DNA of 64,000 bases from Desulfobulbaceae bacterium (GTDB taxonomy: Bacteria > Desulfobacterota > Desulfobulbia > Desulfobulbales > Desulfocapsaceae). The number at the start of each line of letters is the position of its first letter. Positions within the stretch are counted from its first letter, which is position 1. The notes beneath the pieces were generated by a model. It saw only the letters and a program-made list of their open reading frames with translations, was not told the origin of the DNA and searched no databases. The translations under genes were made by a program, and so were the position numbers. The stretch lies in the NCBI GenBank assembly GCA_003249645.1, contig QKIH01000035.1:6495-70494 (forward strand). The letters run 5' to 3'. Below, in pieces: positions 1-64,000 of this stretch.

Positions 1-98
1 ACTATTTTTCCGTTTTTTATCCATAACGAACCGACAGAATCAACACCTGATGACGGATCAATAATCCGTCCATTTTCCAGCACAAGCAATTCGTCCAT
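1..98 (-). CDS. pyrC: dihydroorotase, N-terminal fragment (gene runs off the window start)
   Basis: Reverse complement from the ATG at 98-96 reads MDELLVLENGRIIDPSSGVDSVGSLWIKNGKI..., a typical dihydroorotase N-terminus. An AAGGAGGGG Shine-Dalgarno lies at ~101-110, next to the pyrB stop. This is the classic pyrB-pyrC order. Confidence 0.6.
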   Translation of the reverse strand, partial: MDELLVLENGRIIDPSSGVDSVGSLWIKNGKI

Positions 99-108
99 TT
101 GCCCCTCC

Positions 109-1071
109 TTAACCTTCACTACCTTTCTCTCCACCCATTACCAGGTAGAGCAAAGCCATACGTACCGCAACACCGTTAGTAACCTGATCAAGAATTACCG
201 AACGCTTGCCGTCTGCAACATCGGGGTTCAGCTCCACACCTCTGTTGATCGGGCCAGGATGCATAACCACCACGTCATCTTTAGCAAGTCCCAGCAGTCT
301 GTTGTTGATTCCGTACCGTATTGCATATTCACGTAGCGAAGGAATAAGCGGATCATTCTGCCTTTCTTTCTGAATTCTCAACGCCATGACAACATCTGCA
401 TCTGTAACGGCTTCGGCAACACTATTGCAAACCTTCGCCCCCATCTTCTCTATTCCTGGTGGAATAAAGGTTGCCGGACCGGCAAGATACACCTCAGAAC
501 CCATTCTGGTAAAACCGAGAATATCAGAGCGCGCAACCCTACTGTGAGTGATATCACCGATGATAGCAATTTTAAGACCATCCAATCGCTGTTTCTTTTC
601 AAGAACAGTCATCATGTCGAGCAATCCCTGACTTGGATGCTCATGTGCTCCATCACCTGCGTTAATTATCGATGCGTTTATTTTGTTTGCGATTAGGTTT
701 GGTGCGCCGGAACTTGAATGACGCATGACAATAATATCAGGGTTCATGGCCTGCATATTTCTGACTGTGTCTATCAGAGTCTCACCTTTTTGTGCCGAGC
801 TTGTTGATGCAGAAATGTTAAAAGTATCTGCACTCAGACGTTTGCCGGCTATCTCAAAGGAAAGGCGTGTCCTTGTTGAAGGTTCGTAAAACAGGTTGAT
901 AATAGTCTTGCCACGTAACGTGGGAACTTTTTTAATCGGACGGTTCGATATTTCTTTAAAAGACGCAGCGGTCTGCAGAATGAACTGTATATCTTCAGAG
1001 GACATCTGTTCAATGCCGAAGATATGCCGATGCTTGAATTGGTAGTTTTCGTTCACAGCCCACACCCTCAA
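109..1071 (-). CDS. pyrB: aspartate carbamoyltransferase catalytic subunit
   Basis: 320-aa ORF with the motifs [21 protein letters not shown] and HPGPINRG, diagnostic of the ATCase/OTCase fold. Sits next to pyrC. Confidence 0.95.
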
Positions 1072-1746
1072 TTAGTGAATGATATCTCCAAGACGGCTGA
1101 ACCTGATGGAAGTCAGCCTGTCGACTGAAAACAATGGTTTATCAATATTCCACGACCAGTAAATAATCATCGCTTTACCGAGAATTTCCCGCTCGTCGAC
1201 AAATCCCCAGAATCGGCTGTCATAGCTATTATCACGGTTGTCCCCCATAACGAACCATTTTCCTTCGGGTATTAAAATAGGACCAAAATTATCTTTATTG
1301 GGACCTGCTTTGAATATACGAGGATCCTTAAGCTCCTTAGGCAATATCAACTGATCAGAAAAATGAGCCGTTTTGTCCTCGGTTTTCTTTCCATTGATAT
1401 AAACCTGCTTGTTTATGATTTCGAGGGTATCACCAGGAACTGCGATCACGCGCTTGATGTAATCAAGACTTTCATCTTCAGGATAACGAAACACTATTAC
1501 ATCGCCGTGCTCAGGTTTCATTATCGGCACCAGCAGTTTGCCGGTAAAAGGGATCTTTAATCCGTAGATAAATTTATTAACCAGCAGATGATCACCAATC
1601 TGGAGTGTAGGAAGCATCGACCCGGACGGGATTTTGAATGCCTGAAACACAAAAGTGCGGATAAACAGAGCTAGTACAACAGCAACGATTATCGCTTCGG
1701 TGTATTCTCTAACCACAGTCTTGTTCTTTGTCTCACTCACAACCAT
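1072..1746 (-). CDS. lepB: signal peptidase I
   Basis: 224 aa with an N-terminal TM helix, the catalytic Ser box IPSGSMLPTL, and the GDNRDNSYDSRFWGFV box. Its stop directly abuts the pyrB start. Confidence 0.9.
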   Translation of the reverse strand: MVVSETKNKTVVREYTEAIIVAVVLALFIRTFVFQAFKIPSGSMLPTLQIGDHLLVNKFIYGLKIPFTGKLLVPIMKPEHGDVIVFRYPEDESLDYIKRVIAVPGDTLEIINKQVYINGKKTEDKTAHFSDQLILPKELKDPRIFKAGPNKDNFGPILIPEGKWFVMGDNRDNSYDSRFWGFVDEREILGKAMIIYWSWNIDKPLFSVDRLTSIRFSRLGDIIH

Positions 1747-2136
1747 TCCTTCCCGAATTATTTTGATAAAGTTGAATCGAAATTTTTCTGCAAAATGTAC
1801 CTAATGTAATTCATTGCGAATTACAAGACAGATTCAAATTGTCATCACAAATTATCTGAATTTTATACTTTTTTTTTTACATCTGGCAACCATACTACAT
1901 ACAGATTTTAAGCTTTAGCACATAGCTATATATTGTAGAAAAAGTACAAATTTTTATATTTTCTTCATTAACTCCCTGTTAAAAAAAGAAAATTTCAAAC
2001 ATTAAATATAGCACTTTTCCTTGACAAAAGAGTTTTTTTATGTCCTAAATATAATTTATCAAGTGATACCTTTATATTATAAGGCGAAGAATCTGTTAGT
2101 TTTTGTTGCAGGTGATATTAACTTTCTACCTCCCTG

Positions 2137-3201
2137 GTGACTATGAAACTGCCTTTTGCAAAAGAGAATTTGGTGGTTGGTGTAGATATAGGCTCACATG
2201 CCGTTAAAGTTTGCCAACTAAGTAAAACCGATAATAACTATAGTGTCGTCAATTTAGGCAGCATTACACTGCCTGAAGGAGCCGTTGAAGACGGGACCCT
2301 CAACGAGCCTGAAATTGTCGCCAAGGCCATTTCAGATCTTTTCACCAATCTGAAAATTAAAAACAAACGGGTCGGTTTTTCCATCTCAGGATACTCCGTC
2401 ATTGTGAAAAAAGTTAATTTGGCAGTGATGGATGACAAAGAGCTTGAAAACCATATTATGGCTGAAGCTGAGCAATATATCCCTTTTGACCTTGATGACG
2501 TTTATCTTGATTTTCAGGACCTGAAAACAAACACTCCGGAAACCGAAAGAACTGACGTTATGCTTGTTGCTGCAAAAAAAGAGGTCGTAGACGATTATCT
2601 TCAGATGCTTGAAGGCATAAAACTTAAACCGGTCATTGTCGATGTCGACGGTTTTGCTCTTGAAAATACCTACGAATACGTCAACAAGAAGATTGAAAAT
2701 GTTGCGCTGGTAGATATCGGTGCCTCCAAAATGAATATTAACATTCTCTCTAACGGGGTGTCTGTTGTAGCAAGAGATATCGTTGTTGGCAGTCGCCAGT
2801 TAACAGAACAGATTCAGTCGACTTTCGATATAGACTACGAGGAAGCTGAAGCTATCAAGATTGGTCATATCCCTGCTGACGATGATCAAAAAGAACAAAT
2901 TGGCGAGATTTTCACTTCAATTTGTACTCAATGGGTTCTAGAAGTAAAGAAAGCTATCGACCTATACCATTCAAATCATCCATCACAACCTCTTACAAAG
3001 CTTATTTTAAGCGGTGGAGGGGCAAAAGTTGTGGGGTTAATAGATTTTCTTACCAATGAAACTGGACTGACGGTTGAACTTTTCAACCCGTTTGCCTCAA
3101 TGGATTTTAACGAGAAAAAGATTGATCGGGGTTATCTCGAGAGTATCGGTCCGGAAATGGCGATAGCCACAGGAATCGCAATCAGGCCATCGGTCATTTG
3201 A
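2137..3201 (+). CDS. pilM: type IV pilus assembly protein PilM (actin-like ATPase fold)
   Basis: 354 aa. N-terminus VGVDIGSHAVKVCQL and a later VDIGASKMNINIL are typical of PilM/FtsA-like proteins. First gene of pilMNOP. The start may be GTG 2137 or ATG 2143. Confidence 0.85.
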   Translation: MTMKLPFAKENLVVGVDIGSHAVKVCQLSKTDNNYSVVNLGSITLPEGAVEDGTLNEPEIVAKAISDLFTNLKIKNKRVGFSISGYSVIVKKVNLAVMDDKELENHIMAEAEQYIPFDLDDVYLDFQDLKTNTPETERTDVMLVAAKKEVVDDYLQMLEGIKLKPVIVDVDGFALENTYEYVNKKIENVALVDIGASKMNINILSNGVSVVARDIVVGSRQLTEQIQSTFDIDYEEAEAIKIGHIPADDDQKEQIGEIFTSICTQWVLEVKKAIDLYHSNHPSQPLTKLILSGGGAKVVGLIDFLTNETGLTVELFNPFASMDFNEKKIDRGYLESIGPEMAIATGIAIRPSVI

Positions 3202-3240
3202 AAGACATCAAATTTGTATTAACTGAAAGGTACGCAAACC

Positions 3241-3816
3241 ATGCTTAGGATCAACCTACTTCCAATACGGCAGTTAAAAAAACGCGCCCACGCTTTCAAA
3301 CAGATAACTCTCGCACTGATAGGTCTGGGTTGCGTACTTTTAGTCTTAGGTGCAGTGAGTTTTTATCAAAAAAACAATATTAAACAGACACAGCAAAGCA
3401 TTCAGAAGCTTGAAGAAAAAAAGAAAACATACCAGAAGACGCTTGATAAGATCGCTGAACTTAAGAAAAACACCGAAGAACTTAACCGTCGAATTACCGT
3501 TATTAACAATCTCAGGAAAAGTTCCTCGGTAACCGTTCATATCCTCGACGAAGTGACCAACCGGATAGACAACGAACGAGTTTGGCTGACCTCTCTTTCC
3601 CAGCAAAATACTACTCTCAATCTTATTGGGGTAGCTTTAGATAATGAAAGTATCGCACAATTTATGGATTCTTTAAAAGATTCTGAATATATCGATACTG
3701 TCTCACTTGGACAATCAACATTAAAAAGTGTATCAGGCAGAAACCTGAAATCTTTTAATCTGACCTGTTCAATTAATCAGCTGGGAACGGAACCAGTAAG
3801 TGAAAGTGGCAAATAA
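3241..3816 (+). CDS. pilN: type IV pilus assembly protein PilN
   Basis: 191 aa. Has the INLLPIRQ N-terminal motif, a single TM helix and a coiled-coil periplasmic part. Lies between pilM and pilO. Confidence 0.8.
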   Translation: MLRINLLPIRQLKKRAHAFKQITLALIGLGCVLLVLGAVSFYQKNNIKQTQQSIQKLEEKKKTYQKTLDKIAELKKNTEELNRRITVINNLRKSSSVTVHILDEVTNRIDNERVWLTSLSQQNTTLNLIGVALDNESIAQFMDSLKDSEYIDTVSLGQSTLKSVSGRNLKSFNLTCSINQLGTEPVSESGK

Positions 3817-3858
3817 ACGAGGATTTTCTCTAAACAAACTGAAACTCGTATAATTCTC

Positions 3859-4491
3859 ATGAAAAAACAAGATACATTCAACAAATTCCTGGATGAACGC
3901 TACATTCCGCTGGAACCGAAATTCAAAATCCTTGCTGCGGTTCTGCCTCCAGTAGTTCTAATAGCGCTTTTTTACTTCTTGCTCTTTAGTCCGGATCAAA
4001 CGACTTTGCAAAATCTGCAATCTAAAGAGACTAAGTTAACTAAAGAAGTTCAAACTGCTCAAAAGCAGGCTGCCAACCTTGAGAAGTTTCAAAAAGAATT
4101 TGATGAAACAGAAACGAAATTTCTTGAAACAGCAGACATGCTTCCTGAACAGAAAGAAATCCCTCAGCTGTTAAAGGATATTTCCGCAATCGGCCAAAAT
4201 GCAGGGCTTGATTTTGTCAGCTTTACCCCCGGTGCTGAATCCCCGCAGGATTTTTATGCTGAGTTTCCAATTAATCTTAGCGTTAAAGGTCCATACCACA
4301 ACATGGGATTCTTCCTTGACCAGGTTAGCAAGTTGAACCGTATCGTTACTGTATCCAATATCAATATGGGTGGTGCAAAAGAGGACGGAAGTGAACTCAT
4401 TCTAAACTCGACATGCAGCTTACTGACCTATCGTTTCACCAACAAGGCTTTGACTCCACCTAAAGATGATAAAAAAGGGAAGAAAAAGTAG
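3859..4491 (+). CDS. pilO: type IV pilus assembly protein PilO
   Basis: 210 aa. TM helix, then coiled coil, then a ferredoxin-like C-terminal part (IPQLLKDISAIGQNAGLDFVSFTPG). Position in the operon fits. Confidence 0.8.
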   Translation: MKKQDTFNKFLDERYIPLEPKFKILAAVLPPVVLIALFYFLLFSPDQTTLQNLQSKETKLTKEVQTAQKQAANLEKFQKEFDETETKFLETADMLPEQKEIPQLLKDISAIGQNAGLDFVSFTPGAESPQDFYAEFPINLSVKGPYHNMGFFLDQVSKLNRIVTVSNINMGGAKEDGSELILNSTCSLLTYRFTNKALTPPKDDKKGKKK

Positions 4492-4528
4492 ATAACACCT
4501 CTATAATAACAGGATAGCAAAGAGAGCC

Positions 4529-5056
4529 ATGATACCAGTTACCAACACATTCCCATTTCACAGAATTGGACGGATTTTTGCTATGGGTGTGATACTATTT
4601 TCTGCATCCCATTCTATGGCAGCTGATAAGAAAGAGACTAAAGAGACTGTAGAACAGCCAACCGTCCCCATTGAGCTGAAAATTGTTCAGGATGATTTCG
4701 AATACAAAATTGACGGACGCCCTGATCCTTTTAAACCTTTTCTAAAACCAAAGATAGAATTAGACCCAAATGAAATCATAGAGTCTAATGAGGTCTTAAC
4801 TGGAATGCAGCTTTTCGAGCCGGGCCAGCTCACGTTGGTAGCTATTATGATGGCAGGTAAACAGCACATTGCCATGGTTCAGGATTCAACTGGAAAGGGA
4901 TATGTTTTAAATACTGGCATGAAAATCGGGCGACATGGTGAAATCATTAGCATTGATGCCAACAAAGTGACAATTGAAGAAACTGCTGTTACTCGAGCCA
5001 AAAAAGAAATTAAATCTAGGATTGATATGGTCTTAAACAAAGAGGGAGAAAAATAA
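4529..5056 (+). CDS. pilP: type IV pilus assembly protein PilP
   Basis: 175 aa. Signal/anchor sequence, an RPDPFKPF motif and a C-terminal beta domain. Follows pilO. Confidence 0.7.
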   Translation: MIPVTNTFPFHRIGRIFAMGVILFSASHSMAADKKETKETVEQPTVPIELKIVQDDFEYKIDGRPDPFKPFLKPKIELDPNEIIESNEVLTGMQLFEPGQLTLVAIMMAGKQHIAMVQDSTGKGYVLNTGMKIGRHGEIISIDANKVTIEETAVTRAKKEIKSRIDMVLNKEGEK

Positions 5057-5059
5057 GAC

Positions 5060-6547
5060 ATGTTTAATAAGCTCATTAAACTCAATTTGGCCCTTTTCAT
5101 GCTAATGTTCGTTTTTGCGCAACAGAGTAGCTTTGCAAATGATGAAACACCAAAGAATAGTGCGCCCATTGAAATTACTGATATCTCGGTTAAGGCAGCT
5201 GATAATACTGTTGAAGCACTTATTGTTGCCAGCCAGTCTGTAACCGCATTTCAAGACAAGACTATCGCCGGAACAGAATCTGCCCCGGCAAGGATGTATG
5301 TCGATATTGCCAATGCCACTCTCGGAAGCGTTAAAAATGAATATGCTGTCGGTAACATTTTGGACAAAATCAGAATTGCCCCAAGTGATACCGGAATTCG
5401 TTTAGTCTTTGATGCGGATGGACCTGAGATTTTCCAGTATTCCATTACAAGTGATCCTCAGGGATTAAAGGTGAAAATTACTCCTGCAAGCCAGAAGGAT
5501 AACACTTTAGACCAATTAATTGAGTCATCAGTTGCAGAACTGGAAAAACAACCTCTCAATTCGACTAGTAAAGGTATTGAAAAAAGCTCTCCTGACGACA
5601 GCTTTAAAGTATCAGGTTTTGATAAAGAGCGTATCAGTGTTGATTTCTATAAAATCGATCTCCACAATGTATTTCGTCTCTTCAGAGAAGTGAGCGGCAT
5701 GAATATTATTGTAGATGAAAAAGTCAACGGTATACTGACATTATCTCTTAACGATGTTCCTTGGGATTTTGCACTCGATATCGTACTCAATCTTTCTAAT
5801 CTTAAAAAAGAAGAAAGGTTTAACACGATAGTGATTTATCCGGCATCATCGACTTTTTCCTGGCCTGAGAGAACCTCGCTAGACAATCTTGAGATTGAAA
5901 CTGATTCCAACATCCTTGAGCAGGAAACTCTCATTGTTCAGCAGACTGCAAATCAGTCTAAAGAAATAATGGAAGCTCAACAAATATTGCAGAAAGCCAA
6001 AAAAGCTGAACACAAGAAAGATTTTGAAGAAGCAGCCAAACTTTATGAAGATGCCCTGAAATTATGGCCGGACAACAATAAAATTTCTAACCGTTTGGCA
6101 ACACTCTATCTTGTTGACCTCGGTTTGAATGCCAAGGCTGTTTATCATGCTTCCAATACCTTGAAAAAAGATCCACAGAACTACAGAGCTGCACTTTACG
6201 CAGCCATTGGGTCAGCCAATATGCAACAGAAAGCAGAGGCAATGGAGTTTTTCAACCAGAGCGTTTCAGGTAATCCCCCAATGCAGGAGGCACTCATCAG
6301 TTATGCAGCCTTCAATGAACAGAATAAGATGTATGATGAGGCCATTAAACTCTTGGAAAAGCATGATGCATTTTACGGCGAATCATCCTCCACAATGCTC
6401 TCAAAGGCTCGGATATTTGATAAACTCGGCGATTCAGATAAAGCAACGCAGCAGTACTCTGCATTGCTTTCTTCAGGATATCAGTTAACACCGGATTTGA
6501 AAAAATACATCAAAGGTCGTATTGCGGCCGGAAATATACAAAATTAA
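5060..6547 (+). CDS. secreted AMIN-domain / secretin-N0(STN)-like / TPR-repeat protein (no secretin pore domain)
   Basis: 495 aa. Contains a signal peptide, an AMIN-like segment, an STN/N0-like segment (ISVDFYKIDLHNVFRLFREVSGMNIIVDEKVNGILTLSLNDVPWDFALDIVL) and a C-terminal ~190 aa with a TPR-like periodicity. Starts 4 nt after pilP. Confidence 0.6.
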   Translation: MFNKLIKLNLALFMLMFVFAQQSSFANDETPKNSAPIEITDISVKAADNTVEALIVASQSVTAFQDKTIAGTESAPARMYVDIANATLGSVKNEYAVGNILDKIRIAPSDTGIRLVFDADGPEIFQYSITSDPQGLKVKITPASQKDNTLDQLIESSVAELEKQPLNSTSKGIEKSSPDDSFKVSGFDKERISVDFYKIDLHNVFRLFREVSGMNIIVDEKVNGILTLSLNDVPWDFALDIVLNLSNLKKEERFNTIVIYPASSTFSWPERTSLDNLEIETDSNILEQETLIVQQTANQSKEIMEAQQILQKAKKAEHKKDFEEAAKLYEDALKLWPDNNKISNRLATLYLVDLGLNAKAVYHASNTLKKDPQNYRAALYAAIGSANMQQKAEAMEFFNQSVSGNPPMQEALISYAAFNEQNKMYDEAIKLLEKHDAFYGESSSTMLSKARIFDKLGDSDKATQQYSALLSSGYQLTPDLKKYIKGRIAAGNIQN

Positions 6548-6609
6548 ACTTATTTTAAATAACGGTTAGCTATACAGAACCAATTCTTTTGCCTCAAGAG
6601 GTTAAATAC

Positions 6610-8253
6610 ATGAAGTCAATCTATCAAGGAATTACTATTTGTGGCGTCTTGCTGCTGGCACTGCTTCTGGCATCCTGCAGCCCTCAATCACAAGTTGAGC
6701 AATCAGACATCCAGGCTTCTGATTCAACCACATCTGCTAGTGAAATGGGAGCAGCCCCATCATCCCTCCCAGTACAATATCAGCAACCTTCTTATATGGT
6801 TGACATCAATTCAACTACTGAAATGGAAGACGATGTTGAAGATGCTGGTCTCAAAGTCGGAGCTAACATAGTTTCAACCCGCGGTCCTGAACCGCTTGCT
6901 GATGTTTTACGCATCCTTGCAAGATCGAAAGGTTTCACGATTTCATGGGCGAGCGATGTTGATCGCAATGTCTTAGTTGATGTTAACATCAGCGCTAATG
7001 ACGACTTTCACAAATCAATAGACAATCTGCTTCGTCAGGTTGATTATTTCCATGAATTTGAGAACAACACGATCGTCGTCAAATACAAGGAAACACGCCA
7101 GTTTCATATTGCCATGCCGTTTACTAAACAGACCTACAAAACAGGCACCGGTGGTAATGTTCTTGGCGGCAATGATGCATCGACAAACGTAGATGGAACC
7201 ATTCAACTCTCCAGCAGTGATAATCAATTTGATATATGGGCCAACATTCAGAGCAATATGGATAAAATCATTGCTACCTGGAATACCAGAACCGTTCAGG
7301 GCAAAGTTCCAGAAGCGCCTGCAGCTGCTCAAGACGGAGAGGCTAATACCGATGATCAAACCGCTCAGGCTGCAATGCAGGTTTCTTCCGGCGACAGTAT
7401 GTACATAATTGATAAACCGGTTGGTCTGGTTACCGTTTCAGCTCCCCGGCCACTTCTCAACAGACTCGAAGACTATTTTAACAGTCTCAAAAGAGAACTT
7501 TACAAACAAGTCAATATTGAAGCGAAGATCATTGAAGTTAAACTTACAGACAACTCAAGTATCGGTATCAACTGGAGTAACGTACTTGACGGTCTCTCTG
7601 TTTCAGGTTCGGTAGAATTCGGTGAAGGTTCTGAAGGCGACAGCTACGGAACTGTCTGGCCAAACGATTCTGCGTTGCCATTTATTCGTGCAGTACACAT
7701 TGATGCCCTTGACTTCGGTATATTTCTTAACGCCTTGAAAACGCAGGGAGACACCAATGTGTTGTCCAATCCGAAAATTAGTGTCATGAATGGTCAGCCT
7801 GCCCTGCTTACTGTTGGTAAAAATACTACTTACATCAGTGAACTTTCATCAGAAGTTGACGATGACACAGGCGATACCACGTACACTACAGAAACTGAAA
7901 GGATTCTCTCCGGTATTGGTCTGGCGCTTACAGCCAACGTTCTAAATGATAATGAAATCGTCATGAATCTGGTTCCTGTCACTTCAGAACTTCAGGAGCT
8001 TGATCAGGTAGAAATTGGCGATGGTTATATTAACCTGCCAACTGTCGATGTTCGTGAAATGAGCACAACTGTAAAGGTTAAAAATGGCGAAATACTGGTT
8101 ATCGGTGGTCTTATCGATAACACCACTTCCACGGAAGGAAACTTTGCTCCAATACTCGGATCAATCCCGATAATTCGTTACCTTTTCGGATACGAAGAAA
8201 AAGTAAATCAAAAGCGTGAGCTGATTATTCTGCTTAAACCAGCCATACTTTAA
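6610..8253 (+). CDS. lipoprotein secretin of the type IV pilus (MshL/PilQ-like)
   Basis: Lipobox LLASC after a signal peptide. C-terminal secretin domain: NVLSNPKISVMNGQPALLTVG ... VKNGEILVIGGLI ... GSIPIIRYLFG. ATG at 6610 is preceded by AGAGG; the ORF track starts at TTG 6589. Confidence 0.85.
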   Translation: MKSIYQGITICGVLLLALLLASCSPQSQVEQSDIQASDSTTSASEMGAAPSSLPVQYQQPSYMVDINSTTEMEDDVEDAGLKVGANIVSTRGPEPLADVLRILARSKGFTISWASDVDRNVLVDVNISANDDFHKSIDNLLRQVDYFHEFENNTIVVKYKETRQFHIAMPFTKQTYKTGTGGNVLGGNDASTNVDGTIQLSSSDNQFDIWANIQSNMDKIIATWNTRTVQGKVPEAPAAAQDGEANTDDQTAQAAMQVSSGDSMYIIDKPVGLVTVSAPRPLLNRLEDYFNSLKRELYKQVNIEAKIIEVKLTDNSSIGINWSNVLDGLSVSGSVEFGEGSEGDSYGTVWPNDSALPFIRAVHIDALDFGIFLNALKTQGDTNVLSNPKISVMNGQPALLTVGKNTTYISELSSEVDDDTGDTTYTTETERILSGIGLALTANVLNDNEIVMNLVPVTSELQELDQVEIGDGYINLPTVDVREMSTTVKVKNGEILVIGGLIDNTTSTEGNFAPILGSIPIIRYLFGYEEKVNQKRELIILLKPAIL

Positions 8254-8322
8254 TTGGCTTTGAATTATACTAACGACGTTTAAACTAACACATAAATTAT
8301 ATTTTACGGCAGGGAGAAGATT

Positions 8323-9333
8323 ATGAAGAGGCTGAAATGTCTGTTGATTGGAATTTTGGCAGCGTCTTTAGCAGGATGTGGCCAGACAGTAGTAGAAACA
8401 TTAAATGTCCCTACGGCAGTTTCTCCAAACGCTCCGGGAAAGGGTATGACAGCTCTTATTCTTCCTTTTGCTGATTACTCTTACGGTGACGATCTGGCCT
8501 CTGCTCATAGACGTAACCTTAAAGTTACTGAAACGCTCACGGATCATCTTGTAGGCAATGGCTTTGCATTACCTGTTCAGGAAGATGTATTTTTCTATCT
8601 TGTTGACCAGAATATTATAAGCCTTGTTCCTTATGAAGAACAAAGATCAACCTCTTTAGCAAACGAATTAAACTCAGACTGGTCTCCGGAGATGAAACAG
8701 ACCATAAAGCATTATATGGGGTTACAGCAAAACAGTCGTAAAAGAAATGTATCATCTAGCCCAGGTACACACGGTTTAACCTCTGACACTGTTGCCAAGA
8801 TGGCTCGCAATTTCCATGCTGATTATGTCGTTCGGGGCAGAATCCTTGAATACAAAACCCGTCAGGAAGCTACTTGGGCACCATGGAAAACCGGTATACT
8901 TCCTTTTATCACTGGTTCAACCAGCCAGATCTTTTATGGTTTTGCCGGCTCTGAACAATATGATGAAATGGGTATGATGGTTTCAGGTGCCACCATCGGA
9001 GCCCTGGCTGCTCACAGCGGACATTATCCATTTGACAACGATGACATTGTTTCAGGTTCTGCAGTGACCGGCAATGATATTGCCTGGGGACTCGTTGGTG
9101 CAGGGCTTGGCCAGATGGCATATAACGCAGGCCGTGTCGATCAAGCTGTAGTACAGCTTAGAATTTGGGTTCAGGAAGCTTCAACAGGAAACGTTGTTTG
9201 GACCAACCGTATTCAGGTTCAGGTCTCTCCAGAAAGCGTGTTCTCCGATGCTCAATATGACGTTTTGTTTGATCAGGCAATTGAGAAAGGTGTTTCCACC
9301 CTCATCGATAACTTTGTAACTACTGCTTTATAA
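8323..9333 (+). CDS. hypothetical outer-membrane-type lipoprotein with glycine-zipper segment
   Basis: 336 aa. Lipobox LAGCG. The N- and C-terminal parts resemble the LpoB/CsgG-like fold pattern (LILPFADYS...; QLRIWVQEASTGNVVWT). A central Gly-zipper is present (GATIGALAAHSG, GLVGAGLGQMAYNAG). The function is not recognised. Confidence 0.6.
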   Translation: MKRLKCLLIGILAASLAGCGQTVVETLNVPTAVSPNAPGKGMTALILPFADYSYGDDLASAHRRNLKVTETLTDHLVGNGFALPVQEDVFFYLVDQNIISLVPYEEQRSTSLANELNSDWSPEMKQTIKHYMGLQQNSRKRNVSSSPGTHGLTSDTVAKMARNFHADYVVRGRILEYKTRQEATWAPWKTGILPFITGSTSQIFYGFAGSEQYDEMGMMVSGATIGALAAHSGHYPFDNDDIVSGSAVTGNDIAWGLVGAGLGQMAYNAGRVDQAVVQLRIWVQEASTGNVVWTNRIQVQVSPESVFSDAQYDVLFDQAIEKGVSTLIDNFVTTAL

Positions 9334-9351
9334 AAAAAGACGATCCTGCCT

Positions 9352-9395
9352 AAAAAAAAGCCCAGTCATTTTTAAAGTGACTGGGCTTTTTTTTT
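9352..9395. terminator. bidirectional rho-independent terminator
   Basis: A8 run, then the stem GCCCAGTCA (9360-9368) paired with TGACTGGGC (9378-9386), then a T9 run. Lies between convergent genes. Confidence 0.75.
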
Positions 9396-9415
9396 ATCCT
9401 TATCCCGCGCAGAAA

Positions 9416-9886
9416 TCAGGCATTAGCCTTCTGCTGCTTCATCTGATTTTGAAATAAGGCCATGAAGTTAATTGGCTCCATCTGAAAAGGCACAAAACCA
9501 CCGTCTACAGAGACCTGGCTAACAATTTGCCTTGTAAATGGGAAAAGCAGAGTAGGACAATCGACAGCCAAAACCATTGCAAGATGTTCTTCTGGAATAT
9601 TATTGAGATAAAAAATGGCAGCATGTTCAATTTCCATCACAAACATGGATTTGTTATCTTCCTTCTTGTTAGTCACTTCTGCATTAACATGCAGTGAAAC
9701 TTCCCAGTGAAGCTCATCTATTTTTCTATTACTCAGTTTCAAGTTCAGTTCAACATTCGGTTCCTGACCTGCTTGCGGCATAAACACCTGTGGAGCATTA
9801 GGATTTTCAAAAGAAAGATCTTTAATATACATCTTTTGAAGTCTGAACTGTGGTCTTGAGTCTTGGGTATTATTTGTCTCTGACAT
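9416..9886 (-). CDS. secB: protein-export chaperone SecB
   Basis: 156 aa. Close to the E. coli SecB pattern (F.LQKMYIKDLSFENPNAPQVF, CPTLLFPFTRQ). Confidence 0.9.
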   Translation of the reverse strand: MSETNNTQDSRPQFRLQKMYIKDLSFENPNAPQVFMPQAGQEPNVELNLKLSNRKIDELHWEVSLHVNAEVTNKKEDNKSMFVMEIEHAAIFYLNNIPEEHLAMVLAVDCPTLLFPFTRQIVSQVSVDGGFVPFQMEPINFMALFQNQMKQQKANA

Positions 9887-9977
9887 GTTTTCCTCAATTT
9901 AATTGTTATAGATTGAATCGGTTCATCATACTTAAACGGTAACGTTATGAAATGCAAGCAACTGATTGCCAATATTT

Positions 9978-12815
9978 TTACGGCTCCATCAACATTTTTA
10001 AAAATTTTCCAGTATAAGACTTATCCTCTTTGCAAATCTTTTCAGGTGGCCCTGTGCAGACTATTTTTCCACCTTTTTCTCCTCCCTCCGGGCCAACATC
10101 AATTAGCCAATCGCATGTCTTAACAACATCAAGATTATGCTCGATTACCACGACACTGTTCCCCTTATCAACAAGCCGGTTAAGAACTTCCAGCAAATAT
10201 TGGATATCGGCCGGATGCAATCCTGTAGTTGGTTCATCAAGTATGTAGAGACTTTTTCCGCTGCTTCTGCCCGAAAGTTCCTTGGCCAGTTTTACCCGTT
10301 GAGCTTCACCGCCAGATAATGTTACCGAAGACTGACCAAGTGCGATATATGACAGTCCAACATCATACAATGTCTGGAGCCTGCTTTTTATAGGAGGTAT
10401 ATTTTCAAAGAATTCCAGCGCTTCTGCAACTGTCATCGACAGCACATCATGAATGCTTTTACCTTTATACTGTATCTCCAGTGTTTCGTGGTTATAGCGT
10501 CTTCCCTTGCAGCTTTCACATTCTACATAGATATCCGGAAGAAAATGCATAGCAATTTTTATTAACCCTTCGCCTCCACACGATTCACAGCGGCCGCCTT
10601 TTACATTAAAAGAAAATCTGCCTGGTTTATACCCTCTTGCTCTCGATTCAGGCAGTCGGGCAAATAAATCTCGAATCGGTCCAAAAACCCCTGTATAGGT
10701 TGCAGGATTTGATCGCGGAGTCCTTCCTATAGGACTCTGGTCAATATCAATAATTTTGTCGACATTTTTAGCACCGGATAAGCTCACACCATTTTCAGTA
10801 ATTTTATCTTCCTTTAAACTGAGAGCCTCTTTTAGCAGTTTATACAGGGTCTCCATGATTAATGAGGATTTACCAGACCCGGACACCCCTGTTATGCCGA
10901 TCATTCCACCCAGCGGAATACTGATGTCGATGTTTTTCAGATTATTTACATGAGCATTCTTGACAGTTATTATTTTTTTTCCATCATTTGACAGATTTCG
11001 TTTCCCTGCTGGCCTTAAGATTTCTTTTCGTCCACTGAGATATGCGCCTGTAGCCGAATCTAGATGATCAAGAAGTCCTTTTACATCACCATTATACACG
11101 ACTTCACCACCATGTATGCCTGCCCCCGGCCCCATATCTAGAACGTGGTCAGCAGCAAGAATAGTCTCGGTATCGTGCTCTACCACAATCACACTATTGC
11201 CTAGATCGCGTAACTCCAGAAGAGTATTGATCAGCTTCTGGTTATCTCGCTGATGAAGACCTATGCTAGGTTCGTCAAGAATATAGAGTACTCCAGCAAG
11301 TCTTGACCCAATCTGGGATGCAAGTCTTATACGCTGTGCTTCACCACCTGAAAGAGTTCCAGATTTCCTGGCCAGCGTAAGATACCCAAGGCCGACATCT
11401 TCTAGGAATGACAACCTATCAACTATTTCTTTTAATATGGGTTCTCCTATCTTTCTTTCCCGCTCACTGAACGGCAGTAACGGCAGTAAGTGCAGCAGTT
11501 TTTCAATGGACTGGCAGGTGATAGTATATATGTTCCATTCGCCTATTTTGGCAGCAAGCGCTTCAGGCTTTAATCTGGCGCCTCTGCAAATCGGGCACTC
11601 CTGCTCATTCATATACTGGGCAAGTTCCTCTCGGATCATAACCGAATTGGTTTCGTGAAATCGACGATCAAACTGGGGAATAACCCCTTCAAACTGCTTC
11701 TGACCGGTAAGTAGCCTTCTTCCCTTCCGGTATTGAAAACTAATTTCTTCACTCCCAGATCCATAGAGCAACACCTTCTGGTCTTTAGAGGAAAGCTCTC
11801 TAAATGGAGTTTTTAAGGAAAAACCATAATGATCTGCGACAGCAGAAAGCATCTGTCCAGTATAAGTATTGTCATTTCGCCAACCCCACGGGGCAATTGC
11901 TCCTTTTTCAACGCTCAGGCTCTTATCTGGAACAATAAGCGAAGGATCAAAAAACTGTTTTACTCCAAGTCCTCCGCATTCTTCACAGGCTCCTTGAGGA
12001 TTATTGAAAGAAAAGAGCTGGGTAGATAGTTGTGGCATGGAAATGTTACAAGTATGGCACGCGGCATGTTCACTGAAAAGCTGTTCTTCACCGCTATCAG
12101 AGTACAGTACAAGCAGAAAGCCCTCCGTCAGATTAACTGCAGTTGCAATAGAATCTGAAAGTCTTCTGGTGATAGAAGGTTTAAGCACAAGCCGGTCTAC
12201 CACAACCTCTATGGTATGCTTCTTATTTTTATCGAGATTCTGAACATCATCGGTATGGAGAATATCGCCATCAACCCGAATACGGACAAACCCTTCTTTC
12301 TTTATTCTGGCAAGTAATTGTTCATGTCGCCCTTTCCTCTCAGTAACCAAAGGAGCAAGCAGTAAAACTTTTGTTCCTTCAGGTTGCGCCATCAGTTGAT
12401 TAACCATATCTTCAATCGATTGCGACTGTATCGGCTCCCCGCATTGCGGGCAGTGCGGACGTCCGCATCGGGCAAAAAGCAGGCGAAGATGATCATATAT
12501 CTCTGTGACTGTGCCTACCGTTGATCTGGGATTTTTACTTGTTGTTTTCTGTTCAATAGAAACAGCCGGAGATAAGCCTTCGAGACTGTCGACATCAGGT
12601 TTATCCATCTGACCAAGAAATTGTCTGGCATACGTGGACAGGGACTCTACATAACGCCTCTGCCCTTCTGCATAGAGCGTATCAAAAGCTAAAGTCGATT
12701 TCCCGGATCCTGAAAGTCCAGTGAAAACAACCAGACTGTTTCTAGGAAGATCAACATCGATATTTTTCAGATTATGCATCCTTGCACCACGGATGCTTAA
12801 TGTTTGCGGTTCCAT
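9978..12815 (-). CDS. uvrA: excinuclease ABC subunit A
   Basis: 945 aa. Two ABC ATPase modules (GLSGSGKSTLAFDT, GVSGSGKSSL, LSGGEAQR twice) and zinc-finger Cys clusters. Confidence 0.97.
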   Translation of the reverse strand: MEPQTLSIRGARMHNLKNIDVDLPRNSLVVFTGLSGSGKSTLAFDTLYAEGQRRYVESLSTYARQFLGQMDKPDVDSLEGLSPAVSIEQKTTSKNPRSTVGTVTEIYDHLRLLFARCGRPHCPQCGEPIQSQSIEDMVNQLMAQPEGTKVLLLAPLVTERKGRHEQLLARIKKEGFVRIRVDGDILHTDDVQNLDKNKKHTIEVVVDRLVLKPSITRRLSDSIATAVNLTEGFLLVLYSDSGEEQLFSEHAACHTCNISMPQLSTQLFSFNNPQGACEECGGLGVKQFFDPSLIVPDKSLSVEKGAIAPWGWRNDNTYTGQMLSAVADHYGFSLKTPFRELSSKDQKVLLYGSGSEEISFQYRKGRRLLTGQKQFEGVIPQFDRRFHETNSVMIREELAQYMNEQECPICRGARLKPEALAAKIGEWNIYTITCQSIEKLLHLLPLLPFSERERKIGEPILKEIVDRLSFLEDVGLGYLTLARKSGTLSGGEAQRIRLASQIGSRLAGVLYILDEPSIGLHQRDNQKLINTLLELRDLGNSVIVVEHDTETILAADHVLDMGPGAGIHGGEVVYNGDVKGLLDHLDSATGAYLSGRKEILRPAGKRNLSNDGKKIITVKNAHVNNLKNIDISIPLGGMIGITGVSGSGKSSLIMETLYKLLKEALSLKEDKITENGVSLSGAKNVDKIIDIDQSPIGRTPRSNPATYTGVFGPIRDLFARLPESRARGYKPGRFSFNVKGGRCESCGGEGLIKIAMHFLPDIYVECESCKGRRYNHETLEIQYKGKSIHDVLSMTVAEALEFFENIPPIKSRLQTLYDVGLSYIALGQSSVTLSGGEAQRVKLAKELSGRSSGKSLYILDEPTTGLHPADIQYLLEVLNRLVDKGNSVVVIEHNLDVVKTCDWLIDVGPEGGEKGGKIVCTGPPEKICKEDKSYTGKFLKMLMEP

Positions 12816-12837
12816 CTACTTCCTGTATAAAGTGAGA

Positions 12838-13248
12838 TTACATCAGATTCTGATGATCGATTTTAATACATCTGTCCATGACGATTTCACAATCATGTTG
12901 TCTCGCAAAAGCAGCAGCTTCGTCATTAATAATACCGAGCTGCATCCAGATGTATTTTATATCTTTGCTAACAGCAGACTCAACAATCGGACCGACATCT
13001 TCCGGTCGTCTGAAAATATCAACGAGATCGACCTTACCCGGCACATCGTCAAGGCTTGCATAACATTTAAGCCCCAATATTTCCTCCTGGCCTGGATTGA
13101 CCGGAATAACTGTATAACCAGCATCGATAAGATATCTTGCAACCATATTGCTTGGTCTGTTGCTCTTTGGGGATAAGCCAACAACGGCAATAACCCGAAC
13201 ACTTTTTAAAATTTCGCGCAGCCTGGTGTTGGAATAAATTTCAACCAT
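12838..13248 (-). CDS. CoA-binding domain protein (YccU-like)
   Basis: 136 aa. The IAVVGLSPKSNRPSN...GYTVIPVNP pattern matches the CoA_binding_2 family. Confidence 0.8.
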   Translation of the reverse strand: MVEIYSNTRLREILKSVRVIAVVGLSPKSNRPSNMVARYLIDAGYTVIPVNPGQEEILGLKCYASLDDVPGKVDLVDIFRRPEDVGPIVESAVSKDIKYIWMQLGIINDEAAAFARQHDCEIVMDRCIKIDHQNLM

Positions 13249-13450
13249 ATTTTATATTCAGAGAAATTGAGCGGAGGCCGGAATGATGAAACACTGAAAA
13301 TTCTATTTACCAGGCTTCGATGCTGTGGTAGCTTATCAGGTCCGCATGAGATTCATGGACAAACCCATTCATAACGGGTATAAACTTTTGCAGATTTACA
13401 AAAACCTGCTATCAGACATTCAAAAACAGACTATACCATAGGTCGTATTG

Positions 13451-14317
13451 ATGAATTTTCAAGATATAATACTCGAACTTAACAGATACTGGGCAAAACA
13501 GGGATGTGTACTGCAACAGCCCTATGATATGGAAGTCGGTGCCGGAACCTTTCATCCGGCAACCCTGCTTCGCTCTTTAGGACCTGAACCATGGAAAGCC
13601 GCTTATGCCCAACCTTCAAGGCGTCCAACTGACGGCCGATATGGAGAAAATCCGAACCGCTTGCAGCATTATTACCAATACCAGGTAGTAATGAAGCCTT
13701 CCCCTCTTAATGTTCAGGAGTTGTATCTCGGCAGCCTGAAACAATTTGGGCTTGATCTTCTTGAGCACGACATCCGTTTTGTTGAAGATGACTGGGAGTC
13801 CCCGACTCTGGGAGCATCAGGGCTCGGCTGGGAGGTTTGGCTTGACGGCATGGAAATTACTCAATTCACTTATTTTCAGCTGGCAGGATCAATAGATCTT
13901 CATCCAACAACGGTTGAAATTACCTACGGTCTTGAACGTATCGCCATGTATCTGCAGGGTGTTGAAAGCGTTTATGACATCAAATGGAATGATGAAGTGA
14001 GCTACGGTGAAATTTTTCACCAGGCTGAGGTTGAATTTTCTACCTTCAACTTTGAAGAAGCCAATGTAGAAAAGCTCCTTGAGTTTTTTGACACCTTTGA
14101 ATCTGAAGCATTAAAACTGGTTGAGAAAAAGCTTATTCTCCCAGCCTATGATTACTGTCTGAAATGTTCTCACACCTTCAACCTGCTCGATGCCAGAAAA
14201 GCTATCAGTGTTGCTGAGAGGACCCGTTATATAGGCCGCATAAGGAATATAGCCCGTAAAGTTGCCGAGCAGTATGTCATTCAGCGCGAAGAAATGGGAC
14301 ATCCTCTTCTTAAATAA
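13451..14317 (+). CDS. glyQ: glycine--tRNA ligase alpha subunit
   Basis: Strongly GlyQ-like ([42 protein letters not shown]). ATG at 13451; the ORF track starts at TTG 13448. Confidence 0.95.
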
Positions 14318-14333
14318 TACTGTTTATACACAG

Positions 14334-14370
14334 CCGGGTGTTACTTCACCCGGTTGATTTTAAATTTTTT
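14334..14370 (+). terminator. rho-independent terminator after glyQ
   Basis: Stem CCGGGTG (14334-14340) paired with CACCCGG (14347-14353), 6-nt loop, then a T-rich tail. Confidence 0.6.
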
Positions 14371-14522
14371 CCCTCTATTTTTTTCTATCAGTCTCTTTCC
14401 TCATTCTGTTATTCTTTCTTTATGATCTTTTTCTAAAGATGGCTAATACAGTGTCGACAACAATAATGCAGAAAAAATGATAAGTGCTAATTAAGAGAAT
14501 TCACTAAGAAAAAAAGATATCT

Positions 14523-14620
14523 TGGCGGAAGTGCATGGGAATCGAACCCACCTAGCGAGCTATTAACCCGCTACACCGGATTTGAAGTCCGGGAGGGCCA
14601 CCAGTGCCCTATCCACTTCC
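14523..14620 (-). tRNA. selC: tRNA-Sec (anticodon UCA)
   Basis: The reverse complement reads GGAAGTGGATAGGGCACTGGTGGCCCTCCCGGACTTCAAATCCGGTGTAGCGGGTTAATAGCTCGCTAGGTGGGTTCGATTCCCATGCACTTCCGCCA. It is 98 nt, with anticodon loop CTTCAAA (UCA), a long variable arm, a TTCGATT T-loop and an encoded CCA. GGACTTCAAATCC matches E. coli selC. Confidence 0.9.
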
Positions 14621-14797
14621 AGGGGATGTCGGATATGAGTTGCACATATTAATAGGTGTTGCGCTTGAAAACAACTTTTTATTATATTATATAAGCATTT
14701 TGCTTTTTCTAGACAGCAAAGTGCGACGTAATTAGCTGGCCAAGTAATTGAATGGCCGTAAATATATTACATTATTAAAAAGGCAGTAATAAAACGT

Positions 14798-15187
14798 ATG
14801 CAGTGCGAACGACTGATGAAATTGGCCAAATCGTGGTACATTCACGTCCGTGAGGAAACCATGGCCCCCGCCCGTATGATCTCTTTTATGGAAAAACATG
14901 CAGCGGAATGTCCTGTCTGTCAGGAAGACCCGGATCTTCCGGGCGAAATCGCCAAGATTACCGAAATGATCCTCCCTGAATCTAAAATTCCGAAGGCCAT
15001 GAGAAATAGTGATGACATGGATGATGACGATGATATGGATGATGACGATGATCGCGACGACATGGATGACGACGACGACATGGATGACGACGACGACATG
15101 GATGATGATGAAGACATGGATGATGACGACGACATGGACGACGATGACATGGATGATGAAGACATGGATGATGACGATTACATCTAG
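14798..15187 (+). CDS. small protein with an HxxxCxxC (ZAS-like) motif and a poly-acidic (M-D5)n C-terminal tail
   Basis: 129 aa. Motif H34-AAE-C38-PV-C41. From residue 71 onward the sequence is almost entirely Asp/Glu punctuated by Met. Confidence 0.6.
   Translation: MQCERLMKLAKSWYIHVREETMAPARMISFMEKHAAECPVCQEDPDLPGEIAKITEMILPESKIPKAMRNSDDMDDDDDMDDDDDRDDMDDDDDMDDDDDMDDDEDMDDDDDMDDDDMDDEDMDDDDYI
15011..15178 (+). repeat. imperfect 18-nt tandem repeat (ATGGATGAYGAYGAYGAC) encoding M-D-D-D-D-D units
   Basis: About nine to ten consecutive units are visible in the sequence, for example gacatggatgacgacgacgacatggatgacgacgacgacatggatgatgatgaagacatggat. Confidence 0.9.
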
Positions 15188-15278
15188 TCTTTCATTCTCG
15201 CTATTAAACGTTTTTCGTCGAGAACCTTTCCAACTCGATGATCTTTACTGATAAATCATTGCAAATCAGGAACCTGTA

Positions 15279-16103
15279 ATGATTTATCGGTTAATAACGC
15301 AAGTACAGGAGTTTTGCTCTGCCTCCCTGAAACCTTATAGTTACAATGTCCCAAAGAATCCTTACATATGGTTTGGTTTTCTCTGGGGGGCACAACTCCC
15401 TGTTTTTCTTCTTGTCCTTACTCACATTCTACAACAACACAAAGACTATAGTGAAACGTGGGCGCTGTTTTCTACCTCATTGCAGATCTTCTGTTTCGGA
15501 TATCCGATCCTGCTCGGGGCCATTTTCGGTATTCTCGGCACTATACGAGCCGAAAAAACATTCCAGATTCAGCAACTCATAACCCGTCTGCAGCAGACAT
15601 CCATCACAGACCCTCTGACAGGTTTGTTTAACCGTAGACATTTTGCTTTGATTTTCCAGGATCATGTCTCACAGGCAACCCGTTCACAGAAACCCATTTC
15701 TATTCTGTTTATTGATATAGACGACTTTAAGAACATCAACGATAACTTCGGACACCAGACAGGTGATCAGGTTCTCGAACAGTTGGCAGCAATATTGAAA
15801 GACAGTTTACGGCCTTTTGATTTACCAGTCAGGTGGGGTGGGGAAGAATTTCTCCTTCTCCTGCCCGAAGTTTCAGAAAATACAGCCAAAGAAATTGCCG
15901 AGCGGTTACGAAAAAAATCTATGGAGATACTTTCAGCAAAATTTTGTATCAAGATTACAATTTCCATTGGCGTCGCATCATACATTCAGCAGGAGACATT
16001 ACAGAGTTTTGTAGACAAGGCTGATCAGAGCCTTTATGCAGCAAAAATGCTGGGGAAAAATCAGGTGGTTTGCTGGTCGATACTTCGTGACAGCATGCCA
16101 TAA
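15279..16103 (+). CDS. membrane-anchored diguanylate cyclase (GGDEF domain)
   Basis: 274 aa. N-terminal TM helices, then DPLTGLFNRRHF and the RWGGEEFLLLLP active-site motif. Confidence 0.85.
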   Translation: MIYRLITQVQEFCSASLKPYSYNVPKNPYIWFGFLWGAQLPVFLLVLTHILQQHKDYSETWALFSTSLQIFCFGYPILLGAIFGILGTIRAEKTFQIQQLITRLQQTSITDPLTGLFNRRHFALIFQDHVSQATRSQKPISILFIDIDDFKNINDNFGHQTGDQVLEQLAAILKDSLRPFDLPVRWGGEEFLLLLPEVSENTAKEIAERLRKKSMEILSAKFCIKITISIGVASYIQQETLQSFVDKADQSLYAAKMLGKNQVVCWSILRDSMP

Positions 16104-16297
16104 AACAAATCAGCCTTTATCATATCTACAGAAAAAATTTCTTCGGAGATCCGATACAATTCCACGCCGAACTATCTATAATTTCCAGACATCAACTTTT
16201 AGTTATCTTGACATAGAAACTTTTAATTACCTGGTTTGACGATTCCTATTTGATAAATAATTCACGTCACGGCACAAACAAAACAGATATAAAAATC

Positions 16298-17440
16298 CTA
16301 CGTCCGCAAGATTTTGTAGAGTTGTAGGCAATCAACCAGTCGTTTTTCGACAAGATCAGCTGCTCCGCTCATTGCCTCGGCAAGCGTCATCGGCCCTGAA
16401 ACTATCGGCATCATACTGCTCACCCCTATTTCATACAAGGCTTCGGCATTTTCACCAATCTTACCAGCCAGGGCGATTACAGGGATGCTGTTTGCAGATG
16501 CCATTGCTGCCACACGACCAATAAGTTTCCCCTGAACAGACTGCCCATTGATCTCTCCTTCCCCAGTTATAAGCAGAGTAACCTCACCTCCGGCCAGAAT
16601 TTTCTGCAGTCCATAACAATCTGCAATGAGTTCAAAACCACTTTGCATCACAGCACCGGTATAGGCTAAAAAGCCAAAACCCATTCCACCGGCAGCTCCA
16701 GCTCCTTCAAACATCGAATAGTCTTGGCCAACTGCAGAAGCCGTTATTTCGGCAAAATGTGCTAAACTTCTTTCAAGCTGATCCAGCAGATCTGCATCTG
16801 CGCCTTTTTGTGGGCCAAAGACCCGGGTTGCTCCATTCACACCAAGCAGAGGATTAATGACATCTGAAGCCAGCAGAATATCCACGCACTCAAGTTCTTT
16901 TAAAACAGAGGTTGTCTCAACACGGCAAATATTACTCAGGTTGCCGCCACCTGAAGAGATCTCACAATCTTCTTTGTCCAGAAATTTATAACCAAGAGCC
17001 TGAAGAGCTCCGGCACCGCCATCGTTGGTCGCTGAGCCGCCAAGCCCTAAAATTATTTTTTTTGCCCCGTTTCTTACAGCATGGCAAATGAGTTCACCGG
17101 TACCGAAGCTTGTCGTCAATACAGGGTTTCTTTTCTCCTCAGGGACAAGAGGCAGACCGGATGCGGCTGCCATTTCAATAACAGCAGTAGTTTCATCAGG
17201 CAGCATACCATACGAGGCCTCAACTGTTTCCCCTAGAGGCCCAGTTACTGCAAGAGTTACAATTTTCCCGCCTGTGGCGTAAATCATTGCTTCAACGGTT
17301 CCTTCCCCACCGTCTGCCATGGGAAAAGAATATATCTTCTCACCGGGCAAGCACCTCTTTACTACACTTGCTGCAAGCTCACAAAATTGAACAGCCGACA
17401 GACTGCCTTTAAATGAATCAGGGGCGAATACAATTGCCAT
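16298..17440 (-). CDS. glycerate kinase
   Basis: 380 aa. IVFAPDSFKGSLSA and PMADGGEGTVEAM are hallmark glycerate kinase (GlxK/GarK) motifs. Confidence 0.9.
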   Translation of the reverse strand: MAIVFAPDSFKGSLSAVQFCELAASVVKRCLPGEKIYSFPMADGGEGTVEAMIYATGGKIVTLAVTGPLGETVEASYGMLPDETTAVIEMAAASGLPLVPEEKRNPVLTTSFGTGELICHAVRNGAKKIILGLGGSATNDGGAGALQALGYKFLDKEDCEISSGGGNLSNICRVETTSVLKELECVDILLASDVINPLLGVNGATRVFGPQKGADADLLDQLERSLAHFAEITASAVGQDYSMFEGAGAAGGMGFGFLAYTGAVMQSGFELIADCYGLQKILAGGEVTLLITGEGEINGQSVQGKLIGRVAAMASANSIPVIALAGKIGENAEALYEIGVSSMMPIVSGPMTLAEAMSGAADLVEKRLVDCLQLYKILRT

Positions 17441-17539
17441 GGCTCATTCTCCAGAATCAGAGATTTCATATTGTGCTATCCGTTCACAAACAATGCGTCT
17501 GCATTATTTTGTTGTAAAGAACAGGAGTTCTGACAATTT

Positions 17540-17788
17540 TTGCATAACTTCAGGATGAGTGCCATGAAAAAAAGCAACTCTGTATTAGTCAGTCTGCTTC
17601 AATTCCTCATTTTTATAGCCAGGATAATTATTTCTGTAACAGTAATATGGGTTGGCTATACTCTCATAACAGGAGAACTCTATATATCGCAGACCATCAG
17701 CGGCGGATTCGGAACCGGATTATTTCTTCTGATAATCGGCGCCTATTTTTTCTTCAGCGCATTCCTGCGCCATTTTTTTGATCAGTAA
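17540..17788 (+). CDS. hypothetical small membrane protein
   Basis: 82 aa with two predicted hydrophobic helices. No recognisable family. Its 3' end overlaps the convergent EamA gene by 35 nt. Confidence 0.35.
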   Translation: MHNFRMSAMKKSNSVLVSLLQFLIFIARIIISVTVIWVGYTLITGELYISQTISGGFGTGLFLLIIGAYFFFSAFLRHFFDQ

Positions 17789-18719
17789 TTTCTGCTTGTT
17801 TAACCGCAGATTCAGCATTATCACCATTGCCATAGGAAGATTGCTGGCTCAAAATCACCCCACCCATCACAACGGCAGCAGCAACACACTGCATTGGGGT
17901 AAATACCTCACCTAGAACCATCCAGCCAAGCAACACTGTAAATACAGGGATTAGGTTGACAAACGATGCGGCCCTGCTGGCCGGAACATACTTGAGGCTG
18001 TAATTATACAAGCCATATGCACCTAGAGTTATCACAGCACCCAGATAAATAATAGCAAATGTTGGGATAAACTCTATTTTCTCAGGAAACTGTACAGACG
18101 GCAGAAAAAGTATTGGCAGATAAAAAACAGATCCGACAAAGGCCTGTACAGCAGTAAGAAACAAAGGAGAATATTTTGGTGCAAGAAACCGCATCACCAG
18201 TGTATAGCCGGTTGCACAGATCATGGCCGTAAATTCAAGCAAATTGCCAAGTACAGGGTTTGGGGCATCTTCTGTCGGCGCCCCGCTTACCGTCAGCCAG
18301 CATACCCCGACAACAGCAAGAATTGCCCCAGCCCAGCCTTTAACACCCGTTTTCTCGCCAAGAAAGATCGAAGCCGTTATCATCACAAGGATAGGCAGCA
18401 ATGCGGTAATCATACCAGCCTGTGAGGCAGTGGTGTTCTCGATCGCCTTTGCCTCAAAAATAAAATAGAGGCAAGGTTCACAGAAGGCCATGAAGATCAT
18501 TAAAAAGACATCTGATCTTTTCAATACCAACAACCGTGTCACCCGCTTATACACCACAAGAAAACAAAGTGTTGCCACCATCATCCTGCCGAAAATAACA
18601 ACCATCGGGTCATAACTGCGAAAAGCTATTTTAAGGGCAATGAACGAACTTGACCACAGGACCATGGCAAGCAGCAGAAGAATGGTCGGTAAATACTGAT
18701 TATATTTTGATAAGTTCAT
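17754..18719 (-). CDS. DMT-superfamily (EamA-like) transporter
   Basis: About 10 hydrophobic helices in two EamA-like halves. The likely start is MNLSKYNQ (ATG at 18719); the ORF track extends to 18800. Confidence 0.8.
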   Translation of the reverse strand: MNLSKYNQYLPTILLLLAMVLWSSSFIALKIAFRSYDPMVVIFGRMMVATLCFLVVYKRVTRLLVLKRSDVFLMIFMAFCEPCLYFIFEAKAIENTTASQAGMITALLPILVMITASIFLGEKTGVKGWAGAILAVVGVCWLTVSGAPTEDAPNPVLGNLLEFTAMICATGYTLVMRFLAPKYSPLFLTAVQAFVGSVFYLPILFLPSVQFPEKIEFIPTFAIIYLGAVITLGAYGLYNYSLKYVPASRAASFVNLIPVFTVLLGWMVLGEVFTPMQCVAAAVVMGGVILSQQSSYGNGDNAESAVKQAEITDQKNGAGMR

Positions 18720-19075
18720 AGCATCTCTCTTATTGGCAGAAAATGGGAAGCGGACTGTATACGACTTTTTGCCCCAGTTGGCAAATATGTTTTCTGCCAA
18801 CAGCCAAATAATGATTGCCTGATCGATGATGAACTTTTATCTTGGAGCTAGAGTAAGCTGGAAATAATTTGCCTTTTACAGAGAGATCACTAATGAACGA
18901 TAAAGTTAGAAAACTTGAAGAAGAGTGGGAAAAAGAAGAAAAAACTGAAGAAGAAAGCCTTGAAGATGCTCTTTTAGGCATGGAAATGCTCCTTTACACC
19001 TCAAGAAGTCTGAAAATCGAAGGAAACTCCAACGTCAAAATCACCGAGATTGAGAAAAAATAATATTTTCTCTGT

Positions 19076-19969
19076 TTATATTCTCTGACTTACTTCTCTG
19101 AACAGCTCTTCAGCCTTGTATGAGCTTCGTACCAGGGGGGCTGCCACCACGGCTTTTATTCCCTGTTCACGCGCTAAAAGACCCAATGCACTAAACTGTT
19201 CAGGGGATACATATCTGTCAACGTCCAGATGCTTCAACGATGGTTGAAGATACTGGCCGACAATCAGAATATCACATCCGGTGGCGGCAATATCTCTGAA
19301 TGTCTCTTTCAGTTCGTCATCGCTTTCACCAAGTCCTACCATTATACCCGATTTGACCACCATATTATTTTTGAGCGCTTTAACACGACGCAGGAGGGTC
19401 AAAGAGCGTTGATAAATAGCCTGAGGCCTTACTTTAGAGTACAGACGCGCCACCGTTTCAACGTTATGATTGAGTACATCAGGAGCTGCATCTAAAACTA
19501 TTGAAAGACTTTGCTCATCGCCCTGAAAATCAGGAATCAATACTTCAATGAGAGTCTGCTGATTTTTTCTCCTCACAGCTCTGATTGTCTCGGCAAATAT
19601 TTCAGCACCGCCATGATCAAGATCATCCCTGGTGACTGAAGTAATGACCACATAGCGAAGTCCCATCTGTCTAACAGCTTCCGCCACGCGTTCAGGCTCA
19701 TTATGGTCAACAGGCTGTGGACGGGCGTGCTCCACATTACAAAATCGGCAATTCCTGGTACATCTTGACCCAAGAATCATAAAGGTAGCACTTCCTTTTG
19801 CATAACATTCAAACTGATTTGGGCATCTCGCTTCCTGACACACTGTAGCCAATTCGTTATTTTTGATTGTCTCGCATATCTGACGATAAACGCCCCCTTT
19901 CGGAAGCGTTCTTGACAGCCATTTAGGCTTTGGAGTGCGTTGTTGACACGTCTTAACACGAATATGCAT
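19076..19969 (-). CDS. lipA: lipoyl synthase
   Basis: CQEARCPNQFEC and the radical-SAM CTRNCRFC motifs. The likely start is MHIRVK (ATG 19969, preceded by GGAAGGTGA); the ORF track extends to 20005. Confidence 0.93.
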   Translation of the reverse strand: MHIRVKTCQQRTPKPKWLSRTLPKGGVYRQICETIKNNELATVCQEARCPNQFECYAKGSATFMILGSRCTRNCRFCNVEHARPQPVDHNEPERVAEAVRQMGLRYVVITSVTRDDLDHGGAEIFAETIRAVRRKNQQTLIEVLIPDFQGDEQSLSIVLDAAPDVLNHNVETVARLYSKVRPQAIYQRSLTLLRRVKALKNNMVVKSGIMVGLGESDDELKETFRDIAATGCDILIVGQYLQPSLKHLDVDRYVSPEQFSALGLLAREQGIKAVVAAPLVRSSYKAEELFREVSQRI

Positions 19970-20008
19970 AGCTATTTCACCTTCCCTGTCAACATTTACT
20001 GTCAAATA

Positions 20009-20647
20009 TCACTTAATTTGCCCAGTCAGCAATTCCTGCAGGTACTGACCAAGATATGACTTAACATCCCCAACACATACATGCGGTTCTGCCTGCTCCG
20101 AAATGGAGGTCATAGCAACACCTGAAAGTCCGCAGGGAGAAAGCCACGAAAATGGTTCCAGATCAAGATCGACATTAAGCGCAAGACCGTGATAAGTCAC
20201 CCCGTGCCTTATTGCAATTCCAATAGATCCCAACTTTTTATCCGCACACCAGACCCCGGCATTTCGCTCGTCACGATGTGCCGCCACGTTAAATGAGGCC
20301 GCCGTTCTAATCATAGCTTCTTCAAGGAGGAAAACATATTCATGAACAGAAATGCCATACGATCTCAACCTGAGCAGCGGATAGGCAACCAGCTGCCCCG
20401 GAGCATGGTAGGTTATAAAGCCCCCCCTGCCGGTGGAAACAATATCGATATGCCTCTCTTTCAGGAAGCTTTCCTGAACCCCGAGATATTGTTCCCCGCC
20501 CCTTTTGCCAAGAGTCACAACAGGAGGATGTTCGACAAGAAAGCACCTGCTTTCAGACTCATACCCGTCAACTATCCTGTCAACAGAAGCCAGCTGCAGC
20601 TGGAGAACCTCCCTGTAAGGAGCCAATCCGAGATCAACCAGCTGCAT
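20009..20647 (-). CDS. lipB: octanoyltransferase (lipoyl(octanoyl) transferase)
   Basis: 212 aa. Has the LipB pattern (HPPVVTLGKRG, TGRGGFITYHAPGQLVAYP, KLGSIGI). Adjacent to lipA. Confidence 0.9.
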   Translation of the reverse strand: MQLVDLGLAPYREVLQLQLASVDRIVDGYESESRCFLVEHPPVVTLGKRGGEQYLGVQESFLKERHIDIVSTGRGGFITYHAPGQLVAYPLLRLRSYGISVHEYVFLLEEAMIRTAASFNVAAHRDERNAGVWCADKKLGSIGIAIRHGVTYHGLALNVDLDLEPFSWLSPCGLSGVAMTSISEQAEPHVCVGDVKSYLGQYLQELLTGQIK

Positions 20648-20649
20648 GG

Positions 20650-22107
20650 TTATCCTATCAGGCAGGGCTTTCTGGCAGCCTGTGTTTCATCAAGCCGTCT
20701 TACCTTACTGATACAGGGTGCCTCATGAAGCAGTTCAGGATTGCTTTCAGCCTCGCCGACTATTGTTTTGACTGCTTCAATAAATCCGTCGATATCATCT
20801 TTGCACTCAGTTTCAGTCGGTTCGATCATAATGGCGCCGGAGACAATCAACGGGAAGTAGATAGTCGGCGGATGATACCCATAATCAATCAGCCTCTTTG
20901 CCAGATCCAGTGTCATCACCTTATGCTTCTGAAGATGCTTATCTGAAAAAACACATTCATGCATACAGGCTGAATCGTACGGCAAGTGGAGAACGTCCGT
21001 CAACCGCGATTTAACATAGTTGGCATTCAACACCGCGTATTGACTTGCTCTTTTCAGATTTTCTGCACCCATCGAAAGGATATATCCATAGGCTCTGATC
21101 AGCACACTGTAGTTGCCGTGAAATGCATGCAGCCGGCCGATAGAATGTTCCCCGACGCTCACCATTGCATATCCGTCATCATTCCTTACGGCCATTGGTG
21201 AAGGCAGGAACGGCAGCAGTTTCTCAACACAAAGCACCGGCCCGGCCCCAGGACCGCCACCGCCATGAGGAGTGGAAAAGGTCTTATGAAGATTGAGATG
21301 CATGACATCAACACCGGTTCGGGCGATATCAACAATCCCCATAACGGCATTCATGTTGGCTCCGTCCCCATAAACAAGCCCGCCTTTACCGTGGACGATC
21401 TCAGCTATCTGCTGAATCTCAGACTCAAATAGCCCCAAGGTATTAGGATTGGTGATCATAATCCCGGCTGTCTGCTCATCCATCAGAGCAGCAACACTCT
21501 CCGCCGACAAGGTCCCTTTGGCACCCGATTTGACAGCAACAGGCTTAAAACCGCATAAAGCTGCACTGGCCGGGTTGGTACCATGGGCCGTATCAGGAAT
21601 AAGAATTTTAGTCCGCTGTTCACCTTTGGCTTTAAAATAGCCGGCAAACATCAGCATTCCGGCAAGCTCGCCCTGAGCACCGGCAGCAGGCTGCAAGGAC
21701 ACACCGGCCATACCGGTTATAGCCTTCAGGTATTCCTGCAGGTCATAGAGCAGGCGGATAGTTCCCTGATTGAGCCCATCTTCCAGCATAGGATGACTGT
21801 TAGCAAGAGACGGGCTGGCCGCAAGCTTCTCATTGAGCTTCGGATTATACTTCATTGTGCATGAACCCAATGGGTACATGCCGGAGTCGATACTGAAATT
21901 CCACTGTGACAGACGGGTGTAGTGGCGTACCACATCCAGCTCTGCCAGATCCGGGAAACGGACATCTTCTCTGCGGCAGTGTTCTGGAAGTGCTGCCTGA
22001 GGCACATCACTCTCCGGGATGCTCATCGCACACCTGCCATTCTTACCCTTCTCCCACAATAGCGGTTCATTAAAAATCAACCCGCGGGTTCCCGGCTGAT
22101 CAGCCAT
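20650..22107 (-). CDS. gcvPB: glycine dehydrogenase (decarboxylating) subunit 2
   Basis: 485 aa. PLP-lysine region HLNLHKTFSTPHGGGGPG. Overlaps gcvPA by 8 nt. Confidence 0.95.
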   Translation of the reverse strand: MADQPGTRGLIFNEPLLWEKGKNGRCAMSIPESDVPQAALPEHCRREDVRFPDLAELDVVRHYTRLSQWNFSIDSGMYPLGSCTMKYNPKLNEKLAASPSLANSHPMLEDGLNQGTIRLLYDLQEYLKAITGMAGVSLQPAAGAQGELAGMLMFAGYFKAKGEQRTKILIPDTAHGTNPASAALCGFKPVAVKSGAKGTLSAESVAALMDEQTAGIMITNPNTLGLFESEIQQIAEIVHGKGGLVYGDGANMNAVMGIVDIARTGVDVMHLNLHKTFSTPHGGGGPGAGPVLCVEKLLPFLPSPMAVRNDDGYAMVSVGEHSIGRLHAFHGNYSVLIRAYGYILSMGAENLKRASQYAVLNANYVKSRLTDVLHLPYDSACMHECVFSDKHLQKHKVMTLDLAKRLIDYGYHPPTIYFPLIVSGAIMIEPTETECKDDIDGFIEAVKTIVGEAESNPELLHEAPCISKVRRLDETQAARKPCLIG

Positions 22108-23440
22108 GCTGCACCTCCTCTGCTACCATATCCATCACATCCTTTGAGGTCTTTTCCGTTACCCCGAAGAGATAACAGTTTGCCAATTGCGGGTAGTAAG
22201 CGCCCAATGCCAATCCGGCAACGATGTTTTTCCCAAGAAGTTTTTTCCTGACAGGTTCGAAATCAAAACCGAACTTCACGACGAACTCATTAAATGTCGG
22301 GCCATGGCTGACAATTTCTGCTCCGCTCTGCACGAACTGCTGTTTGAAGTATTCGGCCTTGTCATAATTGAGACGAGCCAGCTGTTTTAAGCCTGTTCCT
22401 CCCAGGGCACTCATATAGATTGCTGCCGAAAGAGCACAGATTCCCTGATTTGAGCAGATATTTGATGTCGCTTTTTCCCGCCTGATATGCTGTTCGCGCG
22501 TATTCAGTGTCAGGACAAAACCCCGTTTGCCATCCAGATCATTGGTCTGTCCGACCAGTCTTCCAGGCATGGCGCGAACGAAATCCTGCTTGCAGCCGAA
22601 CATACCAAGTGCTGCGCCACCAAACGATTTTGCAAGCCCCAAACTCTGCCCTTCACCGCAGACAATATCTGCACCCAGATCTCCCGGGCTGTTATAGAGG
22701 CCAAAGGCAAGCGGCTCAGAAAACGAGCAGACCAGCAGTGCACCCAGCTGATGGACGTTCTCTGCTATTGATCCAACATCCTCAATGACACCGAAAAAGT
22801 TCGGTGAGCCAACGGCAACAGCAGCCAGATCATCCTGAAGCTCTGCAAGTATTGAAAAATCGGTTATGCCATGCTCGTCAACCTCAAGCTCGACAATTCT
22901 ATATTCTGTTGCCTGAAAATAGGTATGCACAACCTGCCGATAGTGAGGATGAATCGCCCCGGAAATCGCCACGGTCTTGCGTTTTTTGCCAAGCCTGATT
23001 GCCATCAGCAGTCCTTCAGCCAGAGCTGACGCTCCGTCATACATTGATGCATTGGCAACATCAACGCCCAGCAACCTTGCCGTCAAGGTCTGGTATTCAA
23101 ATATTGCCTGCAGAGTTCCCTGGGATATCTCCGGCTGATATGGCGTGTAAGAGGTGAGGAACTCTGATCTTCCGGCAAGCTGTCCGACAAGTTCCGGGAT
23201 ATAATGGTCATTGCTCCCGGCGCCGATCAGAAATTTGGTATCGCCGTCAATCTTCATCATCCTGCCCAGCTCATTCATATGGGCAAGCATTTCATATTCG
23301 CTTTTGGCTTTCGGCAGTTCCATGAGGTTCTGCCTGCGGCACTCTTCAGGGATTGAGGAGAACAGCTCTTCAAGAGAGTTCTTCCCAATCACCTGAAGCA
23401 TTTGTCCGATTTCTTCTTCCGTGTGTGGCAGGTATCGCAT
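22100..23440 (-). CDS. gcvPA: glycine dehydrogenase (decarboxylating) subunit 1
   Basis: 446 aa. Has the typical P-protein alpha pattern (FLTSYTPYQPEISQGTLQAIFEYQT). Confidence 0.95.
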   Translation of the reverse strand: MRYLPHTEEEIGQMLQVIGKNSLEELFSSIPEECRRQNLMELPKAKSEYEMLAHMNELGRMMKIDGDTKFLIGAGSNDHYIPELVGQLAGRSEFLTSYTPYQPEISQGTLQAIFEYQTLTARLLGVDVANASMYDGASALAEGLLMAIRLGKKRKTVAISGAIHPHYRQVVHTYFQATEYRIVELEVDEHGITDFSILAELQDDLAAVAVGSPNFFGVIEDVGSIAENVHQLGALLVCSFSEPLAFGLYNSPGDLGADIVCGEGQSLGLAKSFGGAALGMFGCKQDFVRAMPGRLVGQTNDLDGKRGFVLTLNTREQHIRREKATSNICSNQGICALSAAIYMSALGGTGLKQLARLNYDKAEYFKQQFVQSGAEIVSHGPTFNEFVVKFGFDFEPVRKKLLGKNIVAGLALGAYYPQLANCYLFGVTEKTSKDVMDMVAEEVQHG

Positions 23441-23441
23441 A

Positions 23442-23843
23442 CTATTCTTCTAAGGATTCGAGATAAGCTTCAGCATCAAGCAGTTGATCATAATCTTCAA
23501 GGTCTTCCATCCGGATTTTTATTATCCAGTTTTCATACGGATCGGCATTCAACAACTCCGGAGATTCCGAGAGGTCCTCGTTAATTTCAACAACTTCTCC
23601 AGACAGCGGCATATACATCTCCGAAACAGCTTTAACAGACTCCAGGCTGCCGAACTCATCACCCTGATCAAAGCTGTCACCGACCTCTGGCATGTCCACA
23701 AAGACGATATCACCAAGTTGATCCTGGGCAAAATCGCTGATGCCGATATAGGCAAATTCATCTTCAATTCTGGCCCATTCATGATCTGCCGAATACCTGA
23801 TGTCGTCCGGTAAAATCAGTTCATCCAACTCTTTCATCTTCAC
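23442..23843 (-). CDS. gcvH: glycine cleavage system H protein
   Basis: 133 aa. Lipoyl-lysine motif LESVKAVSE and YSADHEWAR. Confidence 0.95.
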   Translation of the reverse strand: MKMKELDELILPDDIRYSADHEWARIEDEFAYIGISDFAQDQLGDIVFVDMPEVGDSFDQGDEFGSLESVKAVSEMYMPLSGEVVEINEDLSESPELLNADPYENWIIKIRMEDLEDYDQLLDAEAYLESLEE

Positions 23844-23846
23844 ACC

Positions 23847-25115
23847 TCATTTAAGTGCAATAAATTTTGACAATGCCATTCCGGCCGTTCTCGACGGCCT
23901 TATTTCTTTCCTTATTTCCACTTCAACAGCTCTCCTTCCCGATACCAGTGAAACCCGCTGTCCGATCTCGACTTCTCTATCGACCAGAACAAAACCGCAG
24001 CTTAGACCTTTAATCGTTGTTTTTTCTTCTTCGCCCATATCAATTAAAGAGATTATTTCATCACCTTTTCGATGTATTGCCATATCAGTAGTACAGGTCA
24101 GAATTCTACCGATCCTGTTCCCTTCCAGGTCGGCAACAAAACTCGTTTCACCGGGAAGAATCTTTCTCGGATCAAATCCGGCAAAGCCATAGGTGAAACG
24201 TTTGTCCTTCTCGTTTATGACAGCGCTATCACCAACAAATTCCTTGGTGAAGCTGCCGTTTTCATCCGTCGGCAGGACAAAATCCCAGGGTGTATTGCCG
24301 AAAATCCAATCACCAATATCCTGATGGGACAACGGAAGCATTGCTCCAGCCCGAAGCGAATCACGGGCAGCAAGACCACACGGAATCAGGCCAAAAGGTG
24401 CTCCGCATTCCATGATCTCCTGCCAGAGCGCCAATGCCTTTTCGGGCTGAACAAATATCTCAACACCGAATTCGCCTGTATAGCCTGTCCGCGAAAGCAG
24501 AATTTCCGTTCCGCCTTTGGTAAAAACCGCCGGGTTCGCCTTGCCCGGTTCAAAACATCCCCGATAAGAGAAATAAACAAACTGATCAAGTGCTGCGGCA
24601 GGATCAGCCAGTAGCTGCTGCAGTACCTTGCCGGTGGCTCTTCCCTGAACATCGAGTTTCACCAGCCGATCGGTATAATCAATTATATGCACATCCATTG
24701 CATATGTTGCAAGGTGGGCTGCAACTTTCTCTCCCATCGAGGCATTAACAACCAGCATAAACATCGAATCGTGGATTTTATAGACGATGGCATCATCAAG
24801 TACCGTGCCGTTTTTCAACAGAAAAACACCATAGGCACACCTCCCGGCAGCAAGAGGCTGATGCTCCTTTCCAAGACACCTGAGAAGATCGCGCGAAAAG
24901 CTCCTCTGGAGCAGTGCAAAGGCGTCTTTACCTTCGATAGTCAGAAGCGCCATATGGCTGGTATCGAATAGACCGGCCTGTTCAATCACGGCCAGATGCT
25001 CCTGCTTCGCCCCGGTTTTATACCAGAGCGGCATTTCGTAGCCGCCAAAGGCTGCCATATTGGCACCAAGATTCACATGGGTTTGATAAAAAGGTGTTTT
25101 TTTAACAGGTTCCAT
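23847..25115 (-). CDS. gcvT: aminomethyltransferase (glycine cleavage T protein), long form
   Basis: 422 aa. N-terminus TPFYQTHVNLGANMAAFGGYEMPLWY...GLFDTSHM is GcvT-like. About 50-60 aa longer than typical GcvT. Confidence 0.9.
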   Translation of the reverse strand: MEPVKKTPFYQTHVNLGANMAAFGGYEMPLWYKTGAKQEHLAVIEQAGLFDTSHMALLTIEGKDAFALLQRSFSRDLLRCLGKEHQPLAAGRCAYGVFLLKNGTVLDDAIVYKIHDSMFMLVVNASMGEKVAAHLATYAMDVHIIDYTDRLVKLDVQGRATGKVLQQLLADPAAALDQFVYFSYRGCFEPGKANPAVFTKGGTEILLSRTGYTGEFGVEIFVQPEKALALWQEIMECGAPFGLIPCGLAARDSLRAGAMLPLSHQDIGDWIFGNTPWDFVLPTDENGSFTKEFVGDSAVINEKDKRFTYGFAGFDPRKILPGETSFVADLEGNRIGRILTCTTDMAIHRKGDEIISLIDMGEEEKTTIKGLSCGFVLVDREVEIGQRVSLVSGRRAVEVEIRKEIRPSRTAGMALSKFIALK

Positions 25116-25122
25116 AGGTCTC

Positions 25123-25566
25123 CTATTTGCTCAGCGGCACTTTCAGATCAAAACTCTTGTACACCACAAAGGTTTCCACAGAGCGGACATTTGTTATCTG
25201 AGATACTTCATCGGTATAAAAATCAAGGATGGTATAGCCGGTGTTGAGCAGGACCGTAACAATCAGATCATAACGACCAGTAACAACACAGACGGAAGTC
25301 ACGCCTCTCAGTTTGCTGAATTCTTCACCTTTTTTAACCAGGTCCATATCTTTGACCCTGACCCCGACCATGACCACCGATTGATCAGGCAAAGCCTCCG
25401 GATCAACAAGACCGGTTATTTGAAGAACCCCTTCTTCTTTGAGTTTTTTTACTCTGGCGCGAACAGTTCCTTCAGCGAGCGAGAGCCTGTCGCCTATCTG
25501 CTTGAAAGGCATCCTGCCATCTTTCAGGTAATGAATTATTGCTATACTTGTTTCATCCAGCTGCAT
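25123..25566 (-). CDS. Lrp/AsnC-family transcriptional regulator
   Basis: 147 aa. N-terminal HTH (LDETSIAIIHYLKDGRMPFKQIGDRLSLAEGTVRARVKKL) plus a RAM/ACT-like C-terminal part. Ends 7 nt upstream of gcvT. Confidence 0.85.
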   Translation of the reverse strand: MQLDETSIAIIHYLKDGRMPFKQIGDRLSLAEGTVRARVKKLKEEGVLQITGLVDPEALPDQSVVMVGVRVKDMDLVKKGEEFSKLRGVTSVCVVTGRYDLIVTVLLNTGYTILDFYTDEVSQITNVRSVETFVVYKSFDLKVPLSK

Positions 25567-25687
25567 TTTTTCCTCGACTGATCTTTTTCGCCATCATTCA
25601 GATGACTTTGTCAATATTTTGCTATATAATTGCTGTATTCGTATTTTGCAAATATGTTTTTGACGTTTTCAACAGTAAGGATGAAAA

Positions 25688-27097
25688 ATGATGAAAATAA
25701 AGATAGCAGTTCTAGGCGGCGGCCCCGGAGGGTATTCAGCAGCTATCCGGGCAGCACAACTGGGCGGAGACGTCACCCTTGTCAATAATGACCAGCTGGG
25801 CGGGACATGTCTTAATTACGGCTGCATCCCTTCAAAAATGTTGAAAAAGGCCGGAGAAATTTTTTCCCATTGCATCGACTCAAGTCATCTCGGCATACGC
25901 ATCGAAACACCTCCCGTATTTGACATGGCGAAACATTTGGAGTATCAGCAGCAGACTATCCTGCAGCAGCAAAAAGGTGTCGAGGCTCTTCTCAAGAAAA
26001 ACGGCGTAAACCACCTTCAAGGCCAGGCGAGATTAACAGGTTTAAACTGTCTTGAGATATTACAAGGAGATGGAATCATCCAGCTTGAGTGGGACAAATT
26101 AATCATAGCAGCCGGAAGCAGCCCGTTATCAATTGGCGCGTTTGCCTTTGATCACCGACATATCCTCTCATCAACGGACATATTACGTCTTGTACAGCTT
26201 CCGAAATCGATTGTCATTGTCGGCGGGGGAGTTATCGGTTGTGAATTTGGTTCTATCTTTCGCGATCTTGGCTGCGAAGTTACCATCGTTGAAGCCGCTG
26301 ATCGCCTTCTCCCTCTGCCATCTCTTGACGAGGAAATATCGAAAAATCTTCAGCGCGAATTTAAAAAGAATAAAACGGTAGTTCTGACCAGCCATCTGGT
26401 CAACAGCGTTGATATTCGTAACAACCTGGTACAATGCAGTATTTCATCGGTCAAAACCGGGAAAAGCACAGTTGTCGAGGCTGAAAAGGTGCTTGTAGCA
26501 ATCGGACGAAAATCCAATGCTCAGTCACTGAATCTTGGCTGCATCGGCATACGGTGTGATTCAGCAGACTGGATAACAGTGGACAGCCGGATGCAGACCA
26601 GCTGTGAAAACGTTTATGCCATTGGTGATATTACCGGGCCGTACAGGCCGATGCTTGCGCACGTTGCCGCAGCAGAAGGAGAGGTCGCCGCAGAAAACTG
26701 CTTCGGCAAAGGCAAGAGCATGCGATACGACAATATCCCCAGCGGCATCTTTACAACTCCTGAGATAGGCTCCGTCGGCCTCTCGGCAGGGCAAGCACAG
26801 CAGCAGGGACTTGAAACAGCATCTGAAACAGTACTCTACCGCTCACTGGGAAAATCACATGCCACCGGTGAGATTGCAGGCCTTGCCAAGATTGTTTTTG
26901 AGCAAAACAGTCGGCAGATTATCGGCGTGCAGATCATCGGAGCAAGGGCAACAGATATCATTGCCGAAGCGGCTCTTGCTGTTACCATGAAGGTGACACT
27001 GAATGATCTGGTTGACACGATTCACGCACATCCGACCTTTGCCGAGATAATCAGGGAAACGGCCCAAAAAGCAGTTGGTTACCCGCTGCATGGATAA
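25688..27097 (+). CDS. lpd: dihydrolipoyl dehydrogenase
   Basis: 469 aa. FAD motif GGGPGGY, redox disulfide GGTCLNYGCIPSK, NAD motif GGGVIGCE and a C-terminal HAHPT. Confidence 0.92.
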   Translation: MMKIKIAVLGGGPGGYSAAIRAAQLGGDVTLVNNDQLGGTCLNYGCIPSKMLKKAGEIFSHCIDSSHLGIRIETPPVFDMAKHLEYQQQTILQQQKGVEALLKKNGVNHLQGQARLTGLNCLEILQGDGIIQLEWDKLIIAAGSSPLSIGAFAFDHRHILSSTDILRLVQLPKSIVIVGGGVIGCEFGSIFRDLGCEVTIVEAADRLLPLPSLDEEISKNLQREFKKNKTVVLTSHLVNSVDIRNNLVQCSISSVKTGKSTVVEAEKVLVAIGRKSNAQSLNLGCIGIRCDSADWITVDSRMQTSCENVYAIGDITGPYRPMLAHVAAAEGEVAAENCFGKGKSMRYDNIPSGIFTTPEIGSVGLSAGQAQQQGLETASETVLYRSLGKSHATGEIAGLAKIVFEQNSRQIIGVQIIGARATDIIAEAALAVTMKVTLNDLVDTIHAHPTFAEIIRETAQKAVGYPLHG

Positions 27098-27142
27098 CAG
27101 AAAATGTATGCATCTTTTTCCCCGAAGCTTACAAATAAGCCT

Positions 27143-27170
27143 TTGACATTTCTTCAATTTATCTGATACT
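27143..27170 (+). promoter_or_regulatory. candidate sigma70-type promoter of the flp/tad locus
   Basis: TTGACA (27143-27148), a 16-nt spacer, then GATACT (27165-27170), about 70 nt upstream of the flp ATG. Sequence match only. Confidence 0.35.
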
Positions 27171-27239
27171 CTTTGAGTGCAGTCCAACGTTGTCGTACAC
27201 TTACTGGGAAACCAAACCGAAGCATCGAGGAGAATCGCC

Positions 27240-27509
27240 ATGAGGTTATTAAAAAACAAAAACGGCCAGGGAATGACGGAATACATCATTATCGTAGCCC
27301 TGATTGCCATAGCAGCAATTGCAGCATTTACTTATTTTGGTCGTACTGTGCGTACCCAGACAACAGCAATGACCCAGTCCCTTGGCGGTGATGCCTCCGG
27401 CGCTAAAACTACCGAAGAAGGTCTGAGCACCATATCGAGCGATGCTGCAACCGCAGGCAAAGAGCAGCAAACGCTTAAAGATTACGTTCAGGAACCATCT
27501 GGAAACTAA
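27240..27509 (+). CDS. flp: Flp-family type IVb pilin
   Basis: MRLLKNKNGQGMTEYIIIVALIAIAAIAAF has the Flp motif (G/xxxxEY followed by a hydrophobic helix). GAGGAG RBS at 27228-27233. The upstream part of the tracked ORF was rejected. Confidence 0.85.
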   Translation: MRLLKNKNGQGMTEYIIIVALIAIAAIAAFTYFGRTVRTQTTAMTQSLGGDASGAKTTEEGLSTISSDAATAGKEQQTLKDYVQEPSGN

Positions 27510-27589
27510 CTTTATCTGTTTTCCATTATTCGAGGAGAACATGGTGGCTCTCCTGAACTGTCCCGTTCATTGCAACAGAACAGCTTGAA

Positions 27590-29350
27590 ATGGCAGGAGA
27601 AAATCGCTGTCATTTCAAGCTTTATAATCTTTTTGCGCTGAAATTCCCTCTTTCTTCTCAGCGGGGGCAGTCTTCTGTCTTTGTCCTTGTTATGCTGACC
27701 GTTGTTATTGTCAGCGCAATTTTTCTTTACAAGTCAGGTCGACTGACAACCGAGAAAATACAGCTTCAAAACGCCGCCGACGCAGCGGCTTACAGCGCCT
27801 CCGCCCTTGAAGCAAGATCAATGAATTTTGCGGCTTACACCAACCGTGCCATGGCAGGCAATGAAGTCGCCATAGCCCAGGCCGTAGGTCTGCTTTCTCT
27901 TGCCGATGAGTGGAAAGCCATCAACGACTACTTTGAAGTTTATGCCGATATCCTCGATGCAGCCGGGGCAGTCCTTGATATCTTCGGCGGTGCTGGGGCG
28001 CCGTTAAATACAATGGCAGAGGTCCTGCGAACAATCGGTGAGGGATATGAAGGCGCCGGAGACGGGCTTAACGCAATAATCCAACCCATTGCCGGCTACT
28101 GGGTCAAGGCCTTTTCAGTCATCAACACCATTTACAGCTATGCCCAGGAAACCTATCATCTCACCACCATCGCGCTGGTAAGTGATTCAATTTTCAAGAA
28201 TCTTGAAGGCAATGTGGTGGGGACGGAATATAACGGCAACCTCCTGCAGAACCTGTTTGACCGCTCCGGTGACAAGGCCATGATATCAGGGATGGACTAC
28301 ATCGCCCTGGTCGGTCATTTTGCCACCTACATTAACGGATACACCAAACGGTTCACAGTGGGCAGCAAGGATGAAGAAGGCAGGCTGGCAGCAACCGTCC
28401 GTGAAGCAAGAGATCCTTTCAGCAGCGGCGATACAGCAAAAAACAGCGACGGCGTCGAGGAAAACAGGGACTGGCGCATGGCTCTGGAATCAGAACACAT
28501 CACCCACTTCACCATCAATCTGCTGGTCAAGAAGATACGGATAAAAATCGGCTATTCATTTGCCTTCGGCATATACAGCAAAGGCGGATCCGAAGTCATA
28601 CAGAAAGACGACAAACAGTTTGCCTGGTCAGCAATTGACACTTCAGATCTAGAGGTTCAGCTGGCAATTTACCCCTTCTTCGATTTTCATCCGGGCATCC
28701 CAACAGGCGGCGGAGCCTCACAGGCAGCCTCTTCAGAAACTATACTCAATGAAGCGGACATCTCAAGTGATGTGAACAATGCTGTGCTGCCGGGTTACGG
28801 CGGTGCTCCTGATTACAGCATCAGCTGGGATGAGGCAAAGATAGTCATACCGGAAAAACAGATAGAAGGAGCTAACTACAGCGGGCTTAAGGCATACCGG
28901 GATGTGAAACCGAAGCAGGATTCAAATCAGGACAGCGGTTTTTTCCCTTTCAAGTCACCCTTCTTTCTTATCGGCGTTGTCAAAGACCTCGACGCCATGA
29001 ATGAAAACGAACCCAAAGCTGCCGGGGATGATTTTTCCCTGTCCCACGGCACACAGCATAAAAACCTGATTGCAACAGTTGCCAAATCCGAAGTCTATTT
29101 CAAACGGCCGACCGACCTCAGCTATTTTGCACGCGAAGACGGCAACCAGGAAAACTCAAACCTTTTCAGTCCATTCTGGCAGGCACGTCTGGTTCAGCCG
29201 AGCGAGTTTGACAGATTCATAACCATTGCTCTACAGCAGGGGAAATTGTGGATCTCCGAAAAGGCAAAAAAAGACATCGATAAAATCCCTTTTATCAACG
29301 TCGAGAAAATGTCCACCACCATAGAAAATTACCTGCAGAGGTTTTTATGA
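27590..29350 (+). CDS. TadG-like pilus assembly protein / large pseudopilin
   Basis: 586 aa. Prepilin-like N-terminus QRGQSSVFVLVMLTVVIVSAIF followed by LQNAADAAAYSASALEAR, as in the TadG N-terminal domain. Confidence 0.7.
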   Translation: MAGENRCHFKLYNLFALKFPLSSQRGQSSVFVLVMLTVVIVSAIFLYKSGRLTTEKIQLQNAADAAAYSASALEARSMNFAAYTNRAMAGNEVAIAQAVGLLSLADEWKAINDYFEVYADILDAAGAVLDIFGGAGAPLNTMAEVLRTIGEGYEGAGDGLNAIIQPIAGYWVKAFSVINTIYSYAQETYHLTTIALVSDSIFKNLEGNVVGTEYNGNLLQNLFDRSGDKAMISGMDYIALVGHFATYINGYTKRFTVGSKDEEGRLAATVREARDPFSSGDTAKNSDGVEENRDWRMALESEHITHFTINLLVKKIRIKIGYSFAFGIYSKGGSEVIQKDDKQFAWSAIDTSDLEVQLAIYPFFDFHPGIPTGGGASQAASSETILNEADISSDVNNAVLPGYGGAPDYSISWDEAKIVIPEKQIEGANYSGLKAYRDVKPKQDSNQDSGFFPFKSPFFLIGVVKDLDAMNENEPKAAGDDFSLSHGTQHKNLIATVAKSEVYFKRPTDLSYFAREDGNQENSNLFSPFWQARLVQPSEFDRFITIALQQGKLWISEKAKKDIDKIPFINVEKMSTTIENYLQRFL

Positions 29351-30339
29351 TGAAAGGACACATGGCAGTCAGAAATAACAGAGGTCAGGCAGCAACAGAG
29401 TTTCTTATCGCTGCAGCCTTTGTTCTGGTCCCGCTTTTCGTGATCATTCCGCTTATCGGCAAATATATCGATATCAGACATTCTCTCATCCAGCAGGCCC
29501 GCTATGAAGCATGGGAATATACGGTCTGGTACGGCCCGGATGAAAGCATCCTGAGCGGCGGAAAAGAATCGCAGAGGGTCGATCAGAAATCTTGGCGGGA
29601 TACCAGGGATGAGGCTAAAGCCTATTTTTTCACTGATCCGCATACAGCCTCTTACGGTGTCCCCGATTCACAGATTACTGATAATCCTATCTGGGTCGAT
29701 CACCATGGGCAGTCTTTATTTATTAACAGCGAATCAAAAATTAACGGAACACAGAAAGAGGCAGACAGCCCGGATCCGACAATGGGTGTCGTTGACACCG
29801 TCCTCAGCGGCATCAGCTGGGTTACCACCAATTACGGCAGTCTGCTCCATTATATCGATAAAGATGCCGGCGAATTCGACGCTATCTACACGAAGGGATA
29901 CTACAAGACATCGCCAACTGTATCTGTTCGCTCGGTAGGTATGGTGCTGCCTGAAACCGGTTTAGATCATGAGCAGGACAACAGTCTGCAGCAGCCGCTG
30001 GTGCTTCAGTCCAAAGCTGCAGTCTTAAGTAATTACTGGAATGCAGGATCAAAAGACCAGGCAGTCCATGAAGCGAAAGGCCTCGTTTTTTCGGGTATTC
30101 TTGAACCTGTATCAAAGCTCTTTAATGGAGTTCTCGGTTTCATTCAGCAAGGCATCAATTTTGCCGAGAAGTTTTTGCCCGTTGACATGAAATTGCCGAT
30201 GATGCCGGAATTCGGTTATGTGAAAGAAGATCTGATACCATATGAACACCTCGACGAGTCCGATGCCGACGGTGACAAAAAAAACAAACATGAAGTGAAG
30301 AAGATCGGCGGCTTATATTACTACCAGGAAAATGATTAA
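29347..30339 (+). CDS. TadE/TadF-like pseudopilin
   Basis: 330 aa. N-terminus NRGQAATEFLIAAAFVLVPLFVII...ARYEAWEY is TadE-like. Overlaps the preceding gene by 4 nt. Confidence 0.65.
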   Translation: MMKGHMAVRNNRGQAATEFLIAAAFVLVPLFVIIPLIGKYIDIRHSLIQQARYEAWEYTVWYGPDESILSGGKESQRVDQKSWRDTRDEAKAYFFTDPHTASYGVPDSQITDNPIWVDHHGQSLFINSESKINGTQKEADSPDPTMGVVDTVLSGISWVTTNYGSLLHYIDKDAGEFDAIYTKGYYKTSPTVSVRSVGMVLPETGLDHEQDNSLQQPLVLQSKAAVLSNYWNAGSKDQAVHEAKGLVFSGILEPVSKLFNGVLGFIQQGINFAEKFLPVDMKLPMMPEFGYVKEDLIPYEHLDESDADGDKKNKHEVKKIGGLYYYQEND

Positions 30340-31048
30340 CGCAATTCAAACCCATAAAGATATTAATGCGGTCTACAGGACGACAGTTTTTGTCCCGGCT
30401 CTGCTCTATTGCCTGCTCATCACGCATTCTTCATGGGCAAACCTTGCCGATTACCCGACGCCGTCCTGGCTTCAGTTCAATAGTGTAGCCGAAAACATGG
30501 TAATTAACAGCCTGCCTTCTGAAGTTTACTACTTCACCAGTGAGAGTTCTTCTGCAAGCACGCTCGATTATTATCGCAAACAGTGGCAGAGCCATCCCGA
30601 TTATTCACCGGGATACAGAGAAAGCTGGGTCTCTCCGTGGCATATATTAGCCAGAACGGAAGAAGGCAAGCTAATCACCTTGCAGATCCAGGATGACTCT
30701 GACGGCACTTCCCTTGGCTACTTCACAATCGCCGATATGAGCCGCGCACAGACAGTAGAAACATCCGATGTCCCCATGATGACCGGCAGCAAGATCCTCA
30801 ATCAGTCGCTCAGCGAAGATGGAGACAAAAAAAGCAGTGTCACCCTTGTCAGCAACAGCTTTTCCATTAGCAGCAACACGGATTTCTATCTCAGCTATTA
30901 CCTTGATGAAGGGTGGACCAATGATGTCCACCAGGAGGAAAGCGATTCTGTGACGCTGGTCTTCAGGAAAGGACGTCAGGAAGCAAACCTGGTAATCCGG
31001 CAGCTTTTCGGTGTAACGCAAATTGTTATCAATACGGTGATACAATGA
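30332..31048 (+). CDS. hypothetical secreted protein in the Tad locus
   Basis: 238 aa with an N-terminal hydrophobic signal-like segment. No family recognised. Translationally coupled on both sides by overlaps. Confidence 0.5.
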   Translation: MINAIQTHKDINAVYRTTVFVPALLYCLLITHSSWANLADYPTPSWLQFNSVAENMVINSLPSEVYYFTSESSSASTLDYYRKQWQSHPDYSPGYRESWVSPWHILARTEEGKLITLQIQDDSDGTSLGYFTIADMSRAQTVETSDVPMMTGSKILNQSLSEDGDKKSSVTLVSNSFSISSNTDFYLSYYLDEGWTNDVHQEESDSVTLVFRKGRQEANLVIRQLFGVTQIVINTVIQ

Positions 31049-31428
31049 GAAAAAGCATCCTGAATCTGCATGCGATTAGACTGCTTTTCCGAAGCGGCAG
31101 CCAGAAGGGACAATCGACCGTCGAATACGTGGTCGTCGTCAGCCTGCTGCTGGCAACCTTCCTTGGAAGCAGCTGCATCGACGATCTTGTTGATGCATTT
31201 CACAAAAAGTACAAAAGTTATGCCTTCGGCGTCTCCATCTCCGACCCTCCAAGCTCTTCCTTTGACAAGGAAGTAAATGACGGAGCCCAGAAGATCGCTG
31301 ACATAATGAAGATAATAGATGATCTTCTGCAATTTGTCGAAGGTGCAGATCCTGATGCAGGTGGGGCCGGAGACAACCCTGCCACTGAAGAGCTTGACGA
31401 ATTTGAACGCATAATCAAGAACCTTTAA
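31045..31428 (+). CDS. second Flp-like pilin with extended acidic C-terminal domain
   Basis: 127 aa. Leader ...SGSQKGQSTVEYVVVVSLLLATFLG has the same G-Q-x-x-V-E-Y signature as flp. The C-terminal ~70 aa are helical and acidic. Confidence 0.55.
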   Translation: MRKSILNLHAIRLLFRSGSQKGQSTVEYVVVVSLLLATFLGSSCIDDLVDAFHKKYKSYAFGVSISDPPSSSFDKEVNDGAQKIADIMKIIDDLLQFVEGADPDAGGAGDNPATEELDEFERIIKNL

Positions 31429-31448
31429 CCATACAACAGCAGGGATTT

Positions 31449-33617
31449 ATGGCTAAATTTGAATTGTTGCACACCAAGAGTGGACGGTTGTTTTTCATCG
31501 CCTTACTTTTTGCCCTCATGGCTGGTGCCGGGACCATACTGTATTTAAAATCCCTGGAACGCCGTATTGAAGAAAAATACACCCCCGCTAAAGAACAGAA
31601 GAGCAGGGTGGTTGTAGCAAGCAGCAATCTCAAAGCCGGTACGGTCCTGTCTCCAAACACGGTTTCTGTCCGTGAAATTCCAGCAACCTATGTCCCCAAA
31701 GAAGCAATCACTGCACAGCAGTTCAACACCATCAGCGGCGCCATTCTTACCGAAGATCTGGAACAGGGTAAAATGCTCACCATGGCCCATATCAACCTGA
31801 ATCTTCCTAAAGACCTGTCAGCCACGATCAAGGAAGGACACCGGGCAATCACTATCAGCTCGGACGAACTCCAGTCCATATCCGGTCTGCTCAGACCCGG
31901 CAACCGTATTGATATTTTCTCGAGGCTCAATTCATCTACCGCTCAAAATGCCAATATCGACTCACGCAACAGCGATGTCATTATCCCGGTTCTGGAAGAC
32001 GTGCTGATACTTGCAACCGGCAAAAAACCGGCTCGTCCCAACGAGGACGATTATCTCAATCTGAACGAAAATCAGCAGAAACATACCTACAATACCATTA
32101 CGCTGGAACTCTCTCCGGATAACGCAGCCCTGCTCAGTCTTGCCCGCTCGGAAGGGGAGCTTATTGCTGTTCTGCGCAACAAGGAGGACAACGGCGGCCT
32201 GCTGTTTGAAAAGATGACCCTGCAGGATCTTGCCGCCAACTCTGCAAAACTGGAAAATGAAGCACAGAAAAAGCTGGATAACCGTTTAGTCGATTCAGTT
32301 ACCAGAACAGCAGACGGCAAACTGGTCACCAAGGACGGGGTTGTCATCAACGACCCGAACGTTCACCTGAACAAAGACGGTCTGCTGGTTACAAAAGACG
32401 GAGTTGTCCTTTCCGGTCGCGGTCTGCACGTTGATTCTAACGGCCATATAGTGGACGAAAACGGCAAGCCGGTGGATACCGCCAGTCTGGTTGCAACAAA
32501 AGACGGCGGCATTGTCGATAAAAACGGCAACGTTCTCGACTCAAACGGCTATCATTCTGTAAAAGGAGGCTTTCTGGCTGACAAAAACGGGAATATCTAC
32601 ACCCCGGACGGACACCTGCTCAAAGGCGTCCATCTCGATAAGAACGGTAATGTCGTTACCAGCGACGGCAAACTACTCAAAGCCTCAGACCTCTCCATCT
32701 CTTCTGACGGAACAGTCAGTATAGCGCCAAAAGTTCCCGGAGTTCATGTCGGCCAAAACGGTGAACTGCTCAACGCTGACGGCAAGCCGGTTACTGCAGC
32801 GGACCTCGTTACCATCGACAAAGACGGCACAGTCAGAACCAAGGATGGCAGAATCCTCAAAGGGGTTCACATGGGGAAAGACGGTAAGCTCTATGATGCA
32901 AACGGCAATGAAGTAAAACCGGAAGATCTGGTTTCAGTCGGCCCAGATGGTTCTGTCACATATAAAAGTGCTGATGCATCTGGTGTTCATCTCGGAAACA
33001 ATGGAGACGTGCTCAATGCTGACGGAAAACCTGCATCGGCTACAGACCTGGTAACTGTCGGAGCCGATGGTCTTGTTCGTACAAAAGACGGGAAAGTGCT
33101 TGAAGGCGTCCATATGGGCAAGGACGGCAAGCTCTATGATGCAAACGGCAAAGAGATGAGTGCAAACGATGTCCTGCTGGCATCACAGGGTTACAAGGCA
33201 GGCAATAACGGCACAGTCGTCGGTCCGGACAGCAAAACTTATACCGCAAAAGATCTGGTAACTGTTGACCCGGATGGCACTGTCAGAACCAAGGACGGCA
33301 AGATACTCAAAGGTGTCTATCGCGACAAAAACGGCGTTTTACGAAACAGCGACGGAACACCGTTGACCGCCCAGGATGTCATTGCACAGAGCAGCGCCCA
33401 AAATATTGATAATGCTCAATCGGGCACGCTGCCGGGTGTAAGCGCCAGTTATTCTCCTGATCTGGCAACATCGATCAAGAACCAGGGAGAAATCAAGACC
33501 CAGCAGTTACGACAAATTGAGTTCATTATTGGCGGTTCCGGAAACGGTGCAGCCAAAACATTTACAGTGCCAGTTGAAGAAAAAAGCATGCAACCTCTTC
33601 CAGGAACCAAAGAATAA
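31449..33617 (+). CDS. cpaB: CpaB/RcpC-family pilus assembly protein with a long C-terminal repeat extension
   Basis: Residues 1-250 are a TM anchor, a SAF-like part (VVVASSNLKAGTVLSPNTVSVREIP) and an RcpC part (GHRAITISSDELQSISGLLRPGNRIDIF). Residues ~285-640 are repeats. Total length is 722 aa. Confidence 0.8.
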   Translation: MAKFELLHTKSGRLFFIALLFALMAGAGTILYLKSLERRIEEKYTPAKEQKSRVVVASSNLKAGTVLSPNTVSVREIPATYVPKEAITAQQFNTISGAILTEDLEQGKMLTMAHINLNLPKDLSATIKEGHRAITISSDELQSISGLLRPGNRIDIFSRLNSSTAQNANIDSRNSDVIIPVLEDVLILATGKKPARPNEDDYLNLNENQQKHTYNTITLELSPDNAALLSLARSEGELIAVLRNKEDNGGLLFEKMTLQDLAANSAKLENEAQKKLDNRLVDSVTRTADGKLVTKDGVVINDPNVHLNKDGLLVTKDGVVLSGRGLHVDSNGHIVDENGKPVDTASLVATKDGGIVDKNGNVLDSNGYHSVKGGFLADKNGNIYTPDGHLLKGVHLDKNGNVVTSDGKLLKASDLSISSDGTVSIAPKVPGVHVGQNGELLNADGKPVTAADLVTIDKDGTVRTKDGRILKGVHMGKDGKLYDANGNEVKPEDLVSVGPDGSVTYKSADASGVHLGNNGDVLNADGKPASATDLVTVGADGLVRTKDGKVLEGVHMGKDGKLYDANGKEMSANDVLLASQGYKAGNNGTVVGPDSKTYTAKDLVTVDPDGTVRTKDGKILKGVYRDKNGVLRNSDGTPLTAQDVIAQSSAQNIDNAQSGTLPGVSASYSPDLATSIKNQGEIKTQQLRQIEFIIGGSGNGAAKTFTVPVEEKSMQPLPGTKE
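32301..33368 (+). repeat. coding tandem repeats (short x-K-D-G-x-hydrophobic units nested in ~80-aa duplications)
   Basis: For example, GVHVGQNGELLNADGKPVTAADLVTIDKDGTVRTKDGRILKGVHMGKDGKLYDANGNE pairs with GVHLGNNGDVLNADGKPASATDLVTVGADGLVRTKDGKVLEGVHMGKDGKLYDANGKE, and a third partial copy follows. The DNA copies have diverged. Confidence 0.85.
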
Positions 33618-33620
33618 GAT

Positions 33621-35129
33621 ATGAAACAACAGTCACAGAGAATCTCCTGTACAGGTTTTCAATCACACCGCAGCCTGCTTATTACAATGCTTTTCCTGCT
33701 CACTTTTCTTTTGCTTGGAACGGGGCAGACGACACATGCCGCCGGCAGGCAAAACATTTCCATGTATCTTGGTGAAGTCAAAGTGATGGAGGTTGGCAAT
33801 GTAATCAGGGTGGCGCTTGGTAACCCAAAGGTAATATCCAATTCACTTCTTCACCCCGGTCAGCTGGTAATACTCGCCAATGCCGTGGGCATTACTTCCA
33901 TGCATCTCTGGCTCGAAGACGGCAGCGAAATGGAATTTGACGTACTGGTGAAGGAAAAGCAGTCCTTTGATTCCTATCTTGAAATCAAGCAGCTCCTTAC
34001 AACCATTCCAAGCGTCACTGTGAAAAAAGTCGGTGAACTGATCGTTCTGACCGGCACCATCAGGGCAGACCAGCAGGAGATATTCGAACGAATTGTCGGC
34101 CAGTTCAAAGGTGTTCTTAACCTCGTCACCCACGGTAACCCGTATCAGGAGATCAGTTCTTTGTTGACGGCAGTACCAAATCTTAAAGTAAGAACAGTTG
34201 GTTCCAATACTGTTCTATCCGGTGAAATCAGTGACGAATACTCAAAGATCATCAATCTGGTTACCGGAAAGTTCCCCAATGTCATCAACATGACCCGTGC
34301 CCAGGCTGCCATTGCCGGGAAAATGGTATACATGGAAGTCAAGATCATGGAAGTCAGCAAAAGTTTTTCTGAAAAACTCGGCATCAACTGGTCAAACCTC
34401 GGTATTGTCGGCCCTTCCCTTGAATTCGGCTGGCAGAGGACGAGAAACGGAGCATCCATCCTGAACGCTTCTGCAACCAGCTCTTCACTTAAAAAATCAG
34501 ACGGCATAGAGTATGGCGCCGGCTATATCGGCATTGCAACCGGCATCACCTCCACTATCAACCTGGCGGAAGATACCGGCGATGCAATATTATTAGCAGA
34601 ACCTCGACTGAGCGCACGATCAGGAGGCAAGGCAGAATTCCTTGCAGGAGGCGAATACCCCTTACCGGTTTCCAACGATGGCCAGGTAACCGTTGAATTT
34701 AAAAAATACGGTATCCAGCTGATGATCGAACCGGTTGTCGACGAACTCGGCAATATTCTTGCCCATGTAGATACTGAAGTTTCAACTATCGACGATTCCG
34801 TTGCAGTTCAGGACATTCCGGGCATAAAAAGCCGCAGCACCAAGACAGATATCAGTATGCGTGATAATCAGACCCTGGTTATTGCCGGACTGCTAAGCGA
34901 TGAGGCCGGCAAAAGCTTTGACAAGGTAAAAGGGCTCGGGGACATTCCCGTTCTAGGTGCACTTTTCCGTTCAAAAAGCTTTCAGAACAAACAGACTGAG
35001 CTGATCATATTCGTCACTCCGAGGGTCTATGACGCGACCAGTCCGATCAATATGGAAGCGATTGAAAAAGCCGCCAGAATCAGCCAGGACTACAACGAGC
35101 TTGTCAAAGGTGGGGGAATTCTTGATTAG
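33621..35129 (+). CDS. cpaC: Tad secretin CpaC/RcpA
   Basis: 502 aa. Signal peptide, a pilus-N-terminal domain (LGEVKVMEVGNVIRVALGNPKV), two BON-like repeats and a secretin domain (LAEPRLSARSGGKAEFLAGGEYP...GDIPVLGALFRS). Confidence 0.9.
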   Translation: MKQQSQRISCTGFQSHRSLLITMLFLLTFLLLGTGQTTHAAGRQNISMYLGEVKVMEVGNVIRVALGNPKVISNSLLHPGQLVILANAVGITSMHLWLEDGSEMEFDVLVKEKQSFDSYLEIKQLLTTIPSVTVKKVGELIVLTGTIRADQQEIFERIVGQFKGVLNLVTHGNPYQEISSLLTAVPNLKVRTVGSNTVLSGEISDEYSKIINLVTGKFPNVINMTRAQAAIAGKMVYMEVKIMEVSKSFSEKLGINWSNLGIVGPSLEFGWQRTRNGASILNASATSSSLKKSDGIEYGAGYIGIATGITSTINLAEDTGDAILLAEPRLSARSGGKAEFLAGGEYPLPVSNDGQVTVEFKKYGIQLMIEPVVDELGNILAHVDTEVSTIDDSVAVQDIPGIKSRSTKTDISMRDNQTLVIAGLLSDEAGKSFDKVKGLGDIPVLGALFRSKSFQNKQTELIIFVTPRVYDATSPINMEAIEKAARISQDYNELVKGGGILD

Positions 35130-35141
35130 AGGGTATGCATT

Positions 35142-36875
35142 ATGTTTGAAATCCTGCTGAAAGACAACAAAGGCAAGCTGCTCGAAACAAGCACCTGTGA
35201 AACCGGATCGTGCACGGTCGGCCGTTCGGGGCGTAATCTTATTAACCTGAAGGGTTGGCGTATTGCGGCCATTCATGCTGAATTTTCTCTTCAGTCAAAA
35301 GGTCTGTACGTCTTCGATCGATCTGGTGGTATCGGCATACTGGTTAATGGCACACCCGTTCCCTCATTCGGACCGCTTCATGCCAGTGATGAGATTCAGA
35401 TAGGGTCCTACCGCCTCACAGCCCATTATGACGAGCCAGTCCTTTCCTATTCTGAAACTGCTGTGAGCAGCCCCAAAGCGCCTGAACAGCCTGAAAAGGA
35501 CATCCCGGAAGAACACATCGAGCATTTTACTGCAAAACAGACCGGCAGAAATATCGGTGTACAGCATCTTGAACATGATGAACAGCACAGTCACCAGCAC
35601 AGCAGCAAACGCTTTCTGTGGCATAACCGTATTCACCAGAAACTCATGCTGGCCATGGATCTTCGCCGCACAGACGTTGAATCCATGGACGATAACAAGC
35701 TCAAGGAAACAGTCGAATCACTGATCAAGGAAATCATCGAATCGGTAAAAAATGATCTGCCTTCTGATGTGGACTGTGAACGGCTGGCCAAAGAGGTGTT
35801 GAACGAGGCAATCGGGCTCGGCCCACTTGAAGATCTGCTGGCAGACGGCAGCATCACTGAAATAATGGTCAACCGCTTCGATGATGTCTACATTGAAAGA
35901 CGTGGGAAACTGCAGAAAAGTGAAGTGACCTTCTCAAGCGACGATGCCGTACGTTCAGTTATTGAGAGAATCGTTTCCCCGCTTGGCCGCAGAATTGACG
36001 AAAGCTCTCCCATGGTCGATGGACGCCTGAAAGACGGCTCCAGGGTCAACGCCATCATTCCTCCTCTGGCAATAAAGGGCCCGACCCTTACTATCCGAAA
36101 ATTCTCCAAACAGAAACTGCAGATGCAGGATCTGATCGATTTCGGTGCAATTTCCGCTGCCATGGCCTCTTTTCTCGAAACAGCCGTCACCAATAGAAAA
36201 AATATCGTCATCTCCGGCGGTACAGGCAGCGGCAAGACAACCTTTCTCAACGTGCTGAGTAATTACATTCCTCACACCGAACGCATTATCACGGTTGAAG
36301 ACTCAGCAGAACTGAGACTCGGTCAGCCCCATGTTGTCTCCCTTGAAGCACGGCCTGCCAACATGGAAGGAGTAGGAGGCATAACCATTCGTGATCTTGT
36401 TAAAAACTGTCTGCGCATGCGGCCGGATCGGATCGTGGTCGGCGAGTGCCGAGGCGGAGAGGCCCTTGATATGTTGCAGGCAATGAATACCGGGCATGAC
36501 GGATCCCTTACCACCGTTCATGCCAACACCCCCCGTGATCTTATATCCCGTCTTGAGGTCATGGTTATGATGGCAGGAATGGACCTGCCGGATCGCGCAA
36601 TCCGCGAGCAGGTAACCTCTGCAGTACACCTTGTCGTTCAGCAGGCCCGATTTGCCGACGGTACCAGAAAAATCACCCATATTACCGAGATTACCGGTAT
36701 GGAAAGCGGCATGGTGCAGATGCAGGATATTTTTATCTATAAGCAGCGCGGGTTTGACAGTGAAGGAAGGGTGCTCGGCGACTTTAAGGCAACCGGCCGG
36801 GTTCCCGAGTTTTATGAAAACCTGCAGGAAAGAGGAATTCCTGCGGACATGTCTTTATTTGCGGTGAACGAATGA
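35142..36875 (+). CDS. cpaF: FHA-domain-fused Tad secretion ATPase CpaF/TadA
   Basis: 577 aa. N-terminal FHA pattern (CTVGRSGRNLINL...IHAEF...LYVFDRSGGIGILVNGTPV...IQIGSYRL). C-terminal T2SSE ATPase with Walker A GGTGSGKTT, Asp box and His box. Confidence 0.92.
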   Translation: MFEILLKDNKGKLLETSTCETGSCTVGRSGRNLINLKGWRIAAIHAEFSLQSKGLYVFDRSGGIGILVNGTPVPSFGPLHASDEIQIGSYRLTAHYDEPVLSYSETAVSSPKAPEQPEKDIPEEHIEHFTAKQTGRNIGVQHLEHDEQHSHQHSSKRFLWHNRIHQKLMLAMDLRRTDVESMDDNKLKETVESLIKEIIESVKNDLPSDVDCERLAKEVLNEAIGLGPLEDLLADGSITEIMVNRFDDVYIERRGKLQKSEVTFSSDDAVRSVIERIVSPLGRRIDESSPMVDGRLKDGSRVNAIIPPLAIKGPTLTIRKFSKQKLQMQDLIDFGAISAAMASFLETAVTNRKNIVISGGTGSGKTTFLNVLSNYIPHTERIITVEDSAELRLGQPHVVSLEARPANMEGVGGITIRDLVKNCLRMRPDRIVVGECRGGEALDMLQAMNTGHDGSLTTVHANTPRDLISRLEVMVMMAGMDLPDRAIREQVTSAVHLVVQQARFADGTRKITHITEITGMESGMVQMQDIFIYKQRGFDSEGRVLGDFKATGRVPEFYENLQERGIPADMSLFAVNE

Positions 36876-37723
36876 TACTAACCCTGTTCGTGACAGTATG
36901 CGCATCGATTGCAACCGGCGTTTTTGCCTGGCTTTTCTTCGAGCATTTCTCGCACAGGATTCTAGAAGCGAAAGACTCCATCTCTTCCACCACCGCACTG
37001 AAGTTTTCCGAGATGTTTCTCTTTGTCGACGTCACCCGCTACTTCAGGATTTATATAGCCCTCATTATCGGCCTGCCTGTTCTTGTCACCCTGCTCTCAG
37101 AAGATTTCCTGCTTGGCATCATCACTCTTCTGGCGCTCTTTGCAGTACCGCCGATGATGATCAACTCGATGACGAAGCGCCGCCTGAAAAAAATCGAGCA
37201 GCAGCTCCCCGATGCCCTGATGATGATATCAGGTTCACTGAAAGCCGGGGCAAGTCTTTCAAGCGCTATCGACAACCTGATACGGGAGAGCCCGGCACCG
37301 ATCAGTCAGGAGTTCGGTCTCATGCTGCGTGAGAGAAAGCTTGGCGTCGATCTCGACACCGCTCTTTCTCATCTTGAGCAGCGAATCCCGCTTGAAGATT
37401 TTTCACTGAGCATCTCCGCCATCAGAATCTCGCGGGAAGTAGGTGGAAACCTTGCAGAAACATTGGAATCTCTTGCGGAAACAATACGCAAAAAACTGAC
37501 GATGGAAGGAAAAATAGAGAGCCTCACCGCCCAAGGAAAATTACAGGGGATCGTCATGAGTTCGCTGCCTGTTCTGCTCGTAGGTGTTCTGATGAAGGTT
37601 GAACCTGCTGCCATGGGTATGCTGTTTACGACCAAACTCGGCTGGGCCGTACTACTGCTGATCATTGCCATGCAGCTTCTCGGCTTCCTGGCAATTAGAA
37701 AAATCACCACCATAGACGTCTGA
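36872..37723 (+). CDS. tadB: Tad inner-membrane platform protein TadB
   Basis: 283 aa with a T2SSF-like domain (LPDALMMISGSLKAGASLSSAI...). Overlaps cpaF by 4 nt. Confidence 0.85.
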   Translation: MILTLFVTVCASIATGVFAWLFFEHFSHRILEAKDSISSTTALKFSEMFLFVDVTRYFRIYIALIIGLPVLVTLLSEDFLLGIITLLALFAVPPMMINSMTKRRLKKIEQQLPDALMMISGSLKAGASLSSAIDNLIRESPAPISQEFGLMLRERKLGVDLDTALSHLEQRIPLEDFSLSISAIRISREVGGNLAETLESLAETIRKKLTMEGKIESLTAQGKLQGIVMSSLPVLLVGVLMKVEPAAMGMLFTTKLGWAVLLLIIAMQLLGFLAIRKITTIDV

Positions 37724-37726
37724 AAT

Positions 37727-38611
37727 ATGGATACAAGCTATCAGCTCATACTTGCATCGTTCTCAATCATATCAGCGCTTGCCCTGTTCTACTGTCTGGC
37801 ATCGCTTTATGACGATGTGCCGGAAGATGACAGAGAGTTCATGGATCCGCTGCCCAAAGTGCTGAAACTCGTCTGGCCGCTGGTCCGGTTGATAGCCTAC
37901 CACCTGGTCAGCCCCATCGCTCCATACGACTACGTCAAACACGTGGAGGAAAGACTTCAGAAAACCGGTGTCAGCTATCTGATGATGGCAGAGGAGTTTA
38001 TCGCCCTTCGTATCTTTACTGCTCTCTTCACTCTCCTTTTCGGCTCGCTGATACTCATTACTTTCAACGAATGGAATAATCTTCTGATTCTTATCCTGCC
38101 GGTGATCGGTTATCTCTATCCGCATATATGGGTCAGGGATATCCGCAAGAGACTTGAAGACGGCATATTGAGAACGCTGCCCGCTTATCTCGATTTCATT
38201 TCCATGGCAGTGGAAGCGGGCCTCAACTTCTCAGGAGCCATCGAACAGGCAAGACGCAAGGGCCCTAAAGGACCGCTTGTCAATGAATTCGGCATAGTTC
38301 TGCGTGATCTGCGGTCCGGTATAAACCGCGAAAATGCGCTGAAGCGTATGGCGGAACGCCTGGATATCCATGAACTGACAAGCTTTGTCAATGCCGTGGT
38401 CCAGGCAGAAAAAATGGGATCCGGCCTGGGCACCATTTTAAAGATACAGGCGGAACAGAGAAGAAACGAACGGTTTCAACGAGCTGAAAAAAAGGCCATG
38501 GAGGCACCTGTAAAACTGGTTGGCCCGCTTATCCTGTTTATTTTCCCGACCACTTTTATCGTGCTGGCCTTTCCGATTGTGATGAAATTTCTCCATGGTG
38601 GTCTTTTTTGA
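37727..38611 (+). CDS. tadC: Tad inner-membrane platform protein TadC
   Basis: 294 aa with a T2SSF-like domain (LPAYLDFISMAVEAGLNFSGAIEQ...). Confidence 0.85.
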   Translation: MDTSYQLILASFSIISALALFYCLASLYDDVPEDDREFMDPLPKVLKLVWPLVRLIAYHLVSPIAPYDYVKHVEERLQKTGVSYLMMAEEFIALRIFTALFTLLFGSLILITFNEWNNLLILILPVIGYLYPHIWVRDIRKRLEDGILRTLPAYLDFISMAVEAGLNFSGAIEQARRKGPKGPLVNEFGIVLRDLRSGINRENALKRMAERLDIHELTSFVNAVVQAEKMGSGLGTILKIQAEQRRNERFQRAEKKAMEAPVKLVGPLILFIFPTTFIVLAFPIVMKFLHGGLF

Positions 38612-38964
38612 GATACGGTACTCTTTGCAACGATACAGACAGGAAGGTCATCATACCGAAGGTGTCGATTACTGAAAACTGGATTGAACGGGCAAGAGGG
38701 CTGCTCGGTCGTGCTCAGCTGGAAGAGGGAGAAGCAATGCTGATATCTCCCTGCAATTCAATTCACACGTTTTTTATGCCTTACGCTATCGATGTGGTAT
38801 ATCTTGATAAAAAGATGCATATTCTCAAGATCTGCTCCGACCTTTCACCATGGAGCCTCAGCGGCTGCCGCACTGCCTTCATGGTGCTTGAGCTGCCTGC
38901 ACGGGCAGCATCAAAAAATAATCTTCAAACAGGAATGCGTTTATCATGGCAGGAAGATATATAA
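38608..38964 (+). CDS. DUF192-family protein
   Basis: 118 aa. RARGLLGR...MLISPCNSIHTFFMPYAIDVVYLDK is the DUF192 (COG1430) pattern. Confidence 0.75.
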   Translation: MRYGTLCNDTDRKVIIPKVSITENWIERARGLLGRAQLEEGEAMLISPCNSIHTFFMPYAIDVVYLDKKMHILKICSDLSPWSLSGCRTAFMVLELPARAASKNNLQTGMRLSWQEDI

Positions 38965-39428
38965 TCCGGGCTCTATTACTGCTCTTTCTTGCAGTTGTTT
39001 CATTGTCAGGCTGCGCCGCAACAAAGCCCGGCAAAACGGTCTTTGACTACGAGCAGGAAGCCAGCGAGGCCTATGCTGGCGGCAGGTATGATGTGGCTGT
39101 TAACCGTTATGAATACCTTGTTGAGCAGGTACCGAAAGACCCGAATTTCTGGTTCAGGCTGGCAAACTCCTATGCCAAAAACGGTGAACCGGAAAAAGCC
39201 GTTGTGGCCTATCAGAATACCCTGCTCCGCGACAGCACCTATGAAAAAGCATGGTATAATCTCGGTATCATCCAAATGCAGCAGGCACTGAAGACGTTTA
39301 TCGACATGCAGAAAGCCATGCCGCCGAACAGCCCAGTCCATTCGCTTGCTGAAGAGAAAATGAACGGTCTTTTTCTCCTGCTCGGCCAGAATCCAGATGA
39401 AGAACATCCTGCAGCCGACACCAAATAG
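38946..39428 (+). CDS. TPR-repeat lipoprotein (TadD-like)
   Basis: 160 aa. Lipobox LSGCAA and TPR repeats (FWFRLANSYAKNGEPEKAVVAYQNTLLRDSTYEKAWYNLG). Confidence 0.6.
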   Translation: MAGRYIIRALLLLFLAVVSLSGCAATKPGKTVFDYEQEASEAYAGGRYDVAVNRYEYLVEQVPKDPNFWFRLANSYAKNGEPEKAVVAYQNTLLRDSTYEKAWYNLGIIQMQQALKTFIDMQKAMPPNSPVHSLAEEKMNGLFLLLGQNPDEEHPAADTK

Positions 39429-40089
39429 ATTCCATCAGCTTTTCCAGGCATCCGGCCAGAGCATGGTCGAACTGCTGGCTATTTTAAGCGCAATGCTGCT
39501 GCTTATTTTCGGCACCATCCAGTTTGCTCTGATCTGGCATGCTAAGATCACCCTGAACTACGCCGTCTTTGAAGCCGTAAGAGCAGGAACCCTGAACAAT
39601 GCAACCTATGATGCTGTCAAGGAAGGCTTTGCGAGAGGACTCGCCCCGTTATACAGCTTTGACGAAAACGATGAAGATCAGGTAGGCGCCTTTCAGGTGG
39701 CTCGTTCAAAGATTTTGGAAGAGTTCGATTCAAGCGAACAGTTGATTCGTATTGAACGGTTGAACCCGACCGAGAACAGTTTTGCGGATTTTGCAGACGG
39801 GGCCGGCTATATCCCCAATGATAATCTCCGTTTTCGCTCATCAACCATCAGCCATCGATCCGGCAGCTCAATCCAGGATGCCAACCTGCTGCACCTCAGA
39901 GTCACGTACTGGTATCCGCTCTATGTTCCTCTGGTCAATAAGTTCATGTTCAACACGGTAATCTGTAGCGGAAAATGGAAAAAGGACAAGGTGTGCAGTC
40001 AGGATATTCCGCGCATTCCGCTGACATCGACAACTGTTTTACGCATGCAGACACCCGCTCTCAACACTCAGGGATTTTACCAACCGTAA
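39397..40089 (+). CDS. TadE-like pseudopilin
   Basis: 230 aa. ASGQSMVELLAILSAMLLLIFGTIQFALIWHAKITLNYAVFEAVRAG is a TadE N-terminal domain. Confidence 0.7.
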   Translation: MKNILQPTPNRFHQLFQASGQSMVELLAILSAMLLLIFGTIQFALIWHAKITLNYAVFEAVRAGTLNNATYDAVKEGFARGLAPLYSFDENDEDQVGAFQVARSKILEEFDSSEQLIRIERLNPTENSFADFADGAGYIPNDNLRFRSSTISHRSGSSIQDANLLHLRVTYWYPLYVPLVNKFMFNTVICSGKWKKDKVCSQDIPRIPLTSTTVLRMQTPALNTQGFYQP

Positions 40090-40356
40090 TCAATCGGTGA
40101 GCAGCCGCACTTCAATACCGTGATCCGATAGAAAAGCTCTGGTTTTACTGCAGACAGGTGCACTCGTTTCAACAATGACAGTTGCACCCGGTAGTGATTC
40201 CTTGATTTTGTTTGATTTTTCAAGAAGTTTCCTGCCGTCTGCCATAATAATTCTGCTCTTGCGGCGGATAACCAGTGAATAGGCTTGCGAACCGATCTGT
40301 TCAACAATCACAGTTCTGTGAAGACCTAACGTATCAGGAGCTATAATTTTGCGCAT
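40090..40356 (-). CDS. hypothetical protein
   Basis: 88-aa ORF with no family recognised. Its stop abuts the end of the Tad locus. Confidence 0.4.
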   Translation of the reverse strand: MRKIIAPDTLGLHRTVIVEQIGSQAYSLVIRRKSRIIMADGRKLLEKSNKIKESLPGATVIVETSAPVCSKTRAFLSDHGIEVRLLTD

Positions 40357-40379
40357 ACAATGCTTTTGCTTAACAGTGA

Positions 40380-40631
40380 TCAGGAAAAGAACAGCCGTTT
40401 AAGATATGCTGCAACAGTTGTAGGCAACTCAAAGATGGTTTTAATTAAACTTGCCCCGGAGGATGGAGCTTTATGCAGCTTACCATTCAAGTTTTTCCCC
40501 TCTTTCAACCTGAAGTCAGAGTGAATTTTTTCTCCGCAGGAGGGGCATTTCATCAACATACCTCCAATTCCTTCAGGAATCCGGAGACGCTGACCACAGG
40601 ATGGGCATTTTTTTTCGACAAATTTTTCCAT
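40380..40631 (-). CDS. zinc-ribbon (CPxCG-type) small protein
   Basis: 83 aa with two CPSCG motifs 19 residues apart (CPSCGQRLRIPEGIGGMLMKCPSCGEKI). Confidence 0.6.
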   Translation of the reverse strand: MEKFVEKKCPSCGQRLRIPEGIGGMLMKCPSCGEKIHSDFRLKEGKNLNGKLHKAPSSGASLIKTIFELPTTVAAYLKRLFFS

Positions 40632-41054
40632 AGCTGAATCTATATCGTATATTCACCAGGGTGTACAACTGTTAATTCCTGCCAATTTTTTCTCATAAAA
40701 AATAATTATCTGTTCTGGGCCTTGAGCCACTTGACAATAACCTCAGGAAACAGGCCAAACACGGTGCAGCAGGCATACTGGATAGTAGAGAGTTCATCTA
40801 ACATAAGGCATGCTACAGTGCTTCACAAAAATAATACTCTCTCAGCACAACAATAAAAAATGTCATCGTCGCAGCGTCTTCAGTTAAAAGATTTTTTCAC
40901 GGAAACAACCCTGAATCGAATGCGCACCCCTGAAGATCAATCCAGGCCCAATCAGGCTTCAACAGCCGGTAATGAGCTTAACACCTCTTTTCATTAACAG
41001 AACGATACTCCATCATTTTCATCGATTAATCTGTCAAACTCCTCCCACTATACG

Positions 41055-43313
41055 ATGGTAGGGCAAGCTACTTTATGCTATAAAGGGAAATGGAATTGTA
41101 ATACAGAGCAGTACACAGAAACGAATATCAAGCCCGGCGTTCACATCATGACCAAAGCAACCGATACGACCACGGAGCATTCAATCTCTGATAGCTCCTT
41201 GCAACCAAATCCTGCCACCCTAAAAAGTTCTTCGCAGCCATTTCCCCAGCAGAACATACTTAACAGGGAAATAGAAGAACGAAAACGGGCAGAACAGATC
41301 ACCCAGACTCTGTTTAAGATTTCCAGTGCAGTCAGCTCCAGCAAAAATCTGCAGGAGCTGTATCGTTCTATTCACCTTATTCTTGGTGATATCATAGACC
41401 TCACCAACTTTTACATTGCTCTCTATTCGAAAGAAACAGGACGGGTATGCTTTCCCTATTTCGTTGATCAATATGACAGCGGTCAAGTTTATTCAGATCA
41501 GATCAACCGGGAAAACTCCTTAACCGGCAGTGTTATCAAAAAAGCCGCCCCTGTATTTTTTGATGAGCAGGAACTGCGCCAAAGGACTGAAAAAAATCTC
41601 ATTGTCGGAACCACTCCGCTTGTGTGGATCGGCATCCCTTTGAAAAGGGGAGATGAAGTTATCGGAATAATCGCAACCCAGAGCTACGACAACCCGAACC
41701 TTTTTGACCAGATGGATCTTGACACTCTGGTTTCCGTCTCGGATCAGATTGCTCTGGCAATTGAGCGAAAACACTATGAACAGGCATTAATTTCCAGCGA
41801 GAAAAAATACCGCAATATTCTCGAAAGCATTGATGACGGTTATTTCGAAATAGATACTGATCTTTGTTTCTCCCTGGTTAACAGGGCGATATGTGAGATA
41901 CTTGGCGAAAAGGCAGAGAACCTGCTTGGCACACCCTGCTCAAAATTCATCTCTCCATATATCTACAGCAAAATAGAGCAGATGGTAAAAGACCTTGTCC
42001 AGAACGGTGAATCCGGCAAGATTATTGAAATTGAGTTCACTCCTAAAAAAGGGGAAAAACGCTTCCTCGAGGCAGCCTTTTCTCTCAGGCATAATGAATC
42101 TAATCAAGTCATAGGAATACGTGGCATCGGCAGGGATATAACGCAGAAAAAGCAGGCCGAAAAGAACAGAAAATTGCTTGAGGATCAACTTCAACAGGCC
42201 CAGAGACTCGAATCACTTGGCACTCTTGCCGGAGGAATAGCTCATGATTTCAACAATCTGCTCATGGGAATCCAGGGAAGAATTGACCTGATGCGAAATG
42301 ATCTGGCCAAGGACCATCCGCACAGCAAGCAATTAGAAAACATAGAAAACTGTGTTGAGCGGGCAGCCAATCTCACTTCCCGGCTTCTCGGCTTTGCCCG
42401 GGGCGGAAAATATGAACTGCAGCCGACCGATGTCAACAGACTCATAGAAGAGAGCATCACTATTTTCGGTCGAGCGAAAAAAGAGATTACCATCACAACC
42501 CACTTCGATCAAAAAGGCTGCATCATAGATGCTGCATCCAATCAGATTGAGCAGGTCTTTCTCAACCTTCTGGTCAATTCATCCCAGGCAATGTCTGGAA
42601 ACGGCACTATTTCGATCAACACATGCCGTATCATCATCAACGAACAGCAAGCTGAATTTCACACAATTGTTCCCGGCAGCTACATCCGGATAACATTGAC
42701 CGATAACGGTAAAGGCATTGCTAAAGAACACCTGCCAAAAATATTTGACCCGTTTTTCACAACTAAATCCCTTGGCGGCGGAACCGGGCTCGGACTTTCG
42801 ATGGTTTACGGTATAATCAAGAATCATCTGGGAGCAATTACGGTAGAAAGCCAAGTCAATCAAGGGACATGTTTTACTATATATCTGCCTGAATCCTCAC
42901 ATGAACTTCCCCAGGAAGTCAAAATTATTAAAAAAACCGAAAAAGGCAGCGAGCTCATTCTTCTTGTTGACGACGAAGAAATGATCACCGCGGTCGGCAA
43001 GGAAATGCTTGTTGTACTGGGCTACAAGGTAATAACAGCTTCATCCGGATACGATGCTGTTGAAATAGTAAAAAATCATCAGGACGAGATTGATCTGGTG
43101 ATCATTGACATGATTATGCCGAAAATGAGTGGCGGAGAACTGTTTGATCAGCTGATGCAGATTAATCCCGAACTCAAAACAGTCTTGTCAAGCGGCTACA
43201 GTGTTGAAGGAGATGCCCAGAAGATTCTCGACCGGGGCTGTTGCGGATTTATCCAAAAACCATTCAATCTCTCAAAACTCTCAGAAAAAATACGCGAAAT
43301 ACTGCAGGAATAG
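41055..43313 (+). CDS. hybrid sensor histidine kinase (GAF-PAS-HisKA-HATPase-REC)
   Basis: 752 aa. GAF-like and PAS-like regions, H-box GGIAHDFNNLL, G-boxes DNGKGI and GGGTGLGLSMV, and a C-terminal receiver (LLVDDEE...IIDMIMPKMSG). The start may be ATG 41148. Confidence 0.9.
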   Translation: MVGQATLCYKGKWNCNTEQYTETNIKPGVHIMTKATDTTTEHSISDSSLQPNPATLKSSSQPFPQQNILNREIEERKRAEQITQTLFKISSAVSSSKNLQELYRSIHLILGDIIDLTNFYIALYSKETGRVCFPYFVDQYDSGQVYSDQINRENSLTGSVIKKAAPVFFDEQELRQRTEKNLIVGTTPLVWIGIPLKRGDEVIGIIATQSYDNPNLFDQMDLDTLVSVSDQIALAIERKHYEQALISSEKKYRNILESIDDGYFEIDTDLCFSLVNRAICEILGEKAENLLGTPCSKFISPYIYSKIEQMVKDLVQNGESGKIIEIEFTPKKGEKRFLEAAFSLRHNESNQVIGIRGIGRDITQKKQAEKNRKLLEDQLQQAQRLESLGTLAGGIAHDFNNLLMGIQGRIDLMRNDLAKDHPHSKQLENIENCVERAANLTSRLLGFARGGKYELQPTDVNRLIEESITIFGRAKKEITITTHFDQKGCIIDAASNQIEQVFLNLLVNSSQAMSGNGTISINTCRIIINEQQAEFHTIVPGSYIRITLTDNGKGIAKEHLPKIFDPFFTTKSLGGGTGLGLSMVYGIIKNHLGAITVESQVNQGTCFTIYLPESSHELPQEVKIIKKTEKGSELILLVDDEEMITAVGKEMLVVLGYKVITASSGYDAVEIVKNHQDEIDLVIIDMIMPKMSGGELFDQLMQINPELKTVLSSGYSVEGDAQKILDRGCCGFIQKPFNLSKLSEKIREILQE

Positions 43314-43331
43314 CCATTCGTAAAAGCGCAT

Positions 43332-43370
43332 AAAAAAAGCCGGGATTATAAATAAATCCCGGCTTTTGTG
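43332..43370. terminator. bidirectional rho-independent terminator
   Basis: A-run, then the stem GCCGGGAT (43339-43346) paired with ATCCCGGC (43356-43363), then a T-run. Lies between convergent genes. Confidence 0.7.
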
Positions 43371-43393
43371 TTTCAGGTATAAGCTATAAAAAA

Positions 43394-44284
43394 CTATTTC
43401 GCAGTGACAATCTCAACCATTGTCTCGTAGATACTCATCGGAGTCGTTCCGTGTGCTTCGGCAATTTCTTTAAGCTTCTGGGAGGGTTCCGCATTTATTC
43501 CTTTGGCAGCCAGCCCCTGCATAATCATCTCAAGTGATAAGCCATAATCATTACAGATTGATTCAATGCTCATTTTACCAAGACCGGATTTCGGGCCGTT
43601 CACGAACTCTTCAATATTTGCGCTGACTGATTGAGCACCTGCCTTCTCCTTGGCAACATCATCTCGGATAGTTGTTGCACCCTTTTCCTGTGATGGTTTA
43701 ATGATATCATATATTCTTTGCGGCGGGACCCCTGCGCGGGCAGCAATAACCTTCAGAGTCTCATTTTCACTCTTTACTTCAATTCCCGCTGCTTTCAGGA
43801 GTTCCATACATTTCGCAAGATCAAGACTGTCTCTCTTGGCGAACATTTTTAGCGAAGACAATTCAGCATGTCCATACGGAGGCTCACCGTATTTTTCACC
43901 TGCTGCTTCTTTAAAATGCTCTGAAAGGCTCATGATCTGTGCCATAGGTGGAACGTTGAAATAGGTTCCGACTGTCACGGCAAGGGTTATAACTAGAGCC
44001 ACAATATTGGTACCGGAAAAAAATCTGAACTCTTTAGCCTTGTTTTTCATATAGTTTATAATCGGCGTCCAGTTATAAAAGATATGCACCAGACCGGCCA
44101 GCAGGAAGAGAAACCCGACAGTGATATGCTGAGCACCCCAGTCAGTTTTCGACAGACCGAGAAAACTCCAGTCAGCCCAGTAAGCCACCCTTCCTTCCGG
44201 GACAACATAGAGAACAACGGAGTTCACTGTTAGAATAATGATACTCCAGACCAGAGTCATTGATGTAATTTTTCTCAAATTCAT
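43394..44284 (-). CDS. DUF4405-like membrane protein with soluble C-terminal repeat domain
   Basis: 296 aa. N-terminal ~125 aa has 3-4 TM helices with conserved His (HITVGFLFLLAGLVHIFYNW). The C-terminal part holds two similar helical modules. Confidence 0.55.
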   Translation of the reverse strand: MNLRKITSMTLVWSIIILTVNSVVLYVVPEGRVAYWADWSFLGLSKTDWGAQHITVGFLFLLAGLVHIFYNWTPIINYMKNKAKEFRFFSGTNIVALVITLAVTVGTYFNVPPMAQIMSLSEHFKEAAGEKYGEPPYGHAELSSLKMFAKRDSLDLAKCMELLKAAGIEVKSENETLKVIAARAGVPPQRIYDIIKPSQEKGATTIRDDVAKEKAGAQSVSANIEEFVNGPKSGLGKMSIESICNDYGLSLEMIMQGLAAKGINAEPSQKLKEIAEAHGTTPMSIYETMVEIVTAK

Positions 44285-44451
44285 AATTTCCTCGAATAGA
44301 TTACTTGATAATTACAGCCACCATCTCCTGCTCAATTTATATGCCAGATGCGGGTTTAAAATCAACATATATTTTAGTAATAAGTTAAAAACTATATATG
44401 TAAGATACACTATCTGGTAGACAGGACAACCGTTTTACACTGTTTCCAGTG

Positions 44452-44501
44452 GAAATAAAAAAGAGCCCTGCAGTATTCGTTTTCGAAAAATACAGGGCTC
44501 T
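44452..44501 (-). terminator. rho-independent terminator of the hydrogenase-MCP unit
   Basis: On the minus strand, AGAGCCCTG...CAGGGCTCT forms a long hairpin followed by TTTTTTATTTCC, 34 nt after the MCP stop. Confidence 0.7.
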
Positions 44502-44534
44502 ATCTTCCACCTGCCATAAAGCAGGATTCAAATG

Positions 44535-46223
44535 CTATTTGAGCTTGAACTGCGCAATTAAATGCTTCAGCTGCTCAGAAAGTTCAGCCAGTTCGGCAGC
44601 ACTCCTGTCGACCTGGTAACTGGAGTTTTTGATGCTCTCAGAGGCAGAATCAACTTCAACAATATCCTTGCTGATACCATGACTGACTTCGGAGCTTGCC
44701 TGAACATTATCGGCAACCCTGTCAATACCGTTGGAAGCCATACTGATATTGCCGGCAATTTCTCTGGTTGCCACAGACTGCTCTTCTACCGCAGCAGCAA
44801 TAGTTGTGACTATTGCATTAATATCATTAATAATTTCACTTATCGAAGCAATCTCTGCAATAGCACCTGAGGTATCGGTCTGAATTTCGGAAATCCGTTG
44901 ACTGATTTCCCCGGTTGCTGCTGCGGTCTGTTTAGCCAGTTCTTTGATCTCATTGGCAACAACAGCAAACCCCTTACCTGCCTCCCCTGCTCTTGCCGCC
45001 TCGATGGTGGCATTCAATGCAAGCAGGTTGGTCTGATCAGAGATCTCATTAATGGTCTCGGTAACCTTGCCGATATTCTGCGCCGATACGCCGAGATTCT
45101 TCATCTTCTGTGATGCATTCAGGGCATCATCAACAGCTTTCTCAGAAATCTTACGGGCATTTTCAGTATTATTTGCAATCTCATCAATTGTTGACGTCAT
45201 CTCTTCCGTCGCTGCGGCAACCATATTGATATTGCTGTTGGCCTCCGCCATTGATTCCGATACCGAGGCCATATTGGAACTCATTTCATGGGCCAGGGAT
45301 GCAACCTCAGTGGACTTCTTCGACATATCCTCCGAATCGTTCAACATACCCACGGAAAGACCGTTGAGTTTTTCCGAAGAAGATTTCAGACTGTCTACCT
45401 GTTTGGAAATCGTGAACATCATTTCATGCAGGGTGGCGATAAAGCCGTTGAAATTGCCAGACAGCAAGCCGATTTCATCTTTTGACCGCACTTCCATCTC
45501 CGTGGTCAGATCTCCGGATGCAACCTGATCAAAGCCTTTGCTTATTCGCCAAATCGGCACCGCAATAATCTGTCTTGATAGAAAGAAAATTGCCAAAGTG
45601 AGTACAACAAGAACGGCAACAACGGCTATTGCCGCGTCAGTAAGGTAGGTAATATTGAGATTATGCATCGACTCTGTTGTTTGTTTCTTCGCCTTAAGAA
45701 AGCTATCGATGGAAAACTTGAAATACATCACACCGCCATGGGGCTCACCCAGTTTCCAGTCAAGATGACAACGGAGACAATCGGCAACTATTTTCTGCGG
45801 ATGATATATCTGGATGGCCTGGTCATCCATCTGAAAAATAAGCTCTTCTCCCTTGTTGATTCGGTCATTGATATCAGCAGGAAGAGTCTTGTTGAGAAAT
45901 GCTTTATCGGATGCATAATCAACCTTACCGTTTTTAGAAAACAGAGAGAATTCAAGCAGTCCTTCAACATTATTTGTGTCTTTAAGCAAATTGCCAAATT
46001 TCTCCATTTCTCCCCGGGTCAGTGAATCGGCAACTGAACTTGCAATCGAGTGATAGAGGTTTCTGGCAAATGTTTCTTCCCGGGCCTGCAGCCGACCAAG
46101 ATTGTCCTTTGTCAGCTTGCCTATTTCCCGGTTCACCTGCACATATTGAAAAAGTTGTGACAGAATAATTACAACACTCAGGCAGACAATAAGTGTGAGA
46201 ATCAGTTTTGTATGCAGTTTCAT
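44535..46223 (-). CDS. methyl-accepting chemotaxis protein with periplasmic CxxCH (heme c) sensor domain
   Basis: 562 aa. TM1 (residues 5-25), a ~175-aa periplasmic domain containing C149-LR-C152-H153, TM2 (~195-216), a HAMP domain and an MCP signalling domain ([31 protein letters not shown]). Confidence 0.92.
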
Positions 46224-46244
46224 GATATCGCTCCCTTATCTCCC

Positions 46245-47156
46245 CTATGCTTTTTTCTCGCCCTTGCGATAAAACGGAAGAGCTGGATCTTTTGCAAAAA
46301 ATTCCGATGAACAGCCGATACACGGCCCACCCGACTTAATACAGTTGTTTATGCCGCCATTACGATAACGGGTTGTACAATCCGAATAAGTTACAACGCC
46401 AAGGCAGCCCAATTCGAAGAGACAACCGGGATCACCAAATTTTTTCGCAAAAGTGGAGCGTTCATAATCATAAAAACGGGGACAATTATGATGTATTGTT
46501 TTACCGAAGAACATCAGAGGCCGATCGCGGTCATCAAGCGGTGGTAAACCGTATTTAACAAGATGGACGAGTGTACCGACAAACCAGTCCGGGTGAGGAG
46601 GACAGCCTGGAATCACAATTGATGGAGTGTTGACCCCTTTATTCTTGAGATATCGCGGCGAACTGACTGCACCTGTAGGGTTGTTGTCGGAACCGGGAAT
46701 GCCGCCAAATGCCGCACAGGCACCAAGATGAATAACATGTGTAGCGGACTGCGCAGCCTTGACCACCAGATCTCCTACCGGCTCATGACCAATTACACAG
46801 GCCTCAGGCATTCCTTCAGGGATGCTGCCTTCCACCACAAGTATATGCCCGCCCTCTTCAGAGGTCTTATGGATGATTTCCATACAGCCCTCACCTTGCG
46901 TAGTTGAAAGGGTATGGTGGAAAAGCAGAGAAATATACCGGGTAAACAGTTCCCCGGCACCCGGTGCTTCCGAATCAATAAATGATATTGTACACCCTGA
47001 ACATGACTGCGCCTGCAGCCAGAGGACTTTTACCTGCCCTGTCGCCAATGATTCCATTGCATCCGCAATATCAGGAATTGCACTGCTGGCAAGCCCCATT
47101 GCAACTGCCATTTTCGACCCAAGTTCAAGAAATTCACGACGTGTAAACTTTGTCAT
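46245..47156 (-). CDS. [NiFe] hydrogenase small subunit, Tat-signal-bearing
   Basis: 303 aa. Twin-arginine leader MTKFTRREFLELGSKMAVAMGLASSA. Proximal-cluster motifs SCSGC, GACAAFGG and GCPPHP. Distal/medial motifs HHNC...GC...GC and C-x11-C-x6-C-x2-C. Confidence 0.93.
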   Translation of the reverse strand: MTKFTRREFLELGSKMAVAMGLASSAIPDIADAMESLATGQVKVLWLQAQSCSGCTISFIDSEAPGAGELFTRYISLLFHHTLSTTQGEGCMEIIHKTSEEGGHILVVEGSIPEGMPEACVIGHEPVGDLVVKAAQSATHVIHLGACAAFGGIPGSDNNPTGAVSSPRYLKNKGVNTPSIVIPGCPPHPDWFVGTLVHLVKYGLPPLDDRDRPLMFFGKTIHHNCPRFYDYERSTFAKKFGDPGCLFELGCLGVVTYSDCTTRYRNGGINNCIKSGGPCIGCSSEFFAKDPALPFYRKGEKKA

Positions 47157-47168
47157 AACACTACCTCC

Positions 47169-48671
47169 TTAATGAACCGCACAAGCTAAACATGGGTCAA
47201 ACGCACGTACAATACGAGCCGCCTCTATCGGATTATCCTTATCCTGAACATAGGTTCCAATAAGAGCCTGCTCCACCGGTCCTGAGACCTCCTTGTCATC
47301 TTTGGGTGAACAGTTCCAAGTTGTCGGAACGATACAGTCGTAATTACTGACCTTCGAGTTTTCGATGCTGATCCAGTGTCCAAGCGCCCCTCTCGGTGCC
47401 TCTGTCAGCCCGGCCCCTTTTCCTGAGGCAGGAATTGTAAAATCGGCACAGGCAGGCTGCCCCGGCTCTAGTTTTTCAATCCATTCCTCCATTCTGTCGA
47501 GCAGAAGCTGCAGTTCGATAATTCTGATAGCATGGCGGCCAAGACATGAATCAAGCTCCTCAACAGTGCGCCCGATCTGGCGCAGGAACTGATCTGTATA
47601 CTGCTTGAGCAAAGAGTCCCCTGGCCTTGCATAAGCGACCATCACCCTGGACAAAGGACCGACTTCCATAGGCTCACCGTTGTATCTCGGGGCCTTAATC
47701 CAGGAATATGCCCCAGATTTATTCGGTTCAGGATTGGTTTTTCCTCTGCCGGAATCGCTTGAATATTTCGAATATTTCACCTGTTCGGTGATACTGGCGG
47801 TGTCTACCTCGGAGAATGTGCCGTTGATCAACACTCCCGGTTCAAACACCTTGTTCGTATTACCTTTTGCTTGAGCAAATGAACCGTAGCTGAGATAATT
47901 GCCGCAGCTCTTCCCGAGTTGCCAATACTCAGGAAATTCGTTTGCCACCGCAAGGACATCATGTATGTATTCCGTCTCAAGAAACTCGCGAAGCTGCCTC
48001 GTCTTAGTCCTGCAAAGAGCGATTTTCTTTGTTGTCACCTGCTCAGTTACACCACCGGGGACATTTGAGGCCATATGGGGCATCTTGCCTGAGAAAATTG
48101 CAACAAGCTGGTGTGCCAGCGCACGTATATCCATTGCAACAAAATAGTTTTTCAACGCTGAGATATTTACCTCAGCGTTCTGAATATATCGCGTTTCATA
48201 ACGCGGCAGAAAAGGTGCCGCAGGGAATAATTTTTTAGAACGCATTTCCTGCTGAACCCACGACTTGATGTCAAGCAGCATTCTGTCTTTGCCCTGATAT
48301 GCCAGGATACCCTTAACATCGATAAAATCCATGGCAGACAGATGATAGAAATGTGTCACGTTATTGTGAAAATAATTGGCTCCCAGCATGATGTTTCTGA
48401 TCAGGCGTCCATTGTCGGGAATTTCAAGACCGTATGCATCCTCCTGCGCCAAAGATGACGCCTGCCCCTGGGAAACCGGACAGACACCGCAGATGCGCTG
48501 CATTATCTGCTGAGCATCCAAGGGAGAACGTCCTCTCATTATTTGTTCAAAACCCCTGAACATTTCACCGACACATTTCGCATCGCTGATGTAATTGCCT
48601 TCAACTTCAAGATTTATGGCCAGATGCCCTTCAATCCGCGTAAAGGGATCAATACTCACTTTTTGCGCCAT
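47169..48671 (-). CDS. [NiFe] hydrogenase large subunit (short form, no C-terminal extension)
   Basis: 500 aa. Has RIEGH and RICGVCPVSQ near the N-terminus. The C-terminus is DPCLACAVH followed directly by the stop. Both Cys are TGT codons. Confidence 0.95.
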   Translation of the reverse strand: MAQKVSIDPFTRIEGHLAINLEVEGNYISDAKCVGEMFRGFEQIMRGRSPLDAQQIMQRICGVCPVSQGQASSLAQEDAYGLEIPDNGRLIRNIMLGANYFHNNVTHFYHLSAMDFIDVKGILAYQGKDRMLLDIKSWVQQEMRSKKLFPAAPFLPRYETRYIQNAEVNISALKNYFVAMDIRALAHQLVAIFSGKMPHMASNVPGGVTEQVTTKKIALCRTKTRQLREFLETEYIHDVLAVANEFPEYWQLGKSCGNYLSYGSFAQAKGNTNKVFEPGVLINGTFSEVDTASITEQVKYSKYSSDSGRGKTNPEPNKSGAYSWIKAPRYNGEPMEVGPLSRVMVAYARPGDSLLKQYTDQFLRQIGRTVEELDSCLGRHAIRIIELQLLLDRMEEWIEKLEPGQPACADFTIPASGKGAGLTEAPRGALGHWISIENSKVSNYDCIVPTTWNCSPKDDKEVSGPVEQALIGTYVQDKDNPIEAARIVRAFDPCLACAVH

Positions 48672-49111
48672 TCCTGCTACTCCTTCTACTCAAATCAACT
48701 AGTTACATAAAACACTACCTTTCAAGGTAACTCCCCGATGCAGCGTACATTCCTGATGGAATACTAATGAAAAACTAGTTGTATGTTAATAATTCTCAAA
48801 AGTCAACTCGGGCCAGAAAAATATTTCTCAGTTTTTTTGATAAAAATATTTTTTAATTTCACCGTGTTATCGTTAACACATTAGTTGTTTCAAGATGTTA
48901 AAAACGGTAAGATATGAGCTGTCTGCAACCTGCTGACTTGTATTTACAGAATTATATTTTGTACACTGGTAGTGATACTTACTCAGGAGAAGGCCCTCTT
49001 GACTTCTCATCAAGGACTTCGGCCAATTTCAGTTTACAGAGATCAGGCATCAGTGCTATATACCCTGGCAAAGTGAGCTGTTTCAGATACACCAAGAGAG
49101 AAAAACGCATT

Positions 49112-50545
49112 ATGAGTTTGGACAATCAATATCAGCATAAATGGAAAATACTCGGTTCGGTAGGCACCGGTGTCTTTCTGGCAACCGTTGACGGAAGCAT
49201 CGTCAACGTATCCCTACCGACCATGGTTGAGTCGCTGCATACCAGCTTTACCCTTATTCAATGGGTCGTTCTCTCCTATCTGCTGAGTGTAACCACATTG
49301 CTTTTAGGTTTTGGCAGACTGGCTGATATTTTCGGCAAAAAGAAAATATATCAGACCGGTTTCGTCATCTTTACCCTCGCATCGGTCTGCTGCGGCTTAT
49401 CACAAACTGTACACCAGCTCATAATCTTCCGAGTATTCCAGGGGATTGGCGGTGCTATGATCATGGCGCTTGGCCCTGCTATTACTACCCAGTCATTTCC
49501 TCCTTCGGAACGCGGCAGGGCTTTGGGGACAATCGGTCTGATCGTCTCCATCGGTATTGTTGTCGGACCCGCCCTTGGCGGTTTTATCCTTCAGCTGCTC
49601 AGCTGGAACTGGATATTTTACGTCAATCTTCCTTTCGGTATCGTCGGACTCTGGATGGTCGGCAAATTCATTCCAGCCATGGCCCCTGCACATCAGCAAC
49701 GTTTTGATGTTGCCGGCGCCATAATTCTTTTTATCACAGTCTTCTCTCTGCTCATCGGCTTGAGCCTGAGTCAGCAGTATGGTTTTGGTGATATTAAAGT
49801 TATAGCCCTGATCTGTATTGCCGCAGTTGCTCTAGTTATTTTCATTATGGTCGAGAACCGGCTGGAGCATCCGATGATTCATCTGTCACTTTTTCACAAC
49901 CCGCTGCTCAGTGTTAATCTGATCACCAGCTTTATCAGCTTTTTTGCCCTTGGAGGCATTTTCATTCTTATACCGTTCTACCTTGAAACTATTCTTGGTT
50001 TTCCATCAATGAGGGTTGGCCTTCTGATGAGTGTAATCCCGGTCATGATGGGAATATGTTCTCCTCTGTCAGGAAATCTCGCCGATAAGATCGGTTCAAG
50101 ACCGCTGATCATAACAGGACTACTTATCCTTTCACTCAGCTATCTTTTCGCCAGTCTCCTGAAAGCAGACGGTTCTGCCCCCGCTTTTATCCTGCACATA
50201 GTCGGTATAGGAATAGGTACGGGGATTTTCCTTTCCCCAAACAACAGTTCTATTATGGGAGCAAGCCCGAAACAGCATCTTGGTGTCGTATCAAGCCTCA
50301 TGGCCCTTTCACGGACCCTCGGCCAGACGGTAGGCATATCCGTTATCAGCACCATCTGGGCCCTGCGCATTCATCATCTTGCCGGAGACTTCGGACACAC
50401 CAATGTCAGCGCTGCGCCAATCCCTCTGCAGATGGCCGGTATGCAGTTTGTTTTTGTTATCGTAAGTTTTCTGGTGATGCTGGGACTTGGCCTGTCTATT
50501 TACGGATACATTCTTGAACGGCGTCAACAGACCGTACAGCAATAA
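49112..50545 (+). CDS. MFS transporter, DHA2 (EmrB/QacA-like, 14-TMS) family
   Basis: Starts MSLDNQYQHKWKILGSVGTGVFLATVDGSIVNV. About 14 hydrophobic segments and a GRLADIFGKKK motif. The ORF-track extension back to 48914 was rejected. Confidence 0.9.
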   Translation: MSLDNQYQHKWKILGSVGTGVFLATVDGSIVNVSLPTMVESLHTSFTLIQWVVLSYLLSVTTLLLGFGRLADIFGKKKIYQTGFVIFTLASVCCGLSQTVHQLIIFRVFQGIGGAMIMALGPAITTQSFPPSERGRALGTIGLIVSIGIVVGPALGGFILQLLSWNWIFYVNLPFGIVGLWMVGKFIPAMAPAHQQRFDVAGAIILFITVFSLLIGLSLSQQYGFGDIKVIALICIAAVALVIFIMVENRLEHPMIHLSLFHNPLLSVNLITSFISFFALGGIFILIPFYLETILGFPSMRVGLLMSVIPVMMGICSPLSGNLADKIGSRPLIITGLLILSLSYLFASLLKADGSAPAFILHIVGIGIGTGIFLSPNNSSIMGASPKQHLGVVSSLMALSRTLGQTVGISVISTIWALRIHHLAGDFGHTNVSAAPIPLQMAGMQFVFVIVSFLVMLGLGLSIYGYILERRQQTVQQ

Positions 50546-50558
50546 AGTAACAGAGCTT

Positions 50559-51509
50559 ATGAACCCGATTGAATCTGTTTTAAAACACTACCCGATGCTG
50601 CTGCTCGACGGAGCGCTTGCTACCGAACTTGAGAACAAAGGCTGTAATCTCGCTGATCCCCTCTGGTCTGCTCGAATTCTGTTTGATCAGCCAGAGCTCA
50701 TCGCCGCTGTTCACCATGATTATTTTACAGCCGGAGCTGACTGTGTTATCACCGCCAGCTATCAGGCAACAGTCCAGGGACTGACAGCCAGGGGGCTGAC
50801 AGAAAGTGAAGCCTTGCGGGTGATTTCTTCTTCTGTCACCATAGCAAGGGAGGTAAGGGATACCTTCTGGAAAGACATAACAGATAGACGAAACAGGCCA
50901 AAACCGCTGGTTGCAGCTTCCGTCGGCCCTTACGGCGCCTACCTGGCAGACGGCTCTGAATATCGCGGCAACTACGGGATTACCCGAAGAGAATTATCAG
51001 ATTTTCATCGCAGCAGACTTGATGTGCTGATAGCCACACAACCGGACATCCTTGCCTGCGAAACGATTCCCTGCCTCGATGAGGCTCTGGCTCTTGCAGA
51101 ATTGCTGAGGGAATACCCCAATCAATTCTGCTGGATCAGTTTCACTGCCAAAGATGATTCCAAAACCTGTAACGGCGATTCCATATTGGAATGCGGAAAA
51201 CAGCTCAATGCCTTTGAGCAGGTTGCTGCCATAGGGATCAATTGCACTGCACCGCAGTACGTCGGTTCACTCATTAATAAGCTCAGGAGCGTTACAGACA
51301 AACCGATCATTGTTTATCCAAACAGCGGGGATCAATACGAACCGCTTACCAAAACGTGGATAAAGGCTGAAAGCCATGCATGCTTTTCTGATCTTGCAAA
51401 AAACTGGTATGAACAGGGAGCTAAAATCATCGGCGGCTGCTGCCGCACCTCTCCAGCCGACATTGCTAACATTGCCGGCTGGCTGAGAGGGGCAAACTCG
51501 CTCCCTTAA
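50559..51509 (+). CDS. homocysteine S-methyltransferase
   Basis: LLLDGALATELE...DPLWSA...DYFTAGADCVITASYQA...GGCCRTSPADI are MmuM/YbgG-type motifs. ATG at 50559. Confidence 0.9.
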   Translation: MNPIESVLKHYPMLLLDGALATELENKGCNLADPLWSARILFDQPELIAAVHHDYFTAGADCVITASYQATVQGLTARGLTESEALRVISSSVTIAREVRDTFWKDITDRRNRPKPLVAASVGPYGAYLADGSEYRGNYGITRRELSDFHRSRLDVLIATQPDILACETIPCLDEALALAELLREYPNQFCWISFTAKDDSKTCNGDSILECGKQLNAFEQVAAIGINCTAPQYVGSLINKLRSVTDKPIIVYPNSGDQYEPLTKTWIKAESHACFSDLAKNWYEQGAKIIGGCCRTSPADIANIAGWLRGANSLP

Positions 51510-53824
51510 AATTTCAGTCTGAAAAAGCGGATCATCCAGGGCAGGATAAACATATCCATCATCAAAGCGGTAAAGATGGTAAGAACCATCAATCCACCAA
51601 AGCTTTTGATTGGCGCAAAATCAGACAGGACGAACAGACCGCATCCGGCACCCATGACAACCGATGTAAACATCAGGGCTCTGCCGGTACTCCAGATCGT
51701 ATTCTCAAGCGCTTTTTCGATAACGCTCTCATCGCGTATTTCACGGCTGTAGCGTATGAGGACGTGGATGGTATTATCAACGGAGATGCCAATTGCAATC
51801 GAACTGATCATTGCTGTTGCAAAATTCAGCGACAGGCCAAGCCCTCCCATAACACCCATGGTCAACACAACCGGCAGGATATTCGGCACCATCGAAATAA
51901 TGGCGCCTTTCAGTGAACGGAGAAGCCAGAGCATCAGGAAAAAAATGACCGCCAGGGTAATGAAAAAAGAATTTGTCAGACTCTCCAGAATCGATATGAT
52001 CTGCTGCGACATCCTGGCGCTGTCACCGGTGACTACAACCTGCAGCCGCTTATCGACATTGGTCTCAATATAGTTGTTCAGATCATCCAGCAGCTGAATC
52101 TGTTCGCCGGTGCCGGCAATTTTCAACCGGGCAGAAACCCTGGCAACAGAATTGTCATCAGCAAGGAGTGCGGAAAGCTGATCAGACTGGCTGGTGCCTC
52201 CGAGCATAAAGAGAATCTCAGAAATCAATCCCTCTGCATGCTCACGGGTAAGCACATTTTCATCGGAATGCTCAAGTTTACTAAAAATCCATTGAAAAAG
52301 ATCAACGATTGATGTGACAGTTCCAACATCCTGTCTTGCTTCCAGAAAATGCTCGATCTTCTGTATTTCGAGCAAGGCCCACGGCTGCTCAAAACAGTTT
52401 TTCGGTCCCTTGACTTCCATTTCCACCGTACCAAAACCAAGCAGTTTTTTCTGTACAATGGTTAAGCCCTGAATCGAAGGAGCCTCTTCAGGAAGAAAGG
52501 CAACCATACTCGTTTCAACTTTTATTCTGTTTATTCCAACCCCTGCAAAAACGAGAAGCAGAGCACAGATTGCCACTACTTTGGCACTATGCCGCCGGTT
52601 AATGAAAAGAGCAAAGGTAATAACTTTGGTAAAAAGCGAGTTGCGGTATTTCTGGAGAACATCCCCGGGAGGCACAGAAAGAAAGGAGAGGACAAGCGGC
52701 ATCATTACAGCAATCAGGATATAACCGATCAGGATGCCGAAAGAGGACCAGAGCCCCAGTTGACGGATATTGGAAAGATCTGAAACTGCCAAGGTGAGAA
52801 AAGCGGCAGCCGTAGTAAGCGAGGTGAGAAAACATGCTGTGAGCATGTTCTCCATCGTTGAAACAATTATTTCGGTACGATCCCTGCTCGACTTGGCATG
52901 TTCATAATAATGGGCAAGAACATGAACCGCATCAGAGAAACAGACAATGGCAATCATCGATGGGAGCATCGCTCCGACCGAACTAAGCGTTTCACCGAGC
53001 AATGCCATGATGCCGAGGGTCCACCCTACTGCCAGCATGGTGATGCCCAGCGGGAGAAGAACACCGCGTACAGTTCGAAAGGCAAAAAAGAGCAGCACGA
53101 CCATAACCGCCCAGGTCAACCAGAAGAACCGTTTAAAGTCGGTTTCAATTGCATGAGACGAATCAGTGAGCAAAGGAGTAAGCCCTGTAAGATAAACTTT
53201 TACATCTTTAGAAATATTCAACTCACTCATTTTGCTGTTAATGGCAGAAACAGCAACAGCACCTTTTCCCATGCCTCTAGTCAGCGGAGGCAGGGTGATG
53301 TTAATCACCGTAACCTTGCCGTCAAAAGAGAGCAAAGTCCCAGCCCACATCGGATTTGCCAGAACCTCTTTTTTGATCTGATCAAGCTGCGGCTTTGAGA
53401 GATCAGGGGCGGCAAACAGCGGTTTCAGCCCCATCTCACCATACTCATCCACTGACAAGTCCTTAACCGTTGTCAGGGATTCAACTTTCATCACACCGTC
53501 GATCTGTTTAATGGACGATGTAAGTTTTTGAACCAGTGCCAGATTATCAGCGGTAAAGATATCATCTGCTTCAATGATGAGCAGCAGAGGCTCGCCCTGG
53601 CCGAATTTCTTTGCCATGGAGATCAGGTCCCTGCCGGAATCATCCTGCGCGGACACCTTGCCCTGCTTCTGCTCAAACAGGACTTTCGGATTAATAACAA
53701 AGGGGGAAAGGACAAACAGCGAGATCAGCGCGATCACGGCAAGAACAGCCAAACGATACCGCAGTAATGCTCCAACAAGAGTCCGCTGCCATGATTTTTC
53801 AGCCATAATGCCTCTATTTCTCAT
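51506..53824 (-). CDS. RND-superfamily exporter (MMPL/HpnN-like, HAE3-type)
   Basis: 772 aa. Two 6-TMS bundles, each preceded by a large periplasmic loop. SSD-like TM region. Confidence 0.85.
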   Translation of the reverse strand: MRNRGIMAEKSWQRTLVGALLRYRLAVLAVIALISLFVLSPFVINPKVLFEQKQGKVSAQDDSGRDLISMAKKFGQGEPLLLIIEADDIFTADNLALVQKLTSSIKQIDGVMKVESLTTVKDLSVDEYGEMGLKPLFAAPDLSKPQLDQIKKEVLANPMWAGTLLSFDGKVTVINITLPPLTRGMGKGAVAVSAINSKMSELNISKDVKVYLTGLTPLLTDSSHAIETDFKRFFWLTWAVMVVLLFFAFRTVRGVLLPLGITMLAVGWTLGIMALLGETLSSVGAMLPSMIAIVCFSDAVHVLAHYYEHAKSSRDRTEIIVSTMENMLTACFLTSLTTAAAFLTLAVSDLSNIRQLGLWSSFGILIGYILIAVMMPLVLSFLSVPPGDVLQKYRNSLFTKVITFALFINRRHSAKVVAICALLLVFAGVGINRIKVETSMVAFLPEEAPSIQGLTIVQKKLLGFGTVEMEVKGPKNCFEQPWALLEIQKIEHFLEARQDVGTVTSIVDLFQWIFSKLEHSDENVLTREHAEGLISEILFMLGGTSQSDQLSALLADDNSVARVSARLKIAGTGEQIQLLDDLNNYIETNVDKRLQVVVTGDSARMSQQIISILESLTNSFFITLAVIFFLMLWLLRSLKGAIISMVPNILPVVLTMGVMGGLGLSLNFATAMISSIAIGISVDNTIHVLIRYSREIRDESVIEKALENTIWSTGRALMFTSVVMGAGCGLFVLSDFAPIKSFGGLMVLTIFTALMMDMFILPWMIRFFRLKF

Positions 53825-54815
53825 CCATAGCAGGTGCAGACAATGCCTGCAGAACCGTCTCGGACAGTTTCAACTCGTTCTGCTCTCCGGATAGCCACTG
53901 CTTCAACCACAACTGCTCTTGTGCTGTTATTTCGGCAACAGGTTCAATGAATTGAATTCCATAGCGTTGCAAGACCTTTTCTGCATTGTCCGTTCTCTGC
54001 TGAAAAGCGTTTTCCAGGGTATTGCCAAGCTCCTTCAACCGAGCAGAAACTTCATTCTTTTCCTCCACGCTCAAGGCCGCAAGAAACTGGTTGTGCAACG
54101 TCCAGATCCCGTAGGAATAGGCTACCGGCACCCGATAAATATATTTGAGACAGGTATGCCATCTCTTCATGATCAGTAGAGGCAGCGGTGCGAGCACACC
54201 GTCCACCTGGGCTGATTTCAGATCGTTCAACACCTTTTTCACTTCAAGCTGCCTGAATTGCAGCCCGGTCGATTTCAGCTCTCGAATTGCTGCTGAATCT
54301 GCATCTGGCAGCCAGAAAACCTGCTGTTTCCACTCATCCAGAGTTGAAAGATCCTTCGATGAGCCGAAATACATGAAACCAAAATCAACAAAGTCTATGG
54401 CCTCAACATCGTTATTGCTCATATTTTTCAGCAGCATTTCATCCAGCCCGGTTCTCACTTCAATTACCTTCTCTCTGGAAGGGAAGGCAAACGGTAAACT
54501 ATAGGCTAGACTCTCCGGACCAAGACCTAACGAGGCAAAATCCGTTTCTATGGCCAGGCAGCCATCAAGCTCGCCGGTCACCACCCTCTCACCGAACCTG
54601 CTCTGCTGGTCTTTCATGAAATGCAGTTCGATATTTATTTTCCCTTCACTTTCAGTCCTGATACGATCAACCTGATCAAGCATCAGTTGATATTCTTTTG
54701 TCTTCTCAGGAACCGGAACGCCGATACGGATATCAACGGCGAGGCTGTTCTGCGGCAACAGGATACTGATGGTAAAGAGCAACGCAGTCAAAAAGCTGTA
54801 ATATTTTCCTGCCAT
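53814..54815 (-). CDS. periplasmic solute-binding-like protein (DctP/TatP-like)
   Basis: Starts MAGKYYS with a signal peptide. The IRIGVPVPEKT...INIELHF...GELDG pattern resembles TRAP-type binding proteins. The assignment is tentative. Confidence 0.45.
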   Translation of the reverse strand: MAGKYYSFLTALLFTISILLPQNSLAVDIRIGVPVPEKTKEYQLMLDQVDRIRTESEGKINIELHFMKDQQSRFGERVVTGELDGCLAIETDFASLGLGPESLAYSLPFAFPSREKVIEVRTGLDEMLLKNMSNNDVEAIDFVDFGFMYFGSSKDLSTLDEWKQQVFWLPDADSAAIRELKSTGLQFRQLEVKKVLNDLKSAQVDGVLAPLPLLIMKRWHTCLKYIYRVPVAYSYGIWTLHNQFLAALSVEEKNEVSARLKELGNTLENAFQQRTDNAEKVLQRYGIQFIEPVAEITAQEQLWLKQWLSGEQNELKLSETVLQALSAPAMDEK

Positions 54816-54819
54816 GGAA

Positions 54820-55689
54820 TCACTTCCCCTTTTCAAGGCCGGGCTGACACGACCCTGTCTGTCCAAGTTTATCAATGGTCTGCTTCGCCTGTTTGAGGGC
54901 AAAGTCATTCATCAGGGTAAACTGATCTGAGACGGGCAAACCTGACTGGATCACTTTTTTAAGTTTTACACACCCTGCTTCCACTTCTCCGTTATTGGTC
55001 AGCCAAATGCCATAGAATACCTGCGGCATCAGATTTTTTCCTGCCGCCTGTTCAACAGCCCGGTTGAAATAATCGCGAACGCTCTGATCGTCTCCGTATT
55101 CCATAGAAGCCAGTAAAGCGAGGTACAAGGTAGCCATTCCGCTGCGATAATCGGCCTCCAGCTCTGTAACTCTCTGCATCATGAGCTGAATCATGGGCAG
55201 GTCTGCAACAGCATCGAGATCATCTTTTCGTACCCGTACCCAGTCCAGCCAGACCGAACCCGTAGAAAAAAGAGTCGCAACATCTTTCACAGAAGTATTT
55301 TTTACCACCGTTTCAAAATCGGCATAACTGCTGGATCTGGCCGACACCATGCCCGGAATGATCTTTGCAGACGAAGTAAGGGCGTATTCAAGCGCACGGG
55401 CTGTCAGACTGCGTGCCCGTTCTTGATCATCAACAAAATACGCACCGTAAAGACTATAAAGCTGCGCTGCGGCTTCGAGCAGTTTTGGATCATCCGGAGC
55501 CTTGCTCAGCATGCTTTCAATCATGATGATATAGGTCGGCAGCCCGTCTTTAACAATGGTGCTGTCCGGAACTCTGCCCATGCCGCTCAGAATATCGTTA
55601 GCTGAAGGCCCCATTGACAGGGAACAACCTGTTAACAGCAAAGCCACAAGGAGGGAAAAGCAAGAACCGGCAATGATTTTTCTGGTCAT
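54820..55689 (-). CDS. TatT-family (TRAP-T-associated TPR) lipoprotein
   Basis: 289 aa. Lipobox LLTGCS. An all-helical TPR-like protein whose pattern (LPTYIIMIESMLSKAPDDPKLLEAAAQLYSLYGAYFVDD...) matches my recollection of the TatT family. Confidence 0.6.
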   Translation of the reverse strand: MTRKIIAGSCFSLLVALLLTGCSLSMGPSANDILSGMGRVPDSTIVKDGLPTYIIMIESMLSKAPDDPKLLEAAAQLYSLYGAYFVDDQERARSLTARALEYALTSSAKIIPGMVSARSSSYADFETVVKNTSVKDVATLFSTGSVWLDWVRVRKDDLDAVADLPMIQLMMQRVTELEADYRSGMATLYLALLASMEYGDDQSVRDYFNRAVEQAAGKNLMPQVFYGIWLTNNGEVEAGCVKLKKVIQSGLPVSDQFTLMNDFALKQAKQTIDKLGQTGSCQPGLEKGK

Positions 55690-56663
55690 ATATTCCCTCC
55701 TAACTCCCCCTTGTTGAGATGCGGCTTATTTTTACTGAAAAAGCCAAGCGCCAGAAACAGCAGCAAACCCGGAAGTCTAACAATAAGCAAACAGAAACGG
55801 ATTATAAACATCAACTCAGCACCACGGACATATCCGCTTTTTGCAAAGCTTAACATTGATATTGATTCACCAAGTCCAAGACCGCCCGGAGTCACAGGCA
55901 TTCCATTGGCAATCATTACAAAGGGAATGTTAACGGCTGAAGTGGAAAAAGACAATGGCGTATCGAGCATTTGACCGCTGATCTGAAACCCGATCGCCAT
56001 GCTGATTGCAGCCGTGAAGGAAAATAAGGAAGCAATTCCAACCCACAAAAGCAATCGTCCCCACGTTGACGATTGACCGTTTTCGCCTGCTCTTCGTTTT
56101 TCCTTTATCCCCATCCAAACAATGGTTGCCACTGTAACAAGCAGAGTCGCAACACATGATCCTGACAGAAAAAGAATATAGCTCGGCTCGGAAAACGACG
56201 GTCTAACCCAGAGCAGAACTATCAGCGCCAATGCAAAAAAAGCTGCCAGACCAAGCAATCGATCAAGAAAGACTGAATTAATCGTCTTGGTCTTAGCATT
56301 GGAGACGATACGTGTAATATAATAAAATCGGCTTACTTCAGCTCCAAGCGTCCCCGGAGTAACCATTTGAAAAAACTGGCCAATCCAGGAATACACCAGC
56401 ACCTTTCTCAAAGGCAGGTTGATCCTGTTAAGACGGAGCAGACACCACCACCTGATACTTTGAAAGGCGAGGGAAAAAAGAAGAACTAAAAGTAAGGGAA
56501 GAATCCACCAGGATGAAACGATGGACAGTAAGGTTTCGGTGGAAAGCTTATTTTGAGAAATAAGCCAGCCAAGAGCGGCTATTGCAATGCCGCTCTTAAC
56601 AATGGTGAGCCCTGTTTTTGAAAGAGAAATAAGTCCGATAAAATTTCTAATTCTTGCGAACAC
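55686..56663 (-). CDS. flippase-like membrane protein (LPG-synthase-TM / UPF0104 family)
   Basis: 325 aa with ~8 TM helices. Has the GxxGAEVSRFYY-type motif region (TPGTLGAEVSRFYYI). Confidence 0.6.
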   Translation of the reverse strand: MFARIRNFIGLISLSKTGLTIVKSGIAIAALGWLISQNKLSTETLLSIVSSWWILPLLLVLLFSLAFQSIRWWCLLRLNRINLPLRKVLVYSWIGQFFQMVTPGTLGAEVSRFYYITRIVSNAKTKTINSVFLDRLLGLAAFFALALIVLLWVRPSFSEPSYILFLSGSCVATLLVTVATIVWMGIKEKRRAGENGQSSTWGRLLLWVGIASLFSFTAAISMAIGFQISGQMLDTPLSFSTSAVNIPFVMIANGMPVTPGGLGLGESISMLSFAKSGYVRGAELMFIIRFCLLIVRLPGLLLFLALGFFSKNKPHLNKGELGGNI

Positions 56664-57360
56664 TGGCTACAAATTCACTTACACCCTTCTCAGTAATGCT
56701 GGTGGTACGATCATTACCTTCACAAACTGCACCGCGAACACCGATAATATCACAATCGATATCAAAAACCATGTCCATGTGCTCTTTTCTTACAGAACCG
56801 GCAAGAGCTGTTCCAAGACCAAGTTCTTTCGCCAGGTTCACGAAATCTTTTAATTCCTGAACAGACATATTGTCAAAAAGGGTAGAACCGTCTTTGATCT
56901 TGGTGTCAAGCATAGCAACATCAGAGCCGGAGTCTTTAGCTGCTCTAACAACATCGAGTGCAGAGACGCCGCCGAACTTTGCAAAATCGGCATAACCGCA
57001 AGCTACTTTAATAACATCGGTTCTTACCATGTTAATAGCTTTAACAGATGCAGACATCATTGCCAGGGCGTCGTCATAATTTTTTGCACCATACAGACCG
57101 GCTTTCAAATAATCCGCACCGCAGTGTGCAGCACCAAAAGATGCTAACGCGATAGTACCTGGAATATTTGGAAGATCACCTAATGCGGCGCTGCAGAGTA
57201 CCGGTTCATCTTTGAATTCTTCACAAATAGCCTTTGTTACCCATGGCCCTTGAGCACCCAGAGAACCTTCTTTTACGTTCTTGATATCAACTATATCGCA
57301 ACCGCCGCGAACAACGATACGAGCTTCTTCAAGGGATATCGGACTGATCAGTACTTTCAT
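56647..57360 (-). CDS. MfnB-like (DUF556) class I aldolase-type enzyme, homologue of 4-(hydroxymethyl)-2-furancarboxaldehyde-phosphate synthase
   Basis: 237 aa. Collinear with archaeal MfnB as recalled: VLISPISLEEA...GGCDIVDIKNVKEGSLGA..PWV, GADYLKAGLYG, DVAMLDTKIKDGSTLFD and CDIIGVRGA.C. The catalytic Lys (DIKN) and the D..K (DTKIKDG) are conserved. Confidence 0.8.
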   Translation of the reverse strand: MKVLISPISLEEARIVVRGGCDIVDIKNVKEGSLGAQGPWVTKAICEEFKDEPVLCSAALGDLPNIPGTIALASFGAAHCGADYLKAGLYGAKNYDDALAMMSASVKAINMVRTDVIKVACGYADFAKFGGVSALDVVRAAKDSGSDVAMLDTKIKDGSTLFDNMSVQELKDFVNLAKELGLGTALAGSVRKEHMDMVFDIDCDIIGVRGAVCEGNDRTTSITEKGVSEFVASVRKN

Positions 57361-57912
57361 TGAAACACCTTTTAAAATTTGTTCGGTTAAAATTAAAAAT
57401 TACAAATTTAAATTCTGTATATAAAACTGTCAAGCTCTCGGCTCAACTCATTAATGAATAAACTCAACATTAATAATTGAATTATTGCAGGAACGCAACT
57501 ACTCATGATAAGTTTTGTTACTATTCCCTAACACAGCAGTCATTCAACCCGCCGTAACCGGGGAAAATATCACCCTCGATGCTTTACATAATCACACCAT
57601 ATTATTACTGAATAACTTCTATAAGCTATCGAAGAAAACAGTGAGCTTGAGAAAAAAGAACCTCCCCAGAAAAATCACATTTTATTCGTATGATAATGAA
57701 AAAGGAATAAAAGACATCAGCCCAGAGGTGTTTTGTTCTCTCCCCGTCTCTTAAATATGATACTGGCACCAACCGCCCATTTATGCTATTTAAAAGGGTC
57801 TTCTAAGCATGAAGACGAACGCATATTAACAATATATTAAGTTCAGCTCAACACGATTTCGTTTTTGGGCCGACGTTTGATTTTTATCAACAGGACACGT
57901 TCACCAAAAGAA

Positions 57913-58929
57913 ATGGCCAACACATTCCAGAAGCATCTTCGCAATTTCCTTATCACAGCAAGGATTGAATTAGCCGGTTTTTCATTTGTAGCAGTCATCG
58001 GGGCAATGACTGTCTGCGGAACCGCCATATCACTGCCTGATGTCTTCATGCTGTTTCTTTTCAATGTTCTCCTGGTCATCTTCGGCTTCGTGCATAACGA
58101 TTACGAGGATTACGAAATAGACAAACGCCTCCCGGAACTTTCCAACAGACCCTTAGTCAATGGCTCAGTTTCCACCAAAACTGCTTTCTACTGGTCTCTG
58201 CTACTGTTTATTCTACCGGTTCTTCTGGCCCATATCTATTACGGCAGCCTGCAGACCACCCTGCTGCTCCTTGCAGCGTTTATCCTTGCGGCAACATATA
58301 ACAAGTTTTCCAAAAGTATGCTCGGTGCCGATATTTTTTACGGCATTTCATCAGGAGCACTCTTTCTTTTCGGTTCTTCCGCAGTTCTAAAGGATCAAGA
58401 CCATTTTTCAACCTTTACACTTATGATGACAGGGGTCATGGTGCTTGAGCATCTCTTTTTCAATATTGCCTCAGGCCAACTGAAAGACGTACGCTTTGAC
58501 CGCGAAGCTGGGGTTAAAACCCTTGCCGTTGCAATGAGCCACGTAGAAAACGGCGGCACCTGCATACACCTGCCGTTCAAAATTCTCTGCCTAGTGATAA
58601 AAATCCTTACCTATTCAATTATTTTTTCGTTATTCATCTTTTCAATACTGCCAGTCTACACATGGCAGATTATTGTCTTGGGGATTTTTACCTGCGGGTC
58701 GTTCTACCTTACCATGGCACTTCTGAAAACACCGATTGAACAGCGTGATAAAATCCTGGAATACTCGAGGAAGCAGGAGATGTTTTCAAAATCTTTGACA
58801 CCAATAGTCCTGTTGCCTCAAATAGGCATAATCTGGCTGCTTATTTTTACAGTCGGCCCTGTTATCTGGTTTTCTTTTTTCAATTTTATCCTTAACCGGG
58901 AATTTCTCGGCAATCCCAAGACTTTTTAG
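57913..58929 (+). CDS. UbiA-family prenyltransferase
   Basis: About 9 TM helices and the first Asp-rich motif NDYEDYEIDKR. The start is taken as ATG 57913 (MANTFQ); the ORF track starts at 57865. Confidence 0.8.
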   Translation: MANTFQKHLRNFLITARIELAGFSFVAVIGAMTVCGTAISLPDVFMLFLFNVLLVIFGFVHNDYEDYEIDKRLPELSNRPLVNGSVSTKTAFYWSLLLFILPVLLAHIYYGSLQTTLLLLAAFILAATYNKFSKSMLGADIFYGISSGALFLFGSSAVLKDQDHFSTFTLMMTGVMVLEHLFFNIASGQLKDVRFDREAGVKTLAVAMSHVENGGTCIHLPFKILCLVIKILTYSIIFSLFIFSILPVYTWQIIVLGIFTCGSFYLTMALLKTPIEQRDKILEYSRKQEMFSKSLTPIVLLPQIGIIWLLIFTVGPVIWFSFFNFILNREFLGNPKTF

Positions 58930-58936
58930 CATTGCC

Positions 58937-59665
58937 ATGGACAAAGCAGCAACCCCAAGTGCCCGTTTTATCAAGGCCGTCAAATTGCAACTTGCCCATA
59001 AAGCAATTCAAGCACTGTCGTTCTTTCCACAAGCAGCCCTTAAAAATTGCGCCCAGTTCGGCCAGTCTGTTGAATTCGCCTGGTGGATTCAAAGATATTT
59101 CGGTAAGTCCGCACCTTTTTTCCCCAGCCGTGAAAGGCTATGGCAGCAGATTCTTCATGAGCTCCCTGCAAACAATGAGCTTTATGGTTATGAATTCGGC
59201 GTTGCTTACGGATATCTGACAAACTGGTGGCTGAACAGGTGCCCTTCTATTATAAAATGGTTCGGTTTTGATACATTTACCGGCTTGCCTGAAGCCTGGC
59301 TTCATTTTGATCAGGGCGCATTCGATGCAAAAGGAAAACCTCCTGAAATAGATGATCAGCGAATTAGCTGGATCATCGGCAAAGTTGAAGAGACCTTCAC
59401 TCCAGAAACGTTTTCAGAACTGGCTGCCTCATGCAGCGATTCCGGAACCCGAATTTTCCTCTTTGACATGGATTTATACCAGCCGACCCGACAAGCTCTG
59501 GATACTATTCTCCCCAGACTGAAGAAAGGTGATATCCTCTATTTTGATGAAGCAGGTGATCTTGATGAACGCCGGGCTATCATGGACGTTTGTGATATCC
59601 TTCGGGAAACAACCAATCTTATCGGCTACACACCTATGGCTATGGCTCTTCGGAGGACCATATGA
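58937..59665 (+). CDS. class I SAM-dependent methyltransferase (TylF/macrocin O-methyltransferase-like)
   Basis: 242 aa. Has YEFGVAYG, FGFDTFTGLPE and FLFDMDLYQPTRQALDTILPRLKKGDILYFDE, as in the TylF family. Confidence 0.75.
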   Translation: MDKAATPSARFIKAVKLQLAHKAIQALSFFPQAALKNCAQFGQSVEFAWWIQRYFGKSAPFFPSRERLWQQILHELPANNELYGYEFGVAYGYLTNWWLNRCPSIIKWFGFDTFTGLPEAWLHFDQGAFDAKGKPPEIDDQRISWIIGKVEETFTPETFSELAASCSDSGTRIFLFDMDLYQPTRQALDTILPRLKKGDILYFDEAGDLDERRAIMDVCDILRETTNLIGYTPMAMALRRTI

Positions 59666-60756
59666 AACAAAAAGTTGTACAGATAATAGCGCCTTGCTGG
59701 GATAATAAGGGCGACAGACTGATGATAGATTCGCTTTACCAGGAACTTGGCGAGCGTTACTACCTGCCGACCCCTTTCTGGAACATGGTCCCGGCTGACA
59801 AGTTCTGGGGGCCCGTGAATTTTTTCAAAATGAGCCTGCTGGGAGGAAAACGTTTTTTCCAGACCTTGAGACACGGCAAGCCGTCCGTCTTTCTCGATGC
59901 CTCAGGCTATCAACTGGGCGATCCATGGGTGAAACTGAGCCTTGCCCTCAGTATGCGTCTTAATTTTTACCAATACTACAAGAAAAAAGGGGTTAAGCTG
60001 ATAATGCTGCCCCAGTCTATGGGGCCGTTTAATGAACCGCTGGTAGCCTCGAATGCTGCCGGTATCCTCCAGCTGGCTGATCTAATCTTTGTCCGTTGTG
60101 AAGAATCAAGGCAACACGCACTTTCCATCGGCTGCCCAGAATCAAAACTCTTTCTCGCACCTGATTACTCAAATCTGGTATGCCCACCACCGCCTTCTTC
60201 CCCATCCAGATGGGCCGATGTCGTCTGTATTGTCCCCAGTGTAAGAATGCTCGACAAAACCCCGGCCAAGCTCAAAGACCACTATATTGATGCCATAAAA
60301 TATTATATCGAGCTCATCCACCAAAAAGGTCTAACCCCCTGTTTTCTTGTCCATCAGGAAGAGGATCTTCAACTGGCGATCTCAATCAATAACACCCTGA
60401 ATGAAAAGATAATGATGCTTGATCCTGAACCACAAGAGGCAAAGCAGATTCTCGGTGCCTGCCATACAGTAATCGCCTCAAGATTTCATTCAATCGTCAG
60501 TTCGCTCTCGCAGGCTACACCCTGTATCGGCACCGGCTGGACACATAAATATCAATCCTTGTTCAGAGACTACGAGAGTGAGCAATATCTCTTCTCGCGT
60601 TTTGATTCAAAAGATGCGATTGTGGAAAGTTTTGAGCAGATAATAAACGAGGAAAACCGAATTCTCCTTAAAAAGACGCTGCAGAGAAAAGCAGAAGATA
60701 ACCGCCAGCGCACCCGAGAGATGTACGCCAAGCTGATTGAGACCATCGAAAGCTGA
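59662..60756 (+). CDS. polysaccharide pyruvyl transferase family protein
   Basis: 364 aa. N-terminal NKGDRLM and C-terminal VIASRFHSIVSSLSQATPCIG are typical of the WcaK/CsaB-like PS_pyruv_trans family. Confidence 0.8.
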   Translation: MKQKVVQIIAPCWDNKGDRLMIDSLYQELGERYYLPTPFWNMVPADKFWGPVNFFKMSLLGGKRFFQTLRHGKPSVFLDASGYQLGDPWVKLSLALSMRLNFYQYYKKKGVKLIMLPQSMGPFNEPLVASNAAGILQLADLIFVRCEESRQHALSIGCPESKLFLAPDYSNLVCPPPPSSPSRWADVVCIVPSVRMLDKTPAKLKDHYIDAIKYYIELIHQKGLTPCFLVHQEEDLQLAISINNTLNEKIMMLDPEPQEAKQILGACHTVIASRFHSIVSSLSQATPCIGTGWTHKYQSLFRDYESEQYLFSRFDSKDAIVESFEQIINEENRILLKKTLQRKAEDNRQRTREMYAKLIETIES

Positions 60757-60832
60757 ACCAGAAAAAAAACGTCCCCTATCCTGCAGCCCAGCTGTATCGC
60801 AGCCATGGTTCAGGATAGAAATGCGTTGCTGA

Positions 60833-61855
60833 TCAGAGGTTGCTCATTCGCTTTTTCCCATGCCACATTCCCCGCATGGAATAGCTCACTTCAAGTTCAT
60901 TGCGACAGTTATACCAGCAGTTTTGACACCTGTTTTGCTGATGTTTTTCTTTCAGCCGCTTCAACAGAGTGGCATTATCATCCAGCAGGACATGCCCGAC
61001 CGGGTTCGCCTGGTCTTCCGGACATTTAGCAACAAAGCCGCGGGGATCTATATTGATCATATATTTCCCGGCTATGCAGCCGGGAACGCCTTTACTGATC
61101 GCCTGATCAAACTTTTCCAAAACGACTCGATTGGTTACGAAATGAGGATATTTTTCATGAAGCTCCAGAAGCTTTTGGGATACCGGCTCCGGATACTGCA
61201 TTGAATTATCATGGGTTTTCAAGTTCGAGTAAGCCTGAACTCGAAATGTGCAACCGATATCTCTGGTCATTCTAGCTATCTCGTCCAGATCACCTAAATT
61301 ATCCTTGAGCAGGGTAAACATGAGATTAACCTGAGGCCTACCGTTTACCTGTTCACTGCGAAAAATCTCTAGCGCCCTTAAAGCACGCTCATAGGCTCCT
61401 GGAAAACCTCGATTCTCATCATGTTTTTCAGCACTCGCATAATCGAGGCTGACTCCGACCCCCCACAATCCAGCTTTAACAATGTCTCTGGCCCGTTCAC
61501 GTGTTACAAGTGAACCGTTGGTACTGATAAAAGAAAAATGGTGTTCATCCATGGCTGAGATTATCTGGGGAAGATCTTCGCGCATGAGAGGCTCGCCGCC
61601 AGTCATGGATATCATCATCGGGCCGATCTGGGCGATTTTTCTTGCGCCCTGCCGGATTTCTTCAAGGCTCATCTGTTCACTGTTCAGTTCTTTCTGCCAG
61701 ACCGAACAGAATTTACAGCGGAAATTACACTTATCCGTGAGCTGCCAGGAGCACCATACAGGACGGCGCATGACAAACGATCGAAAGAAACCTGAATTTT
61801 TACGAAACTTTTCTATGAACATTCCTTTATTCGACATACCCTGCAACTCACCCAA
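60833..61855 (-). CDS. radical SAM enzyme with C-terminal SPASM/twitch-like Cys cluster
   Basis: 340 aa. CNFRCKFC (CxxxCxxC) near the N-terminus and a GGEPL glycine-rich motif. The C-terminal part contains C...KCPED...CQNCWYNC. Confidence 0.88.
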   Translation of the reverse strand: MGELQGMSNKGMFIEKFRKNSGFFRSFVMRRPVWCSWQLTDKCNFRCKFCSVWQKELNSEQMSLEEIRQGARKIAQIGPMMISMTGGEPLMREDLPQIISAMDEHHFSFISTNGSLVTRERARDIVKAGLWGVGVSLDYASAEKHDENRGFPGAYERALRALEIFRSEQVNGRPQVNLMFTLLKDNLGDLDEIARMTRDIGCTFRVQAYSNLKTHDNSMQYPEPVSQKLLELHEKYPHFVTNRVVLEKFDQAISKGVPGCIAGKYMINIDPRGFVAKCPEDQANPVGHVLLDDNATLLKRLKEKHQQNRCQNCWYNCRNELEVSYSMRGMWHGKKRMSNL

Positions 61856-61894
61856 AATTATCCAACTTCAACCATACCAACCTGCAAGACCATA

Positions 61895-62821
61895 CTATTC
61901 GCGCGGAACCCGGTCCTCTGACTGCCAAATGCTGAAAATTAAAGCCAATCCGGCTGAAAAGTTCACCTTTTCATTAAAAAGAGGACTGTCTTCAAAGGAG
62001 GCACCGGCAAGATAATCAATATTGGTGTAGCCCCTTATCGAAAAGCGGTCAACAACATGATAGGTCAGGTCAAGGGAGAGAGACGCGCCAGAATATCCTC
62101 CACTTGCCTTGTACGCGGGACGTGTTGCAGTAGCATCTTCTGGACTCACTTCATAATAATAGGAAGCGAGTTCGGAATCGATGACGCCGACAGCTGCTCC
62201 GGCAACAAATTCAAGCTGCTTATTAGGCAGAAAATCAAAGTTTTCATAATAGAGAATAAGTTTGCTCTGCAATCCTCGGTAATCAGCAGTCAGGCTGTCA
62301 TCCCAATCACCTGAAATTGCAGCCCGAACCGGTAGGCTGAGATAAAGATCGTAGCCGGAACTCGCCTTCCGATCGAAATAATACTTGATTGCAGGACCGA
62401 CAGCAGTCATTACCCCATCCAGATCATCCATATCTTCACGGGCATCATCGCTTTTATCTACTTCGGCATAAAGAGAGACGTCTAGCGCCCACTTTTCAGA
62501 ATTGAAAAAATGCCCGGTCAGGCTGTCTTCATCCAGATCAATGGTCTCCCCTCGGTAAACCACATAGGGAAATGGAAATGCAAAGACCCTGTTTTCCGAT
62601 GATCCTTTATAATAGGGAACATACGCCATAGCTCCGAATATACCAAATTCAAGCTTAGGATCTGTCGCTCCGTCATATTCTTTTGTGGCGGCAGCATTTT
62701 TTTGCTGCGTCTCAGCAGTATCTGCAGCAGCACTGTCCTGCAGCATACCAAACGATAACACTGAAGCCAGACCGGCTGCAGCCATCACCTTGGCACCATC
62801 CAACTTGTTTACACGTTTCAT
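61895..62821 (-). CDS. MipA/OmpV-family outer-membrane protein
   Basis: 308 aa. Signal peptide and beta-strand-rich sequence with the MipA pattern (YVPYYKGSSENRVFAFPFPYVVYRG). Confidence 0.8.
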   Translation of the reverse strand: MKRVNKLDGAKVMAAAGLASVLSFGMLQDSAAADTAETQQKNAAATKEYDGATDPKLEFGIFGAMAYVPYYKGSSENRVFAFPFPYVVYRGETIDLDEDSLTGHFFNSEKWALDVSLYAEVDKSDDAREDMDDLDGVMTAVGPAIKYYFDRKASSGYDLYLSLPVRAAISGDWDDSLTADYRGLQSKLILYYENFDFLPNKQLEFVAGAAVGVIDSELASYYYEVSPEDATATRPAYKASGGYSGASLSLDLTYHVVDRFSIRGYTNIDYLAGASFEDSPLFNEKVNFSAGLALIFSIWQSEDRVPRE

Positions 62822-62830
62822 GTTATCCCC

Positions 62831-63934
62831 TCAGTTTTTTTGTTTATTCCAAATATCTAGACGATTTAAAACATATTCTACAAGCTTTTTATTCCCGCAC
62901 GGAAAGGCGTTTTCCGCTATCCGCTCCCGATAGTATTCTATTTGCCCCAGAAAACCAGAAAAATCATATCTTTCAGCTTTGCTGCCGGTCTGATAACATT
63001 CTCCAAAACCGCAATGACGGATATAAAACCCGTTTATCTCCTGTTCAGCCTGGTTTTTCACTGGAAAACAGATCACCGGCTTACCGAAATACAGAGCCTC
63101 ACTCAAGGTGGAATAACCTCCGTTAACCACAGCAAAGCGGCAACTTGCAAGATCACGAATAAAATCAGGTTCATTAAACGGTCGCAGATTATGTCCCCGA
63201 ATCCCCGCTGATGCGCCATAGACCCGTTTTTCTCCGGGCAGACTGTCCAGCACAGACTGGAGAGACGACATCGTTGCAGAAGTCTGATAGACTAGAACAT
63301 GACTGCCGCATTCCACCTTCTGGCTCAATACTTCCGGCCGCAATATCGGTCCGACAAGCAGCCTTTCATGACCTGCTTTTTTTTTTCTCCAGGGCGGATG
63401 AAAAAAAGAGGTTATTACCCGTGCAGAAGGCCATGGATAGGTGGTCGAATTAGAAAAATGGAGTAAGCCCATATTAAAGGAGGACACCGTATTCTTTTCA
63501 AGAGCACATTCGGTGGTTACCTGCTGATGATCAAAAGCAATCACCGGCACCCTCAACATATTACCGGTAATACTGGTAAGCGGCTCATAATCGCTGATAA
63601 CACCTGCCAACCTGCACTGTCTGGCCCTTCTCATAATCAACGAAAAGGCTCCAGGCCCATGAAATATAGAGTTCATGTTGTTCCAGGTCGTGCGCGGCAA
63701 ATGCAGCCTGTTATCCGCATAATGCATCTGCATACCAGGCACCTCGTGAACGAGGCAGTCTCTAAATTTTTCCCGGCAGAGCTTGATTACCCTTCTGGAA
63801 GAAAAAATTTCCACCCGGTAACCAGCTGCAAAGAGTTCCCGGATAAGAACCGTCGCCCGGGAATAATGGCCCAGACCTTCGCCGCAAATACCATAAAAAA
63901 CAGTCCGCTTATTGGGCTGTGATGAATTATCCAT
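62831..63934 (-). CDS. glycosyltransferase (GT-B fold, MJ1255/TIGR00661-like)
   Basis: 367 aa. N-terminal GEGLGHYSRATVL and C-terminal VVNGGYSTLSEALYFGKPVICFPV...EQEING match the MurG/UDP-glycosyltransferase-like pattern. Confidence 0.8.
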   Translation of the reverse strand: MDNSSQPNKRTVFYGICGEGLGHYSRATVLIRELFAAGYRVEIFSSRRVIKLCREKFRDCLVHEVPGMQMHYADNRLHLPRTTWNNMNSIFHGPGAFSLIMRRARQCRLAGVISDYEPLTSITGNMLRVPVIAFDHQQVTTECALEKNTVSSFNMGLLHFSNSTTYPWPSARVITSFFHPPWRKKKAGHERLLVGPILRPEVLSQKVECGSHVLVYQTSATMSSLQSVLDSLPGEKRVYGASAGIRGHNLRPFNEPDFIRDLASCRFAVVNGGYSTLSEALYFGKPVICFPVKNQAEQEINGFYIRHCGFGECYQTGSKAERYDFSGFLGQIEYYRERIAENAFPCGNKKLVEYVLNRLDIWNKQKN

Positions 63935-64000
63935 GTCAGCAGTCCACCGTCAACCGGCTTCGATTCGAGTTCCCAGAACATTTTCGCCCCTCAAGAACCC

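Follow-up and report, generated by a model that had tools for sequence, protein, structure and literature searches.

A three-gene [NiFe] hydrogenase operon that may link H2 oxidation to a heme-c chemoreceptor in a Desulfobulbaceae genome

H2 is a central currency of anoxic ecosystems. Movement toward H2 has been demonstrated for a methanogen (PMC3817446), and in the searchable literature we found no bacterial H2 chemoreceptor. Here we describe a three-gene operon that probably encodes a periplasmic H2-sensing device, in which a [NiFe] hydrogenase reduces the heme of a receptor and so drives chemotaxis. The operon lies in the window (the whole 64,000-nucleotide stretch of Desulfobulbaceae DNA that was analysed) and consists of genes for a hydrogenase large subunit, a small subunit and a chemoreceptor, separated by gaps of only 12 and 21 bases (Table 1). 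The module is apparently undescribed, no description of it having been found in the searchable literature. We see about an even chance that it represents an unclassified, widespread class of [NiFe] hydrogenase, namely an H2 sensor of the periplasm that descends from group 1, no longer has the C-terminal extension and passes electrons directly to the c-type heme of a dedicated Cache chemoreceptor, and that would be both the first molecular receptor for bacterial H2 taxis and the first H2 sensor outside the cytoplasm.

Table 1. Features of the operon and its flanks (coordinates are positions in the window)
Feature	Coordinates	Strand	Basis or remark
[NiFe] hydrogenase large subunit, 500 aa, first gene of operon	47169..48671	-	PF00374, NF033181, PDB matches
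L1 motif R59-I-C61-G-V63-C64-P-V-S-Q68	48468..48497	-	two Ni-binding Cys; Gln for usual His; Val63 is gas-channel position
C-terminal motif D492-P-C494-L-A-C497-A-V-H500, then directly TAA	47169..47198	-	ORF and homologue ends
Hydrogenase small subunit, 303 aa, without membrane anchor	46245..47156	-	PF01058 and PF14720; alignment with HoxK, HoxB, HupU
Tat (twin-arginine) signal peptide of small subunit, MTKFTRREFLELGSKMAVAMGLASSAIPDIADA	47058..47156	-	RRxF[LIM] motif
Methyl-accepting chemotaxis protein, 562 aa	44535..46223	-	PF00672 (HAMP), PF00015 (MCP signalling)
Periplasmic sensor domain of chemoreceptor, residues 26-196, single-Cache fold	45636..46148	-	AlphaFold2 model, pLDDT 90.5
C149-L-R-C152-H153, predicted c-type heme attachment site	45765..45779	-	CxxCH conservation
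Intrinsic terminator closing the three-gene operon	44456..44506	-	hairpin -24.2 kcal/mol, z-score -7.1, then U-run
Divergent intergenic region upstream of large subunit, presumed promoter region	48672..48913	.	ORF map

The large subunit and its C-terminal end

The large subunit matches Pfam family PF00374 (E 3e-147) and NCBIfam model NF033181 (628 bits; cutoff 600), and a PDB search returned D. vulgaris [NiFeSe] hydrogenases as its nearest solved structures. The score against the [NiFeSe] model NF045518 was 507, short of the cutoff of 780, and the codon for Cys494 is TGT (in GACCCATGT), with no selenocysteine (UGA) at that position. Both nickel-binding motifs expected of a group 1 enzyme are present, namely RICGVC (residues 59-64) and DPCLACAVH (residues 492-500). 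The usual catalytic residues, Glu14 and Arg427, are kept, and all metal ligands of both hydrogenase subunits are intact.

An earlier, sequence-only reading of this DNA held that the large subunit stops at the histidine of the DPCxxCxxH motif and lacks the C-terminal extension, and our results bear this out. In particular, the last codons are CAT (47174-47172) and the stop TAA (47171-47169), the protein ends ...FDPCLACAVH, and the extension amounts to 0 residues; the same terminal histidine ends all of the 120 closest homologues as well as the 47 extension-less copies found in related genomic loci (47/47). The stop codon is real. A GGAGG ribosome-binding site and the ATG of the small-subunit gene follow at once, the start codon lying 12 bases past the stop. 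Given the identical ends of the homologues and genomic copies, the immediate start of the next gene and the intact metal ligands, there is practically no chance that the end point stems from an error in sequencing or assembly, or that the gene is a prematurely truncated pseudogene.

The glutamine that the same reading had pointed out at the end of the L1 motif is likewise present (Q68, codon CAG at 48468-48470), and is found also in P0002, an 87%-identical protein from a different sample. The sensor hallmarks that this reading had named hold true of the two reference sensors examined: Cupriavidus necator HoxC carries RVCGICSVSQ and ends in ..CTVH, and Rhizobium HupV carries RICGICSVSQ and has the same ending. 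In a broad sample (110 representatives, from a 50%-identity library that lumps the extension-less clade with extension-bearing relatives and hence gives no size for the clade), glutamine at the end of L1 occurred only in group-2-like proteins of the form RICGIC...C(T/A/S)VH. Among the 120 closest homologues of the window protein, glutamine occupies this site in eight and histidine in 112, including relatives at 77-81% identity; thus Gln68 is not a signature of the clade. Its distribution there is sporadic, with at least six separate placements in the tree, which indicates that an otherwise near-invariant histidine has changed to the sensor-type glutamine at least six times within the extension-less clade. 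The glutamine and the missing extension are both documented in H2 sensors, but the glutamine does not describe a trait of this clade. Nor does a length of 500 aa point to a sensor, since mature [NiFeSe] large subunits in the PDB measure 484-498 aa and size is not diagnostic.

In a neighbour-joining tree (computed from distances only, without bootstrap) the large subunit falls inside [NiFeSe]-like group 1, far from HoxC/HupV. This placement bears on the sensor identity to which the earlier reading pointed, taken here as that of a group 2b (HoxBC/HupUV-type) regulatory hydrogenase that would control the transcription of hydrogenase genes. Although the missing extension and Gln68 are features of HoxC and HupV too (PMC5665086; PMC7294309), we consider this identity very improbable. 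Of the 120 closest relatives, 112 lack the glutamine, the gas-channel residues are Val63 and Leu111 (the wide type) where HoxC has Ile62 and Phe110, and RIEGH stands at the site of R[VI]EGD in group 2b. In addition, the small subunit has a Tat signal and lacks a HoxB-type C-terminal tail, and no HoxJ/HoxA-type genes (PAS kinase, NtrC-type regulator) adjoin the operon. Because the lineage differs, being nested in group 1, the hallmarks shared with group 2b are best regarded as convergent. (A GAF-PAS hybrid kinase gene at 41055-43313 was considered as a HoxJ analogue and rejected, being encoded on the other strand and lacking conservation.)

The small subunit, the chemoreceptor and a proposed electron path

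Thirteen cysteines and H222 of the small subunit align with HoxK ligands. The proximal [4Fe-4S] cluster is assigned C52, C55, C147 and C185, the medial cluster C260, C272, C279 and C282, and the distal cluster H222, C225, C245 and C251; the protein ends about 20 residues past the last of these ligands. Within the Tat signal, TRREFL occupies residues 5-10 and an A-D-A cleavage-type site residues 31-33. The RRxF[LIM] motif occurs in essentially all small subunits of the cassette (the exception, in L002, reads RRQLL) and is missing from HoxB and HupU. Across the clade the Tat signal and every Fe-S ligand, including the distal histidine, are retained.

The start codon of the chemoreceptor gene lies 21 bases past the stop codon of the small-subunit gene. 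The receptor has transmembrane helices at residues 7-25 and 197-215, a HAMP domain at 219-267 and an MCP signalling domain at 358-513. When its sensor-domain sequence was compared with the PDB no meaningful match was obtained, and structural relatives were seen by fold comparison only: Foldseek matched the model to single and double Cache sensors, among them the WalK ectodomain, the heme-c sensors GSU0935 and GSU0582 (E 1e-4 for this type) and Tll0287 (5b82; E 4e-3). Since the isolated domain as query returned 8 fragments only, homologues were collected with the full-length chemoreceptor. In an alignment of sensor domains (A1, in its own numbering) C126, C129, H130 and M50 are invariant. Of the 44 cassette sensors, 42 have a CxxCH motif, the predicted site of covalent heme attachment, at one shared position. 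The motif also occurs in the full-length orthologues P0141-P0212 other than P0175, and is missing from unrelated chemoreceptors of the same search. Met73 (46005-46007), which is also invariant, is a candidate for the sixth heme ligand.

Taken together, these features suggest the following sequence of events. The general Hyp machinery would supply the large subunit with its NiFe(CN)2CO centre, with no proteolytic step, by analogy with extension-less sensor hydrogenases; the large subunit would then pair with the small subunit and be exported by the Tat system on the signal peptide of its partner. In the periplasm the enzyme would oxidise H2, and electrons would travel through three [4Fe-4S] clusters, the last being the distal, His-ligated one at the protein surface, and from it onward to the putative covalently bound c-type heme that the dedicated chemoreceptor carries in its Cache-type domain. 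Reduction of the heme would alter its coordination, probably through the binding of Met73, as judged from Met60 of the Geobacter heme-c chemoreceptors. This change would be relayed via the second transmembrane helix and the HAMP domain to the CheA/CheW array, biasing swimming along gradients of H2 or redox potential; in one lineage the same sensor domain would drive a hybrid histidine kinase instead. The GSU0935 and GSU0582 domains signal by a redox-linked switch of a methionine ligand at -156 and -251 mV (PMC8396549), and a hydrogenase operating near the H2/H+ potential could reach a heme switch of this type. Points that count against the sensor reading include these: a reduced heme requires an oxidant for its reset, one complete cassette (L037) has no CxxCH, and the window holds no che genes beside the operon.

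We also considered whether the heme might serve as a sensor of NO, O2 or CO, the hydrogenase acting as an accessory reductase that keeps the heme ferrous with H2, such that the gas signal is gated by the availability of H2. Heme-Cache domains fused to signalling modules have shown properties of NO sensors (PMC12889525), and GSU0582 and GSU0935 bind NO and CO with displacement of the axial methionine (PMC8396549). Sub-threshold matches to the Tll0287 family (PF11845) in 18 of 38 sensor members (best E-value 0.0018), together with the fold match to 5b82, are consistent with such a role. However, the chemoreceptor of the window scores 12.2 bits against PF11845, below the gathering threshold of 24.1, and as an accessory reductase a Ni-Fe enzyme would come at a high cost, since the full Hyp machinery is required to make it. 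To our knowledge, a reductase operon dedicated to such sensors is without precedent. We judge this scheme to be quite improbable; note that it overlaps with the H2-sensor reading, because both need electron transfer from hydrogenase to heme.

Conservation of the cassette and the case for a respiratory enzyme

Conservation of neighbouring genes across 57 genome loci is limited to the two hydrogenase subunits and the transducer. In a search with an HMM built from the sensor domain, the match was exactly the gene 3' of the small subunit in every extension-less copy with room downstream (43/43) and in none of 12 extension-bearing relatives. The transducer is a chemoreceptor in all cases but one, L025, in which the sensor domain is fused to HisKA-HATPase-2xREC-Hpt and a gene for a response regulator sits between this fusion and the small subunit. 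Directly upstream of the large subunit, a CheW gene is found in eight loci. The sensor reading stands on the strict pairing of the hydrogenase genes with a heme-c Cache chemoreceptor, and it is through this pairing, not in its HoxC/HupV-type form, that the original idea of a sensor survives.

The order of the hydrogenase genes is inverted in the cassette, with the large subunit before the small. A homologue of the HoxM/HybD maturation protease is missing from 43 of 44 cassette loci, and from the window as a whole, whereas such a gene adjoins the extension-bearing relatives. The disappearance of the extension, that of the neighbouring HoxM-type protease gene and the reversal of gene order all fall on a single monophyletic clade. 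Judged from record names, carriers belong to at least seven phyla, candidate phyla counted (Desulfobacterota, Verrucomicrobiota, Hydrogenedentes, Riflebacteria, Magnetococcales of the Pseudomonadota, Planctomycetota and Omnitrophota), and include the cultured Desulfotalea psychrophila; the nearest relatives of the window cassette come from Desulfobulbaceae, Desulfopila, Desulfocapsa and Desulfotalea. In D. psychrophila LSv54 the cassette is found on CR522870.1, with the large subunit at 176848-178347, the small subunit at 178357-179259 and the chemoreceptor at 179216-180946; C164, C167 and H168 form the CxxCH of this receptor. The genes that flank the cassette vary from genome to genome. (Second hydrogenase pairs are present in L018 and L020, where the downstream DNA is high in GC.) In the window, the intergenic region upstream of the operon contains one weak sigma-70-like match, at 48789-48761.

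These data have to be weighed against the possibility that the operon encodes a conventional periplasmic uptake hydrogenase of the [NiFeSe]-like group 1a type, one that serves respiration by delivering electrons to a soluble cytochrome c pool for energy conservation, with the chemoreceptor being a general periplasmic redox monitor (energy taxis) or unrelated. The nesting of the large subunit among group 1a-like enzymes, the [NiFeSe] hydrogenases as closest structures, the Tat signal, the complete Fe-S chain and the standard gas-channel and catalytic residues all agree with this possibility. So does the near absence of clade-specific substitutions, since a search across the clade for sensor-like remodelling of the active site yielded just two, E36 and F246. 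However, no gene for a cytochrome c3, a cytochrome b or a membrane anchor is conserved with the cassette in the 57 loci, and the transducer is the sole conserved partner. (A DUF4405 gene at 43394-44284 was examined as a cytochrome b partner and set aside; it lies beyond the strong terminator and is conserved in no other locus.) The association with the heme sensor, complete in the cassette and absent from true extension-bearing relatives, also argues against a respiratory role, as do the swap of the output domain to a histidine kinase in L025 and the repeated replacement by glutamine of the L1 histidine, a residue described as conserved throughout the non-sensor [NiFe] hydrogenases (PMC5665086). 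We therefore regard a purely respiratory enzyme as unlikely. Note that in other respects the large subunit resembles any group 1 enzyme, so that fast turnover and the feeding of a respiratory cytochrome pool encoded elsewhere are possible.

If the H2-sensor reading is correct, the presence of the module in a cultured psychrophilic sulfate reducer, as well as in many uncultured lineages, makes hydrogen taxis directly testable, and hydrogenase classification gains a periplasmic, chemotaxis-linked class. The cassette may enable bacteria to swim along H2 gradients. It further offers a natural case of a [NiFe] enzyme, predicted to be Tat-exported, that would mature without an extension, a point of interest for the debate over whether the extension has a proof-reading role (PMC7294309), and its histidine and glutamine variants form a natural series at the second sphere of the active site. 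Metagenome surveys may overrate the capacity for H2 oxidation if they count such genes as group 1 uptake hydrogenases with a respiratory role.

Comparison with known systems

The group 2b systems HoxBC-HoxJ (of C. necator) and HupUV-HupT resemble the cassette in that a [NiFe] hydrogenase is the input of a signal transducer. Groups 2b and 2d are listed among the hydrogenases that naturally have no extension (PMC7294309); group 2b and cassette enzymes alike have no dedicated protease and have a medial cluster with four cysteine ligands, and the window protein shares the L1 glutamine. Unlike the cassette enzyme, which is predicted to be Tat-exported and has the Val/Leu gas channel, group 2b enzymes are cytoplasmic, with no Tat signal and a narrow Ile/Phe channel. 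They dock by a C-terminal tail of about 50 aa on the small subunit to a soluble PAS histidine kinase and control transcription (an arrangement with a kinase is seen in our reference group 2b loci, L058 and L059), whereas the cassette enzyme has as its partner a membrane-bound chemoreceptor (in rare cases a kinase) whose periplasmic Cache domain carries a heme-c site.

Closest in sequence are the periplasmic group 1a [NiFeSe]/[NiFe] enzymes such as HysAB of D. vulgaris Hildenborough (5jsu, 2wpn; E 1e-118 to PDB chains), which share with the cassette enzyme their approximate size, Tat-dependent small subunit, three [4Fe-4S] clusters and catalytic residues. They differ in having the small subunit encoded before the large one, an extension of 13-20 aa, a HoxM/HybD-type protease gene adjoining in the relatives examined, the L1 histidine, selenocysteine in true [NiFeSe] enzymes, and no linked transducer.

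On the receptor side, GSU0582 and GSU0935 of G. sulfurreducens and DcrA of D. vulgaris share with the cassette receptor a pair of transmembrane helices and, in the periplasm, a PAS/Cache-like domain with one covalently bound c-type heme (predicted in our case). They signal redox state via a methionine ligand switch, their presumed stimulus being the ambient redox potential or a gas as opposed to what a dedicated enzyme delivers, and have no detectable sequence similarity to the cassette sensor; for none of them has a co-encoded hydrogenase been described. The sCache_heme domain (DUF3365/Tll0287, PF11845; Deshpande et al., bioRxiv 2026, PMC12889525) combines, as the cassette domain does, a Cache fold with an inserted CxxCH. 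It occurs in fusions with MCP and histidine-kinase output modules, with an enrichment in Desulfobacterota and allied phyla (PMC12889525). The cassette domain falls below the Pfam threshold for that family, and the paper, which makes no mention of hydrogenases, proposes NO sensing (PMC12889525). Finally, the idea of sensing H2 through MCPs is shared with [FeFe] group C2, labelled 'chemotactic (putative)' in HydDB (PMC5037454); these enzymes belong to an unrelated superfamily, are cytoplasmic and have a putative role, and HydDB lists no [NiFe] counterpart (PMC5037454).

Large subunit and its sensor-type features

The hydrogenase large subunit encoded in the window matches PF00374 (E 3e-147) and scores 628 bits against NF033181 (cutoff 600). 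As the sequence-only reading had it, the protein stops at the His of the DPCxxCxxH motif with no C-terminal extension: it ends in ...FDPCLACAVH, its last codon, CAT, occupying 47174-47172 and the stop codon TAA 47171-47169, and the small-subunit gene starts 12 bases past the stop (GGAGGTAGTGTT). The replacement of His by Gln in the N-terminal nickel-binding motif L1 was likewise read correctly (R59-ICGVCPVS-Q68, with CAG encoding Q68). The same terminal His is the end point of 120 of the 120 closest database homologues and of 47 extension-less copies in related loci, which shows the stop codon to be genuine; the possibility, raised at the outset, that it is a sequencing error fails on this shared end point. 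Gln68 is genuine as well, being shared by a protein of 87% identity that comes from a different sample.

Extension length was 0 in the 120 homologues and in all loci with the large-then-small gene order, and 13-22 residues in all relatives with the usual small-then-large order (one mis-joined ORF aside). The whole clade thus has the missing extension as a trait. The search for a dedicated endopeptidase proposed in the sequence-only reading found nine ordinary (extension-bearing) loci in which a HoxM/HybD-type gene closely follows the large subunit, and no such gene in the window or in 43 of the 44 cassette loci. (In L023, a Magnetococcales locus, a weak HycI-type protease gene lies upstream on the opposite strand.)

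With only 8 of the 120 homologues carrying it, Gln68 is not a clade trait here; relatives at 77-81% identity have His. Gln occurs at six or more separate places in the tree, all inside a Desulfobulbales-like subclade, so an L1 His that is near-invariant elsewhere has changed repeatedly to the sensor-type residue, a pattern that fits a relaxed or shifted active-site constraint. This distribution also shows Gln to be unnecessary for the function of the clade, whatever that is, in agreement with the view that the sensor Gln 'seems not to be involved in H2 sensing' (PMC5665086).

For comparison, two genuine H2 sensors were taken from annotated plasmids: C. necator HoxC (L1 RVCGICSVSQ) and Rhizobium HupV (L1 RICGICSVSQ), both of which end in CMVCTVH. 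The two proposed hallmarks are thus indeed shared with such sensors, but the window protein is not of HoxC/HupV type. In a set of 110 diverse representatives (50% identity) that have an L1 motif, the motif closes with His in 103 proteins, with Gln in 6 and with Arg in 1; each of the six with Gln is a group-2-type protein that reads RICG[IM]C. Groups 2b, 2d, 4c, 4e and 4g are listed as extension-free by nature, and no group 1 enzyme is listed (PMC7294309). In a neighbour-joining tree the window large subunit belongs to a monophyletic clade that is embedded in group 1 enzymes of [NiFeSe]-like type bearing the extension, and it lies far from HoxC/HupV; the closest solved structures are periplasmic D. 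vulgaris [NiFeSe] hydrogenases (E 1e-118; L1 RICGVCPTAH). At the gas-channel positions HoxC has Ile62/Phe110, whereas the window protein has Val63/Leu111, as in HoxG, and the sensors have R[VI]EGD in place of its RIEGH. The small subunit opens with a twin-arginine signal (TRREFL...ADA), unlike HoxB and HupU, and lacks both the C-terminal tail of those proteins (~50 aa) and the membrane anchor of HoxK. It keeps the ligands for all three Fe-S clusters, including the distal His222, and has a fourth Cys at the medial cluster. A group 2b assignment therefore fails on the tree, gas channel, RIEGH, Tat signal and missing small-subunit tail. Only two positions, E36 and F246, distinguish the clade from extension-bearing relatives, so the catalytic subunit is essentially an ordinary group 1 enzyme. 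(Five distant database proteins, P0278, P0280, P0299, P0329 and P0332, are further large subunits that lack the extension; they are 460-495 aa long and have the L1 form RxCGVCHExH.)

A conserved three-gene cassette

A strong intrinsic terminator follows the chemoreceptor gene (-24.2 kcal/mol, z -7.1), so the large subunit, small subunit and chemoreceptor form a closed operon.

Coordinates of features in the window and in compared loci
Feature	Source	Position	Strand	Remark
[NiFe] hydrogenase large subunit, 500 aa	window	47169-48671	minus	ORF; PF00374; NF033181
Hydrogenase small subunit, 303 aa	window	46245-47156	minus	
Methyl-accepting chemotaxis protein, HAMP + MCPsignal	window	44535-46223	minus	21 bases downstream of small subunit
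DUF4405 membrane protein, 296 aa	window	43394-44284	minus	250 bases downstream of chemoreceptor; long soluble C-terminal part
Hybrid sensor kinase, GAF-PAS-HisKA-HATPase-receiver	window	41055-43313	plus	converges on cassette region
ORF run resembling pilMNOPQ-type type IV pilus cluster	window	2137-6547		from ORF order and N-terminal sequences
Long membrane/secretion-like ORF run resembling Tad/Flp pilus locus	window	27177-40089		from ORF order and N-terminal sequences
Hydrogenase pair to hybrid kinase	L025, uncultured bacterium	8001-14689		
Response regulator	L025	10555-11871		
Hybrid histidine kinase	L025	11876-14689		
Sensor chemoreceptor	L023, Magnetococcales	10706-12847		
Sensor chemoreceptor	L054, Magnetococcales	10483-12609		
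Head-to-head second hydrogenase pair and cassette	L018, verrucomicrobial	5068-13777		second pair extension-less
Head-to-head second hydrogenase pair and cassette	L020, verrucomicrobial	5015-12167		second pair extension-less; copies look frameshifted, possibly long-read assembly errors
Sensor gene	L037, Planctomycetota	2381-4327		
HypF	L008	1050-3431		family scan; ORF cluster recurs in 12 cassette loci
CobW/HypB-type GTPase-domain ORF	L010	2040-3890		family scan; ORF cluster recurs in 9 cassette loci

Scanning one genome per species gave 57 loci. In every inverted-order locus with sufficient sequence, the next gene aligns with the window chemoreceptor from residue 1, and clustering of all ORFs left the large subunit, small subunit and transducer as the only conserved neighbours; the flanking genes vary from genome to genome. 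An HMM of the sensor domain picked out a single gene in each cassette (L018 has two), which in all cases lies downstream of the small subunit, and none in ordinary loci. Of the 47 extension-less copies, 43 have the sensor gene downstream, 2 are cut by a contig end and 2 have no sensor, these last being second head-to-head copies in loci already holding sensors; all 12 extension-bearing copies lack it. By record names, carriers belong to Desulfobacterota, Verrucomicrobiota, Hydrogenedentes, Riflebacteria, Magnetococcales, Planctomycetota and Omnitrophota, and include the cultured Desulfotalea psychrophila LSv54.

The main rival explanation is a simple respiratory uptake hydrogenase that a redox-taxis receptor adjoins. 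The ordinary catalytic subunit speaks for this rival; two things speak against it, namely that the transducer is the only conserved candidate electron acceptor and that the association of extension-less hydrogenase with sensor gene is perfect.

Note that the DUF4405 gene is probably unrelated to the cassette: it lies past the terminator and has no counterpart in related loci. The hybrid sensor kinase is not conserved in other loci, and no hyp gene is evident within the window.

Predicted heme-c sensor domain and cassette variants

In the chemoreceptor, residues 7-25 and 197-215 are transmembrane helices, and the periplasmic domain between them holds a c-type heme attachment motif (C149-LRC-H153). 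Of 44 sensors, 42 have CxxCH aligned at one common position; the motif also occurs in the full-length orthologues P0141-P0212 (bar P0175), whereas the unrelated dCache chemoreceptors from the same homologue search all lack it. (The L037 sensor domain, which fits the family HMM at E 7.5e-15 without CxxCH, is the only complete exception.) Gly71, Met73, Gly88, Leu94, Cys149, Cys152, His153 and Gly164 (chemoreceptor numbering) are invariant in the orthologue alignment.

Sequence search alone found no match to the domain in the PDB. An AlphaFold2 model built from 38 orthologues (mean pLDDT 90.5) begins with a long pair of helices, continues into a sheet of five strands and closes with a helix at the C-terminus. 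Its Foldseek matches in the PDB are extracytoplasmic single-Cache and PAS-like sensors: WalK (E 1e-5), the heme-c chemoreceptor domain of GSU0935 (1e-4), Tll0287 (4e-3), GSU0582 (5e-3), and further KinD, DctB and Tlp3. PF11845 (Tll0287-like) gave below-threshold matches only, in 18 of the 38 members. The heme of GSU0582 and GSU0935 is high-spin when oxidised and bound by Met60 when reduced, with midpoints of -156 and -251 mV, and this change of ligand is regarded as the likely signal (PMC8396549). A large heme-c Cache family has recently been delineated in a preprint, which proposes NO sensing for signalling-fused members and makes no mention of hydrogenases (PMC12889525).

The cassette variants support what would be a signalling role. 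In L025 the chemoreceptor's place is taken by a hybrid histidine kinase with the same heme Cache domain plus HisKA, HATPase, two receiver domains and Hpt, the response-regulator gene lying between this kinase and the small subunit. In eight loci the gene immediately upstream of the large subunit encodes CheW, the Magnetococcales sensors (L023, L054) have a second CxxCH motif and a periplasmic domain of greater length, and L018 combines two hydrogenase pairs with two tandem sensor chemoreceptors. As side observations, an extra chemoreceptor, free of the heme domain, separates the small subunit from the heme chemoreceptor in the Desulfobacula-type loci (L028-L030, L033, L034 and L053), and in L029 and L030 ORFs right upstream of the large subunit resemble the hybrid kinase of the window in its receiver region.

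Proposed route from H2 to chemotaxis and comparison with known systems

Only anatomy, synteny and phylogeny were observed directly; from these we infer every functional step. In the favoured reading, the large subunit would mature via the Hyp machinery without proteolysis, and the heterodimer would be exported by Tat to oxidise H2 in the periplasm. The distal cluster would then pass electrons to the chemoreceptor heme, and a redox-linked ligand switch at the reduced heme (candidate ligand Met73) would signal through HAMP to the chemotaxis array. A second rival, that the hydrogenase is a reductase holding a gas-sensing heme ferrous, would still need the same hydrogenase-to-heme electron transfer.

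The chemotactic class in HydDB is [FeFe] only (C2, putative), with no MCP-linked [NiFe] class (PMC5037454), and a neighbourhood survey from 2025 includes an MCP cluster in its list of genes close to [NiFe] hydrogenases without discussing it. No description of the three-gene module was found in the searchable full-text literature; an earlier mention outside that coverage is possible. The concept of a hydrogenase that feeds into signal transduction is already known from HoxBC-HoxJ. New in comparison are the predicted periplasmic location, group 1 origin, heme-c Cache partner and putative chemotaxis output.

Follow-up and report, generated by a model that had tools for sequence, protein, structure and literature searches.

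A conserved gene cluster around an MfnB homologue of a Desulfobulbaceae bacterium, predicted to make and export an envelope lipid

Five minus-strand genes at 51506-57360 of the window (the whole stretch of 64,000 nucleotides analysed here) make up only one arm of a larger conserved unit, a cluster of 14 genes that runs from 51506 to about 67000, that is, 3 kb beyond the window end. The explanation favoured here, with a confidence of roughly 0.55, is that the cluster makes a specialised envelope lipid and delivers it to the outer membrane, the five genes being the export arm together with the first committed enzyme; none of the steps has been tested biochemically. The product is inferred to be most likely a furan-isoprenoid (glyco)lipid, because isoprenoid enzymes dominate the conserved partners of bacterial MfnB, although no such product is known and no literature on the product of an MfnB-isoprenoid-export cluster was found. 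On this view, an envelope lipid not yet described is to be expected in many bacterial phyla.

The five-gene operon and its MfnB homologue

A preliminary description of this DNA had proposed a tight operon linking an MfnB-like protein to a flippase-like protein, a TatT/DctP-like pair and an RND exporter. All five open reading frames are found on the minus strand where it had placed them, and profile searches (Pfam, NCBIfam) agree with all five family assignments. The junctions between consecutive genes are -17, -4, +4 and -11 nt, the last of which (DctP/RND) becomes +7 nt with the RND start at 53806 chosen by an independent gene caller. For the DctP-like gene, the start at 54815 (Met32), already adopted in that description, is preferred over the longest-ORF start at 54908, since a signal peptide follows and the independent gene call agrees.

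The first gene of the operon (56647-57360, minus strand) encodes a predicted 4-HFC-P synthase of 237 aa (PF04476 4HFCP_synth, 1e-71), which is 53% identical to the MfnB of M. jannaschii (MJ1099, PDB 4rc1; E=1.6e-66). The conservation of its catalytic motifs, claimed earlier from the sequence alone, has been borne out by the invariance of D25, K27, K86, D152 and K156 across 15 homologues. K156 is equivalent to Lys155 of the M. jannaschii enzyme, which has been named as catalytic (PMC11365854). This identity to a characterised enzyme, together with the conservation of every catalytic residue, argues for unchanged chemistry. The protein groups with genuine MfnB and not with another aldolase family (it is grouping with the latter, in a protein without activity, that would have refuted the preliminary description); the MfnB tree was built by neighbour joining, without support values. 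On the other hand, it falls below the NCBIfam equivalog cutoffs (271 bits vs 341 and 304), and this counts against the favoured explanation.

Conservation across MfnB loci

The survey of bacterial MfnB neighbourhoods suggested in the preliminary description has been carried out by sampling loci (numbered L below) with two peptide patterns and 10-kb flanks, and isoprenoid and export partners recur in it. An isoprenoid-type partner is present at 34 of 54 bacterial loci vs 2 of 20 archaeal ones, where it is a polyprenyl synthase only; IPK-type kinases occur at 29/54 bacterial and 0/20 archaeal loci, polyprenyl synthases at 27/54 and 2/20, and UbiA at none of the 20 archaeal loci. Among the conserved partners of bacterial MfnB, isoprenoid enzymes (the IPK-like kinase, polyprenyl synthases and UbiA) predominate; MfnE-type kinases occur instead in methylotroph-type and archaeal MfnB loci.

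The five-gene linkage is not due to chance: at least 10 loci of several phyla show it again, with the genes rearranged, and a lack of conservation between MfnB and the TatT, DctP and RND genes, which would have refuted the earlier reading, is not what was seen. The same gene set is found, with its order shuffled, in L001, L073, L074, L075, L076, L079 and L080, and partially in L002, L004, L007 and L009. The TatT/DctP/RND trio accompanies MfnB in Desulfobulbales (Desulfobulbaceae), Planctomycetota, Lentisphaerota (Victivallales, Lentisphaeria) and metagenomic relatives, staying with the biosynthetic genes despite extensive rearrangement, and, among close TatT homologues, the four whose contigs could be used all adjoin MfnB. 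Proteins in which the IPK is fused to TatT were found in two independent MAGs and one database cluster, with a kinase-TatT fusion in Lentisphaerota. Loci of monoderm Propionibacterium have the biosynthetic core and lack the trio, which speaks for the favoured explanation. Against it, the relative L079 has MfnB, TatT and DctP without an adjacent RND gene, and the flippase-like and methyltransferase genes are missing from some otherwise complete clusters. The distribution of the MfnB cluster across phyla is patchy; carriers available in culture include Propionibacterium acidifaciens DSM 21887, P. australiense and Massilia sp. H-1. Apparent MfnB-IPK (L038) and RND-IPK (L076) fusions look like frameshift artefacts.

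Proteins of the export arm

The lipobox and signal peptides of the export proteins fit the localisation proposed for them. The RND transporter (51506-53824, minus strand; 772 aa, or 766 aa from 53806) is of the MMPL/HAE3 type (PF03176 MMPL, 1e-36) and has sterol-sensing and Patched SSD matches as well. Its best NCBIfam match is TIGR00921 HAE3 (212 bits, under cutoff), the HpnN and BstA models match it weakly, and its best sequence relatives in the PDB are MmpL4/5/3 and HpnN. Hydropathy indicates about 12 TM segments and two large loops, the Asp-containing motifs FSDAVH and SVDNTIH falling in TM regions, and the predicted role of the protein is to take the lipid out of the inner membrane. The DctP-family periplasmic binding protein (53814-54815, minus strand, 333 aa from Met32; PF03480, 6e-16; NF037995 TRAP_S1, 109 bits vs a cutoff of 50) has a signal peptide ending in SLA, before VD. 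A Trp aligns with the conserved carboxylate-binding Arg of five solved TRAP SBPs, and is found at this position in 10 of 10 orthologues; the protein is predicted to be a periplasmic lipid shuttle without the carboxylate-clamp Arg.

The TPR lipoprotein (54820-55689, minus strand, 289 aa; PF16811 TAtT, 2e-39) carries the lipobox LLTG-C22. In an AF2 model (pLDDT 83) its TatT fold is confirmed, and Foldseek places the model nearest to the lipid binders Tp0956 TatT (TM 0.72-0.76), Es_TatT (8g52, 0.70) and BstC (7t1s, 0.5-0.6). It is predicted to be a lipid-binding acceptor or the partner of the binding protein; TatT relatives bind lipids, Es_TatT and Tp0956 being long-chain fatty acid binders (PMC11713862). 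Finally, the flippase-like membrane protein (55686-56663, minus strand, 325 aa, GTG start) belongs to the family of the MprF N-terminal domain (PF03706 LPG_synthase_TM, 4e-27; TIGR00374, 40.5 vs a cutoff of 43.2) and has about 6-8 TM segments. Its gene is accessory, being present in L001 and L074, absent from L080, and also absent from L073, where an MsbA-like ABC exporter is present.

The remainder of the cluster

An AT-rich intergenic region (57361-57864), presumed to hold promoters, separates the MfnB operon from the divergent UbiA operon; it contains one promoter-like match (57433-57405, minus strand), in a total count at chance level, and no Rfam match. The UbiA-family intramembrane prenyltransferase (57865-58929, plus strand; 354 aa from TTG, or 338 aa from ATG at 57913; PF01040, 5e-28) has the Asp-rich motifs NDYEDYEID and DVRFD and about 8-9 TM segments, its best NCBIfam matches being the archaeal-type prenyltransferase PRK12884 and DGGGPS, all under cutoff. 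It is followed by a putative SAM-dependent methyltransferase (58937-59665, plus strand, 242 aa), weakly Methyltransf_24/TylF-like (PF13578, 8e-4, below cutoff), with orthologues in the same cluster at L001, L004, L007, L073 and L074, and by a polysaccharide-pyruvyl-transferase-family protein (59662-60756, plus strand; 364 aa, or 344 aa from 59722; PF04230, 2e-27), kept in L001, L007, L073, L074, L079 and L080.

The minus strand then carries a radical SAM enzyme (60833-61855, 340 aa; PF04055, 1.5e-26) with the motifs CNFRCKFC and CQNCWYNC, Cys-rich in its C-terminal (SPASM/twitch-like) region. Its relatives are AhbC/AhbD/MftC/PqqE, each matched below cutoff, and an enzyme of the same family neighbours MfnB in 24/54 bacterial loci; in Bacteroidota, a radical SAM gene lies directly before MfnB. 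Next to it are a MipA/OmpV-family outer-membrane protein with a signal peptide (61895-62821, minus strand, 308 aa; PF06629, 2e-34), kept in L001, L004, L073 and L080, and a GT-B glycosyltransferase of the MJ1255/VC2487 family (62831-63934, minus strand, 367 aa; PF13528, 5e-60; TIGR00661, 137 bits, under cutoff), kept in L004, L007, L009, L073, L074, L075 and L080. For UbiA, the pyruvyl-transferase-like protein and the radical SAM enzyme, the roles given below are guesses that rest on the names of their families.

The last 51 nt of the window (63950-64000, minus strand) hold the 3' end, with its stop codon, of an IPK-like AA-kinase gene that continues to about 64756. Genes past the window end were called on L077, which overlaps the window at 62226-64000 with 100% identity: the kinase is followed by a polyprenyl synthase (PPS, about 64811-65917), and this by a degenerate PPS paralogue (about 65930-67000; hhalign against PPS, 93% probability, E=3e-7). 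The cluster thus extends past the window on one and the same contig of 83,407 bp, which also carries P0131. By its sequence the kinase is assigned to the IPK type and not to the MfnE type (NF040647 IPPK_Arch, 149.8 bits vs a cutoff of 120), and it plausibly fills the role of MfnE. Thus, the earlier statement that the window lacks other mfn and formylmethanofuran dehydrogenase genes stands for mfnA/C/D/F and fwd, not found among about 45 annotated ORFs, and for fwd/fhc genes, not found in the window, but has to be qualified for this kinase. Passing a genuine IPK cutoff, the enzyme may simply make IPP, which is counted against the favoured explanation.

Proposed pathway and alternative explanations

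The MfnB homologue would condense two glyceraldehyde-3-phosphate into 4-HFC-P, a step for which the homology is strong. In methanofuran synthesis, MfnE converts a related furan phosphate to the diphosphate; judging from conserved adjacency, the IPK-like kinase would act likewise on 4-HFC-P, giving a DMAPP-like electrophile. The furan is inferred to be joined to an isoprenoid in the inner membrane by the membrane prenyltransferase UbiA and a heteromeric short-chain polyprenyl diphosphate synthase, the order and regiochemistry being left open; tailoring by four further enzymes (radical SAM, methyltransferase, GT-B glycosyltransferase and pyruvyl-transferase-like) would, going by family assignments, yield a decorated glycolipid. 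By analogy with BstABC and TatT-TatP, the lipid would reach the periplasmic leaflet through the flippase-like protein and be extracted by the RND pump, driven by protons; the DctP-like protein would then ferry it through the periplasm and hand it to the TatT lipoprotein, and its receiver in the outer membrane may be the MipA-type barrel. The synthesis and export to the envelope of a furan- or triose-derived lipid or metabolite, as first suggested, is therefore supported and extended rather than corrected.

Several alternatives have to be considered. The final product might be an isoprenoid glycolipid without a furan, perhaps an archaeal-like ether or polyprenyl lipid still exported to the outer membrane, if MfnB supplied another triose-derived block or the radical SAM enzyme rearranged the furan. 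The likeness of UbiA to archaeal DGGGPS-type enzymes and of the polyprenyl synthase to archaeal IdsA/GGPPS, the archaeal IPK cutoff passed by the kinase, the sub-equivalog MfnB score and the radical SAM gene directly before MfnB in Bacteroidota all speak for such a lipid; it is nevertheless considered unlikely, if a real possibility, given the identity and intact catalytic residues of MfnB, and homologues of G1P dehydrogenase or GGGPS were not seen in the clusters. A more doubtful possibility is that the product, instead of being a structural lipid of the outer membrane, is a small molecule, secreted or periplasmic, that the RND pump exports from the cell: for example, a prenylated furan with a signalling, redox-shuttle or antimicrobial function. 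Secondary metabolites are commonly exported by RND pumps, a prenyltransferase, methyltransferase, radical SAM enzyme and polyprenyl synthase together recall the logic of quinone-type biosynthesis, and the patchy phyletic spread is like that of a specialised-metabolite cluster; however, the pump is MMPL/HAE3-like, a lipid-exporter type, without an adjacent membrane-fusion or TolC-type partner, and the conserved set also includes a lipid-flippase-like protein and an outer-membrane protein of the MipA type. The lipid binding of TatT relatives (PMC11713862) points the same way.

It is very unlikely that the trio takes up an external hydrophobic nutrient (e.g., fatty acids), as proposed for TPAT, with its adjacency to MfnB reflecting co-regulation. 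TatT/DctP pairs are classically importer components, a canonical TPAT locus has the same pair, and Es_TatT and Tp0956 bind long-chain fatty acids (PMC11713862), but the import permease DctQ/DctM is absent and an RND gene takes its place in every cluster, L079 excepted. The trio also travels with biosynthetic genes through extensive rearrangement, and in Lentisphaerota TatT is fused to the cytoplasmic kinase of the pathway; as far as we are aware, RND proteins of this type act as exporters in bacteria. Hardly any weight is given to the remaining alternative, in which MfnB serves ordinary methanofuran/methylofuran cofactor synthesis for C1 metabolism beside incidental transport genes. We know of MfnB otherwise only from that pathway, and a methylotroph-type context with an MfnE-like kinase does exist at the Burkholderiales loci L057, L058 and L066; yet mfnA/C/D/F and fwd/fhc genes are missing from the window, the kinase is of the IPK type, the isoprenoid/export linkage is conserved across phyla, and the carriers include Propionibacterium, Akkermansia and Bacteroidota, which are not, as far as we know, known for H4MPT-dependent C1 metabolism.

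Comparison with known systems

With methanofuran/methylofuran biosynthesis (MfnA-F) the cluster shares its first enzyme, 53% identical to MJ1099, and the linkage of an AA-kinase-superfamily kinase to MfnB, as MfnE is linked. The kinase is, however, IPK-type rather than MfnE-type, MfnA, C, D and F were not found in window or cluster, and the partners are instead polyprenyl synthases, UbiA, a radical SAM enzyme, a glycosyltransferase and envelope export proteins. The hopanoid pump HpnN and the mycolate/siderophore MmpL pumps belong to the same RND subgroup (MMPL/HAE3-like, with sterol-sensing-domain similarity), likewise within a lipid biosynthesis cluster, although the RND protein scores far under the HpnN and MmpL3 equivalog cutoffs and no dedicated periplasmic SBP or TatT partners are known to us in those systems. 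The flippase-like protein has the Pfam family (LPG_synthase_TM) and multi-pass topology of the MprF flippase domain, but it lacks the aminoacyl-PG synthase domain, scores slightly under the TIGR00374 cutoff, and is accessory, being absent from some clusters and, in L073, absent where an ABC exporter is present. TPAT (Treponema pallidum Tp0956/Tp0957/TatQM; Enhygromyxa Es_TatT) likewise has its TatT lipoprotein beside a P component of the DctP family, which in a canonical locus lacks the carboxylate-binding Arg too, and provides the best structural match of the TatT-like protein (Tp0956, TM 0.72-0.76). A canonical TPAT locus has DctQ/DctM in the position of the MMPL/HAE3-type RND, whereas here export is the predicted direction and the genes are embedded in a biosynthetic cluster.

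Functionally, the nearest precedent that the export genes have, by analogy, is BstABC, a sterol transporter, along with the TatT lipid-binding family; this precedent is not named in the preliminary description. In Methylococcus capsulatus, BstABC comprises an RND inner-membrane pump, a periplasmic binding protein and a TatT-family protein, and adjoins the biosynthetic genes of a lipid thought to be carried to the outer membrane (PMC10942540, PMC11713862). The two systems differ in that BstB is a phosphonate-binding protein (PF12974) and the binding protein here is DctP (PF03480), in the score of the RND protein on the BstA model (20 bits vs a cutoff of 1400), in a TM-score of only 0.5-0.6 to BstC, and in neighbours that are MfnB and isoprenoid enzymes instead of sterol enzymes. 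Even so, BstC is within the top five structural matches of the TatT-like protein, and both have a three-gene RND/binding-protein/TatT set beside lipid biosynthetic genes.

Gene content and limits of the cluster

The five minus-strand open reading frames that the preliminary description had placed between 51506 and 57360 are all present at those positions, and HMM searches upheld the family proposed for each of them. The first (57360-56647) codes for a homologue of MfnB, the 4-HFC-P synthase (PF04476, 1e-71, 241.6 bits against a cutoff of 22.4). It is followed by the genes for an MprF-type flippase-like membrane protein (56663-55686; PF03706, 4e-27), a TatT-like lipoprotein (55689-54820; PF16811, 2e-39, 136 bits), a DctP-family binding protein (54815-53814; PF03480, 6e-16, 59 bits against a cutoff of 23.4; NCBIfam NF037995, 109 bits against a cutoff of 50) and an MMPL/HAE3-type RND pump (53824-51506; PF03176, 1e-36), whose similarity to HpnN, MmpL3 and BstA is weak. 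The junctions measure -17, -4, +4 and -11 nt, with the overlaps described earlier; the last one, between the DctP-like and RND genes, becomes +7 nt with an RND start at 53806. The longest frame of the DctP-like gene starts at 54908, and the start originally chosen for it, 54815, is considered correct because the signal peptide results support it and an independent gene call agrees. Promoter-like and terminator-like sites were found at chance frequency, and for that reason operon boundaries were not drawn from them; no Rfam family was matched in the region 50000-64000. At its 3' end, the RND gene (51506-53824, minus strand) is convergent with a plus-strand homocysteine S-methyltransferase gene (50487-51509), and the two 3' ends overlap by 4 nt, leaving no terminator space between them. 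An MFS gene located upstream overlaps the methyltransferase frame by 59 nt, so that one of these starts is probably later than the longest frame implies.

Membership of the five genes in a conserved cluster for biosynthesis and export is nearly certain; this cluster comprises 14 genes from 51506 to about 67000, past the end of the window. A 504-bp intergenic region divides the five from a plus-strand set coding for a UbiA prenyltransferase, in which both Asp-rich motifs are present, a methyltransferase (weak match) and a protein of the polysaccharide-pyruvyl-transferase family. Converging on this set are minus-strand genes for a radical SAM enzyme (CxxxCxxC and a Cys-rich C-terminus), a MipA/OmpV outer-membrane protein and a GT-B glycosyltransferase of the MJ1255/VC2487 family, the window ending 66 nt upstream of the start of the latter. 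A search of the 64-kb window found neither a polyprenyl synthase nor a kinase. A contig from the same sample, 100% identical to window positions 62226-64000 over 1775 bp, extends the window by 4.3 kb, and three further genes with the same orientation lie beyond the window end; these code for an isopentenyl phosphate kinase (IPK)-like protein of the AA-kinase family, a short-chain IdsA/GGPPS-like polyprenyl diphosphate synthase (PPS) and a 356-aa PPS paralogue. The final bases of the window are the last 16 codons and the stop codon of the kinase, and database records place the kinase protein on the 83,407-bp contig that also carries the proteins of the window.

Searches of PDB sequences gave no match for the PPS paralogue or for the TatT-like protein, and fold searches or profile-profile comparisons were therefore needed. 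The 356-aa protein, which has no Pfam match, was recognized as a divergent PPS paralogue by hhalign (93%, E=3e-7), and its first Asp-rich motif is degenerate. By analogy, a PPS accompanied by a degenerate paralogue may be inferred to follow the non-catalytic subunit pattern of heteromeric prenyl diphosphate synthases.

The genes flanking the cluster are unrelated to it (NiFe hydrogenase, MCP, sensor kinase, MFS, homocysteine methyltransferase), and so are the remaining genes of the window (two pilus systems, UvrA, glycine cleavage system). The hydrogenase large subunit (46245-48671, minus strand) reaches 628 bits on the NiFeSe model NF033181 (cutoff 600); a selenocysteine stop has been ruled out, the protein being a complete Cys-type enzyme that ends in DPCLACAVH, with Cys at the position expected for selenocysteine. 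The small subunit, with a twin-arginine signal, comes after it. The pilus genes, all on the plus strand, form a type IV set from PilM through the secretin (2137-8253) and a Tad/Flp set (27590-40089) with TadE/G-like proteins, RcpC, a secretin, an ATPase with an FHA domain, two TadB/C-like proteins and a TPR protein.

The MfnB homologue and the IPK-like kinase

The MfnB homologue is 53% identical to Methanocaldococcus jannaschii MfnB (PDB 4rc1) over 215 residues (E=1.6e-66), and scores 271 and 268 bits on the NCBIfam equivalogs NF002573 and NF002575, below their cutoffs of 341 and 304. Its catalytic residues are conserved: D25, K27, K86, D152 and K156 do not vary among 15 homologues and align with Asp25, Lys27, Lys85, Asp151 and Lys155 of MJ1099. 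In MJ1099, Lys27 is the Schiff-base lysine, and Asp25, Lys85 and Asp151 are also counted among the catalytic residues. The residue of MJ1099 named as catalytic is Lys155 (PMC11365854), equivalent to K156 of the homologue. Family membership is supported by the sequence and by the catalytic residues, while the conversion of two GA3P to 4-HFC-P is inferred; that MfnB chemistry has been retained is, on sequence grounds, a prediction held with some confidence. In a neighbour-joining tree without support values, the archaeal MfnBs, including MJ1099, are separated from the bacterial ones, and the window protein falls in a subclade rich in transporter-linked loci.

The kinase passes the isopentenyl phosphate kinase equivalog cutoff (NF040647, 149.8 bits against 120), and a Bacteroidales orthologue reaches 162.6 bits on the same model. 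Its neighbours are MfnB and TatT and not genes of the mevalonate pathway. The subfamily is small, with 38 representative clusters found at E<=1e-30, and the genuine IPKs are marked by a more distant relative that is fused to an IDI-2-like domain. The cytoplasmic kinase and the periplasmic TatT lipoprotein are joined in a single reading frame in two independent Lentisphaerota MAGs (L004:10692-12368 and L009:6407-8122, both plus strand; L numbers denote MfnB- or TatT-anchored loci from other genomes), with both domains of full length and a linker in which the signal and lipobox of TatT are preserved. The same architecture was found in a 549-aa cluster (database protein P0165) when 1.84 billion representatives were searched exhaustively. 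The substrate of the fused kinase may be a lipid-linked monophosphate, on which it would act at the membrane. Another two apparent fusions, MfnB with kinase (L038:9887-11523) and RND with kinase (L076:6488-9199), are probably frameshift artefacts, and were counted as adjacency only because their domains are truncated and their Arg/His/Gly-rich linkers look out of frame. Among the four fusions initially counted as evidence, IPK-TatT alone has been retained.

Transport proteins

The TatT-like protein has a lipobox (LLTG|C), and Foldseek matched its AF2 model (pLDDT 83) to Tp0956 TatT (3u64, 4di3; TM 0.72-0.76), Es_TatT (8g52; TM 0.70) and, at a greater distance, BstC (TM 0.5-0.6). It is thus modelled as a periplasm-facing lipoprotein with the TPR-like fold of TatT, for which the binding of hydrophobic ligands is inferred from relatives. 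Lipid binding has been shown experimentally in these relatives, with fatty acids for Es_TatT and Tp0956 and sterols for BstC (PMC11713862). About one quarter of TatTs have been reported with non-TRAP partners, BstC being the sole case worked out (PMC11713862; PMC10942540).

The DctP-like protein has the family-7 extracellular solute-binding fold, according to both PF03480 and NF037995. At the position occupied by the carboxylate-clamp Arg (SiaP R147) in five solved TRAP binding proteins it carries Trp, a residue kept in 10/10 MfnB-linked DctP orthologues. The orthologue comparison used a SiaP sequence as its reference, and the alignment of the five structures independently supports the same correspondence. 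A canonical TPAT locus used as control (L078:10001-13881; TatT, DctP and fused DctQ/DctM) also has a DctP without the clamp Arg, with Phe instead. A change from Arg to Trp specific to RND-linked binding proteins was ruled out by this control, and the loss of Arg is therefore a trait of TatT-partnered binding proteins generally, which suggests that TatT-partnered TRAP binding proteins as a group take non-carboxylate ligands. The RND pump matches PF03176 in two stretches, and its hydropathy and the motifs FSDAVH and SVDNTIH give it the features of the MMPL/HAE3 group of the RND superfamily (12 TM segments, two large periplasmic loops and TM Asp residues); its scores do not reach the cutoffs of the HAE3, HpnN and MmpL3 subfamilies. 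Export of a lipid by the trio of TatT, DctP-like protein and RND pump is considered likely.

Conservation across genomes

A scan with the MfnB alignment, limited to one genome per species, gave 71 loci; close relatives of MfnB in metagenomes contributed four more, and relatives of TatT another three. Sampling of the loci relied on two peptide patterns, the flanks reached 10 kb at most, and many MAG contigs are short. Assumption-free clustering of the neighbouring frames identified polyprenyl synthetases, radical SAM enzymes of the window family and the AA-kinase as the commonest partners of MfnB. With home-built HMMs applied to 54 bacterial and 20 archaeal loci, an IPK-type kinase was counted in 29/54 bacterial versus 0/20 archaeal loci, a polyprenyl synthase in 27/54 versus 2/20, any isoprenoid-type partner in 34/54 versus 2/20 (polyprenyl synthase only) and any of TatT, DctP and RND in 13/54 versus 0/20. 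Methylotroph-type Burkholderiales and some archaea have an MfnE-type kinase instead. At least two of the trio adjoin MfnB in the window, in Desulfobulbaceae (L001), Planctomycetota (L002), Victivallales (L004) and Lentisphaeria (L009), and also in L074-L076, L079 and L080; L080, from an NCBI MAG, has 12 of the 14 cluster genes in a different order. Linkage of MfnB to isoprenoid and export genes therefore recurs outside the window in this survey, which the preliminary description had recommended. In L073 the flippase-like gene is missing and an MsbA-like ABC exporter is present.

Other lineages carry variants of the cluster. Bacteroidota loci show the order rSAM-MfnB-PPS-PPS-kinase plus an RND-like protein. 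Two of them (L010, Flavobacteriaceae; L011, Cyclobacteriaceae), over approximately 7-17 kb, have a 561-aa unknown protein, rSAM, MfnB, two polyprenyl synthases and the IPK-like kinase, followed by a 230-aa unknown protein, the RND-like protein and a 1179-aa protein in which an AMP-binding enzyme is fused to a class-III aminotransferase; the aminotransferase could, by analogy with MfnC, aminate the furan aldehyde. The monoderm Propionibacterium loci contain MfnB, kinase, polyprenyl synthases, UbiA and an asparagine-synthase-like enzyme, with no trio. Two of these belong to cultured actinobacteria, P. australiense (L022) and P. acidifaciens (L028), where the MfnB core and the asparagine-synthase-like amidotransferase occur without the exporter trio, and these strains would be convenient for experimental tests. 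A different context is that of seven loci (L005, L006, L012, L016, L031, L041, L058) from Planctomycetota, Obscuribacterales and some Proteobacteria, where MfnB adjoins an acyl-CoA-ligase-like enzyme of the AMP-binding type that has an HTH at its N-terminus, and where the 10-kb flanks are free of isoprenoid genes; these loci may follow the methylofuran route or represent a third function of MfnB. Finally, a HisA/HisF-family protein (PF00977) is directly beside MfnB in Methanothrix and relatives (Methanotrichales; L044, L048, L050, L054, L056, L059).

Proposed pathway and alternative explanations

The reading that we favour, synthesis and export of a furan-isoprenoid lipid, is given a probability of about 0.55; there are no experimental data and no product is known. 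The pathway would begin with the formation of 4-HFC-P by the MfnB homologue, a step based on strong homology. The IPK-like kinase would then make furanylmethyl diphosphate, as inferred from conserved adjacency and from analogy with MfnE, a sister family in the AA-kinase superfamily, and a heteromeric polyprenyl synthase together with UbiA would join the furan to an isoprenoid. Tailoring is assigned, again by inference, to the radical SAM enzyme, the methyltransferase, the glycosyltransferase and the pyruvyl-transferase-like protein. Passage of the product across the inner membrane would be the task of the flippase-like protein or, in some relatives, of an ABC exporter; the RND pump would extract it, and the binding protein and TatT lipoprotein would relay it across the periplasm, with MipA as a possible outer-membrane acceptor. 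The earlier idea of synthesis and export to the envelope is supported by the conserved linkage of MfnB with isoprenoid and TatT/DctP/RND genes.

Several rival explanations were considered, all of them judged less probable than this reading. Ordinary cofactor synthesis would agree with the family of the MfnB homologue; MfnA, C, D, E, F and Fwd/Fhc genes, already noted as missing, are not found among the approximately 45 annotated frames of the window or in the cluster, and within these limits the homologue shows no link to the other methanofuran genes. An uptake system could be proposed from the TatT and DctP-like proteins. DctQ/DctM, present in the control locus, are absent from the window cluster, from L073-L076 and from L080, and the RND pump occupies their position in MfnB clusters. 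A secreted small molecule could also leave through an RND pump; beside it stand the prenyl enzymes and a lipoprotein whose relatives bind lipids. The most probable rival is an isoprenoid glycolipid without furan, for which the MfnB homologue would supply another triose-derived building block or the radical SAM enzyme would further rearrange the furan. Whether the final product contains both furan and isoprenoid is an even call.

On a broader scale, a second use of 4-HFC-P can be put forward, only as a tentative proposal that may well prove wrong. In eight or more bacterial phyla, with carriers among Bacteroidota, the PVC group, Elusimicrobia, Desulfobulbales, Propionibacterium and Akkermansia, an IPK-derived kinase would convert this compound to the diphosphate, which would then serve as an allylic diphosphate does, giving rise to furan-isoprenoid lipids of a class so far unrecognised. 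Several diderm lineages would deliver these lipids to the outer membrane with a hybrid machine, in which the TRAP-type binding protein and the TatT lipoprotein, originally partners of a DctQM importer, would have come to work with an RND exporter. To our knowledge, 4-HFC-P is otherwise known only as a methanofuran precursor. If true, an enzyme believed specific to C1-cofactor synthesis would have a second role, a new lipid class not assigned by lipidomics would be predicted, and parts of TRAP importers would be re-usable for export. Culturable and host-associated bacteria are among the carriers (Propionibacterium, Massilia, Akkermansia-related bacteria and Bacteroidota).

Comparison with known systems

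The TPAT systems share TatT and the P component with the MfnB cluster, although the latter fails the test of their defining permease, DctQ/DctM. The sterol transporter BstABC is similar in that a trio of RND pump, periplasmic binding protein and TatT-family protein lies beside lipid biosynthesis genes, both in the window and in its relatives. However, the window RND pump scores only 20 bits on the BstA model (cutoff 1400), the binding protein belongs to PF03480 and BstB to PF12974, and BstC is only a distant structural match to the window TatT (TM 0.5-0.6), with no PDB sequence match. The export module is BstABC-like in its working and not orthologous to BstABC, export itself being inferred; if true, this would be the second independent lipid relay made of RND pump, binding protein and TatT, after BstABC. 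Within the library searched, no paper was found to describe MfnB linked to isoprenoid or envelope-export genes. Clusters that combine lipid biosynthesis with an RND relay of their own are a known kind of system; the present one is regarded as a variant of it, with a substantial chance that its product represents a new class of lipids.
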